A stretch of DNA of 64,000 nucleotides from NCBI GenBank assembly GCA_900128565.1, contig LT635914.1, positions 1 to 64,000 of the forward strand, given 5' to 3'. Of the stretch, positions 1 to 64,000 are shown piece by piece. A model generated the notes under the pieces. It searched no databases, was not told the origin of the DNA, and saw only the letters and a program-made list of their open reading frames with translations. Every line of letters starts with the position of its first letter. Positions within the stretch are counted from its first letter, which is position 1. The position numbers and the translations under genes are program-made. The DNA is from Stramenopiles sp. TOSAG23-6. Taxonomy: Eukaryota.

Positions 1-32
<32 letters not shown>

Positions 33-252
33 ATTTAAATTGATATTGGATATATTTTTATTATTATGATATCATTTAATAATTCAAATCAATCATTCTA
101 CATCTTTCTCTTATCCGATAGATATTTATTAGTCCAAAGGTTCACAACAATAAATGTATAAGTTATGTACTAGTATATATTCACAGATACCAAATCGGAA
201 AACATAACATACGAAGTGTTATACACCCTATCCCTAATAACTGTTTTTATGC

Positions 253-1122
253 TTAAAGAAAAAGGTTTTTACATAAATTTGCATAGTTTATATATTCTCC
301 CTCGGCAGACTCATCTATGAGAGAAGCAAAGCTTCTCCTCTCTCTAAAGTTCAGTGGAATTCCCATGGAAGTGATCACACGAATTATATCTTCTCGGAGA
401 ATTAAATTTTTATCATCAACCAACAGTTCACCACCAGAAGATTTTGCACGTTTTTCTCTATACACGTGGTTGAATAGACCTAATGCAGTCATAACCTCTG
501 CCATTTTCTTTGGATTTCTATTCTCTGGATGCTCCTTGATGTTGTCTTTTATCCATTGTCGATATTTCACACGTTTTCCTTCTACAGACTGACTAAAATC
601 GCGTTTGACATCTAGAAACACATATGGGGGGAAATATGCCAAGTCATAGGCACCGATTTTTGTTACCTTTCGTGTTTCTGTATTAATTACTGCCTTTGAG
701 CGTACGTTGAGAGGTTTAATGAAATTGGTTGTAAAGGCTAGCCAGTCTGTGTGTGATATAGTACCCCTATCGTTAACCTCCAGATAACCTTTGCTAGTGT
801 CAGAAACTCTGCACCGTTTAGCTGAATTGAACAATTTAAAGGCGTCTAATAGTTTTGGAGTGGTGAGTAAACCATTTTGTACCAATTTTGAGGACAGCAC
901 ATTCAAAAAGTCTTGTTCGGTAATGGATTTAGGATCAAGGCAAAATAGAATACGCTTGAACTCGCTAGTAGTTTGACAAAAGCCTAGAGATTGCATAGCT
1001 TGTGCAAGCTGTACAGGTGTGAGTAGTCCATCTCTATCTTTATCGAAGAAGCGGAAAGCGGCAAGATATTCTTCTTCTAACATATCGTGATCTGTTTGCT
1101 TAAACATACCACTGGATATCAT
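253..1122 (-). CDS. Divergent calmodulin-like multi-EF-hand protein (289 aa)
   Basis: AAFRFFDKDRDGLLTPVQLAQAMQSLG is a calmodulin/centrin-type EF1. The C-terminal IIRVITSMG...DESAEGEYINYANL resembles the calmodulin C-lobe. Confidence 0.8.
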   Translation of the reverse strand: MISSGMFKQTDHDMLEEEYLAAFRFFDKDRDGLLTPVQLAQAMQSLGFCQTTSEFKRILFCLDPKSITEQDFLNVLSSKLVQNGLLTTPKLLDAFKLFNSAKRCRVSDTSKGYLEVNDRGTISHTDWLAFTTNFIKPLNVRSKAVINTETRKVTKIGAYDLAYFPPYVFLDVKRDFSQSVEGKRVKYRQWIKDNIKEHPENRNPKKMAEVMTALGLFNHVYREKRAKSSGGELLVDDKNLILREDIIRVITSMGIPLNFRERRSFASLIDESAEGEYINYANLCKNLFL

Positions 1123-1367
1123 AATTATTTTTGTCGTGGTACTTTTCTAAATTAAAAAGATTTAGTTGCTTGAACAAAATTCTTTTTTCTAAGATACTCT
1201 TGATTTTTGAGATTTTTAACGGCCGTCCGTTCGGCGGTATGGTATCCCGGTAACCCTCGTCATTTATTTTCGGGTATTTACCGGAAATTAGATAAGGGCT
1301 TCTTCACCAACCACACCACACAATAGAATAGAATTAATGAAGAATTATTTTGCGTGTTAAAAAAACG

Positions 1368-2645
1368 ATGTATCAATGGGTGATGAAGAGATCAACACCA
1401 GAGAAAAGGAAGCGNCAATGTTCACCAGTACCCATGTTGTCTNTGAATAACTCTGATGGCGATGTGAGTGTTCATTCTACCACTCCTTTCAAGCGCCAAC
1501 GGTATGCCAGTGTGTATAGTTTTCACCGGAATTTGAATAATTCGAGGAGTGAAAACAGTCGTATGTCCCATGAGCATGGTACCGGTGATATTAATCGAGA
1601 AGAAGACTATAGACAAGAAGACGATAGATACTACGATACAGTGAATGACTTTGACCGTTGTTCCGTTGCGGAACTAAAGCGGCGTTTGTCTGCGCTAGGA
1701 GTAAATTTTGCGCACTGCACTGACCACGCAGATATGAAGTCACTTTTGCGAGAGCGAATGATGAGAATTGGCGAATCAGAGAATAATCTTACATCTTGCT
1801 TAGATACTGACAAAGAAGCTAAAGTAGCCAAAGTACACGCCCATCTTCAATTTAAACCTCACAAAACAGAAATAGGAAAAAACACTAAAAAAGACGAAAG
1901 TAACATGAAATCAGCACATAACCCTAACCCTACCGTAAAAAAATGTAATAGCAATATTGAAAATATGGGACAGTTGCATAATAAGACTGGACGTAAAAAG
2001 GAAGGTAGTCTTCCTGATAAATCTGATGAACCACAGAATAGCATAACAAGACTTCCGAAGAGAAAACTTGAGGAAAGCAAAATCCAACACAATTATTCTG
2101 GAAACCGGGTAAATCCAACAACTGGTACAGAGAAACAGGCTGTCGTCGAAGAAAAAGAATCGCATTCTGTACAACTTGTATCNCATCCATTAAAAAAACG
2201 TCGAATTATTCATAGTAATCAAGATAAAAATAATAACGAAAAGCAGAAAATAGAATTAGTAAATACACGAAATACCAGTAAAAGCGAAAAATCGACTAGT
2301 AAAAGAAAATATGCATTCATTTCCGATGGTGTATCTGAAAGCACTAGTACTAGTGGTGGTGAAAGTGATGCTCCACTAAAAAAATTTTGCTCAGATGTAA
2401 ACGATAATGAAAAAAATAGTGATGGTGGCAGTAGTTCTAATGTCAGTAGCANTATTTGTGGTGGTACTTCCGATAATTATGTAAAAGAGCCCAACCCTAA
2501 CCCTAAGTTTTTTGATCAAGAAGGTCATCAAGAAGGTATTGAACAGAAAACGGAAGGAGGAGAACAAACTGTAAATAGTTCAAAGTCGTCTCTTTTGACA
2601 AAAAAAACCTGGCGCAGTTTACGGCAATTATCTGTGGACGAATAA
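1368..2645 (+). CDS. Hypothetical low-complexity protein with a SAP/HeH-like motif
   Basis: Long ORF with first ATG at 1368. Motif CSVAELKRRLSALGVNFAHCTDHADMKSLL, K/R clusters (PLKKRR), otherwise S/N/K/E-rich. Confidence 0.6.
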   Translation: MYQWVMKRSTPEKRKXQCSPVPMLSXNNSDGDVSVHSTTPFKRQRYASVYSFHRNLNNSRSENSRMSHEHGTGDINREEDYRQEDDRYYDTVNDFDRCSVAELKRRLSALGVNFAHCTDHADMKSLLRERMMRIGESENNLTSCLDTDKEAKVAKVHAHLQFKPHKTEIGKNTKKDESNMKSAHNPNPTVKKCNSNIENMGQLHNKTGRKKEGSLPDKSDEPQNSITRLPKRKLEESKIQHNYSGNRVNPTTGTEKQAVVEEKESHSVQLVXHPLKKRRIIHSNQDKNNNEKQKIELVNTRNTSKSEKSTSKRKYAFISDGVSESTSTSGGESDAPLKKFCSDVNDNEKNSDGGSSSNVSSXICGGTSDNYVKEPNPNPKFFDQEGHQEGIEQKTEGGEQTVNSSKSSLLTKKTWRSLRQLSVDE

Positions 2646-2951
2646 TTCAAAGATTCTCTCTTTGACAACACAATTAGTCTATTGATTACATGATGAGATT
2701 TGTAACTAATAAAAATGTTCTAAACAATTAAANTTTNTCTAANTTTTTNGTTGTGGAACCGGGTACCTAAAAAAAATGTAACGTTTTTTTCGTTAGTAAA
2801 AATTTGCACTCTTGTACTAGTATCAATGAAAGTCTTTAAGTAAATATCCAACACGAATAGTCATCACAAAATAGTAATTTTTTAGTATTGATTACACACA
2901 TTGCGATAAAGGCTTGATTGACGAATAGGCATTTTTGATTATATTTTCTTC

Positions 2952-5850
2952 ATGCCAGCCACAGTTGATTCTAGTGAAGATGAGGAAAAGAATAGAAAAG
3001 AAGAGATCCAGCGACGAAAAAAAGCAGAGCTTAAGGAACTACTCACTAAACCTATAGTCTCTGCTGATGAAGATGCTTTCAACGAAGCAATATCTGGATT
3101 TGGGGGAGTNTATAAGATGCTACAAGCTCAAGGTGGTATGGGTAATTTTAAGCCTGAATTTGAAAAGTTATTTGAAAAAATTGGGAAACAATTTAAATCT
3201 GAAGTTGAACAAGTAAAAAAAACTTGCGAACTGATAAAGGACACAGAAGACAAAATATTGAAACTTGGTGGGCTCAAAAAACAAACCGAAGAGAGCGATT
3301 TTAGAGCAAATAATGTTAAGCGAGATATCAAAAAGTTTCAAGTTGAAATCAAACAATGTCAAGATTCAGAGGATATTGCTCGCGCGGAGATTAATAAACT
3401 TTCTATAAATATTTCTGATTTAGAGGACGAGATGGAAGTTGGTCCTGGCCTGACAAAGAATCAAAAGCTTGAATTATCTAATTTAGAAGATGAACGTGAT
3501 CAGAAACAACTTGAGTTGCAAGCATTGACGCAAGCATTGACAAACGTTCGATTCAAAACGTCGGGGCTTTCTGAACATGTATGTTTTATNTTTTTTCAAT
3601 TTCGAATTTATATTTTTTCATACGAAATTCCGTACCTAACGATTTTTTTTTGTGTCATATTTTTTCCAATACATGTAGAAATTAAACAACACGAACTTAC
3701 TGAAGTGACCTCTGCGGCAAAAGCTTTAGAAGGAGAAGTAAAAACATGTGAAGCACAGATTATTAGTGCACAAAACAAAAAGGATCGTTTTGATAAACAG
3801 TTAAAAATTCAGCGAGTTGAACTCCAACGTTTGCAAGCAATAGTCCAAACCAAAACAGTTAAAATCGATGAATCTACTAGTTTAAATGATAAATTTGAGT
3901 CAAAACAAAAAATAGCAGAACTCCAAATTGGTGTTTACCTCAAAGACTATGATGCTTTATTTCAGCAAATCAAAAAAGTTGAAGAAGATATTGAGGAGAG
4001 AATTCACACAAATGATCTCATTGAGCAAGGAAATGCTAGACGGTTAAAAGAATGCGGACAACGACAAAAAGAAGTTAGAGAAATCGAAAAAGAAATTCGC
4101 CGAGTTCGGAAACTGAAGAAGTTAACTGTTAAAAGGTACGAAGAAGCTGATCAGCGTATGCTTCGCTATGATAAAGTAAATGCTGATCTCCGAGCAAAGA
4201 TGTCAGGTGTNGAAGCAGCAATTGAAGTTGAAAAAAAGTTAGCGGATTCATTAAAAAAGGCGGCNGCAGATCATGAGCGAGATCGTACATTCTTGAATAA
4301 GAAACTTACAAAGGAAGAAATAGCAACAAAAGGAACNCATGATTTAGTTAAAGTTGCAGAAAACACCATAAAAAATGTTGGGCGAGATATGTATGTTTTA
4401 TTTTTTTTGTACGAAATTTTTTTTTCGTACGAAATGTTGTACCTAACAAAAATTAATTTTTTTTTGAAATATTTTTCCAAAATACATTCAACTATTTAAG
4501 GTCTCGGCGCGTAAACAGCGCGAAAGGATCGAAGCTTTAGAAATTGAGAGAGACAAATATGAGAAAGAATGCCATTTGGTAAATCAAAAATACTATGCTG
4601 CTCTTGAAGATGTTCGCCTGCATGAGCTTCAAGTAGTTGAAGAACAGAAAAAGATTGCAGNGGGTGAAAGTCGTATTAAAAAGCAGCAAAATTTGTATGA
4701 AGGGGTCCGGAGTGATCGTAATTTATACTCGAAGCAACTTATTGAATCCCATGAAGAAATAGCCGAAATGAAACGTAAATTTAAGATTCTTGTTCAAGTA
4801 ATTGAACAACAAAAAGAAGAAATCACTTCGAAAGACCAAGATCTTCTAAAAGAACATTTTGCTCATGTCAAGGTTTGTAAAGATGTTAAACGTCTTAGAA
4901 ATGATATTACGCGAGTACGCAAGCAAATCCTATCCTCCGATCAAATTCTCAGCACTCAAAAAGATGAAGTTCGGAAACTCAAAGCCATCATTCAGGAAGC
5001 TGACGGTGAAACTGCAAGGTCGTCAAAGGAGTTCACAGCTGTTGTAAATGAACGGGATATTCTTGGTGCGCAACTTATACGCCGAAATGAAGAGTTGGCT
5101 AAACTTTATGAAAAAATTAAGATTCAAAGATCAACACTATCCAAAGGTGAGTGGCAATATTCTCAAACTCAAGCAAGAGCCGAGGCATTGAAAGATGCAT
5201 TGGTCATTGCAAAAGAACGTCTTGATTATCTCAAGAGTAATGTTCTTGATCTATCATCAATGAAAACTAGGCAATATAGTCTTGAAAAAGAGATTTTGAG
5301 GGAGAAGGCCAAAATCACTGCTTTATCGACAGAATTAGAACGTCCAATGAATATACATAGATGGCGAAAACTTGCNGGTACCGACCCAAAACGATTTGGG
5401 CTCATTCAAAAAATCCAAAGAAAGCAAAAGCAACTACTGTCAAAAACACAGGAAGTGATAGAAAGAGACCTATTAATACAAGAAAAAGAAAGATTATATG
5501 TTGAATTGAAGAATATTCTAGCGAGNCAGCCAGGGCCTGAAGTTGCCGAGCAGCTAACGATATATGAAGAAAACCTAAAAGAAAAACGACACCAAATGAA
5601 AAAAATGGATAACGAACTTGACATGTATAAGCACCAAGTTGAAGAATTAAAACATGATATTGAGCAAATTTCAGAACGAATGATTTCGATGAAGAAAGAT
5701 TATTTTAGAAAGATGCGGAAGCAACAACAAGATATGCAAATACAACAACAACAACTACATTTGGAACAACAGAGTCAACAGCATCAAATACAAATGCAAC
5801 AGAAAATGGAATTATTTCAAAATGAAATTAATGAAAGTGAACAAAAATAA
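2952..5850 (+). CDS. CFAP58: Cilia- and flagella-associated protein 58, 3 exons (2952-3578, 3675-4390, 4488-5850; about 901 aa)
   Basis: Coiled coil with family motifs KQQNLYEGVRSDRNLYSK, ERDILGAQLIRRNEELAKLYEKIKIQ, PMNIHRWRKL and QPGPEVAEQL. Two ORFs are joined by removing two T-rich introns. Confidence 0.92.
3579..3674 (+). other. CFAP58 intron 1 (96 nt, non-canonical GT..AT / AT..AC; boundary slides within an ACATGTA direct repeat)
   Basis: GTATGT donor, TACCTAAC branch-like motif and T tracts. Read-through inserts 32 hydrophobic residues into a coiled coil. Confidence 0.8.
4391..4487 (+). other. CFAP58 intron 2 (97 nt, probably non-canonical GT..AT / AT..AC)
   Basis: GTATGT donor and TACCTAAC motif. 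Removal joins the two frames as NVGRD-IQLFKVSARKQR. Confidence 0.78.
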
Positions 5851-6055
5851 AAATCATGTTTCATTGTACAAACCTGTCCAATATTTTCATACGTTGTTGT
5901 AACGTTAACGTTTATTTTCTTTTTTGATACCCTCGAAATTAGTATCTAATAGCTAGTATCAAAATTTCTTAGATTCAATTCATCGATATACGTCCAAATT
6001 TTACTCGCACATAGTATTAGAGAAAATGCAACAACAGTAAGTGAGCATCTANACA

Positions 6056-9000
6056 ATGTTGGGAAACGCTTCAGAGCCTCGAGNGTTTGCCAAAGANTTG
6101 CCAGAGATGGAGGGTTTTGATGTTGTTGGTTCATTCTTTGGTCGTGGTTCTGGTCATACTANCAAAAAGTCTACGGCTGTAGAAGTAGAAAACGCAAAGA
6201 CAGCTAAACATGAAATAGTTCCTCAAATTGATAACGATGTGCAGAACCGTATAGAAGTTCCAGAGAAGAAGAAGAAGAAGAAGATAAGAAAGAAGAAAAG
6301 TCGCAAAGAACTTTGCAAAGAACAGATTGCCCAGGAGAGGTTCCCAGCCGCAATCACCACAGCCAAGAAAGGTATTCTAATGAACCCTAAAGATATAGAG
6401 ATGCATAAATTGCTTGCAATGGCCGAGCGCATGGAGAGACAGAGAACAGAACATGTCTCTGCTAGCTGGCTAAAGAGACGAATCCGCAAAAATCGGCANC
6501 CAGTTCTGAAAATAAGTGAGTTCGATACTAGTAAAACATTTGAGCATACGGAACCAATGAATGCTTCAGCCGACATAATACCGCGACCAGATCCAGTGAA
6601 TCCTGGAGCCACACAAATAACGGCAAAGCANATGCAACGAGGAAGAAAAGCAAAGGANAGTAGCATGAAGCTATCAGACTCAAAATCTATTCCATACCAT
6701 GTAAAGAAACAAGAAGATTTCANACGATACAATAAATCTTTGCAACGACTGAGAACAACTGGAAACCCTAGTTCATCAGAAATGCGAACTCAAACGAAAT
6801 ACGGCAACTCTGGCAACCAGTATAAGCAAAGAATACGTCCTTCTACAGCCCCTGCAATGTTATCAAAAGAGAAGAAAGTAAGCGGGAAATCGGGGAATAT
6901 TAATTATCAGAGGCAAAGAAAACTATTGGCAACGTTTGGTATACCTTTTGACTTAGAATCAAAAACTCGANGTTATGNTAACAATAGAAAAGCTTTTTCT
7001 GCCCAACGTGGGATGCGTCCGTCGACATCATGTTCACCTCGNAAAAAATATTTTANGGGAGATAAAAAANAAAAATCTACTTCATTGTCACCTAGACGTC
7101 GCAGTAATAATTCTAGGTTTCCAGATGTTGAAGAAGTATACCCCATAAAAATTAACTCGCATGTACATTTGCCACATTTAAACATCAAAATGCCTATACC
7201 TATTCAAACGCTTCATGCTCACCACATACACAATGATTGCACCGAAATTCGATTGTCGTCTCACTACACCAATATTTCTTCAAAGCAAATGTCACAAGGG
7301 AAGACGAGACAAAAACCTATCAATCAAAAAAATGCAAANCAAAGAGAACTCATATTAATGCATAGAGAGGACTGTGCATCACATCATTGTATGATATGGG
7401 GTGAAGGAGAGGCTGCCCTTCGAGCACATGGATTTCAACGGAATGTATACATTTATTTGGCATCNGTAGGAAAGGGATTTGAAGAAGAACATTGGGTTTT
7501 CCACAATGTAGTAGTCCCATTATTGAATCGCCGACTGAAAGAAAAAAACTTGTGTATACNTGTTCAACTAAAAGATGGATCTCACGTTGAAACGTCACTT
7601 AATTTGTTGGAAAATATGCAGCGTGGTATCAAAACATGTAAACCATTCTATGTTGCGTTGATTGGTGAAGAATATGGGTGGATTCCGGATACAAAATTGT
7701 GTGGTGCTAACGGTGTGAGATCTCTCTTTCACATGACAATAAAAGCAATGAATCGTTCAGCACTTCCAAGTCATCGTTTCATATACAACCGAATATTGAA
7801 AAATAATACAAAAATCAGTAAGGAGAATTNGAATTTAAATCTTTTGGAAATTGATATTAAATCATATGATGAAAAGTTTTCTAAATCTTGTAGAAATACT
7901 TATGAATGTAGACAAGGGGCACTCAATGAGGTGAATAGTATAGACAGACTTAGTTTAAATACATTGGCAAGTATAGCAATTGATGACATATTTGAGGCTT
8001 TACAGTACGAGTTTGGATTTGATTGTAGTCCTTGCACTTATGGTTTACCTGGAAACTACGACTCTGTCAAAACATCACAATCAAAATTAGAAGTTTCAGG
8101 GCATAAATTGTTAATTCAAGAAAGTTTTCTTCACCAACACCTTGTATCACAATATACATCTCAATATGTACCATATTTCAGTGATGATTTTAATGACCGA
8201 GTAGTTGATGAAATAATGGATGAATTGTGGACAGCAGGTGAACACGGAAAACCTTTAGTGTGGGAAAGGCCCCTTAATCTTGCCGGTATTGGCGTGACAA
8301 CACTATGTGCGAAGATAGCTCATGTATGTCCTAAAGTTTGTAAAGAAAAGGAGCGCAATAGTGTAATTTCTTTATCTCATTTTGTTGGTGCATCACCTAA
8401 TAGTTATGATTGTAGACGTATGCTATTCCGTTTGTGTTTTGAACTTCAANCACGTTTTGAAATTTGTGTCAATACTAGAATCCCAGGAGAATACTCCAGC
8501 CTCCGGCCGTATTTTTTTAATTTGCTTGATAAAGTTGCNCTTAAAGCTGAAAGAGATAACCTTCAATTATTGATATGCATTGATGATGCTCATAAGTTAA
8601 GTGTTCCGTACAAGTCTGAAGAATTTGACTGGATACCTTATCGCTTTCGAAACAATGGCCATATTATGATTATGATCACCATGCCTATGGGGAAATTACC
8701 GAAAGGAAAACCAGAAACTGCNGTATTTGACATCAAACATTTACTACCATCTGGCAAGACCTTGATAAAATTTAGTACTCTAGTGGTAAAATCTTTNATC
8801 AGAAGATCGAATATTGCCAGCAAATCTTTATTNCATAGAAATATAGATAATACACTTATCTCATTGATTGATATGNTGTCCAACACAGAATTTCAAAACA
8901 TCACAATTACACCTCTATATCTGGAAATTGCAACATATATTTTCTTTTCTGAAGACTTAGGGGTTTCACGCAAATCTTTTCCGAACAGTTTGGACGGAAT

Positions 9001-12000
9001 AATTAATTGTGTTATAACACATTTTGAAGAAACATTCGGATATGACGTTACTTGCAATTTATTCTCATTAATTCACTTATCGCTTTTTGGTATTTTTACG
9101 TGTGATATTCCTAACATCTTGAAGATAGTAGAAACTANTCGGAAGCAATCATATACTAAAAAAGGGTTGCTTGATGCACTAATTTCAAGTATGCGAGGTT
9201 TTCTACAACTTGTAGAACTGAGTCCGTATCCAAACATGTTGTGTATACANCATGAAAGAATATCACAGATTATAGAAGCGAAATACTTGGGAGGTCCAGG
9301 TTCGGCTAATCGTGACATTTATGTTAGTGCTCTGGTACAATGGTGCAGAAGTGTTTCGGATCCATATTGTGATTATTCTTTCCGTAAGCCAAATCCATAT
9401 GCCCTTCAGGTGTATCCATTTTATCTTTGCCAACTGCAAGATCCCTCGAAAATGGGATTTCTCCAAATATGTTCAGTCTTTTGCAATTTGAGATTTCTCA
9501 AGGCCTATATNGTATTAGATGGTGCATCTGTGTATGAACTTATTGATCATTTTCANTATTTACTTCCAAATATCTTAGCCAAGCCGAATTTAATTTGTGA
9601 ATCTTTTATAAATTCTGAAAAGCTGAAGCCTTTAACTGAGAATGTAATTACAANTGAGAATGGGACGAGNACTAAGATTCTACCAGATTGTCTACGATCT
9701 CGAAGAGGGGAAATTGTCCAAGGCATTCAAAAGTATTTAACCTCAAAGGGAAACGAAAATTCTAAGCCAGTGAAATCAGCAATTCCAAAAATGCTACGCT
9801 TCCCTGAAATTAGTATTGATAATACGTTAAAGCGTTTCACTACAATGTTCACAAAATCTATTACAGAGCATTTTTTCTTTCTCAGAGAGCGATCAATAGA
9901 ACTGAATTCATCTCCTACAAAGATTTTCCAGCAAGCTTTGGGNAGTCAGGGTATCTCATCCATTGCGGCGGACTTTTGTACAAGTACATTGGAATCAAAT
10001 ATTGACACATTTGGCGCCTGTCCCATACTGATTCAACAGAAACTTCTATGCAAAGATACTGAACGAAAAGACGCTAANCATGTTTATGCTGATATGAGAA
10101 TGAATGTAATGTGTATGTCTCCGAATAAAGCTCAAGCTTTAATCGGATTTGAGAATGCAAATCTACAAATAATAACTATAGATGAAACAATGACAGTAGA
10201 TAAAAGCTTAGAAGGTCACACTTCTGGGATAACAAGTGTTTCGTGGTGCAGAGAGTGCATAGCTTCAGGTGATAGAGCTGGGGATATTCTTATTTGGAAN
10301 AGCCCAGAGTATGAACTAACTTCCCGTATTGANGGGGGTCATAGCTCTTCCTCNGTTTCAGATATTTCATTGACATATAATGGACTTTGGATTGTATCAG
10401 TATCTTCCGACTCCGCAATAAGATTCTGGAATTGCAAGAAATCCTCNGAGCAAGTAACTTCGTGGTCTGCAGCGTATGAATTAAGTCAGTTTACTGCGGT
10501 TGATTTTTCCCCATTTGGCGATAAGTGTGCTGTTGGTAATATCACTGGCAATATCATTTTATTTGATACTGATNATATTTCCGGGAGCAAAATTGTCATC
10601 GAAATAAAATATACAGCACACCATTTGGACAGAGTGACGTCATTGACTTGGCANCAAAGCAACGACGTGTTTTGCACTACTTCGTTAGACGGATGTGCCA
10701 TGCTGTGGAGTACAACAGGTAATATGTTCCTAGGTAAGAACCCAAATAACGGTGGTTGTATTTGTGTACTACGAGAAGATAAGGGTCATTCACGTGGCTT
10801 ATTAAGCGCGGCGTTTAANGATGAAAAAGAAGGAGAACTTATTACATGCGGGCTAGATAATAGTATTTTGCTCTGGGATATTAAGAAATGCAAAGTAATT
10901 CGATCTATTAGTGGACATAATGATGCAGTAAGCGGTTGTGATTTCCTCCATGATGGGACCATCACCAGTTGTAGCCACGACACTACTGTGCGGTTATTTC
11001 TCCATACAGGAATGCAGTTAGGTTCTTCTTCAGATAAACGGTTGATGCTGAATGGGAAAACCCACAAACATTCTAATNGGGTTATGTGCTGTAAAGTAAG
11101 TCATGATTCTCGGTACGTTGCGTGTGGTTCACTAGACTTATCGTTACATTTATGGGATATACAATTGAATCAATTAGCATGTAAACTCAAAGGGCATATA
11201 GATTCAGTCTTATCAATTGCATTTGCATCACCCCAAAAGNGTGGCGAAATAATACTTTTCTCAGGCGGTGATGACGTTGATTCAAAAATTGTTGCGTGGA
11301 AATTTTCCACGGCCATTCAAAGCAAGANAAAGAAGCAACCACATGCATCCTTACTAGCATCCGAATTAAGCACAATGGCCGCACACAACACAGGTATAAC
11401 ATGCTTAGTTGTGAATGAAGACCGTCTTATTTCGGGGGATAAAAACTCACTCATTGCAATTTGGGGATCTGGTAGCAAAACTAACGCATGGTCAAATCCT
11501 NAAAAACTGTATAATGTAAATTTGAAGTTTGGTCCTATTTCTTCATTCGTGCTTTCCACTAATAGTGGTGAAGATGGAAGTTACTTAGTAGTAATGAATG
11601 ATGTGGGGGTGGTGAACACACATTGCGTGGATCTTGAAAATAGTTCACTATCTTTACGTAATGCAACACCAAATTGGAATGCTTCCAATCACCCAAAACT
11701 TCGAGGTAGATTAAGCGCCATGTGCATTGCAGCAGATGGAAATTTAATTGCAATTGGTGATGATATTTCTAACATTGCAGTNTGGAATACCCTAAGTTTG
11801 GCTAGAAAACCAGAAATCTCGACACTGCCTGGTGCATTTGCTGGACATTCTGCGGCAATATCGACGCTAGCATTTTCACCAAATCTCATGTTTCTTGTAT
11901 CTGGAGGTTATGATCAACGAATGATGTTATGGTGCCCCNTTACTGGGTATAGGTACTGTGAATATAAGTTTTATGTTTGTATTACTGCAATATTTGTTTC

Positions 12001-12829
12001 TTCTGACAACAAAACTTTGACTTGTGGAGATGACACAGGTAATATTTATATAATGCAAATATACGAACCACTGGCTGGTTTAGGACAAATCAATCGAATA
12101 TTTACAATGAACATTTTATACCAGCGGTGGGGAAAGGTCGTAGATAAATTTGGTTCTATAATCAGTTGCAGCGATTCAAAATCACCCAAACAAAATAAAA
12201 AGGCTAGAAAAGGAAGAAAGAGAAGTATAGGTTGGGCGGTATTAGAAAAAAAAATAAGGTCAAGGGCTAAATGGAAGCGTGAAAATAATTCATATTTGAT
12301 TGCAAATTTATCCAGATCGGAAGATAATGAAGACAACCAAGAAAAAAGAGATTCTTTGGATATTATAGATTTATTCCAACAAAAAGGAATGATTTACAAC
12401 AGATTTATCATTGATGCTCAGTCTCGTTTAAAATTGACATTCTGGGAATTGCGGGATTTTTACATTACTTCTATTGCGTCAAAAATTCACGAAAATCATC
12501 GTAAGCTTTTTCTAAAATTTGACGGTACTTACACTTCAAACAAAGTAATTGTCGGAGGAAAAAGTTTTGATTTTTCTAATTTAAGTTTTGAAGACCTTCC
12601 GTGTACATCGCAGTATCGCCTCCTGGAAGTAGCTACTGCCGCAGTGAATGTAATTATGTCACATTTCCTTCAATGTTGCTCAAGTGAAGCATTGAGATTG
12701 GAGTTTTCCATCTTGCCAGAGCACTGTGTTCAAGTATTTGACCAGTTATCTGACGAAAGTATCGACACGCGCCTCGTAAATGAAGCATTAAATTTAGTAT
12801 TTATTGAATTCCAGAATAATAAAAAATAA
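6056..12829 (+). CDS. TEP1/NWD-like STAND protein: TPR-like and disordered N-terminus, DUF4062-like domain, NACHT-like NTPase, WD40 repeats
   Basis: VYIYLA..FEEEHWVFHNVVVPLL..FYVALIGEEYGWIP (DUF4062-like); GIGVTT, HFVGASPNS and LLICIDDAHKL (NACHT of TEP1/NWD type); many GH...W/WD repeats; first ATG at 6056. Confidence 0.82.
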   Translation: MLGNASEPRXFAKXLPEMEGFDVVGSFFGRGSGHTXKKSTAVEVENAKTAKHEIVPQIDNDVQNRIEVPEKKKKKKIRKKKSRKELCKEQIAQERFPAAITTAKKGILMNPKDIEMHKLLAMAERMERQRTEHVSASWLKRRIRKNRXPVLKISEFDTSKTFEHTEPMNASADIIPRPDPVNPGATQITAKXMQRGRKAKXSSMKLSDSKSIPYHVKKQEDFXRYNKSLQRLRTTGNPSSSEMRTQTKYGNSGNQYKQRIRPSTAPAMLSKEKKVSGKSGNINYQRQRKLLATFGIPFDLESKTRXYXNNRKAFSAQRGMRPSTSCSPXKKYFXGDKKXKSTSLSPRRRSNNSRFPDVEEVYPIKINSHVHLPHLNIKMPIPIQTLHAHHIHNDCTEIRLSSHYTNISSKQMSQGKTRQKPINQKNAXQRELILMHREDCASHHCMIWGEGEAALRAHGFQRNVYIYLAXVGKGFEEEHWVFHNVVVPLLNRRLKEKNLCIXVQLKDGSHVETSLNLLENMQRGIKTCKPFYVALIGEEYGWIPDTKLCGANGVRSLFHMTIKAMNRSALPSHRFIYNRILKNNTKISKENXNLNLLEIDIKSYDEKFSKSCRNTYECRQGALNEVNSIDRLSLNTLASIAIDDIFEALQYEFGFDCSPCTYGLPGNYDSVKTSQSKLEVSGHKLLIQESFLHQHLVSQYTSQYVPYFSDDFNDRVVDEIMDELWTAGEHGKPLVWERPLNLAGIGVTTLCAKIAHVCPKVCKEKERNSVISLSHFVGASPNSYDCRRMLFRLCFELQXRFEICVNTRIPGEYSSLRPYFFNLLDKVXLKAERDNLQLLICIDDAHKLSVPYKSEEFDWIPYRFRNNGHIMIMITMPMGKLPKGKPETXVFDIKHLLPSGKTLIKFSTLVVKSXIRRSNIASKSLXHRNIDNTLISLIDMXSNTEFQNITITPLYLEIATYIFFSEDLGVSRKSFPNSLDGIINCVITHFEETFGYDVTCNLFSLIHLSLFGIFTCDIPNILKIVETXRKQSYTKKGLLDALISSMRGFLQLVELSPYPNMLCIXHERISQIIEAKYLGGPGSANRDIYVSALVQWCRSVSDPYCDYSFRKPNPYALQVYPFYLCQLQDPSKMGFLQICSVFCNLRFLKAYXVLDGASVYELIDHFXYLLPNILAKPNLICESFINSEKLKPLTENVITXENGTXTKILPDCLRSRRGEIVQGIQKYLTSKGNENSKPVKSAIPKMLRFPEISIDNTLKRFTTMFTKSITEHFFFLRERSIELNSSPTKIFQQALXSQGISSIAADFCTSTLESNIDTFGACPILIQQKLLCKDTERKDAXHVYADMRMNVMCMSPNKAQALIGFENANLQIITIDETMTVDKSLEGHTSGITSVSWCRECIASGDRAGDILIWXSPEYELTSRIXGGHSSSXVSDISLTYNGLWIVSVSSDSAIRFWNCKKSXEQVTSWSAAYELSQFTAVDFSPFGDKCAVGNITGNIILFDTDXISGSKIVIEIKYTAHHLDRVTSLTWXQSNDVFCTTSLDGCAMLWSTTGNMFLGKNPNNGGCICVLREDKGHSRGLLSAAFXDEKEGELITCGLDNSILLWDIKKCKVIRSISGHNDAVSGCDFLHDGTITSCSHDTTVRLFLHTGMQLGSSSDKRLMLNGKTHKHSNXVMCCKVSHDSRYVACGSLDLSLHLWDIQLNQLACKLKGHIDSVLSIAFASPQKXGEIILFSGGDDVDSKIVAWKFSTAIQSKXKKQPHASLLASELSTMAAHNTGITCLVVNEDRLISGDKNSLIAIWGSGSKTNAWSNPXKLYNVNLKFGPISSFVLSTNSGEDGSYLVVMNDVGVVNTHCVDLENSSLSLRNATPNWNASNHPKLRGRLSAMCIAADGNLIAIGDDISNIAXWNTLSLARKPEISTLPGAFAGHSAAISTLAFSPNLMFLVSGGYDQRMMLWCPXTGYRYCEYKFYVCITAIFVSSDNKTLTCGDDTGNIYIMQIYEPLAGLGQINRIFTMNILYQRWGKVVDKFGSIISCSDSKSPKQNKKARKGRKRSIGWAVLEKKIRSRAKWKRENNSYLIANLSRSEDNEDNQEKRDSLDIIDLFQQKGMIYNRFIIDAQSRLKLTFWELRDFYITSIASKIHENHRKLFLKFDGTYTSNKVIVGGKSFDFSNLSFEDLPCTSQYRLLEVATAAVNVIMSHFLQCCSSEALRLEFSILPEHCVQVFDQLSDESIDTRLVNEALNLVFIEFQNNKK

Positions 12830-12931
12830 ATGTAAAATCAATAAATCTCATAGGTTTCATCAAAGCTTTTTGCAAGTAATCTTTTTGTGGCAATTTACAT
12901 TAAAAACGGATAGATATATCCTATGACTCAA

Positions 12932-14593
12932 CTAATCTGTTTTTTGTCTTTTTTTATATCTACCAACATCGCCTTCTTCTTCATCAGAGTCTGGCATATT
13001 TGTACCCNTGCCACTTTCAACGACAGCGCGAATCAAACCGAACAGTTTCTCCGCAGTCGGTCGTTCCAATTCCTTAATCAAAAGTGGCGCCAAAAGTTTC
13101 GCAATATCATGTTTTTGTTTGATTTTGAAGGAGTTCCAAATAGAGCCCCAGAATGGGGCAGTTATCATATTTCTATTGTAATATTTCATATACGTACGGA
13201 CCCAAGTACCGCTATCAAAAGAGGGCTTATCTGGAATCGGATTATCAAGAAAATTNATTAAGGTTTCTACCGGCCTTTTTCGTTCTTCTTCAGGCATCCA
13301 ATAAATATGTTTTTGAAAATGCTCACGAAATGATCGATTCCACAGTATTATATTTTGGCCTAATAAAACCTCTACCATGATTACACCAACACTAAACATA
13401 TCCATATTTTTCATATTTCCATCATTCCCCAAAAATGACTCAAANCCTTTAAGTAATTCATCACTTGCACTCTCAAAATCGAGATTATTTTGAAGATGTG
13501 AAAACCAATTCGCGATATTTGGTGGNCCAACAGGGTTCACAGAGTGTATCAAAGCTTCATTATAAGGATATGTCACTGATTTTGGGTCACAACCCCAACC
13601 AGAATCACTCCATGATGTATGACTTTGATTATATACAAATGTATCAAAACGGGCAATATCTTCTGGACTCATACCTTTTTGACNCTTAAAGCCATATTCT
13701 TCCTTATAACTTGCCACAATATCTTCGTATTCACCATTTAACTCTACACATGAATTACCAAAGTCTCCAATACGAATTGTAGAATTTTCAAAATCCACAA
13801 ATAAATTCTCTGGTTTTAAATCCATATGGTAAACTCCTTTTGAGTGCATTGATCTGAGGCCATTTGCTGCACTTAAAAAGATACTACAAAACCAATCAAA
13901 AATACTTGATTTTTTCCAGTGTTCCAAAACCAGNACATTAAATAAACTATCAAACTCATTGCTTGCACCGGGTATTTTCTCTTCGATTAAATCTTTGGGC
14001 ATTGTTTTTGACATAAAACTTATATTATATATTAGATCAATTATTTCTTTCAGATTTCTGGAATTATTCACAATTCTGGGACCAATTATTTGCGGCTGAA
14101 CGTTCACACTTGGGCGACCCCTTTCAATCTTCTCAAAAACAATGGTTGGATTAGGAGCGAAAGCACCATCTTGATAAAAGCTTCCGATGTAACCCACCAA
14201 ATTTTTACGTAAGCATTCACTCTGTTTTGCCTTACATATTAAGTTAGAAAACGCAATTTCTCTTGTCATTGAATAAGGTAGCGCTGGTTCAATAAACTCT
14301 TTTAATGCTACTTGNTTATCACAATCAGCATCCGANTCAAAATATTCTTTTGTTGATTCAGTGCGTTTCATTGTCCCGCCACTTACGATTCCATATGTAC
14401 CTCTACCAATTTCTTCTGCTTTAGTAAAATCTCTCGAGTTTAAAGAGCCAACCTTCCAACTTCCCATCGTAGTATTAAAAATAGTTATAGAATCACCAAG
14501 TGCTACATCTAAAACTCTTTCAGCGTCTCCTACTGCTGCTTCAACAACCGAATTTATTCGAATTACCAAAACTATCAAGACTACAAACTTCAT
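12932..14593 (-). CDS. Divergent Ser/Thr protein kinase with a predicted N-terminal signal peptide
   Basis: IGRGTYGIV, VALKE, HMDLKPENL, IGDFG and DMFSVGV motifs; hydrophobic N-terminus MKFVVLIVLVIRINSVVEAA. Confidence 0.88.
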   Translation of the reverse strand: MKFVVLIVLVIRINSVVEAAVGDAERVLDVALGDSITIFNTTMGSWKVGSLNSRDFTKAEEIGRGTYGIVSGGTMKRTESTKEYFXSDADCDXQVALKEFIEPALPYSMTREIAFSNLICKAKQSECLRKNLVGYIGSFYQDGAFAPNPTIVFEKIERGRPSVNVQPQIIGPRIVNNSRNLKEIIDLIYNISFMSKTMPKDLIEEKIPGASNEFDSLFNXLVLEHWKKSSIFDWFCSIFLSAANGLRSMHSKGVYHMDLKPENLFVDFENSTIRIGDFGNSCVELNGEYEDIVASYKEEYGFKXQKGMSPEDIARFDTFVYNQSHTSWSDSGWGCDPKSVTYPYNEALIHSVNPVXPPNIANWFSHLQNNLDFESASDELLKXFESFLGNDGNMKNMDMFSVGVIMVEVLLGQNIILWNRSFREHFQKHIYWMPEEERKRPVETLXNFLDNPIPDKPSFDSGTWVRTYMKYYNRNMITAPFWGSIWNSFKIKQKHDIAKLLAPLLIKELERPTAEKLFGLIRAVVESGXGTNMPDSDEEEGDVGRYKKRQKTD

Positions 14594-14843
14594 TTTCAAA
14601 TACTGTAAGCCTACTTTATACCAATAGTTTATTAAAAATGATGACTGCGGAGCAATCGATTATTGTGAAATAAAGTAAAAAGGAAAGAGCAATGAAAAAG
14701 AGATGGGTTAGTTATACCATATGTATACCTATATATGTTCAGAAAGAGCCAGTTCGGCCGGTGTACCGGGTATCGTTCCGCTCGTGCGCGTCGGTCATTT
14801 GCAAGTTCCTTTGCTATGCAGCTACTCGCATTGTAATATTTCC

Positions 14844-15926
14844 ATGACAACACCAAGTCCTGAGAATATGACGACTATTAATGATGACCTTTCAGCTAAA
14901 GCAGACGAGCTTCGATCTCTCCTCGCAAACCAAAAAGAGCTTGTACGGGGCATGAAAAAAGATAAGGGAAATCATTCTGCTGAAGAGATTAAGGCTGCTG
15001 TTACAAAGATGCAAAAGTTGGCGAAAGATCTACGGTTAGTACTCAAAGACGTCAGCGTCGATTTAGAAGTTCCTGACGAGGCAGCTTTGCAAAAACTTTT
15101 GAAACAACGTTTTTTCGTTGTCCCATCTTTTGAGATCTATGGAGGTTGTGGTGGGCTCTACGATTTCGGTCCTCCTGGTTGTGCCCTCAAGGCCAACTTC
15201 ATTTCTCTGTGGCGCAATCACTTTGTGATGCAGGAAAATATGTTAGAAGTTGACTGCACTAATCTTACACCAGAATCCGTTCTCAAGACATCAGGGCATG
15301 TAGACCTTTTCACCGATCTCATGGTGAAAGATCTTGTCACTGGTGAACCTCACCGTGCTGACAAACTTCTTGAACTTCATATTGAAGAGCTATTGAAAGA
15401 TGTAGAAATGCCAACTGCTAAACGCAGGGAGCTCGAACGGATTCATGCTCAGGCTGATGCTTTTTCACCAACTGAACTCGATTCACAATTCGAACGATTC
15501 GGTATTAAATCNCCAACGACTGACAACGAGTTAAGTACTTCTTTCCCTTTTAATCTAATGTTTGCTACAACAATCGGCCCAGAAGGCCATAATAAAGGTT
15601 TCCTCCGTCCTGANACTGCACAAGGAATTTTTGTTAACTTTAAGCGACTCCTTGAATTTAATGCAGGCAAAATGCCATTTGCTGCTGCACAGGTAGGCAT
15701 TGGCTTTCGCAATGAAATTTCTCCTCGCGGTGGACTCATTCGCGTTCGTGANTTTCCAATGGCTGAAATTGAACATTTTGTTAACCCTAACAATAAGAAA
15801 CATCCAAAATTTAAACATATTTCTGATATGAAGATTCCACTTTTTCCAAGTTCTTCTCAACTTGGCGATGGAAAGTTATGTGAGATATCTATAGGAGAAG
15901 CAGTAAAAAATGGAGTAGTCGATAAT
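14844..15926 (+). CDS. GARS1: Glycyl-tRNA synthetase (eukaryotic alpha2 type, WHEP-like N-terminus); first exon only, truncated by the fold-back
   Basis: [55 protein letters not shown] and [24 protein letters not shown] motifs. Homology ends at AAT|GTACGT. Start may be 14844 (in-frame upstream ATG at 14721). Confidence 0.93.
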
Positions 15927-16040
15927 GTACGTTTTCACTACATTTTACATATATTTTGTTTTTTCGTGTTTTTTACGAAAAAAAAAATTTGTACTTGAAA
16001 ATTGTTTTTTTTACTCAAAAAAAAAAAAAAAAAAAAAAAT
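15927..16040 (+). other. 5' part of a GlyRS intron running into the fold-back centre
   Basis: GTACGT donor followed by T/A tracts; no downstream exon in the window. Confidence 0.75.
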
Positions 16041-16154
16041 ATTTTTTTTTTTTTTTTTTTTTTTGAGTAAAAAAAACAATTTTCAAGTACAAATTTTTTT
16101 TTTCGTAAAAAACACGAAAAAACAAAATATATGTAAAATGTAGTGAAAACGTAC

Positions 16155-17237
16155 ATTATCGACTACTCCATTTTTTACTGCTTCTCCTATAGATATCTCA
16201 CATAACTTTCCATCGCCAAGTTGAGAAGAACTTGGAAAAAGTGGAATCTTCATATCAGAAATATGTTTAAATTTTGGATGTTTCTTATTGTTAGGGTTAA
16301 CAAAATGTTCAATTTCAGCCATTGGAAANTCACGAACGCGAATGAGTCCACCGCGAGGAGAAATTTCATTGCGAAAGCCAATGCCTACCTGTGCAGCAGC
16401 AAATGGCATTTTGCCTGCATTAAATTCAAGGAGTCGCTTAAAGTTAACAAAAATTCCTTGTGCAGTNTCAGGACGGAGGAAACCTTTATTATGGCCTTCT
16501 GGGCCGATTGTTGTAGCAAACATTAGATTAAAAGGGAAAGAAGTACTTAACTCGTTGTCAGTCGTTGGNGATTTAATACCGAATCGTTCGAATTGTGAAT
16601 CGAGTTCAGTTGGTGAAAAAGCATCAGCCTGAGCATGAATCCGTTCGAGCTCCCTGCGTTTAGCAGTTGGCATTTCTACATCTTTCAATAGCTCTTCAAT
16701 ATGAAGTTCAAGAAGTTTGTCAGCACGGTGAGGTTCACCAGTGACAAGATCTTTCACCATGAGATCGGTGAAAAGGTCTACATGCCCTGATGTCTTGAGA
16801 ACGGATTCTGGTGTAAGATTAGTGCAGTCAACTTCTAACATATTTTCCTGCATCACAAAGTGATTGCGCCACAGAGAAATGAAGTTGGCCTTGAGGGCAC
16901 AACCAGGAGGACCGAAATCGTAGAGCCCACCACAACCTCCATAGATCTCAAAAGATGGGACAACGAAAAAACGTTGTTTCAAAAGTTTTTGCAAAGCTGC
17001 CTCGTCAGGAACTTCTAAATCGACGCTGACGTCTTTGAGTACTAACCGTAGATCTTTCGCCAACTTTTGCATCTTTGTAACAGCAGCCTTAATCTCTTCA
17101 GCAGAATGATTTCCCTTATCTTTTTTCATGCCCCGTACAAGCTCTTTTTGGTTTGCGAGGAGAGATCGAAGCTCGTCTGCTTTAGCTGAAAGGTCATCAT
17201 TAATAGTCGTCATATTCTCAGGACTTGGTGTTGTCAT
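16155..17237 (-). CDS. GARS1: Glycyl-tRNA synthetase exon 1 (copy 2, partial gene)
   Basis: Mirror of 14844-15926. Confidence 0.9.
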
Positions 17238-17487
17238 GGAAATATTACAATGCGAGTAGCTGCATAGCAAAGGAACTTGCAAATGACCGACGCGCACGAG
17301 CGGAACGATACCCGGTACACCGGCCGAACTGGCTCTTTCTGAACATATATAGGTATACATATGGTATAACTAACCCATCTCTTTTTCATTGCTCTTTCCT
17401 TTTTACTTTATTTCACAATAATCGATTGCTCCGCAGTCATCATTTTTAATAAACTATTGGTATAAAGTAGGCTTACAGTATTTGAAA

Positions 17488-19149
17488 ATGAAGTTTGTAG
17501 TCTTGATAGTTTTGGTAATTCGAATAAATTCGGTTGTTGAAGCAGCAGTAGGAGACGCTGAAAGAGTTTTAGATGTAGCACTTGGTGATTCTATAACTAT
17601 TTTTAATACTACGATGGGAAGTTGGAAGGTTGGCTCTTTAAACTCGAGAGATTTTACTAAAGCAGAAGAAATTGGTAGAGGTACATATGGAATCGTAAGT
17701 GGCGGGACAATGAAACGCACTGAATCAACAAAAGAATATTTTGANTCGGATGCTGATTGTGATAANCAAGTAGCATTAAAAGAGTTTATTGAACCAGCGC
17801 TACCTTATTCAATGACAAGAGAAATTGCGTTTTCTAACTTAATATGTAAGGCAAAACAGAGTGAATGCTTACGTAAAAATTTGGTGGGTTACATCGGAAG
17901 CTTTTATCAAGATGGTGCTTTCGCTCCTAATCCAACCATTGTTTTTGAGAAGATTGAAAGGGGTCGCCCAAGTGTGAACGTTCAGCCGCAAATAATTGGT
18001 CCCAGAATTGTGAATAATTCCAGAAATCTGAAAGAAATAATTGATCTAATATATAATATAAGTTTTATGTCAAAAACAATGCCCAAAGATTTAATCGAAG
18101 AGAAAATACCCGGTGCAAGCAATGAGTTTGATAGTTTATTTAATGTNCTGGTTTTGGAACACTGGAAAAAATCAAGTATTTTTGATTGGTTTTGTAGTAT
18201 CTTTTTAAGTGCAGCAAATGGCCTCAGATCAATGCACTCAAAAGGAGTTTACCATATGGATTTAAAACCAGAGAATTTATTTGTGGATTTTGAAAATTCT
18301 ACAATTCGTATTGGAGACTTTGGTAATTCATGTGTAGAGTTAAATGGTGAATACGAAGATATTGTGGCAAGTTATAAGGAAGAATATGGCTTTAAGNGTC
18401 AAAAAGGTATGAGTCCAGAAGATATTGCCCGTTTTGATACATTTGTATATAATCAAAGTCATACATCATGGAGTGATTCTGGTTGGGGTTGTGACCCAAA
18501 ATCAGTGACATATCCTTATAATGAAGCTTTGATACACTCTGTGAACCCTGTTGGNCCACCAAATATCGCGAATTGGTTTTCACATCTTCAAAATAATCTC
18601 GATTTTGAGAGTGCAAGTGATGAATTACTTAAAGGNTTTGAGTCATTTTTGGGGAATGATGGAAATATGAAAAATATGGATATGTTTAGTGTTGGTGTAA
18701 TCATGGTAGAGGTTTTATTAGGCCAAAATATAATACTGTGGAATCGATCATTTCGTGAGCATTTTCAAAAACATATTTATTGGATGCCTGAAGAAGAACG
18801 AAAAAGGCCGGTAGAAACCTTAATNAATTTTCTTGATAATCCGATTCCAGATAAGCCCTCTTTTGATAGCGGTACTTGGGTCCGTACGTATATGAAATAT
18901 TACAATAGAAATATGATAACTGCCCCATTCTGGGGCTCTATTTGGAACTCCTTCAAAATCAAACAAAAACATGATATTGCGAAACTTTTGGCGCCACTTT
19001 TGATTAAGGAATTGGAACGACCGACTGCGGAGAAACTGTTCGGTTTGATTCGCGCTGTCGTTGAAAGTGGCANGGGTACAAATATGCCAGACTCTGATGA
19101 AGAAGAAGGCGATGTTGGTAGATATAAAAAAAGACAAAAAACAGATTAG
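17488..19149 (+). CDS. Signal-peptide protein kinase (copy 2)
   Basis: Mirror of 12932-14593. Confidence 0.86.
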   Translation: MKFVVLIVLVIRINSVVEAAVGDAERVLDVALGDSITIFNTTMGSWKVGSLNSRDFTKAEEIGRGTYGIVSGGTMKRTESTKEYFXSDADCDXQVALKEFIEPALPYSMTREIAFSNLICKAKQSECLRKNLVGYIGSFYQDGAFAPNPTIVFEKIERGRPSVNVQPQIIGPRIVNNSRNLKEIIDLIYNISFMSKTMPKDLIEEKIPGASNEFDSLFNXLVLEHWKKSSIFDWFCSIFLSAANGLRSMHSKGVYHMDLKPENLFVDFENSTIRIGDFGNSCVELNGEYEDIVASYKEEYGFKXQKGMSPEDIARFDTFVYNQSHTSWSDSGWGCDPKSVTYPYNEALIHSVNPVXPPNIANWFSHLQNNLDFESASDELLKXFESFLGNDGNMKNMDMFSVGVIMVEVLLGQNIILWNRSFREHFQKHIYWMPEEERKRPVETLXNFLDNPIPDKPSFDSGTWVRTYMKYYNRNMITAPFWGSIWNSFKIKQKHDIAKLLAPLLIKELERPTAEKLFGLIRAVVESGXGTNMPDSDEEEGDVGRYKKRQKTD

Positions 19150-19251
19150 TTGAGTCATAGGATATATCTATCCGTTTTTAATGTAAATTGCCACAAAAAG
19201 ATTACTTGCAAAAAGCTTTGATGAAACCTATGAGATTTATTGATTTTACAT

Positions 19252-22200
19252 TTATTTTTTATTATTCTGGAATTCAATAAATACTAAATTTAATGCTTCA
19301 TTTACGAGGCGCGTGTCGATACTTTCGTCAGATAACTGGTCAAATACTTGAACACAGTGCTCTGGCAAGATGGAAAACTCCAATCTCAATGCTTCACTTG
19401 AGCAACATTGAAGGAAATGTGACATAATTACATTCACTGCGGCAGTAGCTACTTCCAGGAGGCGATACTGCGATGTACACGGAAGGTCTTCAAAACTTAA
19501 ATTAGAAAAATCAAAACTTTTTCCTCCGACAATTACTTTGTTTGAAGTGTAAGTACCGTCAAATTTTAGAAAAAGCTTACGATGATTTTCGTGAATTTTT
19601 GACGCAATAGAAGTAATGTAAAAATCCCGCAATTCCCAGAATGTCAATTTTAAACGAGACTGAGCATCAATGATAAATCTGTTGTAAATCATTCCTTTTT
19701 GTTGGAATAAATCTATAATATCCAAAGAATCTCTTTTTTCTTGGTTGTCTTCATTATCTTCCGATCTGGATAAATTTGCAATCAAATATGAATTATTTTC
19801 ACGCTTCCATTTAGCCCTTGACCTTATTTTTTTTTCTAATACCGCCCAACCTATACTTCTCTTTCTTCCTTTTCTAGCCTTTTTATTTTGTTTGGGTGAT
19901 TTTGAATCGCTGCAACTGATTATAGAACCAAATTTATCTACGACCTTTCCCCACCGCTGGTATAAAATGTTCATTGTAAATATTCGATTGATTTGTCCTA
20001 AACCAGCCAGTGGTTCGTATATTTGCATTATATAAATATTACCTGTGTCATCTCCACAAGTCAAAGTTTTGTTGTCAGAAGAAACAAATATTGCAGTAAT
20101 ACAAACATAAAACTTATATTCACAGTACCTATACCCAGTAANGGGGCACCATAACATCATTCGTTGATCATAACCTCCAGATACAAGAAACATGAGATTT
20201 GGTGAAAATGCTAGCGTCGATATTGCCGCAGAATGTCCAGCAAATGCACCAGGCAGTGTCGAGATTTCTGGTTTTCTAGCCAAACTTAGGGTATTCCANA
20301 CTGCAATGTTAGAAATATCATCACCAATTGCAATTAAATTTCCATCTGCTGCAATGCACATGGCGCTTAATCTACCTCGAAGTTTTGGGTGATTGGAAGC
20401 ATTCCAATTTGGTGTTGCATTACGTAAAGATAGTGAACTATTTTCAAGATCCACGCAATGTGTGTTCACCACCCCCACATCATTCATTACTACTAAGTAA
20501 CTTCCATCTTCACCACTATTAGTGGAAAGCACGAATGAAGAAATAGGACCAAACTTCAAATTTACATTATACAGTTTTTNAGGATTTGACCATGCGTTAG
20601 TTTTGCTACCAGATCCCCAAATTGCAATGAGTGAGTTTTTATCCCCCGAAATAAGACGGTCTTCATTCACAACTAAGCATGTTATACCTGTGTTGTGTGC
20701 GGCCATTGTGCTTAATTCGGATGCTAGTAAGGATGCATGTGGTTGCTTCTTTNTCTTGCTTTGAATGGCCGTGGAAAATTTCCACGCAACAATTTTTGAA
20801 TCAACGTCATCACCGCCTGAGAAAAGTATTATTTCGCCACNCTTTTGGGGTGATGCAAATGCAATTGATAAGACTGAATCTATATGCCCTTTGAGTTTAC
20901 ATGCTAATTGATTCAATTGTATATCCCATAAATGTAACGATAAGTCTAGTGAACCACACGCAACGTACCGAGAATCATGACTTACTTTACAGCACATAAC
21001 CCNATTAGAATGTTTGTGGGTTTTCCCATTCAGCATCAACCGTTTATCTGAAGAAGAACCTAACTGCATTCCTGTATGGAGAAATAACCGCACAGTAGTG
21101 TCGTGGCTACAACTGGTGATGGTCCCATCATGGAGGAAATCACAACCGCTTACTGCATCATTATGTCCACTAATAGATCGAATTACTTTGCATTTCTTAA
21201 TATCCCAGAGCAAAATACTATTATCTAGCCCGCATGTAATAAGTTCTCCTTCTTTTTCATCNTTAAACGCCGCGCTTAATAAGCCACGTGAATGACCCTT
21301 ATCTTCTCGTAGTACACAAATACAACCACCGTTATTTGGGTTCTTACCTAGGAACATATTACCTGTTGTACTCCACAGCATGGCACATCCGTCTAACGAA
21401 GTAGTGCAAAACACGTCGTTGCTTTGNTGCCAAGTCAATGACGTCACTCTGTCCAAATGGTGTGCTGTATATTTTATTTCGATGACAATTTTGCTCCCGG
21501 AAATATNATCAGTATCAAATAAAATGATATTGCCAGTGATATTACCAACAGCACACTTATCGCCAAATGGGGAAAAATCAACCGCAGTAAACTGACTTAA
21601 TTCATACGCTGCAGACCACGAAGTTACTTGCTCNGAGGATTTCTTGCAATTCCAGAATCTTATTGCGGAGTCGGAAGATACTGATACAATCCAAAGTCCA
21701 TTATATGTCAATGAAATATCTGAAACNGAGGAAGAGCTATGACCCCCNTCAATACGGGAAGTTAGTTCATACTCTGGGCTNTTCCAAATAAGAATATCCC
21801 CAGCTCTATCACCTGAAGCTATGCACTCTCTGCACCACGAAACACTTGTTATCCCAGAAGTGTGACCTTCTAAGCTTTTATCTACTGTCATTGTTTCATC
21901 TATAGTTATTATTTGTAGATTTGCATTCTCAAATCCGATTAAAGCTTGAGCTTTATTCGGAGACATACACATTACATTCATTCTCATATCAGCATAAACA
22001 TGNTTAGCGTCTTTTCGTTCAGTATCTTTGCATAGAAGTTTCTGTTGAATCAGTATGGGACAGGCGCCAAATGTGTCAATATTTGATTCCAATGTACTTG
22101 TACAAAAGTCCGCCGCAATGGATGAGATACCCTGACTNCCCAAAGCTTGCTGGAAAATCTTTGTAGGAGATGAATTCAGTTCTATTGATCGCTCTCTGAG

Positions 22201-25200
22201 AAAGAAAAAATGCTCTGTAATAGATTTTGTGAACATTGTAGTGAAACGCTTTAACGTATTATCAATACTAATTTCAGGGAAGCGTAGCATTTTTGGAATT
22301 GCTGATTTCACTGGCTTAGAATTTTCGTTTCCCTTTGAGGTTAAATACTTTTGAATGCCTTGGACAATTTCCCCTCTTCGAGATCGTAGACAATCTGGTA
22401 GAATCTTAGTNCTCGTCCCATTCTCANTTGTAATTACATTCTCAGTTAAAGGCTTCAGCTTTTCAGAATTTATAAAAGATTCACAAATTAAATTCGGCTT
22501 GGCTAAGATATTTGGAAGTAAATANTGAAAATGATCAATAAGTTCATACACAGATGCACCATCTAATACNATATAGGCCTTGAGAAATCTCAAATTGCAA
22601 AAGACTGAACATATTTGGAGAAATCCCATTTTCGAGGGATCTTGCAGTTGGCAAAGATAAAATGGATACACCTGAAGGGCATATGGATTTGGCTTACGGA
22701 AAGAATAATCACAATATGGATCCGAAACACTTCTGCACCATTGTACCAGAGCACTAACATAAATGTCACGATTAGCCGAACCTGGACCTCCCAAGTATTT
22801 CGCTTCTATAATCTGTGATATTCTTTCATGNTGTATACACAACATGTTTGGATACGGACTCAGTTCTACAAGTTGTAGAAAACCTCGCATACTTGAAATT
22901 AGTGCATCAAGCAACCCTTTTTTAGTATATGATTGCTTCCGANTAGTTTCTACTATCTTCAAGATGTTAGGAATATCACACGTAAAAATACCAAAAAGCG
23001 ATAAGTGAATTAATGAGAATAAATTGCAAGTAACGTCATATCCGAATGTTTCTTCAAAATGTGTTATAACACAATTAATTATTCCGTCCAAACTGTTCGG
23101 AAAAGATTTGCGTGAAACCCCTAAGTCTTCAGAAAAGAAAATATATGTTGCAATTTCCAGATATAGAGGTGTAATTGTGATGTTTTGAAATTCTGTGTTG
23201 GACANCATATCAATCAATGAGATAAGTGTATTATCTATATTTCTATGNAATAAAGATTTGCTGGCAATATTCGATCTTCTGATNAAAGATTTTACCACTA
23301 GAGTACTAAATTTTATCAAGGTCTTGCCAGATGGTAGTAAATGTTTGATGTCAAATACNGCAGTTTCTGGTTTTCCTTTCGGTAATTTCCCCATAGGCAT
23401 GGTGATCATAATCATAATATGGCCATTGTTTCGAAAGCGATAAGGTATCCAGTCAAATTCTTCAGACTTGTACGGAACACTTAACTTATGAGCATCATCA
23501 ATGCATATCAATAATTGAAGGTTATCTCTTTCAGCTTTAAGNGCAACTTTATCAAGCAAATTAAAAAAATACGGCCGGAGGCTGGAGTATTCTCCTGGGA
23601 TTCTAGTATTGACACAAATTTCAAAACGTGNTTGAAGTTCAAAACACAAACGGAATAGCATACGTCTACAATCATAACTATTAGGTGATGCACCAACAAA
23701 ATGAGATAAAGAAATTACACTATTGCGCTCCTTTTCTTTACAAACTTTAGGACATACATGAGCTATCTTCGCACATAGTGTTGTCACGCCAATACCGGCA
23801 AGATTAAGGGGCCTTTCCCACACTAAAGGTTTTCCGTGTTCACCTGCTGTCCACAATTCATCCATTATTTCATCAACTACTCGGTCATTAAAATCATCAC
23901 TGAAATATGGTACATATTGAGATGTATATTGTGATACAAGGTGTTGGTGAAGAAAACTTTCTTGAATTAACAATTTATGCCCTGAAACTTCTAATTTTGA
24001 TTGTGATGTTTTGACAGAGTCGTAGTTTCCAGGTAAACCATAAGTGCAAGGACTACAATCAAATCCAAACTCGTACTGTAAAGCCTCAAATATGTCATCA
24101 ATTGCTATACTTGCCAATGTATTTAAACTAAGTCTGTCTATACTATTCACCTCATTGAGTGCCCCTTGTCTACATTCATAAGTATTTCTACAAGATTTAG
24201 AAAACTTTTCATCATATGATTTAATATCAATTTCCAAAAGATTTAAATTCNAATTCTCCTTACTGATTTTTGTATTATTTTTCAATATTCGGTTGTATAT
24301 GAAACGATGACTTGGAAGTGCTGAACGATTCATTGCTTTTATTGTCATGTGAAAGAGAGATCTCACACCGTTAGCACCACACAATTTTGTATCCGGAATC
24401 CACCCATATTCTTCACCAATCAACGCAACATAGAATGGTTTACATGTTTTGATACCACGCTGCATATTTTCCAACAAATTAAGTGACGTTTCAACGTGAG
24501 ATCCATCTTTTAGTTGAACANGTATACACAAGTTTTTTTCTTTCAGTCGGCGATTCAATAATGGGACTACTACATTGTGGAAAACCCAATGTTCTTCTTC
24601 AAATCCCTTTCCTACNGATGCCAAATAAATGTATACATTCCGTTGAAATCCATGTGCTCGAAGGGCAGCCTCTCCTTCACCCCATATCATACAATGATGT
24701 GATGCACAGTCCTCTCTATGCATTAATATGAGTTCTCTTTGNTTTGCATTTTTTTGATTGATAGGTTTTTGTCTCGTCTTCCCTTGTGACATTTGCTTTG
24801 AAGAAATATTGGTGTAGTGAGACGACAATCGAATTTCGGTGCAATCATTGTGTATGTGGTGAGCATGAAGCGTTTGAATAGGTATAGGCATTTTGATGTT
24901 TAAATGTGGCAAATGTACATGCGAGTTAATTTTTATGGGGTATACTTCTTCAACATCTGGAAACCTAGAATTATTACTGCGACGTCTAGGTGACAATGAA
25001 GTAGATTTTTNTTTTTTATCTCCCNTAAAATATTTTTTNCGAGGTGAACATGATGTCGACGGACGCATCCCACGTTGGGCAGAAAAAGCTTTTCTATTGT
25101 TANCATAACNTCGAGTTTTTGATTCTAAGTCAAAAGGTATACCAAACGTTGCCAATAGTTTTCTTTGCCTCTGATAATTAATATTCCCCGATTTCCCGCT

Positions 25201-26025
25201 TACTTTCTTCTCTTTTGATAACATTGCAGGGGCTGTAGAAGGACGTATTCTTTGCTTATACTGGTTGCCAGAGTTGCCGTATTTCGTTTGAGTTCGCATT
25301 TCTGATGAACTAGGGTTTCCAGTTGTTCTCAGTCGTTGCAAAGATTTATTGTATCGTNTGAAATCTTCTTGTTTCTTTACATGGTATGGAATAGATTTTG
25401 AGTCTGATAGCTTCATGCTACTNTCCTTTGCTTTTCTTCCTCGTTGCATNTGCTTTGCCGTTATTTGTGTGGCTCCAGGATTCACTGGATCTGGTCGCGG
25501 TATTATGTCGGCTGAAGCATTCATTGGTTCCGTATGCTCAAATGTTTTACTAGTATCGAACTCACTTATTTTCAGAACTGGNTGCCGATTTTTGCGGATT
25601 CGTCTCTTTAGCCAGCTAGCAGAGACATGTTCTGTTCTCTGTCTCTCCATGCGCTCGGCCATTGCAAGCAATTTATGCATCTCTATATCTTTAGGGTTCA
25701 TTAGAATACCTTTCTTGGCTGTGGTGATTGCGGCTGGGAACCTCTCCTGGGCAATCTGTTCTTTGCAAAGTTCTTTGCGACTTTTCTTCTTTCTTATCTT
25801 CTTCTTCTTCTTCTTCTCTGGAACTTCTATACGGTTCTGCACATCGTTATCAATTTGAGGAACTATTTCATGTTTAGCTGTCTTTGCGTTTTCTACTTCT
25901 ACAGCCGTAGACTTTTTGNTAGTATGACCAGAACCACGACCAAAGAATGAACCAACAACATCAAAACCCTCCATCTCTGGCAANTCTTTGGCAAACNCTC
26001 GAGGCTCTGAAGCGTTTCCCAACAT
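19252..26025 (-). CDS. TEP1/NWD-like DUF4062-NACHT-WD40 protein (copy 2)
   Basis: Mirror of 6056-12829. Confidence 0.8.
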   Translation of the reverse strand: MLGNASEPRXFAKXLPEMEGFDVVGSFFGRGSGHTXKKSTAVEVENAKTAKHEIVPQIDNDVQNRIEVPEKKKKKKIRKKKSRKELCKEQIAQERFPAAITTAKKGILMNPKDIEMHKLLAMAERMERQRTEHVSASWLKRRIRKNRXPVLKISEFDTSKTFEHTEPMNASADIIPRPDPVNPGATQITAKXMQRGRKAKXSSMKLSDSKSIPYHVKKQEDFXRYNKSLQRLRTTGNPSSSEMRTQTKYGNSGNQYKQRIRPSTAPAMLSKEKKVSGKSGNINYQRQRKLLATFGIPFDLESKTRXYXNNRKAFSAQRGMRPSTSCSPXKKYFXGDKKXKSTSLSPRRRSNNSRFPDVEEVYPIKINSHVHLPHLNIKMPIPIQTLHAHHIHNDCTEIRLSSHYTNISSKQMSQGKTRQKPINQKNAXQRELILMHREDCASHHCMIWGEGEAALRAHGFQRNVYIYLAXVGKGFEEEHWVFHNVVVPLLNRRLKEKNLCIXVQLKDGSHVETSLNLLENMQRGIKTCKPFYVALIGEEYGWIPDTKLCGANGVRSLFHMTIKAMNRSALPSHRFIYNRILKNNTKISKENXNLNLLEIDIKSYDEKFSKSCRNTYECRQGALNEVNSIDRLSLNTLASIAIDDIFEALQYEFGFDCSPCTYGLPGNYDSVKTSQSKLEVSGHKLLIQESFLHQHLVSQYTSQYVPYFSDDFNDRVVDEIMDELWTAGEHGKPLVWERPLNLAGIGVTTLCAKIAHVCPKVCKEKERNSVISLSHFVGASPNSYDCRRMLFRLCFELQXRFEICVNTRIPGEYSSLRPYFFNLLDKVXLKAERDNLQLLICIDDAHKLSVPYKSEEFDWIPYRFRNNGHIMIMITMPMGKLPKGKPETXVFDIKHLLPSGKTLIKFSTLVVKSXIRRSNIASKSLXHRNIDNTLISLIDMXSNTEFQNITITPLYLEIATYIFFSEDLGVSRKSFPNSLDGIINCVITHFEETFGYDVTCNLFSLIHLSLFGIFTCDIPNILKIVETXRKQSYTKKGLLDALISSMRGFLQLVELSPYPNMLCIXHERISQIIEAKYLGGPGSANRDIYVSALVQWCRSVSDPYCDYSFRKPNPYALQVYPFYLCQLQDPSKMGFLQICSVFCNLRFLKAYXVLDGASVYELIDHFXYLLPNILAKPNLICESFINSEKLKPLTENVITXENGTXTKILPDCLRSRRGEIVQGIQKYLTSKGNENSKPVKSAIPKMLRFPEISIDNTLKRFTTMFTKSITEHFFFLRERSIELNSSPTKIFQQALXSQGISSIAADFCTSTLESNIDTFGACPILIQQKLLCKDTERKDAXHVYADMRMNVMCMSPNKAQALIGFENANLQIITIDETMTVDKSLEGHTSGITSVSWCRECIASGDRAGDILIWXSPEYELTSRIXGGHSSSXVSDISLTYNGLWIVSVSSDSAIRFWNCKKSXEQVTSWSAAYELSQFTAVDFSPFGDKCAVGNITGNIILFDTDXISGSKIVIEIKYTAHHLDRVTSLTWXQSNDVFCTTSLDGCAMLWSTTGNMFLGKNPNNGGCICVLREDKGHSRGLLSAAFXDEKEGELITCGLDNSILLWDIKKCKVIRSISGHNDAVSGCDFLHDGTITSCSHDTTVRLFLHTGMQLGSSSDKRLMLNGKTHKHSNXVMCCKVSHDSRYVACGSLDLSLHLWDIQLNQLACKLKGHIDSVLSIAFASPQKXGEIILFSGGDDVDSKIVAWKFSTAIQSKXKKQPHASLLASELSTMAAHNTGITCLVVNEDRLISGDKNSLIAIWGSGSKTNAWSNPXKLYNVNLKFGPISSFVLSTNSGEDGSYLVVMNDVGVVNTHCVDLENSSLSLRNATPNWNASNHPKLRGRLSAMCIAADGNLIAIGDDISNIAXWNTLSLARKPEISTLPGAFAGHSAAISTLAFSPNLMFLVSGGYDQRMMLWCPXTGYRYCEYKFYVCITAIFVSSDNKTLTCGDDTGNIYIMQIYEPLAGLGQINRIFTMNILYQRWGKVVDKFGSIISCSDSKSPKQNKKARKGRKRSIGWAVLEKKIRSRAKWKRENNSYLIANLSRSEDNEDNQEKRDSLDIIDLFQQKGMIYNRFIIDAQSRLKLTFWELRDFYITSIASKIHENHRKLFLKFDGTYTSNKVIVGGKSFDFSNLSFEDLPCTSQYRLLEVATAAVNVIMSHFLQCCSSEALRLEFSILPEHCVQVFDQLSDESIDTRLVNEALNLVFIEFQNNKK

Positions 26026-26230
26026 TGTNTAGATGCTCACTTACTGTTGTTGCATTTTCTCTAATACTATGTGCGAGTAAAATTTGGACGTATATCGATG
26101 AATTGAATCTAAGAAATTTTGATACTAGCTATTAGATACTAATTTCGAGGGTATCAAAAAAGAAAATAAACGTTAACGTTACAACAACGTATGAAAATAT
26201 TGGACAGGTTTGTACAATGAAACATGATTT

Positions 26231-29129
26231 TTATTTTTGTTCACTTTCATTAATTTCATTTTGAAATAATTCCATTTTCTGTTGCATTTGTATTTGATGC
26301 TGTTGACTCTGTTGTTCCAAATGTAGTTGTTGTTGTTGTATTTGCATATCTTGTTGTTGCTTCCGCATCTTTCTAAAATAATCTTTCTTCATCGAAATCA
26401 TTCGTTCTGAAATTTGCTCAATATCATGTTTTAATTCTTCAACTTGGTGCTTATACATGTCAAGTTCGTTATCCATTTTTTTCATTTGGTGTCGTTTTTC
26501 TTTTAGGTTTTCTTCATATATCGTTAGCTGCTCGGCAACTTCAGGCCCTGGCTGNCTCGCTAGAATATTCTTCAATTCAACATATAATCTTTCTTTTTCT
26601 TGTATTAATAGGTCTCTTTCTATCACTTCCTGTGTTTTTGACAGTAGTTGCTTTTGCTTTCTTTGGATTTTTTGAATGAGCCCAAATCGTTTTGGGTCGG
26701 TACCNGCAAGTTTTCGCCATCTATGTATATTCATTGGACGTTCTAATTCTGTCGATAAAGCAGTGATTTTGGCCTTCTCCCTCAAAATCTCTTTTTCAAG
26801 ACTATATTGCCTAGTTTTCATTGATGATAGATCAAGAACATTACTCTTGAGATAATCAAGACGTTCTTTTGCAATGACCAATGCATCTTTCAATGCCTCG
26901 GCTCTTGCTTGAGTTTGAGAATATTGCCACTCACCTTTGGATAGTGTTGATCTTTGAATCTTAATTTTTTCATAAAGTTTAGCCAACTCTTCATTTCGGC
27001 GTATAAGTTGCGCACCAAGAATATCCCGTTCATTTACAACAGCTGTGAACTCCTTTGACGACCTTGCAGTTTCACCGTCAGCTTCCTGAATGATGGCTTT
27101 GAGTTTCCGAACTTCATCTTTTTGAGTGCTGAGAATTTGATCGGAGGATAGGATTTGCTTGCGTACTCGCGTAATATCATTTCTAAGACGTTTAACATCT
27201 TTACAAACCTTGACATGAGCAAAATGTTCTTTTAGAAGATCTTGGTCTTTCGAAGTGATTTCTTCTTTTTGTTGTTCAATTACTTGAACAAGAATCTTAA
27301 ATTTACGTTTCATTTCGGCTATTTCTTCATGGGATTCAATAAGTTGCTTCGAGTATAAATTACGATCACTCCGGACCCCTTCATACAAATTTTGCTGCTT
27401 TTTAATACGACTTTCACCCNCTGCAATCTTTTTCTGTTCTTCAACTACTTGAAGCTCATGCAGGCGAACATCTTCAAGAGCAGCATAGTATTTTTGATTT
27501 ACCAAATGGCATTCTTTCTCATATTTGTCTCTCTCAATTTCTAAAGCTTCGATCCTTTCGCGCTGTTTACGCGCCGAGACCTTAAATAGTTGAATGTATT
27601 TTGGAAAAATATTTCAAAAAAAAATTAATTTTTGTTAGGTACAACATTTCGTACGAAAAAAAAATTTCGTACAAAAAAAATAAAACATACATATCTCGCC
27701 CAACATTTTTTATGGTGTTTTCTGCAACTTTAACTAAATCATGNGTTCCTTTTGTTGCTATTTCTTCCTTTGTAAGTTTCTTATTCAAGAATGTACGATC
27801 TCGCTCATGATCTGCNGCCGCCTTTTTTAATGAATCCGCTAACTTTTTTTCAACTTCAATTGCTGCTTCNACACCTGACATCTTTGCTCGGAGATCAGCA
27901 TTTACTTTATCATAGCGAAGCATACGCTGATCAGCTTCTTCGTACCTTTTAACAGTTAACTTCTTCAGTTTCCGAACTCGGCGAATTTCTTTTTCGATTT
28001 CTCTAACTTCTTTTTGTCGTTGTCCGCATTCTTTTAACCGTCTAGCATTTCCTTGCTCAATGAGATCATTTGTGTGAATTCTCTCCTCAATATCTTCTTC
28101 AACTTTTTTGATTTGCTGAAATAAAGCATCATAGTCTTTGAGGTAAACACCAATTTGGAGTTCTGCTATTTTTTGTTTTGACTCAAATTTATCATTTAAA
28201 CTAGTAGATTCATCGATTTTAACTGTTTTGGTTTGGACTATTGCTTGCAAACGTTGGAGTTCAACTCGCTGAATTTTTAACTGTTTATCAAAACGATCCT
28301 TTTTGTTTTGTGCACTAATAATCTGTGCTTCACATGTTTTTACTTCTCCTTCTAAAGCTTTTGCCGCAGAGGTCACTTCAGTAAGTTCGTGTTGTTTAAT
28401 TTCTACATGTATTGGAAAAAATATGACACAAAAAAAAATCGTTAGGTACGGAATTTCGTATGAAAAAATATAAATTCGAAATTGAAAAAANATAAAACAT
28501 ACATGTTCAGAAAGCCCCGACGTTTTGAATCGAACGTTTGTCAATGCTTGCGTCAATGCTTGCAACTCAAGTTGTTTCTGATCACGTTCATCTTCTAAAT
28601 TAGATAATTCAAGCTTTTGATTCTTTGTCAGGCCAGGACCAACTTCCATCTCGTCCTCTAAATCAGAAATATTTATAGAAAGTTTATTAATCTCCGCGCG
28701 AGCAATATCCTCTGAATCTTGACATTGTTTGATTTCAACTTGAAACTTTTTGATATCTCGCTTAACATTATTTGCTCTAAAATCGCTCTCTTCGGTTTGT
28801 TTTTTGAGCCCACCAAGTTTCAATATTTTGTCTTCTGTGTCCTTTATCAGTTCGCAAGTTTTTTTTACTTGTTCAACTTCAGATTTAAATTGTTTCCCAA
28901 TTTTTTCAAATAACTTTTCAAATTCAGGCTTAAAATTACCCATACCACCTTGAGCTTGTAGCATCTTATANACTCCCCCAAATCCAGATATTGCTTCGTT
29001 GAAAGCATCTTCATCAGCAGAGACTATAGGTTTAGTGAGTAGTTCCTTAAGCTCTGCTTTTTTTCGTCGCTGGATCTCTTCTTTTCTATTCTTTTCCTCA
29101 TCTTCACTAGAATCAACTGTGGCTGGCAT
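26231..29129 (-). CDS. CFAP58: CFAP58 (copy 2; introns 28407-28502 and 27594-27690)
   Basis: Mirror of 2952-5850. Confidence 0.9.
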
Positions 29130-29435
29130 GAAGAAAATATAATCAAAAATGCCTATTCGTCAATCAAGCCTTTATCGCAATGTGTGTAATCAATACTAAA
29201 AAATTACTATTTTGTGATGACTATTCGTGTTGGATATTTACTTAAAGACTTTCATTGATACTAGTACAAGAGTGCAAATTTTTACTAACGAAAAAAACGT
29301 TACATTTTTTTTAGGTACCCGGTTCCACAACNAAAAANTTAGANAAANTTTAATTGTTTAGAACATTTTTATTAGTTACAAATCTCATCATGTAATCAAT
29401 AGACTAATTGTGTTGTCAAAGAGAGAATCTTTGAA

Positions 29436-30713
29436 TTATTCGTCCACAGATAATTGCCGTAAACTGCGCCAGGTTTTTTTTGTCAAAAGAGACGACTTTG
29501 AACTATTTACAGTTTGTTCTCCTCCTTCCGTTTTCTGTTCAATACCTTCTTGATGACCTTCTTGATCAAAAAACTTAGGGTTAGGGTTGGGCTCTTTTAC
29601 ATAATTATCGGAAGTACCACCACAAATANTGCTACTGACATTAGAACTACTGCCACCATCACTATTTTTTTCATTATCGTTTACATCTGAGCAAAATTTT
29701 TTTAGTGGAGCATCACTTTCACCACCACTAGTACTAGTGCTTTCAGATACACCATCGGAAATGAATGCATATTTTCTTTTACTAGTCGATTTTTCGCTTT
29801 TACTGGTATTTCGTGTATTTACTAATTCTATTTTCTGCTTTTCGTTATTATTTTTATCTTGATTACTATGAATAATTCGACGTTTTTTTAATGGATGNGA
29901 TACAAGTTGTACAGAATGCGATTCTTTTTCTTCGACGACAGCCTGTTTCTCTGTACCAGTTGTTGGATTTACCCGGTTTCCAGAATAATTGTGTTGGATT
30001 TTGCTTTCCTCAAGTTTTCTCTTCGGAAGTCTTGTTATGCTATTCTGTGGTTCATCAGATTTATCAGGAAGACTACCTTCCTTTTTACGTCCAGTCTTAT
30101 TATGCAACTGTCCCATATTTTCAATATTGCTATTACATTTTTTTACGGTAGGGTTAGGGTTATGTGCTGATTTCATGTTACTTTCGTCTTTTTTAGTGTT
30201 TTTTCCTATTTCTGTTTTGTGAGGTTTAAATTGAAGATGGGCGTGTACTTTGGCTACTTTAGCTTCTTTGTCAGTATCTAAGCAAGATGTAAGATTATTC
30301 TCTGATTCGCCAATTCTCATCATTCGCTCTCGCAAAAGTGACTTCATATCTGCGTGGTCAGTGCAGTGCGCAAAATTTACTCCTAGCGCAGACAAACGCC
30401 GCTTTAGTTCCGCAACGGAACAACGGTCAAAGTCATTCACTGTATCGTAGTATCTATCGTCTTCTTGTCTATAGTCTTCTTCTCGATTAATATCACCGGT
30501 ACCATGCTCATGGGACATACGACTGTTTTCACTCCTCGAATTATTCAAATTCCGGTGAAAACTATACACACTGGCATACCGTTGGCGCTTGAAAGGAGTG
30601 GTAGAATGAACACTCACATCGCCATCAGAGTTATTCANAGACAACATGGGTACTGGTGAACATTGNCGCTTCCTTTTCTCTGGTGTTGATCTCTTCATCA
30701 CCCATTGATACAT
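29436..30713 (-). CDS. Hypothetical SAP/HeH-like low-complexity protein (copy 2)
   Basis: Mirror of 1368-2645. Confidence 0.58.
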   Translation of the reverse strand: MYQWVMKRSTPEKRKXQCSPVPMLSXNNSDGDVSVHSTTPFKRQRYASVYSFHRNLNNSRSENSRMSHEHGTGDINREEDYRQEDDRYYDTVNDFDRCSVAELKRRLSALGVNFAHCTDHADMKSLLRERMMRIGESENNLTSCLDTDKEAKVAKVHAHLQFKPHKTEIGKNTKKDESNMKSAHNPNPTVKKCNSNIENMGQLHNKTGRKKEGSLPDKSDEPQNSITRLPKRKLEESKIQHNYSGNRVNPTTGTEKQAVVEEKESHSVQLVXHPLKKRRIIHSNQDKNNNEKQKIELVNTRNTSKSEKSTSKRKYAFISDGVSESTSTSGGESDAPLKKFCSDVNDNEKNSDGGSSSNVSSXICGGTSDNYVKEPNPNPKFFDQEGHQEGIEQKTEGGEQTVNSSKSSLLTKKTWRSLRQLSVDE

Positions 30714-30958
30714 CGTTTTTTTAACACGCAAAATAATTCTTCATTAATTCTATTCTATTGTGTGGTGTGGTTGGTGAAGAAGCCCTTATCTAATTTCCGG
30801 TAAATACCCGAAAATAAATGACGAGGGTTACCGGGATACCATACCGCCGAACGGACGGCCGTTAAAAATCTCAAAAATCAAGAGTATCTTAGAAAAAAGA
30901 ATTTTGTTCAAGCAACTAAATCTTTTTAATTTAGAAAAGTACCACGACAAAAATAATT

Positions 30959-31828
30959 ATGATATCCAGTGGTATGTTTAAGCAAACAGATCACGATATG
31001 TTAGAAGAAGAATATCTTGCCGCTTTCCGCTTCTTCGATAAAGATAGAGATGGACTACTCACACCTGTACAGCTTGCACAAGCTATGCAATCTCTAGGCT
31101 TTTGTCAAACTACTAGCGAGTTCAAGCGTATTCTATTTTGCCTTGATCCTAAATCCATTACCGAACAAGACTTTTTGAATGTGCTGTCCTCAAAATTGGT
31201 ACAAAATGGTTTACTCACCACTCCAAAACTATTAGACGCCTTTAAATTGTTCAATTCAGCTAAACGGTGCAGAGTTTCTGACACTAGCAAAGGTTATCTG
31301 GAGGTTAACGATAGGGGTACTATATCACACACAGACTGGCTAGCCTTTACAACCAATTTCATTAAACCTCTCAACGTACGCTCAAAGGCAGTAATTAATA
31401 CAGAAACACGAAAGGTAACAAAAATCGGTGCCTATGACTTGGCATATTTCCCCCCATATGTGTTTCTAGATGTCAAACGCGATTTTAGTCAGTCTGTAGA
31501 AGGAAAACGTGTGAAATATCGACAATGGATAAAAGACAACATCAAGGAGCATCCAGAGAATAGAAATCCAAAGAAAATGGCAGAGGTTATGACTGCATTA
31601 GGTCTATTCAACCACGTGTATAGAGAAAAACGTGCAAAATCTTCTGGTGGTGAACTGTTGGTTGATGATAAAAATTTAATTCTCCGAGAAGATATAATTC
31701 GTGTGATCACTTCCATGGGAATTCCACTGAACTTTAGAGAGAGGAGAAGCTTTGCTTCTCTCATAGATGAGTCTGCCGAGGGAGAATATATAAACTATGC
31801 AAATTTATGTAAAAACCTTTTTCTTTAA
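30959..31828 (+). CDS. Multi-EF-hand protein (copy 2)
   Basis: Mirror of 253-1122. Confidence 0.78.
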   Translation: MISSGMFKQTDHDMLEEEYLAAFRFFDKDRDGLLTPVQLAQAMQSLGFCQTTSEFKRILFCLDPKSITEQDFLNVLSSKLVQNGLLTTPKLLDAFKLFNSAKRCRVSDTSKGYLEVNDRGTISHTDWLAFTTNFIKPLNVRSKAVINTETRKVTKIGAYDLAYFPPYVFLDVKRDFSQSVEGKRVKYRQWIKDNIKEHPENRNPKKMAEVMTALGLFNHVYREKRAKSSGGELLVDDKNLILREDIIRVITSMGIPLNFRERRSFASLIDESAEGEYINYANLCKNLFL

Positions 31829-32048
31829 GCATAAAAACAGTTATTAGGGATAGGGTGTATAACACTTCGTATGTTATGTTTTCCGATTTGGTATCTGTGA
31901 ATATATACTAGTACATAACTTATACATTTATTGTTGTGAACCTTTGGACTAATAAATATCTATCGGATAAGAGAAAGATGTAGAATGATTGATTTGAATT
32001 ATTAAATGATATCATAATAATAAAAATATATCCAATATCAATTTAAAT

Positions 32049-32084
<36 letters not shown>

Positions 32085-32333
32085 GTTTTTTATATCTTGA
32101 AGAAATTCGATAGTTTTGAACCAAAAACACATTCAATGTTCAAATTATAACACACTTCTACCTTCTACCCTCCTATATACACGAGCACCTCACTGGAAAC
32201 TAACTACGCGTAACTTCTATTAAATCAAGACAATTAATTACCTCAACAGACCTTGTGACGCAACTTTTATATTTTGAATTAGACATATTATTCATGTCAA
32301 AAGAAACCACTCTATACTATACTAATTGTTTTG

Positions 32334-33513
32334 TTAAAAGCAACTAACATATCCAAGGTCATTGGCAAAACCACCAAGGTCATTGGCAAAACCACCAATT
32401 TCACTGGCAACACAGAATCGTGCCATATGTCCCGGTTCTCCACAAGTATAGCATGAACGATCGGAAGAGCATAATGCGCCTTGGGGAGGCATTTGACAGT
32501 CTCGTGAAACATGACCGAGTTGACCACAATTATAACAATTTTTCTCGCTCACAATACCATAGCTTCTAACATTACATGCCCTTGCCATATGGCCTACTTC
32601 GCCACAGGTATGACAAGAACGATGAATAGAGCTCAATGCGCCTTGGGGAGGCATTTGACAGTCTCGTGAAACGTGACCGGGCTCACCGCAATTAAAACAT
32701 TTTTTCCTTTCTAAGTTACATTCCTTTGTTGTATGGCCTAATTCACCGCAGGAATGACAAGAACGATAATCAGAGCTCAGTGCTCCTTGGGGAGGCATTT
32801 GACAATCTTTTGAAATGTGACCGGCTTCACCACAATTATAACAACTAGAATACTTTGTTACTTCAGCACAAAATCGTGCCAAATGACCTATTTTACCACA
32901 GATATAACAAGAGCGTTCCGAATAATTTAATTCTCCCTGCGGGGGCATGTTGCAATCTGTTGAAATATGACCGTATTGGCCACAATTATAACAACTTTTC
33001 CCATTCACACTCAAATTATAAGTGCAACTTCGGGCTAAATGACCTATTTCACCACATTTATAGCAAGAACGTTGATTCATATGTAATCCGCCCTGTGGAG
33101 GCATTTTGCAATCTGTTGAAATGTGTCCGTTTTCGCCACAATTGTAACATCTTTTCACATATCCGTAGCCCCTGGAAGGACAAGTTCGAGCCAAATGCCC
33201 TGTTTCCCCACAACTATCTATAAGAAAAGGTATATAAAAGCTTCTTCAAACATGAGTAATGATTAAATTGCAGAGTTACTCACCATATGTATAATAATAT
33301 GGAAGTGAGCTGAAACTTACAACAAGAACGAACCCCAGGGTAGTTATCACTGTACCCGTTCCACTCGCAAAACCTTGCACCGATCTAAAAAGTATGTGTA
33401 TAAAGAAAGTGTTAGAAATATAAGTACTCAAGGAGTGAAAAGTTTAGGAAAATATATAGTCACATTACAAAGAAAGAATGCTAACGTACCCCGTCGGACT
33501 TGAAACAGTTCAT
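32334..33513 (-). CDS. CNBP/GIS2-like CCHC zinc-knuckle protein (introns 33385-33489 and 33218-33320)
   Basis: Mirror of 33604-34783. Confidence 0.85.
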
Positions 33514-33603
33514 CTTGAAACGTATTGGCAAAACAATTCAAACCAATGGATGCTGGTATACCAGCATCCATTGGTTTGAATTGTTTTGCCAATACGTTTC
33601 AAG

Positions 33604-34783
33604 ATGAACTGTTTCAAGTCCGACGGGGTACGTTAGCATTCTTTCTTTGTAATGTGACTATATATTTTCCTAAACTTTTCACTCCTTGAGTACTTATATT
33701 TCTAACACTTTCTTTATACACATACTTTTTAGATCGGTGCAAGGTTTTGCGAGTGGAACGGGTACAGTGATAACTACCCTGGGGTTCGTTCTTGTTGTAA
33801 GTTTCAGCTCACTTCCATATTATTATACATATGGTGAGTAACTCTGCAATTTAATCATTACTCATGTTTGAAGAAGCTTTTATATACCTTTTCTTATAGA
33901 TAGTTGTGGGGAAACAGGGCATTTGGCTCGAACTTGTCCTTCCAGGGGCTACGGATATGTGAAAAGATGTTACAATTGTGGCGAAAACGGACACATTTCA
34001 ACAGATTGCAAAATGCCTCCACAGGGCGGATTACATATGAATCAACGTTCTTGCTATAAATGTGGTGAAATAGGTCATTTAGCCCGAAGTTGCACTTATA
34101 ATTTGAGTGTGAATGGGAAAAGTTGTTATAATTGTGGCCAATACGGTCATATTTCAACAGATTGCAACATGCCCCCGCAGGGAGAATTAAATTATTCGGA
34201 ACGCTCTTGTTATATCTGTGGTAAAATAGGTCATTTGGCACGATTTTGTGCTGAAGTAACAAAGTATTCTAGTTGTTATAATTGTGGTGAAGCCGGTCAC
34301 ATTTCAAAAGATTGTCAAATGCCTCCCCAAGGAGCACTGAGCTCTGATTATCGTTCTTGTCATTCCTGCGGTGAATTAGGCCATACAACAAAGGAATGTA
34401 ACTTAGAAAGGAAAAAATGTTTTAATTGCGGTGAGCCCGGTCACGTTTCACGAGACTGTCAAATGCCTCCCCAAGGCGCATTGAGCTCTATTCATCGTTC
34501 TTGTCATACCTGTGGCGAAGTAGGCCATATGGCAAGGGCATGTAATGTTAGAAGCTATGGTATTGTGAGCGAGAAAAATTGTTATAATTGTGGTCAACTC
34601 GGTCATGTTTCACGAGACTGTCAAATGCCTCCCCAAGGCGCATTATGCTCTTCCGATCGTTCATGCTATACTTGTGGAGAACCGGGACATATGGCACGAT
34701 TCTGTGTTGCCAGTGAAATTGGTGGTTTTGCCAATGACCTTGGTGGTTTTGCCAATGACCTTGGATATGTTAGTTGCTTTTAA
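33604..34783 (+). CDS. CNBP/GIS2-like CCHC zinc-knuckle nucleic-acid-binding protein, 3 exons (33604-33627, 33733-33796, 33900-34783), 11 knuckles
   Basis: Repeated CX2CX4HX4C motifs. Splicing GTACGT..TAG (105 nt) and GTAAGT..TAG (103 nt) gives MNCFKSDG-IGARFCEWNGYSDNYPGVRSC-YSCGETGHLARTC in frame. Confidence 0.87.
34721..34762 (+). repeat. 21-nt tandem duplication (GGFANDL x2) at the zinc-knuckle C-terminus
   Basis: ggtggttttgccaatgacctt occurs twice in tandem. Confidence 0.9.
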
Positions 34784-35288
34784 CAAAACAATTAGTATAG
34801 TATAGAGTGGTTTCTTTTGACATGAATAATATGTCTAATTCAAAATATAAAAGTTGCGTCACAAGGTCTGTTGAGGTAATTAATTGTCTTGATTTAATAG
34901 AAGTTACGCGTAGTTAGTTTCCAGTGAGGTGCTCGTGTATATAGGAGGGTAGAAGGTAGAAGTGTGTTATAATTTGAACATTGAATGTGTTTTTGGTTCA
35001 AAACTATCGAATTTCTTCAAGATATAAAAAACATTTAAAAAAAAAAAAAAAAAAAAATTTCAATTTAAATTGATATTGGATATATTTTTATTTTTATTAT
35101 TATGATATCATTTAATAATTCAAATCAATCATTCTACATCTTTCTCTTATCCGATAGATATTTATTAGTCCAAAGGTTCACAACAATAAATGTATAAGTT
35201 ATGTACTAGTATATATTCACAGATACCAAATCGGAAAACATAACATACGAAGTGTTATACACCCTATCCCTAATAACTGTTTTTATGC

Positions 35289-36158
35289 TTAAAGAAAAAG
35301 GTTTTTACATAAATTTGCATAGTTTATATATTCTCCCTCGGCAGACTCATCTATGAGAGAAGCAAAGCTTCTCCTCTCTCTAAAGTTCAGTGGAATTCCC
35401 ATGGAAGTGATCACACGAATTATATCTTCTCGGAGAATTAAATTTTTATCATCAACCAACAGTTCACCACCAGAAGATTTTGCACGTTTTTCTCTATACA
35501 CGTGGTTGAATAGACCTAATGCAGTCATAACCTCTGCCATTTTCTTTGGATTTCTATTCTCTGGATGCTCCTTGATGTTGTCTTTTATCCATTGTCGATA
35601 TTTCACACGTTTTCCTTCTACAGACTGACTAAAATCGCGTTTGACATCTAGAAACACATATGGGGGGAAATATGCCAAGTCATAGGCACCGATTTTTGTT
35701 ACCTTTCGTGTTTCTGTATTAATTACTGCCTTTGAGCGTACGTTGAGAGGTTTAATGAAATTGGTTGTAAAGGCTAGCCAGTCTGTGTGTGATATAGTAC
35801 CCCTATCGTTAACCTCCAGATAACCTTTGCTAGTGTCAGAAACTCTGCACCGTTTAGCTGAATTGAACAATTTAAAGGCGTCTAATAGTTTTGGAGTGGT
35901 GAGTAAACCATTTTGTACCAATTTTGAGGACAGCACATTCAAAAAGTCTTGTTCGGTAATGGATTTAGGATCAAGGCAAAATAGAATACGCTTGAACTCG
36001 CTAGTAGTTTGACAAAAGCCTAGAGATTGCATAGCTTGTGCAAGCTGTACAGGTGTGAGTAGTCCATCTCTATCTTTATCGAAGAAGCGGAAAGCGGCAA
36101 GATATTCTTCTTCTAACATATCGTGATCTGTTTGCTTAAACATACCACTGGATATCAT
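35289..36158 (-). CDS. Multi-EF-hand protein (copy 3)
   Basis: 253-1122 + 35036; identical translation. Confidence 0.78.
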   Translation of the reverse strand: MISSGMFKQTDHDMLEEEYLAAFRFFDKDRDGLLTPVQLAQAMQSLGFCQTTSEFKRILFCLDPKSITEQDFLNVLSSKLVQNGLLTTPKLLDAFKLFNSAKRCRVSDTSKGYLEVNDRGTISHTDWLAFTTNFIKPLNVRSKAVINTETRKVTKIGAYDLAYFPPYVFLDVKRDFSQSVEGKRVKYRQWIKDNIKEHPENRNPKKMAEVMTALGLFNHVYREKRAKSSGGELLVDDKNLILREDIIRVITSMGIPLNFRERRSFASLIDESAEGEYINYANLCKNLFL

Positions 36159-36403
36159 AATTATTTTTGTCGTGGTACTTTTCTAAATTAAAAAGATTTA
36201 GTTGCTTGAACAAAATTCTTTTTTCTAAGATACTCTTGATTTTTGAGATTTTTAACGGCCGTCCGTTCGGCGGTATGGTATCCCGGTAACCCTCGTCATT
36301 TATTTTCGGGTATTTACCGGAAATTAGATAAGGGCTTCTTCACCAACCACACCACACAATAGAATAGAATTAATGAAGAATTATTTTGCGTGTTAAAAAA
36401 ACG

Positions 36404-37681
36404 ATGTATCAATGGGTGATGAAGAGATCAACACCAGAGAAAAGGAAGCGNCAATGTTCACCAGTACCCATGTTGTCTNTGAATAACTCTGATGGCGATG
36501 TGAGTGTTCATTCTACCACTCCTTTCAAGCGCCAACGGTATGCCAGTGTGTATAGTTTTCACCGGAATTTGAATAATTCGAGGAGTGAAAACAGTCGTAT
36601 GTCCCATGAGCATGGTACCGGTGATATTAATCGAGAAGAAGACTATAGACAAGAAGACGATAGATACTACGATACAGTGAATGACTTTGACCGTTGTTCC
36701 GTTGCGGAACTAAAGCGGCGTTTGTCTGCGCTAGGAGTAAATTTTGCGCACTGCACTGACCACGCAGATATGAAGTCACTTTTGCGAGAGCGAATGATGA
36801 GAATTGGCGAATCAGAGAATAATCTTACATCTTGCTTAGATACTGACAAAGAAGCTAAAGTAGCCAAAGTACACGCCCATCTTCAATTTAAACCTCACAA
36901 AACAGAAATAGGAAAAAACACTAAAAAAGACGAAAGTAACATGAAATCAGCACATAACCCTAACCCTACCGTAAAAAAATGTAATAGCAATATTGAAAAT
37001 ATGGGACAGTTGCATAATAAGACTGGACGTAAAAAGGAAGGTAGTCTTCCTGATAAATCTGATGAACCACAGAATAGCATAACAAGACTTCCGAAGAGAA
37101 AACTTGAGGAAAGCAAAATCCAACACAATTATTCTGGAAACCGGGTAAATCCAACAACTGGTACAGAGAAACAGGCTGTCGTCGAAGAAAAAGAATCGCA
37201 TTCTGTACAACTTGTATCNCATCCATTAAAAAAACGTCGAATTATTCATAGTAATCAAGATAAAAATAATAACGAAAAGCAGAAAATAGAATTAGTAAAT
37301 ACACGAAATACCAGTAAAAGCGAAAAATCGACTAGTAAAAGAAAATATGCATTCATTTCCGATGGTGTATCTGAAAGCACTAGTACTAGTGGTGGTGAAA
37401 GTGATGCTCCACTAAAAAAATTTTGCTCAGATGTAAACGATAATGAAAAAAATAGTGATGGTGGCAGTAGTTCTAATGTCAGTAGCANTATTTGTGGTGG
37501 TACTTCCGATAATTATGTAAAAGAGCCCAACCCTAACCCTAAGTTTTTTGATCAAGAAGGTCATCAAGAAGGTATTGAACAGAAAACGGAAGGAGGAGAA
37601 CAAACTGTAAATAGTTCAAAGTCGTCTCTTTTGACAAAAAAAACCTGGCGCAGTTTACGGCAATTATCTGTGGACGAATAA
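36404..37681 (+). CDS. Hypothetical SAP/HeH-like low-complexity protein (copy 3)
   Basis: 1368-2645 + 35036. Confidence 0.58.
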   Translation: MYQWVMKRSTPEKRKXQCSPVPMLSXNNSDGDVSVHSTTPFKRQRYASVYSFHRNLNNSRSENSRMSHEHGTGDINREEDYRQEDDRYYDTVNDFDRCSVAELKRRLSALGVNFAHCTDHADMKSLLRERMMRIGESENNLTSCLDTDKEAKVAKVHAHLQFKPHKTEIGKNTKKDESNMKSAHNPNPTVKKCNSNIENMGQLHNKTGRKKEGSLPDKSDEPQNSITRLPKRKLEESKIQHNYSGNRVNPTTGTEKQAVVEEKESHSVQLVXHPLKKRRIIHSNQDKNNNEKQKIELVNTRNTSKSEKSTSKRKYAFISDGVSESTSTSGGESDAPLKKFCSDVNDNEKNSDGGSSSNVSSXICGGTSDNYVKEPNPNPKFFDQEGHQEGIEQKTEGGEQTVNSSKSSLLTKKTWRSLRQLSVDE

Positions 37682-37987
37682 TTCAAAGATTCTCTCTTTG
37701 ACAACACAATTAGTCTATTGATTACATGATGAGATTTGTAACTAATAAAAATGTTCTAAACAATTAAANTTTNTCTAANTTTTTNGTTGTGGAACCGGGT
37801 ACCTAAAAAAAATGTAACGTTTTTTTCGTTAGTAAAAATTTGCACTCTTGTACTAGTATCAATGAAAGTCTTTAAGTAAATATCCAACACGAATAGTCAT
37901 CACAAAATAGTAATTTTTTAGTATTGATTACACACATTGCGATAAAGGCTTGATTGACGAATAGGCATTTTTGATTATATTTTCTTC

Positions 37988-40886
37988 ATGCCAGCCACAG
38001 TTGATTCTAGTGAAGATGAGGAAAAGAATAGAAAAGAAGAGATCCAGCGACGAAAAAAAGCAGAGCTTAAGGAACTACTCACTAAACCTATAGTCTCTGC
38101 TGATGAAGATGCTTTCAACGAAGCAATATCTGGATTTGGGGGAGTNTATAAGATGCTACAAGCTCAAGGTGGTATGGGTAATTTTAAGCCTGAATTTGAA
38201 AAGTTATTTGAAAAAATTGGGAAACAATTTAAATCTGAAGTTGAACAAGTAAAAAAAACTTGCGAACTGATAAAGGACACAGAAGACAAAATATTGAAAC
38301 TTGGTGGGCTCAAAAAACAAACCGAAGAGAGCGATTTTAGAGCAAATAATGTTAAGCGAGATATCAAAAAGTTTCAAGTTGAAATCAAACAATGTCAAGA
38401 TTCAGAGGATATTGCTCGCGCGGAGATTAATAAACTTTCTATAAATATTTCTGATTTAGAGGACGAGATGGAAGTTGGTCCTGGCCTGACAAAGAATCAA
38501 AAGCTTGAATTATCTAATTTAGAAGATGAACGTGATCAGAAACAACTTGAGTTGCAAGCATTGACGCAAGCATTGACAAACGTTCGATTCAAAACGTCGG
38601 GGCTTTCTGAACATGTATGTTTTATNTTTTTTCAATTTCGAATTTATATTTTTTCATACGAAATTCCGTACCTAACGATTTTTTTTTGTGTCATATTTTT
38701 TCCAATACATGTAGAAATTAAACAACACGAACTTACTGAAGTGACCTCTGCGGCAAAAGCTTTAGAAGGAGAAGTAAAAACATGTGAAGCACAGATTATT
38801 AGTGCACAAAACAAAAAGGATCGTTTTGATAAACAGTTAAAAATTCAGCGAGTTGAACTCCAACGTTTGCAAGCAATAGTCCAAACCAAAACAGTTAAAA
38901 TCGATGAATCTACTAGTTTAAATGATAAATTTGAGTCAAAACAAAAAATAGCAGAACTCCAAATTGGTGTTTACCTCAAAGACTATGATGCTTTATTTCA
39001 GCAAATCAAAAAAGTTGAAGAAGATATTGAGGAGAGAATTCACACAAATGATCTCATTGAGCAAGGAAATGCTAGACGGTTAAAAGAATGCGGACAACGA
39101 CAAAAAGAAGTTAGAGAAATCGAAAAAGAAATTCGCCGAGTTCGGAAACTGAAGAAGTTAACTGTTAAAAGGTACGAAGAAGCTGATCAGCGTATGCTTC
39201 GCTATGATAAAGTAAATGCTGATCTCCGAGCAAAGATGTCAGGTGTNGAAGCAGCAATTGAAGTTGAAAAAAAGTTAGCGGATTCATTAAAAAAGGCGGC
39301 NGCAGATCATGAGCGAGATCGTACATTCTTGAATAAGAAACTTACAAAGGAAGAAATAGCAACAAAAGGAACNCATGATTTAGTTAAAGTTGCAGAAAAC
39401 ACCATAAAAAATGTTGGGCGAGATATGTATGTTTTATTTTTTTTGTACGAAATTTTTTTTTCGTACGAAATGTTGTACCTAACAAAAATTAATTTTTTTT
39501 TGAAATATTTTTCCAAAATACATTCAACTATTTAAGGTCTCGGCGCGTAAACAGCGCGAAAGGATCGAAGCTTTAGAAATTGAGAGAGACAAATATGAGA
39601 AAGAATGCCATTTGGTAAATCAAAAATACTATGCTGCTCTTGAAGATGTTCGCCTGCATGAGCTTCAAGTAGTTGAAGAACAGAAAAAGATTGCAGNGGG
39701 TGAAAGTCGTATTAAAAAGCAGCAAAATTTGTATGAAGGGGTCCGGAGTGATCGTAATTTATACTCGAAGCAACTTATTGAATCCCATGAAGAAATAGCC
39801 GAAATGAAACGTAAATTTAAGATTCTTGTTCAAGTAATTGAACAACAAAAAGAAGAAATCACTTCGAAAGACCAAGATCTTCTAAAAGAACATTTTGCTC
39901 ATGTCAAGGTTTGTAAAGATGTTAAACGTCTTAGAAATGATATTACGCGAGTACGCAAGCAAATCCTATCCTCCGATCAAATTCTCAGCACTCAAAAAGA
40001 TGAAGTTCGGAAACTCAAAGCCATCATTCAGGAAGCTGACGGTGAAACTGCAAGGTCGTCAAAGGAGTTCACAGCTGTTGTAAATGAACGGGATATTCTT
40101 GGTGCGCAACTTATACGCCGAAATGAAGAGTTGGCTAAACTTTATGAAAAAATTAAGATTCAAAGATCAACACTATCCAAAGGTGAGTGGCAATATTCTC
40201 AAACTCAAGCAAGAGCCGAGGCATTGAAAGATGCATTGGTCATTGCAAAAGAACGTCTTGATTATCTCAAGAGTAATGTTCTTGATCTATCATCAATGAA
40301 AACTAGGCAATATAGTCTTGAAAAAGAGATTTTGAGGGAGAAGGCCAAAATCACTGCTTTATCGACAGAATTAGAACGTCCAATGAATATACATAGATGG
40401 CGAAAACTTGCNGGTACCGACCCAAAACGATTTGGGCTCATTCAAAAAATCCAAAGAAAGCAAAAGCAACTACTGTCAAAAACACAGGAAGTGATAGAAA
40501 GAGACCTATTAATACAAGAAAAAGAAAGATTATATGTTGAATTGAAGAATATTCTAGCGAGNCAGCCAGGGCCTGAAGTTGCCGAGCAGCTAACGATATA
40601 TGAAGAAAACCTAAAAGAAAAACGACACCAAATGAAAAAAATGGATAACGAACTTGACATGTATAAGCACCAAGTTGAAGAATTAAAACATGATATTGAG
40701 CAAATTTCAGAACGAATGATTTCGATGAAGAAAGATTATTTTAGAAAGATGCGGAAGCAACAACAAGATATGCAAATACAACAACAACAACTACATTTGG
40801 AACAACAGAGTCAACAGCATCAAATACAAATGCAACAGAAAATGGAATTATTTCAAAATGAAATTAATGAAAGTGAACAAAAATAA
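37988..40886 (+). CDS. CFAP58: CFAP58 (copy 3; introns 38615-38710 and 39427-39523)
   Basis: 2952-5850 + 35036. Confidence 0.9.
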
Positions 40887-41091
40887 AAATCATGTTTCAT
40901 TGTACAAACCTGTCCAATATTTTCATACGTTGTTGTAACGTTAACGTTTATTTTCTTTTTTGATACCCTCGAAATTAGTATCTAATAGCTAGTATCAAAA
41001 TTTCTTAGATTCAATTCATCGATATACGTCCAAATTTTACTCGCACATAGTATTAGAGAAAATGCAACAACAGTAAGTGAGCATCTANACA

Positions 41092-44000
41092 ATGTTGGGA
41101 AACGCTTCAGAGCCTCGAGNGTTTGCCAAAGANTTGCCAGAGATGGAGGGTTTTGATGTTGTTGGTTCATTCTTTGGTCGTGGTTCTGGTCATACTANCA
41201 AAAAGTCTACGGCTGTAGAAGTAGAAAACGCAAAGACAGCTAAACATGAAATAGTTCCTCAAATTGATAACGATGTGCAGAACCGTATAGAAGTTCCAGA
41301 GAAGAAGAAGAAGAAGAAGATAAGAAAGAAGAAAAGTCGCAAAGAACTTTGCAAAGAACAGATTGCCCAGGAGAGGTTCCCAGCCGCAATCACCACAGCC
41401 AAGAAAGGTATTCTAATGAACCCTAAAGATATAGAGATGCATAAATTGCTTGCAATGGCCGAGCGCATGGAGAGACAGAGAACAGAACATGTCTCTGCTA
41501 GCTGGCTAAAGAGACGAATCCGCAAAAATCGGCANCCAGTTCTGAAAATAAGTGAGTTCGATACTAGTAAAACATTTGAGCATACGGAACCAATGAATGC
41601 TTCAGCCGACATAATACCGCGACCAGATCCAGTGAATCCTGGAGCCACACAAATAACGGCAAAGCANATGCAACGAGGAAGAAAAGCAAAGGANAGTAGC
41701 ATGAAGCTATCAGACTCAAAATCTATTCCATACCATGTAAAGAAACAAGAAGATTTCANACGATACAATAAATCTTTGCAACGACTGAGAACAACTGGAA
41801 ACCCTAGTTCATCAGAAATGCGAACTCAAACGAAATACGGCAACTCTGGCAACCAGTATAAGCAAAGAATACGTCCTTCTACAGCCCCTGCAATGTTATC
41901 AAAAGAGAAGAAAGTAAGCGGGAAATCGGGGAATATTAATTATCAGAGGCAAAGAAAACTATTGGCAACGTTTGGTATACCTTTTGACTTAGAATCAAAA
42001 ACTCGANGTTATGNTAACAATAGAAAAGCTTTTTCTGCCCAACGTGGGATGCGTCCGTCGACATCATGTTCACCTCGNAAAAAATATTTTANGGGAGATA
42101 AAAAANAAAAATCTACTTCATTGTCACCTAGACGTCGCAGTAATAATTCTAGGTTTCCAGATGTTGAAGAAGTATACCCCATAAAAATTAACTCGCATGT
42201 ACATTTGCCACATTTAAACATCAAAATGCCTATACCTATTCAAACGCTTCATGCTCACCACATACACAATGATTGCACCGAAATTCGATTGTCGTCTCAC
42301 TACACCAATATTTCTTCAAAGCAAATGTCACAAGGGAAGACGAGACAAAAACCTATCAATCAAAAAAATGCAAANCAAAGAGAACTCATATTAATGCATA
42401 GAGAGGACTGTGCATCACATCATTGTATGATATGGGGTGAAGGAGAGGCTGCCCTTCGAGCACATGGATTTCAACGGAATGTATACATTTATTTGGCATC
42501 NGTAGGAAAGGGATTTGAAGAAGAACATTGGGTTTTCCACAATGTAGTAGTCCCATTATTGAATCGCCGACTGAAAGAAAAAAACTTGTGTATACNTGTT
42601 CAACTAAAAGATGGATCTCACGTTGAAACGTCACTTAATTTGTTGGAAAATATGCAGCGTGGTATCAAAACATGTAAACCATTCTATGTTGCGTTGATTG
42701 GTGAAGAATATGGGTGGATTCCGGATACAAAATTGTGTGGTGCTAACGGTGTGAGATCTCTCTTTCACATGACAATAAAAGCAATGAATCGTTCAGCACT
42801 TCCAAGTCATCGTTTCATATACAACCGAATATTGAAAAATAATACAAAAATCAGTAAGGAGAATTNGAATTTAAATCTTTTGGAAATTGATATTAAATCA
42901 TATGATGAAAAGTTTTCTAAATCTTGTAGAAATACTTATGAATGTAGACAAGGGGCACTCAATGAGGTGAATAGTATAGACAGACTTAGTTTAAATACAT
43001 TGGCAAGTATAGCAATTGATGACATATTTGAGGCTTTACAGTACGAGTTTGGATTTGATTGTAGTCCTTGCACTTATGGTTTACCTGGAAACTACGACTC
43101 TGTCAAAACATCACAATCAAAATTAGAAGTTTCAGGGCATAAATTGTTAATTCAAGAAAGTTTTCTTCACCAACACCTTGTATCACAATATACATCTCAA
43201 TATGTACCATATTTCAGTGATGATTTTAATGACCGAGTAGTTGATGAAATAATGGATGAATTGTGGACAGCAGGTGAACACGGAAAACCTTTAGTGTGGG
43301 AAAGGCCCCTTAATCTTGCCGGTATTGGCGTGACAACACTATGTGCGAAGATAGCTCATGTATGTCCTAAAGTTTGTAAAGAAAAGGAGCGCAATAGTGT
43401 AATTTCTTTATCTCATTTTGTTGGTGCATCACCTAATAGTTATGATTGTAGACGTATGCTATTCCGTTTGTGTTTTGAACTTCAANCACGTTTTGAAATT
43501 TGTGTCAATACTAGAATCCCAGGAGAATACTCCAGCCTCCGGCCGTATTTTTTTAATTTGCTTGATAAAGTTGCNCTTAAAGCTGAAAGAGATAACCTTC
43601 AATTATTGATATGCATTGATGATGCTCATAAGTTAAGTGTTCCGTACAAGTCTGAAGAATTTGACTGGATACCTTATCGCTTTCGAAACAATGGCCATAT
43701 TATGATTATGATCACCATGCCTATGGGGAAATTACCGAAAGGAAAACCAGAAACTGCNGTATTTGACATCAAACATTTACTACCATCTGGCAAGACCTTG
43801 ATAAAATTTAGTACTCTAGTGGTAAAATCTTTNATCAGAAGATCGAATATTGCCAGCAAATCTTTATTNCATAGAAATATAGATAATACACTTATCTCAT
43901 TGATTGATATGNTGTCCAACACAGAATTTCAAAACATCACAATTACACCTCTATATCTGGAAATTGCAACATATATTTTCTTTTCTGAAGACTTAGGGGT

Positions 44001-47000
44001 TTCACGCAAATCTTTTCCGAACAGTTTGGACGGAATAATTAATTGTGTTATAACACATTTTGAAGAAACATTCGGATATGACGTTACTTGCAATTTATTC
44101 TCATTAATTCACTTATCGCTTTTTGGTATTTTTACGTGTGATATTCCTAACATCTTGAAGATAGTAGAAACTANTCGGAAGCAATCATATACTAAAAAAG
44201 GGTTGCTTGATGCACTAATTTCAAGTATGCGAGGTTTTCTACAACTTGTAGAACTGAGTCCGTATCCAAACATGTTGTGTATACANCATGAAAGAATATC
44301 ACAGATTATAGAAGCGAAATACTTGGGAGGTCCAGGTTCGGCTAATCGTGACATTTATGTTAGTGCTCTGGTACAATGGTGCAGAAGTGTTTCGGATCCA
44401 TATTGTGATTATTCTTTCCGTAAGCCAAATCCATATGCCCTTCAGGTGTATCCATTTTATCTTTGCCAACTGCAAGATCCCTCGAAAATGGGATTTCTCC
44501 AAATATGTTCAGTCTTTTGCAATTTGAGATTTCTCAAGGCCTATATNGTATTAGATGGTGCATCTGTGTATGAACTTATTGATCATTTTCANTATTTACT
44601 TCCAAATATCTTAGCCAAGCCGAATTTAATTTGTGAATCTTTTATAAATTCTGAAAAGCTGAAGCCTTTAACTGAGAATGTAATTACAANTGAGAATGGG
44701 ACGAGNACTAAGATTCTACCAGATTGTCTACGATCTCGAAGAGGGGAAATTGTCCAAGGCATTCAAAAGTATTTAACCTCAAAGGGAAACGAAAATTCTA
44801 AGCCAGTGAAATCAGCAATTCCAAAAATGCTACGCTTCCCTGAAATTAGTATTGATAATACGTTAAAGCGTTTCACTACAATGTTCACAAAATCTATTAC
44901 AGAGCATTTTTTCTTTCTCAGAGAGCGATCAATAGAACTGAATTCATCTCCTACAAAGATTTTCCAGCAAGCTTTGGGNAGTCAGGGTATCTCATCCATT
45001 GCGGCGGACTTTTGTACAAGTACATTGGAATCAAATATTGACACATTTGGCGCCTGTCCCATACTGATTCAACAGAAACTTCTATGCAAAGATACTGAAC
45101 GAAAAGACGCTAANCATGTTTATGCTGATATGAGAATGAATGTAATGTGTATGTCTCCGAATAAAGCTCAAGCTTTAATCGGATTTGAGAATGCAAATCT
45201 ACAAATAATAACTATAGATGAAACAATGACAGTAGATAAAAGCTTAGAAGGTCACACTTCTGGGATAACAAGTGTTTCGTGGTGCAGAGAGTGCATAGCT
45301 TCAGGTGATAGAGCTGGGGATATTCTTATTTGGAANAGCCCAGAGTATGAACTAACTTCCCGTATTGANGGGGGTCATAGCTCTTCCTCNGTTTCAGATA
45401 TTTCATTGACATATAATGGACTTTGGATTGTATCAGTATCTTCCGACTCCGCAATAAGATTCTGGAATTGCAAGAAATCCTCNGAGCAAGTAACTTCGTG
45501 GTCTGCAGCGTATGAATTAAGTCAGTTTACTGCGGTTGATTTTTCCCCATTTGGCGATAAGTGTGCTGTTGGTAATATCACTGGCAATATCATTTTATTT
45601 GATACTGATNATATTTCCGGGAGCAAAATTGTCATCGAAATAAAATATACAGCACACCATTTGGACAGAGTGACGTCATTGACTTGGCANCAAAGCAACG
45701 ACGTGTTTTGCACTACTTCGTTAGACGGATGTGCCATGCTGTGGAGTACAACAGGTAATATGTTCCTAGGTAAGAACCCAAATAACGGTGGTTGTATTTG
45801 TGTACTACGAGAAGATAAGGGTCATTCACGTGGCTTATTAAGCGCGGCGTTTAANGATGAAAAAGAAGGAGAACTTATTACATGCGGGCTAGATAATAGT
45901 ATTTTGCTCTGGGATATTAAGAAATGCAAAGTAATTCGATCTATTAGTGGACATAATGATGCAGTAAGCGGTTGTGATTTCCTCCATGATGGGACCATCA
46001 CCAGTTGTAGCCACGACACTACTGTGCGGTTATTTCTCCATACAGGAATGCAGTTAGGTTCTTCTTCAGATAAACGGTTGATGCTGAATGGGAAAACCCA
46101 CAAACATTCTAATNGGGTTATGTGCTGTAAAGTAAGTCATGATTCTCGGTACGTTGCGTGTGGTTCACTAGACTTATCGTTACATTTATGGGATATACAA
46201 TTGAATCAATTAGCATGTAAACTCAAAGGGCATATAGATTCAGTCTTATCAATTGCATTTGCATCACCCCAAAAGNGTGGCGAAATAATACTTTTCTCAG
46301 GCGGTGATGACGTTGATTCAAAAATTGTTGCGTGGAAATTTTCCACGGCCATTCAAAGCAAGANAAAGAAGCAACCACATGCATCCTTACTAGCATCCGA
46401 ATTAAGCACAATGGCCGCACACAACACAGGTATAACATGCTTAGTTGTGAATGAAGACCGTCTTATTTCGGGGGATAAAAACTCACTCATTGCAATTTGG
46501 GGATCTGGTAGCAAAACTAACGCATGGTCAAATCCTNAAAAACTGTATAATGTAAATTTGAAGTTTGGTCCTATTTCTTCATTCGTGCTTTCCACTAATA
46601 GTGGTGAAGATGGAAGTTACTTAGTAGTAATGAATGATGTGGGGGTGGTGAACACACATTGCGTGGATCTTGAAAATAGTTCACTATCTTTACGTAATGC
46701 AACACCAAATTGGAATGCTTCCAATCACCCAAAACTTCGAGGTAGATTAAGCGCCATGTGCATTGCAGCAGATGGAAATTTAATTGCAATTGGTGATGAT
46801 ATTTCTAACATTGCAGTNTGGAATACCCTAAGTTTGGCTAGAAAACCAGAAATCTCGACACTGCCTGGTGCATTTGCTGGACATTCTGCGGCAATATCGA
46901 CGCTAGCATTTTCACCAAATCTCATGTTTCTTGTATCTGGAGGTTATGATCAACGAATGATGTTATGGTGCCCCNTTACTGGGTATAGGTACTGTGAATA

Positions 47001-47865
47001 TAAGTTTTATGTTTGTATTACTGCAATATTTGTTTCTTCTGACAACAAAACTTTGACTTGTGGAGATGACACAGGTAATATTTATATAATGCAAATATAC
47101 GAACCACTGGCTGGTTTAGGACAAATCAATCGAATATTTACAATGAACATTTTATACCAGCGGTGGGGAAAGGTCGTAGATAAATTTGGTTCTATAATCA
47201 GTTGCAGCGATTCAAAATCACCCAAACAAAATAAAAAGGCTAGAAAAGGAAGAAAGAGAAGTATAGGTTGGGCGGTATTAGAAAAAAAAATAAGGTCAAG
47301 GGCTAAATGGAAGCGTGAAAATAATTCATATTTGATTGCAAATTTATCCAGATCGGAAGATAATGAAGACAACCAAGAAAAAAGAGATTCTTTGGATATT
47401 ATAGATTTATTCCAACAAAAAGGAATGATTTACAACAGATTTATCATTGATGCTCAGTCTCGTTTAAAATTGACATTCTGGGAATTGCGGGATTTTTACA
47501 TTACTTCTATTGCGTCAAAAATTCACGAAAATCATCGTAAGCTTTTTCTAAAATTTGACGGTACTTACACTTCAAACAAAGTAATTGTCGGAGGAAAAAG
47601 TTTTGATTTTTCTAATTTAAGTTTTGAAGACCTTCCGTGTACATCGCAGTATCGCCTCCTGGAAGTAGCTACTGCCGCAGTGAATGTAATTATGTCACAT
47701 TTCCTTCAATGTTGCTCAAGTGAAGCATTGAGATTGGAGTTTTCCATCTTGCCAGAGCACTGTGTTCAAGTATTTGACCAGTTATCTGACGAAAGTATCG
47801 ACACGCGCCTCGTAAATGAAGCATTAAATTTAGTATTTATTGAATTCCAGAATAATAAAAAATAA
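41092..47865 (+). CDS. TEP1/NWD-like DUF4062-NACHT-WD40 protein (copy 3)
   Basis: 6056-12829 + 35036. Confidence 0.8.
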   Translation: MLGNASEPRXFAKXLPEMEGFDVVGSFFGRGSGHTXKKSTAVEVENAKTAKHEIVPQIDNDVQNRIEVPEKKKKKKIRKKKSRKELCKEQIAQERFPAAITTAKKGILMNPKDIEMHKLLAMAERMERQRTEHVSASWLKRRIRKNRXPVLKISEFDTSKTFEHTEPMNASADIIPRPDPVNPGATQITAKXMQRGRKAKXSSMKLSDSKSIPYHVKKQEDFXRYNKSLQRLRTTGNPSSSEMRTQTKYGNSGNQYKQRIRPSTAPAMLSKEKKVSGKSGNINYQRQRKLLATFGIPFDLESKTRXYXNNRKAFSAQRGMRPSTSCSPXKKYFXGDKKXKSTSLSPRRRSNNSRFPDVEEVYPIKINSHVHLPHLNIKMPIPIQTLHAHHIHNDCTEIRLSSHYTNISSKQMSQGKTRQKPINQKNAXQRELILMHREDCASHHCMIWGEGEAALRAHGFQRNVYIYLAXVGKGFEEEHWVFHNVVVPLLNRRLKEKNLCIXVQLKDGSHVETSLNLLENMQRGIKTCKPFYVALIGEEYGWIPDTKLCGANGVRSLFHMTIKAMNRSALPSHRFIYNRILKNNTKISKENXNLNLLEIDIKSYDEKFSKSCRNTYECRQGALNEVNSIDRLSLNTLASIAIDDIFEALQYEFGFDCSPCTYGLPGNYDSVKTSQSKLEVSGHKLLIQESFLHQHLVSQYTSQYVPYFSDDFNDRVVDEIMDELWTAGEHGKPLVWERPLNLAGIGVTTLCAKIAHVCPKVCKEKERNSVISLSHFVGASPNSYDCRRMLFRLCFELQXRFEICVNTRIPGEYSSLRPYFFNLLDKVXLKAERDNLQLLICIDDAHKLSVPYKSEEFDWIPYRFRNNGHIMIMITMPMGKLPKGKPETXVFDIKHLLPSGKTLIKFSTLVVKSXIRRSNIASKSLXHRNIDNTLISLIDMXSNTEFQNITITPLYLEIATYIFFSEDLGVSRKSFPNSLDGIINCVITHFEETFGYDVTCNLFSLIHLSLFGIFTCDIPNILKIVETXRKQSYTKKGLLDALISSMRGFLQLVELSPYPNMLCIXHERISQIIEAKYLGGPGSANRDIYVSALVQWCRSVSDPYCDYSFRKPNPYALQVYPFYLCQLQDPSKMGFLQICSVFCNLRFLKAYXVLDGASVYELIDHFXYLLPNILAKPNLICESFINSEKLKPLTENVITXENGTXTKILPDCLRSRRGEIVQGIQKYLTSKGNENSKPVKSAIPKMLRFPEISIDNTLKRFTTMFTKSITEHFFFLRERSIELNSSPTKIFQQALXSQGISSIAADFCTSTLESNIDTFGACPILIQQKLLCKDTERKDAXHVYADMRMNVMCMSPNKAQALIGFENANLQIITIDETMTVDKSLEGHTSGITSVSWCRECIASGDRAGDILIWXSPEYELTSRIXGGHSSSXVSDISLTYNGLWIVSVSSDSAIRFWNCKKSXEQVTSWSAAYELSQFTAVDFSPFGDKCAVGNITGNIILFDTDXISGSKIVIEIKYTAHHLDRVTSLTWXQSNDVFCTTSLDGCAMLWSTTGNMFLGKNPNNGGCICVLREDKGHSRGLLSAAFXDEKEGELITCGLDNSILLWDIKKCKVIRSISGHNDAVSGCDFLHDGTITSCSHDTTVRLFLHTGMQLGSSSDKRLMLNGKTHKHSNXVMCCKVSHDSRYVACGSLDLSLHLWDIQLNQLACKLKGHIDSVLSIAFASPQKXGEIILFSGGDDVDSKIVAWKFSTAIQSKXKKQPHASLLASELSTMAAHNTGITCLVVNEDRLISGDKNSLIAIWGSGSKTNAWSNPXKLYNVNLKFGPISSFVLSTNSGEDGSYLVVMNDVGVVNTHCVDLENSSLSLRNATPNWNASNHPKLRGRLSAMCIAADGNLIAIGDDISNIAXWNTLSLARKPEISTLPGAFAGHSAAISTLAFSPNLMFLVSGGYDQRMMLWCPXTGYRYCEYKFYVCITAIFVSSDNKTLTCGDDTGNIYIMQIYEPLAGLGQINRIFTMNILYQRWGKVVDKFGSIISCSDSKSPKQNKKARKGRKRSIGWAVLEKKIRSRAKWKRENNSYLIANLSRSEDNEDNQEKRDSLDIIDLFQQKGMIYNRFIIDAQSRLKLTFWELRDFYITSIASKIHENHRKLFLKFDGTYTSNKVIVGGKSFDFSNLSFEDLPCTSQYRLLEVATAAVNVIMSHFLQCCSSEALRLEFSILPEHCVQVFDQLSDESIDTRLVNEALNLVFIEFQNNKK

Positions 47866-47967
47866 ATGTAAAATCAATAAATCTCATAGGTTTCATCAAA
47901 GCTTTTTGCAAGTAATCTTTTTGTGGCAATTTACATTAAAAACGGATAGATATATCCTATGACTCAA

Positions 47968-49629
47968 CTAATCTGTTTTTTGTCTTTTTTTATATCTACC
48001 AACATCGCCTTCTTCTTCATCAGAGTCTGGCATATTTGTACCCNTGCCACTTTCAACGACAGCGCGAATCAAACCGAACAGTTTCTCCGCAGTCGGTCGT
48101 TCCAATTCCTTAATCAAAAGTGGCGCCAAAAGTTTCGCAATATCATGTTTTTGTTTGATTTTGAAGGAGTTCCAAATAGAGCCCCAGAATGGGGCAGTTA
48201 TCATATTTCTATTGTAATATTTCATATACGTACGGACCCAAGTACCGCTATCAAAAGAGGGCTTATCTGGAATCGGATTATCAAGAAAATTNATTAAGGT
48301 TTCTACCGGCCTTTTTCGTTCTTCTTCAGGCATCCAATAAATATGTTTTTGAAAATGCTCACGAAATGATCGATTCCACAGTATTATATTTTGGCCTAAT
48401 AAAACCTCTACCATGATTACACCAACACTAAACATATCCATATTTTTCATATTTCCATCATTCCCCAAAAATGACTCAAANCCTTTAAGTAATTCATCAC
48501 TTGCACTCTCAAAATCGAGATTATTTTGAAGATGTGAAAACCAATTCGCGATATTTGGTGGNCCAACAGGGTTCACAGAGTGTATCAAAGCTTCATTATA
48601 AGGATATGTCACTGATTTTGGGTCACAACCCCAACCAGAATCACTCCATGATGTATGACTTTGATTATATACAAATGTATCAAAACGGGCAATATCTTCT
48701 GGACTCATACCTTTTTGACNCTTAAAGCCATATTCTTCCTTATAACTTGCCACAATATCTTCGTATTCACCATTTAACTCTACACATGAATTACCAAAGT
48801 CTCCAATACGAATTGTAGAATTTTCAAAATCCACAAATAAATTCTCTGGTTTTAAATCCATATGGTAAACTCCTTTTGAGTGCATTGATCTGAGGCCATT
48901 TGCTGCACTTAAAAAGATACTACAAAACCAATCAAAAATACTTGATTTTTTCCAGTGTTCCAAAACCAGNACATTAAATAAACTATCAAACTCATTGCTT
49001 GCACCGGGTATTTTCTCTTCGATTAAATCTTTGGGCATTGTTTTTGACATAAAACTTATATTATATATTAGATCAATTATTTCTTTCAGATTTCTGGAAT
49101 TATTCACAATTCTGGGACCAATTATTTGCGGCTGAACGTTCACACTTGGGCGACCCCTTTCAATCTTCTCAAAAACAATGGTTGGATTAGGAGCGAAAGC
49201 ACCATCTTGATAAAAGCTTCCGATGTAACCCACCAAATTTTTACGTAAGCATTCACTCTGTTTTGCCTTACATATTAAGTTAGAAAACGCAATTTCTCTT
49301 GTCATTGAATAAGGTAGCGCTGGTTCAATAAACTCTTTTAATGCTACTTGNTTATCACAATCAGCATCCGANTCAAAATATTCTTTTGTTGATTCAGTGC
49401 GTTTCATTGTCCCGCCACTTACGATTCCATATGTACCTCTACCAATTTCTTCTGCTTTAGTAAAATCTCTCGAGTTTAAAGAGCCAACCTTCCAACTTCC
49501 CATCGTAGTATTAAAAATAGTTATAGAATCACCAAGTGCTACATCTAAAACTCTTTCAGCGTCTCCTACTGCTGCTTCAACAACCGAATTTATTCGAATT
49601 ACCAAAACTATCAAGACTACAAACTTCAT
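47968..49629 (-). CDS. Signal-peptide protein kinase (copy 3)
   Basis: 12932-14593 + 35036. Confidence 0.86.
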   Translation of the reverse strand: MKFVVLIVLVIRINSVVEAAVGDAERVLDVALGDSITIFNTTMGSWKVGSLNSRDFTKAEEIGRGTYGIVSGGTMKRTESTKEYFXSDADCDXQVALKEFIEPALPYSMTREIAFSNLICKAKQSECLRKNLVGYIGSFYQDGAFAPNPTIVFEKIERGRPSVNVQPQIIGPRIVNNSRNLKEIIDLIYNISFMSKTMPKDLIEEKIPGASNEFDSLFNXLVLEHWKKSSIFDWFCSIFLSAANGLRSMHSKGVYHMDLKPENLFVDFENSTIRIGDFGNSCVELNGEYEDIVASYKEEYGFKXQKGMSPEDIARFDTFVYNQSHTSWSDSGWGCDPKSVTYPYNEALIHSVNPVXPPNIANWFSHLQNNLDFESASDELLKXFESFLGNDGNMKNMDMFSVGVIMVEVLLGQNIILWNRSFREHFQKHIYWMPEEERKRPVETLXNFLDNPIPDKPSFDSGTWVRTYMKYYNRNMITAPFWGSIWNSFKIKQKHDIAKLLAPLLIKELERPTAEKLFGLIRAVVESGXGTNMPDSDEEEGDVGRYKKRQKTD

Positions 49630-49879
49630 TTTCAAATACTGTAAGCCTACTTTATACCAATAGTTTATTAAAAATGATGACTGCGGAGCAATCGATTATT
49701 GTGAAATAAAGTAAAAAGGAAAGAGCAATGAAAAAGAGATGGGTTAGTTATACCATATGTATACCTATATATGTTCAGAAAGAGCCAGTTCGGCCGGTGT
49801 ACCGGGTATCGTTCCGCTCGTGCGCGTCGGTCATTTGCAAGTTCCTTTGCTATGCAGCTACTCGCATTGTAATATTTCC

Positions 49880-50962
49880 ATGACAACACCAAGTCCTGAG
49901 AATATGACGACTATTAATGATGACCTTTCAGCTAAAGCAGACGAGCTTCGATCTCTCCTCGCAAACCAAAAAGAGCTTGTACGGGGCATGAAAAAAGATA
50001 AGGGAAATCATTCTGCTGAAGAGATTAAGGCTGCTGTTACAAAGATGCAAAAGTTGGCGAAAGATCTACGGTTAGTACTCAAAGACGTCAGCGTCGATTT
50101 AGAAGTTCCTGACGAGGCAGCTTTGCAAAAACTTTTGAAACAACGTTTTTTCGTTGTCCCATCTTTTGAGATCTATGGAGGTTGTGGTGGGCTCTACGAT
50201 TTCGGTCCTCCTGGTTGTGCCCTCAAGGCCAACTTCATTTCTCTGTGGCGCAATCACTTTGTGATGCAGGAAAATATGTTAGAAGTTGACTGCACTAATC
50301 TTACACCAGAATCCGTTCTCAAGACATCAGGGCATGTAGACCTTTTCACCGATCTCATGGTGAAAGATCTTGTCACTGGTGAACCTCACCGTGCTGACAA
50401 ACTTCTTGAACTTCATATTGAAGAGCTATTGAAAGATGTAGAAATGCCAACTGCTAAACGCAGGGAGCTCGAACGGATTCATGCTCAGGCTGATGCTTTT
50501 TCACCAACTGAACTCGATTCACAATTCGAACGATTCGGTATTAAATCNCCAACGACTGACAACGAGTTAAGTACTTCTTTCCCTTTTAATCTAATGTTTG
50601 CTACAACAATCGGCCCAGAAGGCCATAATAAAGGTTTCCTCCGTCCTGANACTGCACAAGGAATTTTTGTTAACTTTAAGCGACTCCTTGAATTTAATGC
50701 AGGCAAAATGCCATTTGCTGCTGCACAGGTAGGCATTGGCTTTCGCAATGAAATTTCTCCTCGCGGTGGACTCATTCGCGTTCGTGANTTTCCAATGGCT
50801 GAAATTGAACATTTTGTTAACCCTAACAATAAGAAACATCCAAAATTTAAACATATTTCTGATATGAAGATTCCACTTTTTCCAAGTTCTTCTCAACTTG
50901 GCGATGGAAAGTTATGTGAGATATCTATAGGAGAAGCAGTAAAAAATGGAGTAGTCGATAAT
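49880..50962 (+). CDS. GARS1: Glycyl-tRNA synthetase exon 1 (copy 3, partial gene)
   Basis: 14844-15926 + 35036. Confidence 0.9.
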
Positions 50963-51190
50963 GTACGTTTTCACTACATTTTACATATATTTTGTTTTTT
51001 CGTGTTTTTTACGAAAAAAAAAATTTGTACTTGAAAATTGTTTTTTTTACTCAAAAAAAAAAAAAAAAAAAAAAATATTTTTTTTTTTTTTTTTTTTTTT
51101 GAGTAAAAAAAACAATTTTCAAGTACAAATTTTTTTTTTCGTAAAAAACACGAAAAAACAAAATATATGTAAAATGTAGTGAAAACGTAC

Positions 51191-52273
51191 ATTATCGACT
51201 ACTCCATTTTTTACTGCTTCTCCTATAGATATCTCACATAACTTTCCATCGCCAAGTTGAGAAGAACTTGGAAAAAGTGGAATCTTCATATCAGAAATAT
51301 GTTTAAATTTTGGATGTTTCTTATTGTTAGGGTTAACAAAATGTTCAATTTCAGCCATTGGAAANTCACGAACGCGAATGAGTCCACCGCGAGGAGAAAT
51401 TTCATTGCGAAAGCCAATGCCTACCTGTGCAGCAGCAAATGGCATTTTGCCTGCATTAAATTCAAGGAGTCGCTTAAAGTTAACAAAAATTCCTTGTGCA
51501 GTNTCAGGACGGAGGAAACCTTTATTATGGCCTTCTGGGCCGATTGTTGTAGCAAACATTAGATTAAAAGGGAAAGAAGTACTTAACTCGTTGTCAGTCG
51601 TTGGNGATTTAATACCGAATCGTTCGAATTGTGAATCGAGTTCAGTTGGTGAAAAAGCATCAGCCTGAGCATGAATCCGTTCGAGCTCCCTGCGTTTAGC
51701 AGTTGGCATTTCTACATCTTTCAATAGCTCTTCAATATGAAGTTCAAGAAGTTTGTCAGCACGGTGAGGTTCACCAGTGACAAGATCTTTCACCATGAGA
51801 TCGGTGAAAAGGTCTACATGCCCTGATGTCTTGAGAACGGATTCTGGTGTAAGATTAGTGCAGTCAACTTCTAACATATTTTCCTGCATCACAAAGTGAT
51901 TGCGCCACAGAGAAATGAAGTTGGCCTTGAGGGCACAACCAGGAGGACCGAAATCGTAGAGCCCACCACAACCTCCATAGATCTCAAAAGATGGGACAAC
52001 GAAAAAACGTTGTTTCAAAAGTTTTTGCAAAGCTGCCTCGTCAGGAACTTCTAAATCGACGCTGACGTCTTTGAGTACTAACCGTAGATCTTTCGCCAAC
52101 TTTTGCATCTTTGTAACAGCAGCCTTAATCTCTTCAGCAGAATGATTTCCCTTATCTTTTTTCATGCCCCGTACAAGCTCTTTTTGGTTTGCGAGGAGAG
52201 ATCGAAGCTCGTCTGCTTTAGCTGAAAGGTCATCATTAATAGTCGTCATATTCTCAGGACTTGGTGTTGTCAT
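51191..52273 (-). CDS. GARS1: Glycyl-tRNA synthetase exon 1 (copy 4, partial gene)
   Basis: Mirror about 51076.5. Confidence 0.9.
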
Positions 52274-52523
52274 GGAAATATTACAATGCGAGTAGCTGCA
52301 TAGCAAAGGAACTTGCAAATGACCGACGCGCACGAGCGGAACGATACCCGGTACACCGGCCGAACTGGCTCTTTCTGAACATATATAGGTATACATATGG
52401 TATAACTAACCCATCTCTTTTTCATTGCTCTTTCCTTTTTACTTTATTTCACAATAATCGATTGCTCCGCAGTCATCATTTTTAATAAACTATTGGTATA
52501 AAGTAGGCTTACAGTATTTGAAA

Positions 52524-54185
52524 ATGAAGTTTGTAGTCTTGATAGTTTTGGTAATTCGAATAAATTCGGTTGTTGAAGCAGCAGTAGGAGACGCTGAAAG
52601 AGTTTTAGATGTAGCACTTGGTGATTCTATAACTATTTTTAATACTACGATGGGAAGTTGGAAGGTTGGCTCTTTAAACTCGAGAGATTTTACTAAAGCA
52701 GAAGAAATTGGTAGAGGTACATATGGAATCGTAAGTGGCGGGACAATGAAACGCACTGAATCAACAAAAGAATATTTTGANTCGGATGCTGATTGTGATA
52801 ANCAAGTAGCATTAAAAGAGTTTATTGAACCAGCGCTACCTTATTCAATGACAAGAGAAATTGCGTTTTCTAACTTAATATGTAAGGCAAAACAGAGTGA
52901 ATGCTTACGTAAAAATTTGGTGGGTTACATCGGAAGCTTTTATCAAGATGGTGCTTTCGCTCCTAATCCAACCATTGTTTTTGAGAAGATTGAAAGGGGT
53001 CGCCCAAGTGTGAACGTTCAGCCGCAAATAATTGGTCCCAGAATTGTGAATAATTCCAGAAATCTGAAAGAAATAATTGATCTAATATATAATATAAGTT
53101 TTATGTCAAAAACAATGCCCAAAGATTTAATCGAAGAGAAAATACCCGGTGCAAGCAATGAGTTTGATAGTTTATTTAATGTNCTGGTTTTGGAACACTG
53201 GAAAAAATCAAGTATTTTTGATTGGTTTTGTAGTATCTTTTTAAGTGCAGCAAATGGCCTCAGATCAATGCACTCAAAAGGAGTTTACCATATGGATTTA
53301 AAACCAGAGAATTTATTTGTGGATTTTGAAAATTCTACAATTCGTATTGGAGACTTTGGTAATTCATGTGTAGAGTTAAATGGTGAATACGAAGATATTG
53401 TGGCAAGTTATAAGGAAGAATATGGCTTTAAGNGTCAAAAAGGTATGAGTCCAGAAGATATTGCCCGTTTTGATACATTTGTATATAATCAAAGTCATAC
53501 ATCATGGAGTGATTCTGGTTGGGGTTGTGACCCAAAATCAGTGACATATCCTTATAATGAAGCTTTGATACACTCTGTGAACCCTGTTGGNCCACCAAAT
53601 ATCGCGAATTGGTTTTCACATCTTCAAAATAATCTCGATTTTGAGAGTGCAAGTGATGAATTACTTAAAGGNTTTGAGTCATTTTTGGGGAATGATGGAA
53701 ATATGAAAAATATGGATATGTTTAGTGTTGGTGTAATCATGGTAGAGGTTTTATTAGGCCAAAATATAATACTGTGGAATCGATCATTTCGTGAGCATTT
53801 TCAAAAACATATTTATTGGATGCCTGAAGAAGAACGAAAAAGGCCGGTAGAAACCTTAATNAATTTTCTTGATAATCCGATTCCAGATAAGCCCTCTTTT
53901 GATAGCGGTACTTGGGTCCGTACGTATATGAAATATTACAATAGAAATATGATAACTGCCCCATTCTGGGGCTCTATTTGGAACTCCTTCAAAATCAAAC
54001 AAAAACATGATATTGCGAAACTTTTGGCGCCACTTTTGATTAAGGAATTGGAACGACCGACTGCGGAGAAACTGTTCGGTTTGATTCGCGCTGTCGTTGA
54101 AAGTGGCANGGGTACAAATATGCCAGACTCTGATGAAGAAGAAGGCGATGTTGGTAGATATAAAAAAAGACAAAAAACAGATTAG
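52524..54185 (+). CDS. Signal-peptide protein kinase (copy 4)
   Basis: Translation identical to the other copies. Confidence 0.86.
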   Translation: MKFVVLIVLVIRINSVVEAAVGDAERVLDVALGDSITIFNTTMGSWKVGSLNSRDFTKAEEIGRGTYGIVSGGTMKRTESTKEYFXSDADCDXQVALKEFIEPALPYSMTREIAFSNLICKAKQSECLRKNLVGYIGSFYQDGAFAPNPTIVFEKIERGRPSVNVQPQIIGPRIVNNSRNLKEIIDLIYNISFMSKTMPKDLIEEKIPGASNEFDSLFNXLVLEHWKKSSIFDWFCSIFLSAANGLRSMHSKGVYHMDLKPENLFVDFENSTIRIGDFGNSCVELNGEYEDIVASYKEEYGFKXQKGMSPEDIARFDTFVYNQSHTSWSDSGWGCDPKSVTYPYNEALIHSVNPVXPPNIANWFSHLQNNLDFESASDELLKXFESFLGNDGNMKNMDMFSVGVIMVEVLLGQNIILWNRSFREHFQKHIYWMPEEERKRPVETLXNFLDNPIPDKPSFDSGTWVRTYMKYYNRNMITAPFWGSIWNSFKIKQKHDIAKLLAPLLIKELERPTAEKLFGLIRAVVESGXGTNMPDSDEEEGDVGRYKKRQKTD

Positions 54186-54287
54186 TTGAGTCATAGGATA
54201 TATCTATCCGTTTTTAATGTAAATTGCCACAAAAAGATTACTTGCAAAAAGCTTTGATGAAACCTATGAGATTTATTGATTTTACAT

Positions 54288-57200
54288 TTATTTTTTATTA
54301 TTCTGGAATTCAATAAATACTAAATTTAATGCTTCATTTACGAGGCGCGTGTCGATACTTTCGTCAGATAACTGGTCAAATACTTGAACACAGTGCTCTG
54401 GCAAGATGGAAAACTCCAATCTCAATGCTTCACTTGAGCAACATTGAAGGAAATGTGACATAATTACATTCACTGCGGCAGTAGCTACTTCCAGGAGGCG
54501 ATACTGCGATGTACACGGAAGGTCTTCAAAACTTAAATTAGAAAAATCAAAACTTTTTCCTCCGACAATTACTTTGTTTGAAGTGTAAGTACCGTCAAAT
54601 TTTAGAAAAAGCTTACGATGATTTTCGTGAATTTTTGACGCAATAGAAGTAATGTAAAAATCCCGCAATTCCCAGAATGTCAATTTTAAACGAGACTGAG
54701 CATCAATGATAAATCTGTTGTAAATCATTCCTTTTTGTTGGAATAAATCTATAATATCCAAAGAATCTCTTTTTTCTTGGTTGTCTTCATTATCTTCCGA
54801 TCTGGATAAATTTGCAATCAAATATGAATTATTTTCACGCTTCCATTTAGCCCTTGACCTTATTTTTTTTTCTAATACCGCCCAACCTATACTTCTCTTT
54901 CTTCCTTTTCTAGCCTTTTTATTTTGTTTGGGTGATTTTGAATCGCTGCAACTGATTATAGAACCAAATTTATCTACGACCTTTCCCCACCGCTGGTATA
55001 AAATGTTCATTGTAAATATTCGATTGATTTGTCCTAAACCAGCCAGTGGTTCGTATATTTGCATTATATAAATATTACCTGTGTCATCTCCACAAGTCAA
55101 AGTTTTGTTGTCAGAAGAAACAAATATTGCAGTAATACAAACATAAAACTTATATTCACAGTACCTATACCCAGTAANGGGGCACCATAACATCATTCGT
55201 TGATCATAACCTCCAGATACAAGAAACATGAGATTTGGTGAAAATGCTAGCGTCGATATTGCCGCAGAATGTCCAGCAAATGCACCAGGCAGTGTCGAGA
55301 TTTCTGGTTTTCTAGCCAAACTTAGGGTATTCCANACTGCAATGTTAGAAATATCATCACCAATTGCAATTAAATTTCCATCTGCTGCAATGCACATGGC
55401 GCTTAATCTACCTCGAAGTTTTGGGTGATTGGAAGCATTCCAATTTGGTGTTGCATTACGTAAAGATAGTGAACTATTTTCAAGATCCACGCAATGTGTG
55501 TTCACCACCCCCACATCATTCATTACTACTAAGTAACTTCCATCTTCACCACTATTAGTGGAAAGCACGAATGAAGAAATAGGACCAAACTTCAAATTTA
55601 CATTATACAGTTTTTNAGGATTTGACCATGCGTTAGTTTTGCTACCAGATCCCCAAATTGCAATGAGTGAGTTTTTATCCCCCGAAATAAGACGGTCTTC
55701 ATTCACAACTAAGCATGTTATACCTGTGTTGTGTGCGGCCATTGTGCTTAATTCGGATGCTAGTAAGGATGCATGTGGTTGCTTCTTTNTCTTGCTTTGA
55801 ATGGCCGTGGAAAATTTCCACGCAACAATTTTTGAATCAACGTCATCACCGCCTGAGAAAAGTATTATTTCGCCACNCTTTTGGGGTGATGCAAATGCAA
55901 TTGATAAGACTGAATCTATATGCCCTTTGAGTTTACATGCTAATTGATTCAATTGTATATCCCATAAATGTAACGATAAGTCTAGTGAACCACACGCAAC
56001 GTACCGAGAATCATGACTTACTTTACAGCACATAACCCNATTAGAATGTTTGTGGGTTTTCCCATTCAGCATCAACCGTTTATCTGAAGAAGAACCTAAC
56101 TGCATTCCTGTATGGAGAAATAACCGCACAGTAGTGTCGTGGCTACAACTGGTGATGGTCCCATCATGGAGGAAATCACAACCGCTTACTGCATCATTAT
56201 GTCCACTAATAGATCGAATTACTTTGCATTTCTTAATATCCCAGAGCAAAATACTATTATCTAGCCCGCATGTAATAAGTTCTCCTTCTTTTTCATCNTT
56301 AAACGCCGCGCTTAATAAGCCACGTGAATGACCCTTATCTTCTCGTAGTACACAAATACAACCACCGTTATTTGGGTTCTTACCTAGGAACATATTACCT
56401 GTTGTACTCCACAGCATGGCACATCCGTCTAACGAAGTAGTGCAAAACACGTCGTTGCTTTGNTGCCAAGTCAATGACGTCACTCTGTCCAAATGGTGTG
56501 CTGTATATTTTATTTCGATGACAATTTTGCTCCCGGAAATATNATCAGTATCAAATAAAATGATATTGCCAGTGATATTACCAACAGCACACTTATCGCC
56601 AAATGGGGAAAAATCAACCGCAGTAAACTGACTTAATTCATACGCTGCAGACCACGAAGTTACTTGCTCNGAGGATTTCTTGCAATTCCAGAATCTTATT
56701 GCGGAGTCGGAAGATACTGATACAATCCAAAGTCCATTATATGTCAATGAAATATCTGAAACNGAGGAAGAGCTATGACCCCCNTCAATACGGGAAGTTA
56801 GTTCATACTCTGGGCTNTTCCAAATAAGAATATCCCCAGCTCTATCACCTGAAGCTATGCACTCTCTGCACCACGAAACACTTGTTATCCCAGAAGTGTG
56901 ACCTTCTAAGCTTTTATCTACTGTCATTGTTTCATCTATAGTTATTATTTGTAGATTTGCATTCTCAAATCCGATTAAAGCTTGAGCTTTATTCGGAGAC
57001 ATACACATTACATTCATTCTCATATCAGCATAAACATGNTTAGCGTCTTTTCGTTCAGTATCTTTGCATAGAAGTTTCTGTTGAATCAGTATGGGACAGG
57101 CGCCAAATGTGTCAATATTTGATTCCAATGTACTTGTACAAAAGTCCGCCGCAATGGATGAGATACCCTGACTNCCCAAAGCTTGCTGGAAAATCTTTGT

Positions 57201-60200
57201 AGGAGATGAATTCAGTTCTATTGATCGCTCTCTGAGAAAGAAAAAATGCTCTGTAATAGATTTTGTGAACATTGTAGTGAAACGCTTTAACGTATTATCA
57301 ATACTAATTTCAGGGAAGCGTAGCATTTTTGGAATTGCTGATTTCACTGGCTTAGAATTTTCGTTTCCCTTTGAGGTTAAATACTTTTGAATGCCTTGGA
57401 CAATTTCCCCTCTTCGAGATCGTAGACAATCTGGTAGAATCTTAGTNCTCGTCCCATTCTCANTTGTAATTACATTCTCAGTTAAAGGCTTCAGCTTTTC
57501 AGAATTTATAAAAGATTCACAAATTAAATTCGGCTTGGCTAAGATATTTGGAAGTAAATANTGAAAATGATCAATAAGTTCATACACAGATGCACCATCT
57601 AATACNATATAGGCCTTGAGAAATCTCAAATTGCAAAAGACTGAACATATTTGGAGAAATCCCATTTTCGAGGGATCTTGCAGTTGGCAAAGATAAAATG
57701 GATACACCTGAAGGGCATATGGATTTGGCTTACGGAAAGAATAATCACAATATGGATCCGAAACACTTCTGCACCATTGTACCAGAGCACTAACATAAAT
57801 GTCACGATTAGCCGAACCTGGACCTCCCAAGTATTTCGCTTCTATAATCTGTGATATTCTTTCATGNTGTATACACAACATGTTTGGATACGGACTCAGT
57901 TCTACAAGTTGTAGAAAACCTCGCATACTTGAAATTAGTGCATCAAGCAACCCTTTTTTAGTATATGATTGCTTCCGANTAGTTTCTACTATCTTCAAGA
58001 TGTTAGGAATATCACACGTAAAAATACCAAAAAGCGATAAGTGAATTAATGAGAATAAATTGCAAGTAACGTCATATCCGAATGTTTCTTCAAAATGTGT
58101 TATAACACAATTAATTATTCCGTCCAAACTGTTCGGAAAAGATTTGCGTGAAACCCCTAAGTCTTCAGAAAAGAAAATATATGTTGCAATTTCCAGATAT
58201 AGAGGTGTAATTGTGATGTTTTGAAATTCTGTGTTGGACANCATATCAATCAATGAGATAAGTGTATTATCTATATTTCTATGNAATAAAGATTTGCTGG
58301 CAATATTCGATCTTCTGATNAAAGATTTTACCACTAGAGTACTAAATTTTATCAAGGTCTTGCCAGATGGTAGTAAATGTTTGATGTCAAATACNGCAGT
58401 TTCTGGTTTTCCTTTCGGTAATTTCCCCATAGGCATGGTGATCATAATCATAATATGGCCATTGTTTCGAAAGCGATAAGGTATCCAGTCAAATTCTTCA
58501 GACTTGTACGGAACACTTAACTTATGAGCATCATCAATGCATATCAATAATTGAAGGTTATCTCTTTCAGCTTTAAGNGCAACTTTATCAAGCAAATTAA
58601 AAAAATACGGCCGGAGGCTGGAGTATTCTCCTGGGATTCTAGTATTGACACAAATTTCAAAACGTGNTTGAAGTTCAAAACACAAACGGAATAGCATACG
58701 TCTACAATCATAACTATTAGGTGATGCACCAACAAAATGAGATAAAGAAATTACACTATTGCGCTCCTTTTCTTTACAAACTTTAGGACATACATGAGCT
58801 ATCTTCGCACATAGTGTTGTCACGCCAATACCGGCAAGATTAAGGGGCCTTTCCCACACTAAAGGTTTTCCGTGTTCACCTGCTGTCCACAATTCATCCA
58901 TTATTTCATCAACTACTCGGTCATTAAAATCATCACTGAAATATGGTACATATTGAGATGTATATTGTGATACAAGGTGTTGGTGAAGAAAACTTTCTTG
59001 AATTAACAATTTATGCCCTGAAACTTCTAATTTTGATTGTGATGTTTTGACAGAGTCGTAGTTTCCAGGTAAACCATAAGTGCAAGGACTACAATCAAAT
59101 CCAAACTCGTACTGTAAAGCCTCAAATATGTCATCAATTGCTATACTTGCCAATGTATTTAAACTAAGTCTGTCTATACTATTCACCTCATTGAGTGCCC
59201 CTTGTCTACATTCATAAGTATTTCTACAAGATTTAGAAAACTTTTCATCATATGATTTAATATCAATTTCCAAAAGATTTAAATTCNAATTCTCCTTACT
59301 GATTTTTGTATTATTTTTCAATATTCGGTTGTATATGAAACGATGACTTGGAAGTGCTGAACGATTCATTGCTTTTATTGTCATGTGAAAGAGAGATCTC
59401 ACACCGTTAGCACCACACAATTTTGTATCCGGAATCCACCCATATTCTTCACCAATCAACGCAACATAGAATGGTTTACATGTTTTGATACCACGCTGCA
59501 TATTTTCCAACAAATTAAGTGACGTTTCAACGTGAGATCCATCTTTTAGTTGAACANGTATACACAAGTTTTTTTCTTTCAGTCGGCGATTCAATAATGG
59601 GACTACTACATTGTGGAAAACCCAATGTTCTTCTTCAAATCCCTTTCCTACNGATGCCAAATAAATGTATACATTCCGTTGAAATCCATGTGCTCGAAGG
59701 GCAGCCTCTCCTTCACCCCATATCATACAATGATGTGATGCACAGTCCTCTCTATGCATTAATATGAGTTCTCTTTGNTTTGCATTTTTTTGATTGATAG
59801 GTTTTTGTCTCGTCTTCCCTTGTGACATTTGCTTTGAAGAAATATTGGTGTAGTGAGACGACAATCGAATTTCGGTGCAATCATTGTGTATGTGGTGAGC
59901 ATGAAGCGTTTGAATAGGTATAGGCATTTTGATGTTTAAATGTGGCAAATGTACATGCGAGTTAATTTTTATGGGGTATACTTCTTCAACATCTGGAAAC
60001 CTAGAATTATTACTGCGACGTCTAGGTGACAATGAAGTAGATTTTTNTTTTTTATCTCCCNTAAAATATTTTTTNCGAGGTGAACATGATGTCGACGGAC
60101 GCATCCCACGTTGGGCAGAAAAAGCTTTTCTATTGTTANCATAACNTCGAGTTTTTGATTCTAAGTCAAAAGGTATACCAAACGTTGCCAATAGTTTTCT

Positions 60201-61061
60201 TTGCCTCTGATAATTAATATTCCCCGATTTCCCGCTTACTTTCTTCTCTTTTGATAACATTGCAGGGGCTGTAGAAGGACGTATTCTTTGCTTATACTGG
60301 TTGCCAGAGTTGCCGTATTTCGTTTGAGTTCGCATTTCTGATGAACTAGGGTTTCCAGTTGTTCTCAGTCGTTGCAAAGATTTATTGTATCGTNTGAAAT
60401 CTTCTTGTTTCTTTACATGGTATGGAATAGATTTTGAGTCTGATAGCTTCATGCTACTNTCCTTTGCTTTTCTTCCTCGTTGCATNTGCTTTGCCGTTAT
60501 TTGTGTGGCTCCAGGATTCACTGGATCTGGTCGCGGTATTATGTCGGCTGAAGCATTCATTGGTTCCGTATGCTCAAATGTTTTACTAGTATCGAACTCA
60601 CTTATTTTCAGAACTGGNTGCCGATTTTTGCGGATTCGTCTCTTTAGCCAGCTAGCAGAGACATGTTCTGTTCTCTGTCTCTCCATGCGCTCGGCCATTG
60701 CAAGCAATTTATGCATCTCTATATCTTTAGGGTTCATTAGAATACCTTTCTTGGCTGTGGTGATTGCGGCTGGGAACCTCTCCTGGGCAATCTGTTCTTT
60801 GCAAAGTTCTTTGCGACTTTTCTTCTTTCTTATCTTCTTCTTCTTCTTCTTCTCTGGAACTTCTATACGGTTCTGCACATCGTTATCAATTTGAGGAACT
60901 ATTTCATGTTTAGCTGTCTTTGCGTTTTCTACTTCTACAGCCGTAGACTTTTTGNTAGTATGACCAGAACCACGACCAAAGAATGAACCAACAACATCAA
61001 AACCCTCCATCTCTGGCAANTCTTTGGCAAACNCTCGAGGCTCTGAAGCGTTTCCCAACAT
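54288..61061 (-). CDS. TEP1/NWD-like DUF4062-NACHT-WD40 protein (copy 4)
   Basis: Translation identical to the other copies. Confidence 0.8.
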   Translation of the reverse strand: MLGNASEPRXFAKXLPEMEGFDVVGSFFGRGSGHTXKKSTAVEVENAKTAKHEIVPQIDNDVQNRIEVPEKKKKKKIRKKKSRKELCKEQIAQERFPAAITTAKKGILMNPKDIEMHKLLAMAERMERQRTEHVSASWLKRRIRKNRXPVLKISEFDTSKTFEHTEPMNASADIIPRPDPVNPGATQITAKXMQRGRKAKXSSMKLSDSKSIPYHVKKQEDFXRYNKSLQRLRTTGNPSSSEMRTQTKYGNSGNQYKQRIRPSTAPAMLSKEKKVSGKSGNINYQRQRKLLATFGIPFDLESKTRXYXNNRKAFSAQRGMRPSTSCSPXKKYFXGDKKXKSTSLSPRRRSNNSRFPDVEEVYPIKINSHVHLPHLNIKMPIPIQTLHAHHIHNDCTEIRLSSHYTNISSKQMSQGKTRQKPINQKNAXQRELILMHREDCASHHCMIWGEGEAALRAHGFQRNVYIYLAXVGKGFEEEHWVFHNVVVPLLNRRLKEKNLCIXVQLKDGSHVETSLNLLENMQRGIKTCKPFYVALIGEEYGWIPDTKLCGANGVRSLFHMTIKAMNRSALPSHRFIYNRILKNNTKISKENXNLNLLEIDIKSYDEKFSKSCRNTYECRQGALNEVNSIDRLSLNTLASIAIDDIFEALQYEFGFDCSPCTYGLPGNYDSVKTSQSKLEVSGHKLLIQESFLHQHLVSQYTSQYVPYFSDDFNDRVVDEIMDELWTAGEHGKPLVWERPLNLAGIGVTTLCAKIAHVCPKVCKEKERNSVISLSHFVGASPNSYDCRRMLFRLCFELQXRFEICVNTRIPGEYSSLRPYFFNLLDKVXLKAERDNLQLLICIDDAHKLSVPYKSEEFDWIPYRFRNNGHIMIMITMPMGKLPKGKPETXVFDIKHLLPSGKTLIKFSTLVVKSXIRRSNIASKSLXHRNIDNTLISLIDMXSNTEFQNITITPLYLEIATYIFFSEDLGVSRKSFPNSLDGIINCVITHFEETFGYDVTCNLFSLIHLSLFGIFTCDIPNILKIVETXRKQSYTKKGLLDALISSMRGFLQLVELSPYPNMLCIXHERISQIIEAKYLGGPGSANRDIYVSALVQWCRSVSDPYCDYSFRKPNPYALQVYPFYLCQLQDPSKMGFLQICSVFCNLRFLKAYXVLDGASVYELIDHFXYLLPNILAKPNLICESFINSEKLKPLTENVITXENGTXTKILPDCLRSRRGEIVQGIQKYLTSKGNENSKPVKSAIPKMLRFPEISIDNTLKRFTTMFTKSITEHFFFLRERSIELNSSPTKIFQQALXSQGISSIAADFCTSTLESNIDTFGACPILIQQKLLCKDTERKDAXHVYADMRMNVMCMSPNKAQALIGFENANLQIITIDETMTVDKSLEGHTSGITSVSWCRECIASGDRAGDILIWXSPEYELTSRIXGGHSSSXVSDISLTYNGLWIVSVSSDSAIRFWNCKKSXEQVTSWSAAYELSQFTAVDFSPFGDKCAVGNITGNIILFDTDXISGSKIVIEIKYTAHHLDRVTSLTWXQSNDVFCTTSLDGCAMLWSTTGNMFLGKNPNNGGCICVLREDKGHSRGLLSAAFXDEKEGELITCGLDNSILLWDIKKCKVIRSISGHNDAVSGCDFLHDGTITSCSHDTTVRLFLHTGMQLGSSSDKRLMLNGKTHKHSNXVMCCKVSHDSRYVACGSLDLSLHLWDIQLNQLACKLKGHIDSVLSIAFASPQKXGEIILFSGGDDVDSKIVAWKFSTAIQSKXKKQPHASLLASELSTMAAHNTGITCLVVNEDRLISGDKNSLIAIWGSGSKTNAWSNPXKLYNVNLKFGPISSFVLSTNSGEDGSYLVVMNDVGVVNTHCVDLENSSLSLRNATPNWNASNHPKLRGRLSAMCIAADGNLIAIGDDISNIAXWNTLSLARKPEISTLPGAFAGHSAAISTLAFSPNLMFLVSGGYDQRMMLWCPXTGYRYCEYKFYVCITAIFVSSDNKTLTCGDDTGNIYIMQIYEPLAGLGQINRIFTMNILYQRWGKVVDKFGSIISCSDSKSPKQNKKARKGRKRSIGWAVLEKKIRSRAKWKRENNSYLIANLSRSEDNEDNQEKRDSLDIIDLFQQKGMIYNRFIIDAQSRLKLTFWELRDFYITSIASKIHENHRKLFLKFDGTYTSNKVIVGGKSFDFSNLSFEDLPCTSQYRLLEVATAAVNVIMSHFLQCCSSEALRLEFSILPEHCVQVFDQLSDESIDTRLVNEALNLVFIEFQNNKK

Positions 61062-61266
61062 TGTNTAGATGCTCACTTACTGTTGTTGCATTTTCTCTAA
61101 TACTATGTGCGAGTAAAATTTGGACGTATATCGATGAATTGAATCTAAGAAATTTTGATACTAGCTATTAGATACTAATTTCGAGGGTATCAAAAAAGAA
61201 AATAAACGTTAACGTTACAACAACGTATGAAAATATTGGACAGGTTTGTACAATGAAACATGATTT

Positions 61267-64000
61267 TTATTTTTGTTCACTTTCATTAATTTCATTTTGA
61301 AATAATTCCATTTTCTGTTGCATTTGTATTTGATGCTGTTGACTCTGTTGTTCCAAATGTAGTTGTTGTTGTTGTATTTGCATATCTTGTTGTTGCTTCC
61401 GCATCTTTCTAAAATAATCTTTCTTCATCGAAATCATTCGTTCTGAAATTTGCTCAATATCATGTTTTAATTCTTCAACTTGGTGCTTATACATGTCAAG
61501 TTCGTTATCCATTTTTTTCATTTGGTGTCGTTTTTCTTTTAGGTTTTCTTCATATATCGTTAGCTGCTCGGCAACTTCAGGCCCTGGCTGNCTCGCTAGA
61601 ATATTCTTCAATTCAACATATAATCTTTCTTTTTCTTGTATTAATAGGTCTCTTTCTATCACTTCCTGTGTTTTTGACAGTAGTTGCTTTTGCTTTCTTT
61701 GGATTTTTTGAATGAGCCCAAATCGTTTTGGGTCGGTACCNGCAAGTTTTCGCCATCTATGTATATTCATTGGACGTTCTAATTCTGTCGATAAAGCAGT
61801 GATTTTGGCCTTCTCCCTCAAAATCTCTTTTTCAAGACTATATTGCCTAGTTTTCATTGATGATAGATCAAGAACATTACTCTTGAGATAATCAAGACGT
61901 TCTTTTGCAATGACCAATGCATCTTTCAATGCCTCGGCTCTTGCTTGAGTTTGAGAATATTGCCACTCACCTTTGGATAGTGTTGATCTTTGAATCTTAA
62001 TTTTTTCATAAAGTTTAGCCAACTCTTCATTTCGGCGTATAAGTTGCGCACCAAGAATATCCCGTTCATTTACAACAGCTGTGAACTCCTTTGACGACCT
62101 TGCAGTTTCACCGTCAGCTTCCTGAATGATGGCTTTGAGTTTCCGAACTTCATCTTTTTGAGTGCTGAGAATTTGATCGGAGGATAGGATTTGCTTGCGT
62201 ACTCGCGTAATATCATTTCTAAGACGTTTAACATCTTTACAAACCTTGACATGAGCAAAATGTTCTTTTAGAAGATCTTGGTCTTTCGAAGTGATTTCTT
62301 CTTTTTGTTGTTCAATTACTTGAACAAGAATCTTAAATTTACGTTTCATTTCGGCTATTTCTTCATGGGATTCAATAAGTTGCTTCGAGTATAAATTACG
62401 ATCACTCCGGACCCCTTCATACAAATTTTGCTGCTTTTTAATACGACTTTCACCCNCTGCAATCTTTTTCTGTTCTTCAACTACTTGAAGCTCATGCAGG
62501 CGAACATCTTCAAGAGCAGCATAGTATTTTTGATTTACCAAATGGCATTCTTTCTCATATTTGTCTCTCTCAATTTCTAAAGCTTCGATCCTTTCGCGCT
62601 GTTTACGCGCCGAGACCTTAAATAGTTGAATGTATTTTGGAAAAATATTTCAAAAAAAAATTAATTTTTGTTAGGTACAACATTTCGTACGAAAAAAAAA
62701 TTTCGTACAAAAAAAATAAAACATACATATCTCGCCCAACATTTTTTATGGTGTTTTCTGCAACTTTAACTAAATCATGNGTTCCTTTTGTTGCTATTTC
62801 TTCCTTTGTAAGTTTCTTATTCAAGAATGTACGATCTCGCTCATGATCTGCNGCCGCCTTTTTTAATGAATCCGCTAACTTTTTTTCAACTTCAATTGCT
62901 GCTTCNACACCTGACATCTTTGCTCGGAGATCAGCATTTACTTTATCATAGCGAAGCATACGCTGATCAGCTTCTTCGTACCTTTTAACAGTTAACTTCT
63001 TCAGTTTCCGAACTCGGCGAATTTCTTTTTCGATTTCTCTAACTTCTTTTTGTCGTTGTCCGCATTCTTTTAACCGTCTAGCATTTCCTTGCTCAATGAG
63101 ATCATTTGTGTGAATTCTCTCCTCAATATCTTCTTCAACTTTTTTGATTTGCTGAAATAAAGCATCATAGTCTTTGAGGTAAACACCAATTTGGAGTTCT
63201 GCTATTTTTTGTTTTGACTCAAATTTATCATTTAAACTAGTAGATTCATCGATTTTAACTGTTTTGGTTTGGACTATTGCTTGCAAACGTTGGAGTTCAA
63301 CTCGCTGAATTTTTAACTGTTTATCAAAACGATCCTTTTTGTTTTGTGCACTAATAATCTGTGCTTCACATGTTTTTACTTCTCCTTCTAAAGCTTTTGC
63401 CGCAGAGGTCACTTCAGTAAGTTCGTGTTGTTTAATTTCTACATGTATTGGAAAAAATATGACACAAAAAAAAATCGTTAGGTACGGAATTTCGTATGAA
63501 AAAATATAAATTCGAAATTGAAAAAANATAAAACATACATGTTCAGAAAGCCCCGACGTTTTGAATCGAACGTTTGTCAATGCTTGCGTCAATGCTTGCA
63601 ACTCAAGTTGTTTCTGATCACGTTCATCTTCTAAATTAGATAATTCAAGCTTTTGATTCTTTGTCAGGCCAGGACCAACTTCCATCTCGTCCTCTAAATC
63701 AGAAATATTTATAGAAAGTTTATTAATCTCCGCGCGAGCAATATCCTCTGAATCTTGACATTGTTTGATTTCAACTTGAAACTTTTTGATATCTCGCTTA
63801 ACATTATTTGCTCTAAAATCGCTCTCTTCGGTTTGTTTTTTGAGCCCACCAAGTTTCAATATTTTGTCTTCTGTGTCCTTTATCAGTTCGCAAGTTTTTT
63901 TTACTTGTTCAACTTCAGATTTAAATTGTTTCCCAATTTTTTCAAATAACTTTTCAAATTCAGGCTTAAAATTACCCATACCACCTTGAGCTTGTAGCAT
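61267..64000 (-). CDS. CFAP58: CFAP58 (copy 4, 5' end outside the window; introns 63443-63538 and 62630-62726)
   Basis: Translation identical to the other copies. Confidence 0.88.

Follow-up and report, generated by a model that had tools for sequence, protein, structure and literature searches.

A probable GT-AT intron family and a modified candidate U1 snRNA that matches it: evidence from CFAP58 intron 1 and its genomic relatives

The 96-nt segment that interrupts the CFAP58 gene described here is probably one of several thousand introns of about 98 nt that are removed from GT to AT by a U2-type spliceosome, introns that would derive from an introner and be served by a U1 snRNA of matching sequence. 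A first-pass annotation had noticed that this intron cannot end at the adjacent AG, and had proposed that the major spliceosome of this organism tolerates an AT at the 3' splice site. We confirmed the GT...AT structure of CFAP58 intron 1 as first observed. The proposal itself draws support from the pairing of U1 and from tests of the splice register, but a view limited to a single intron appears incomplete, since the peculiarity is family-wide. The family, its ends, the restoration of reading frames upon excision and the modified candidate U1 can be read directly from the sequence.

Few bases in eukaryotes are as conserved as the G that ends an intron, and this G contributes structurally to exon ligation. 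How could a spliceosome dispense with it throughout a large intron family? We address this question with the CFAP58 gene, the genome-wide family to which its introns belong, the spliceosomal RNAs and proteins that would act on them, and the probable origin of the family.

Results

Two introns with AT ends in CFAP58

The window, i.e. the whole stretch of 64,000 nucleotides that was analysed, is eukaryotic (GC ~36%; the assembly contains Ns) and is a fold-back concatemer. A perfect palindrome is centred at 16040/16041, with 0 mismatches over 16,040 pairs, the direct period is 35,036, and only positions ~1-16040 and 32081-33558 are unique. Intron 1 is therefore present four times (Table 1).

Table 1. 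Features in the window
Feature	Positions	Strand	Remark
CFAP58 exon 1	2952..3578	+	its last two bases, AT, are the copy of the 2-bp repeat that stays exonic
CFAP58 intron 1	3579..3674	+	96 nt, GT...AT, member of the repeated family
Intron 1 5' splice site	3576..3586	+	pairs at 11/11 bases with the U1 arm of its own genome, at 8/11 with the canonical arm
Intron 1 family core	3617..3640	+	branch-like TACCTAAC at 3633-3640; putative branch A at 3639
Intron 1 conserved 3' motif	3657..3674	+	T run and CCAATAC, then AT; acceptor triplet CAT 3672-3674
CFAP58 exon 2	3675..4390	+	
CFAP58 intron 2	4391..4487	+	97 nt, GT...AT, same family; branch-like TACCTAAC at 4440-4447
CFAP58 exon 3	4488..5850	+	Pfam PF21771 CFAP58_CC, E 1.9e-60
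Intron 1, mirror copy	28407..28502	-	assembly or padding artefact, not independent
Intron 1, repeat copy	38615..38710	+	artefact, not independent
Intron 1, mirror copy	63443..63538	-	artefact, not independent
Third family-like donor (AT|GTACGTTTT), glycyl-tRNA synthetase gene	15927..16040	+	truncated by the fold-back at 16040

Re-reading of the sequence returned the donor GTATGT at 3579, the branch-like TACCTAAC, the CAT at 3672-3674 and the 7-nt direct repeat, all as the first-pass annotation had described them. Its argument that the adjacent AG is unusable was borne out by translation: joining GT3579 to AG3678 takes out 100 nt and meets a stop 9 codons downstream, and joining GT3583 to AG3678 creates an in-frame stop at the junction. 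Excision from GT3579 to AT3674 (96 nt) leaves an open frame, and the EukProt homologue P0001 is collinear with the spliced product. When P0001 is aligned to the unspliced CFAP58 frame, the single gap measures exactly 32 residues and falls at intron 1. Without both introns, CFAP58 has 901 aa, and its alignment to P0001 spans 855 columns with an identity of 62.9%; it contains 9 gap columns, as many as exon 3 shows near its C terminus.

Intron 2 begins like intron 1, contains the same TACCTAAC and, like intron 1, ends in ...AATAC-AT. Its length of 97 nt is not a multiple of 3, so that retention would shift the frame and this intron cannot be retained; joining its donor to the nearest AG (4500) shifts the frame as well. 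The glycyl-tRNA synthetase gene carries a third donor of this kind, in which the exonic AAT yields an Asn that is present in homologues.

The family throughout the genome

Is the AT acceptor a peculiarity of CFAP58? In the genome assembly (G000; 21.1 Mb in 6,236 contigs, incomplete) the donor motif ATGTAYGTTTT has 5,347 matches, versus 180 for the reversed control, and the 3' motif occurs with a YAT end 3,475 times and with a YAG end 128 times, versus 0 for the control; these counts are inflated to some extent by duplicated and mirrored contigs, although 125 of 130 donor matches in a sample were unique. We characterized the family in 80 loci taken from the longest contigs, covering 798 kb of the 21.1 Mb. 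They contain 272 matches to the core, 145 of which passed end-score filters that ignored the flanking dinucleotides; the remaining 127 include degenerate and truncated copies and antisense matches on the palindromic core.

The 145 copies share the donor profile GTAYGTTTT, range from 76 to 144 nt (median 98) with no excess of multiples of three, and end ~40 nt after the branch. Their last two bases are AT in 120 copies, GT in 8, TT in 7, AG in 6, AA in 2 and other dinucleotides in 2. The AT acceptor is preferred, not required: GT, TT, AG and AA ends occur too. The YAG acceptor that U2-type introns require is not what defines the 3' end of this family, which pairs with U1 as U2-type introns do and would be U2-like in its working, but non-canonical.

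With excision at the family end, 121 of the 145 copies gain an open frame that reaches at least 120 nt to either side; shifting the end by -1, +1 or +2 lowers this to 17, 14 and 17. In the SHMT gene (locus L100), both GT-AT junctions are collinear with all 8 of the 8 homologues examined. A frame scan for canonical GT-AG introns returned 4 candidates, versus 4, 4 and 8 in controls, and in a noisy census of coding gaps the core was found in at least 86 of at least 239. GT-AT appears to be the dominant intron class here, not a one-off tolerance.

Canonical introns seem rare to the eye, with one clear case in an FKBP gene (locus L038). When a USP junction was compared with PDB entries, the alignments were filled by TPR matches.

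A candidate U1 snRNA that fits the donor, and the splice register

The only U1 found lies on contig C1146, with a duplicate on C6122, within a U5-U2-U1-U4 cluster. It scores 54.1 bits, below the Rfam gathering cut-off of 69.5, and is treated here as a candidate U1. In the Rfam alignment its 5' arm, AAACGUACAUG, departs from the consensus AUACUUACCUG by three substitutions, U2>A, U5>G and C9>A, which oppose the family donor at +7 U, +4 Y and -1 U, respectively. At these positions a canonical arm pairs in 1%, 1% and 4% of the copies, the organism's own arm in 99%, 99% and 90%. The own arm binds better than the canonical one in 142 of 145 copies, with a mean of -9.4 versus -2.0 kcal/mol. The lone motif match on the U1 contig is the U1 arm itself, and the U6 contig carries a degenerate family copy. 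We regard the fit between the U1 arm and the family donor as a sign that U1 and the spreading intron family may have adapted to each other.

Where exactly would the cut fall? The same two bases stand on both sides of the element in 110 of 145 copies, and because AT occurs at both ends, a GT-AT and an AT-AC cut give the same mRNA in most copies (110/145). Four tests favour GT-AT as the probable register. Mean pairing with U1 over the 145 copies is 10.21 of 11 bases at the AT|GT cut (C8 on the G of GT) versus 5.98 of 11 at the AT-AC cut. The 5' AT is kept in 102 copies, the 3' AT in 120; the 5' AT has changed while the 3' AT is kept in 25 copies, and the reverse holds in 7 (p 0.002). Single changes at -2 fall on the third codon position in 8 of 12 cases, versus 21 of 80 unchanged copies (p 0.008). 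The 5' AT thus drifts like exon and the 3' AT does not, which supports the GT-AT register. Lastly, with the dinucleotide masked during frame choice, 3 of 27 mismatched copies acquire a stop under the AT-AC reading and 0 under the GT reading, although one of the three (L074, AT/GA) possibly has a mis-set end. The earlier statement that CFAP58 intron 1 is not a classical minor AT-AC intron agrees with these tests and with the family donors, among which the U12 consensus RTATCCTT is absent; searches for U12 and U6atac gave 0 matches in the incomplete assembly.

The 3' splice site and other parts of the spliceosome

The first-pass annotation had named U1, Prp8, U6 and U2AF35 as places where substitutions might be sought. 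U1 has the three described above. The alpha finger of Prp8 and the ACAGAGA of U6 have none, and the branch-pairing region of U2 and loop 1 of U5 are likewise unchanged. The Prp8 region equivalent to human 1301-1700 is highly conserved, and the alpha-finger stretch around the glutamine is identical to human. One U2AF65 candidate was found. U2AF35 was not found: a degenerate motif search gave one chance match, in another gene, and none of the 10 zf-CCCH matches examined, out of 16, was U2AF35 (9 loci). The branch-like TACCTAAC is conserved in the family, and its computed duplex with the GUAGUA of U2 is weak (-2.8 kcal/mol).

According to the available part of a report on the yeast P complex, G(-1) of the intron pairs with G(+1), A(-2) pairs with the branch A, and Gln1594 of Prp8 reads the pyrimidine at -3 (10.1101/212811). 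In the available part of a second report, a UAU acceptor has very low reporter activity in yeast and shifts splicing to a cryptic AG (PMC12707134). Since a UAU acceptor is nearly inactive in yeast and G(-1) pairs with G(+1), some unexplained change would be needed here. The acceptors of the family mostly keep the pyrimidine at -3 and the A at -2 and have lost G(-1); GT and TT ends are also present.

Origin of the family

The 145 copies found in 798 kb are similar introns in unrelated genes, as expected of introners. Their median pairwise identity is 80%, and 92% to the nearest neighbour, versus 54% and 67% for shuffled interiors. The two flanking dinucleotides behave like a target-site duplication: besides the 110 copies with identical 2-bp flanks, there is an excess of identical pairs other than AT, 15 versus 1.6 in shuffles, where the maximum was 8 over 10,000 shuffles (GT/GT 6, TT/TT 5, AG/AG 3, AA/AA 1). 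The reconstructed empty site prefers (C)AT, then G. Terminal inverted repeats comprise the first 3-4 bases only (81, 91, 92 and 64%) and overlap the splice signals. Scans of the available metagenomes with CFAP58 exon 2 and the family core gave no matches, and no empty allele was found. The co-varying flanks and the similarity of the copies suggest that the family is a transposon-derived introner whose donor and branch belong to the element and whose acceptor comes from a duplication of 2 bp.

RNA and DNA runs

Exon pieces were recovered from three RNA runs and from the DNA run X4 with 0-1 differences, which places the organism or a near strain in those samples. In the comparison with positions 2900-4210, no contig of RNA runs X5, X8 and X10, whose coverage of the gene is patchy, bridges intron 1, and run X4 has no joint that skips the intron 1 element (a weak test). 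A contig of X5 that starts at 3677 was considered as splice evidence and discounted. No spliced protein of the same species was found; the best SHMT match is 85% identical and the best CFAP58 match 51-70%. The family core occurs in hundreds of contigs, in both DNA and RNA runs. Core matches outside the runs of G000 itself show the family, not splicing, and the intron core in RNA contigs could stem from carry-over of DNA, from pre-mRNA, from related organisms or from retention. In X4 and X8, several consensuses of loose ends run on to ACAT, with low agreement.

Discussion

A model for GT-AT splicing

How might such introns arise and be removed? The element would have spread as a small non-autonomous transposon, an introner, with (C)AT^G as its insertion site and a duplication of two bases upon insertion. 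One duplicated AT would stay exonic, and the other would become the last two bases of the intron. A U1 with U2>A, U5>G and C9>A would pair with CAT|GTAYGTTT and so fix the 5' cut, and an unchanged U2 would read the TACCTAAC branch. The 3' cut would be set two bases past the element's TTTTTYCAMAATAY motif, ~40 nt from the branch and largely independent of AG: of the triplet YAG, the pyrimidine at -3 and the A at -2 would be retained, the terminal G replaced by U, and GT, TT and AA tolerated less often. Our best guess is that AG-independent assembly is driven by the strong U1 and branch signals. As the alpha-finger region of Prp8 is unchanged, we would guess that the relaxation of the last base lies in U2AF35 or in the step-2 factors Prp18, Slu7 and Prp22.

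A bolder formulation, which we advance tentatively and at somewhat short of an even chance, is that a single intron-making transposon took over the intron set, that U1 was rewritten for its insertion site, exonic position -1 included, and that the 3' cut came to be measured from a motif of the element and not from the last two bases, perhaps without U2AF35. The organism would then possess a natural AG-independent U2 spliceosome that co-evolved with a mobile element.

Alternative explanations

Could the elements be spliced from GT to AT without being derived from a transposon? Reverse splicing, or selection on cis signals with the flanking repeat as a U1 preference, agrees with our explanation on splicing and differs from it on origin only. 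Pairing with U1 would by itself explain the exonic AT, which counts against the duplication reading; the inverted ends are minimal, neither a transposase nor a long copy was found among 12 orphan donors, and 0 of 145 copies lie between two closed flanks (a weak test). On the other hand, the identical non-AT flank pairs, far above shuffles, are not what reverse splicing would yield, and the similarity of the interiors reaches beyond the splice signals, which makes such an origin unlikely. A different route of removal altogether is improbable. Non-spliceosomal excision of RNA has been proposed for the nonconventional introns of euglenids, and the internal eliminated sequences of ciliates are a precedent for elimination of DNA; non-AG ends, 2-bp direct repeats and short inverted ends would suit either process, and a fold that pairs the ends is possible for intron 2. 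Such a process leaves unaccounted for the complementarity to U1, the branch-like motif and the U-rich 3' part, all on the sense strand; the predicted fold of intron 1 is weak (-5.5 kcal/mol) and its ends are unpaired, and the joint that DNA elimination would leave is not seen in run X4, a weak argument.

Ordinary GT-AG splicing at nearby cryptic AGs, at the cost of small in-frame losses of protein, strikes us as very improbable. The first-pass annotation had mentioned GT3583-AG3705 for intron 1, which indeed leaves an open frame, 9 codons shorter, but P0001 keeps those 9 residues; for intron 2, GT4395-AG4500 is in frame and 3 residues shorter. More generally, the in-frame GT-AG alternatives for both introns lose or replace residues kept by the homologue, and they need other donors, which mismatch U1, or distant acceptors. 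Among the 124 copies that do not end in AG and whose frame is clear, an in-frame, stop-free AG lies within 30 nt of the end in 51, but 73 lack any in-frame AG over that distance, and AG offsets after the family ends (92, 88 and 76 for 0, 1 and 2 mod 3) show no in-frame enrichment and are evenly distributed between 3 and 30 nt. An AT-AC register, with an intron that begins two bases further upstream (ATGTATGT) and has the AC of AATAC as its end, whether removed by the major or the minor spliceosome, is very improbable indeed. It predicts the same mRNA in the 110 copies with identical flanks, AC precedes the last dinucleotide in most copies, and A...C ends are structurally tolerated according to the available part of the yeast report (10.1101/212811), but it runs against U1 pairing, the third-position drift of the 5' AT, the stops in mismatched copies and the donor consensus. 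A weak further point is that the ClpB copy would encode Ile, where the 3 structures shown that reach the position have Val. Least credible of all, and barely to be entertained, is that the mRNA keeps intron 1, which would then encode 32 hydrophobic residues, or that the CAT of intron 1 is a miscalled CAG. Retention had been raised as a caveat, rightly in that the 96 nt are stop-free, and the assembly does have Ns and fold-back artefacts. The homologue lacks the 32 residues, however, intron 2 could not be retained, and only 13 of 121 copies are both a multiple of three and stop-free. In the pieces listed no contig of the independent DNA run X4 spans 3641-3710, and the 3,475 family copies that end in YAT make a base-call error at the CAT implausible.

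Relation to known systems

The comparisons that follow draw on the available parts of the papers cited. The introns of Fritillaria borealis and F. pellucida resemble those described here in a transposon-like origin and in their dependence on the major spliceosome only, in AT as the commonest 3' end (34% and 44% there), and in a YAY triplet before the donor and at the acceptor (PMC13326754, PMC11282704). Unlike the uniform GT of the one dominant family here, donors in Fritillaria are diverse and mainly AG; its U1 5' end is strictly preserved, whereas three U1 positions have changed here, and its U2AF is duplicated, as against one U2AF65 candidate and no U2AF35 found here (PMC13326754). The combination of a duplicated, divergent U2AF with an unchanged U1 is thus not the one seen in this genome, in which U1 is changed. 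Introners of Micromonas, Aureococcus, dinoflagellates and other organisms are likewise numerous, similar, short introns in unrelated genes (10.1101/2022.06.06.494994, PMC12130899, PMC11282704), with one splice site carried and the other co-opted from the target-site duplication (10.1101/2022.06.06.494994, PMC11282704). The family described here differs in that the co-opted acceptor is AT (or GT, TT, AA) and not AG, the duplication is 2 bp and the inverted ends are very short; one introner survey names no expected 3' sites other than AG and AC (PMC12130899).

Compensatory changes of the U1 5' arm occur in Entamoeba (AACAAAC) and Mastigamoeba balamuthi (ACGUAC), and the ACGUAC core is the core of the U1 arm found here (10.1101/2022.06.08.495308). 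Here, C9>A (against the exonic -1 U) and U2>A (against the +7 U) extend the match, and the amoebal cases concern donor sites and involve neither an AT acceptor nor a family of repeated introns (10.1101/2022.06.08.495308). Amoebophrya, like the present organism, is a marine protist with repeated non-canonical introns and target-site duplications, but its U1 is reported as apparently absent, while here U1 is present and matched (PMC11282704). U12-type AT-AC introns share AT and AC near their ends with this family (PMC13326754) and differ from it in the RTATCCTT donor and in the register that our tests favour. In the literature searched, which was thin on subscription papers and in which introner supplement tables could bear on novelty, no GT-AT intron family has been described in a protist; the available parts of two single-cell protist genome papers make no mention of unusual splice sites (PMC5778133, 10.64898/2026.04.17.719054).

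A genome in which GT-AT introns number in the thousands, the Prp8 alpha finger is unchanged and U1 has acquired three compensatory changes amounts to a natural experiment on acceptor choice, and it also bears on whether mobile introns can drive change in core snRNAs. Copies with mismatched dinucleotides allow the register to be read from ordinary cDNA. GT-AG gene models of this organism are likely wrong; annotation-based introner surveys need correct gene models, and those built on such models are likely blind to a GT-AT family.

Host

The sequencing runs that contain this stretch are marine. In a FastTree phylogeny of the glycyl-tRNA synthetase exon with 31 matches, chosen for name or rank among the 120 listed, the sequence groups with sequences of unnamed origin and adjoins Blastocystis, with a local support of 0.87 above weak deeper nodes. 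The host is probably a heterotrophic stramenopile, an assignment of low confidence that we base on this one gene.

Canonical splicing and donor variation

Alongside the genome-wide GT...AT intron family, the assembly holds one of its rare canonical introns, CAG|GTAAGT...AACAG, in a gene for an FKBP-like protein, and this implies either that standard introns are still processed by the same spliceosome or that a second U1 is present. Prp8 is encoded by a stop-free open frame of 2,021 aa (L116, contig C84), which differs from the human protein in one short stretch (human 1441-1451) within a near-identical surrounding region. The snRNA genes are packed into 640 bases, separated from one another by a few bases, with a tRNA-like stretch after them, and possibly form a single transcription unit.

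Could the 5' side of the family introns be relaxed as well? In the 80 sampled loci (L031-L110), a few copies have a donor other than GT, namely GC, AT, GA or GG (about 4-5% per position), which suggests that this side too is somewhat tolerant. Several copies contain telomere-like TAGGGT/ACCCTA repeats in their 5' part (L083 and L091, both minus strand, and L035), and in L067 (plus strand, 6986-7630) copies are nested or duplicated in tandem, and a second donor or a second core is present in some of them.

Structure of the window

The window, 1-64000, is a fold-back concatemer with palindrome centres at 16040/16041 and 33558/33559 and a direct repeat period of 35,036 that extends to the positions of the Ns. 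Each gene in it is present in two to four copies. Duplication or mirroring likewise occurs in other contigs (C13/C14, C27). The intron interrupted in the glycyl-tRNA synthetase gene starts at 15927 and shows no TACCTAAC core ahead of the break. The piece bearing the GTGAGT...TTATAG segment may or may not belong to the same organism. Family copies are often absent from long genes here, the TEP1-like gene being one example.

Features located in the window and in fetched loci
Feature	Position	Strand	Remarks
TEP1-like protein	window 6041-12829	+	2,260 aa; many WD40 repeats; no introns
Glycyl-tRNA synthetase gene	window 14712-16040	+	interrupted by fold; break inside third family-like intron
GTGAGT...TTATAG segment	window 33834-33899	+	candidate intron, canonical-looking; mirror ~33218-33283 (-)
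zf-CCHC gene	window 33872-34783		9 knuckles; GTGAGT...TTATAG segment upstream
Canonical intron	L038 ~2397-2496	+	FKBP-like gene
U5, U2, U1, U4 snRNA genes	L111 9-645 (G000:C1146)		head to tail
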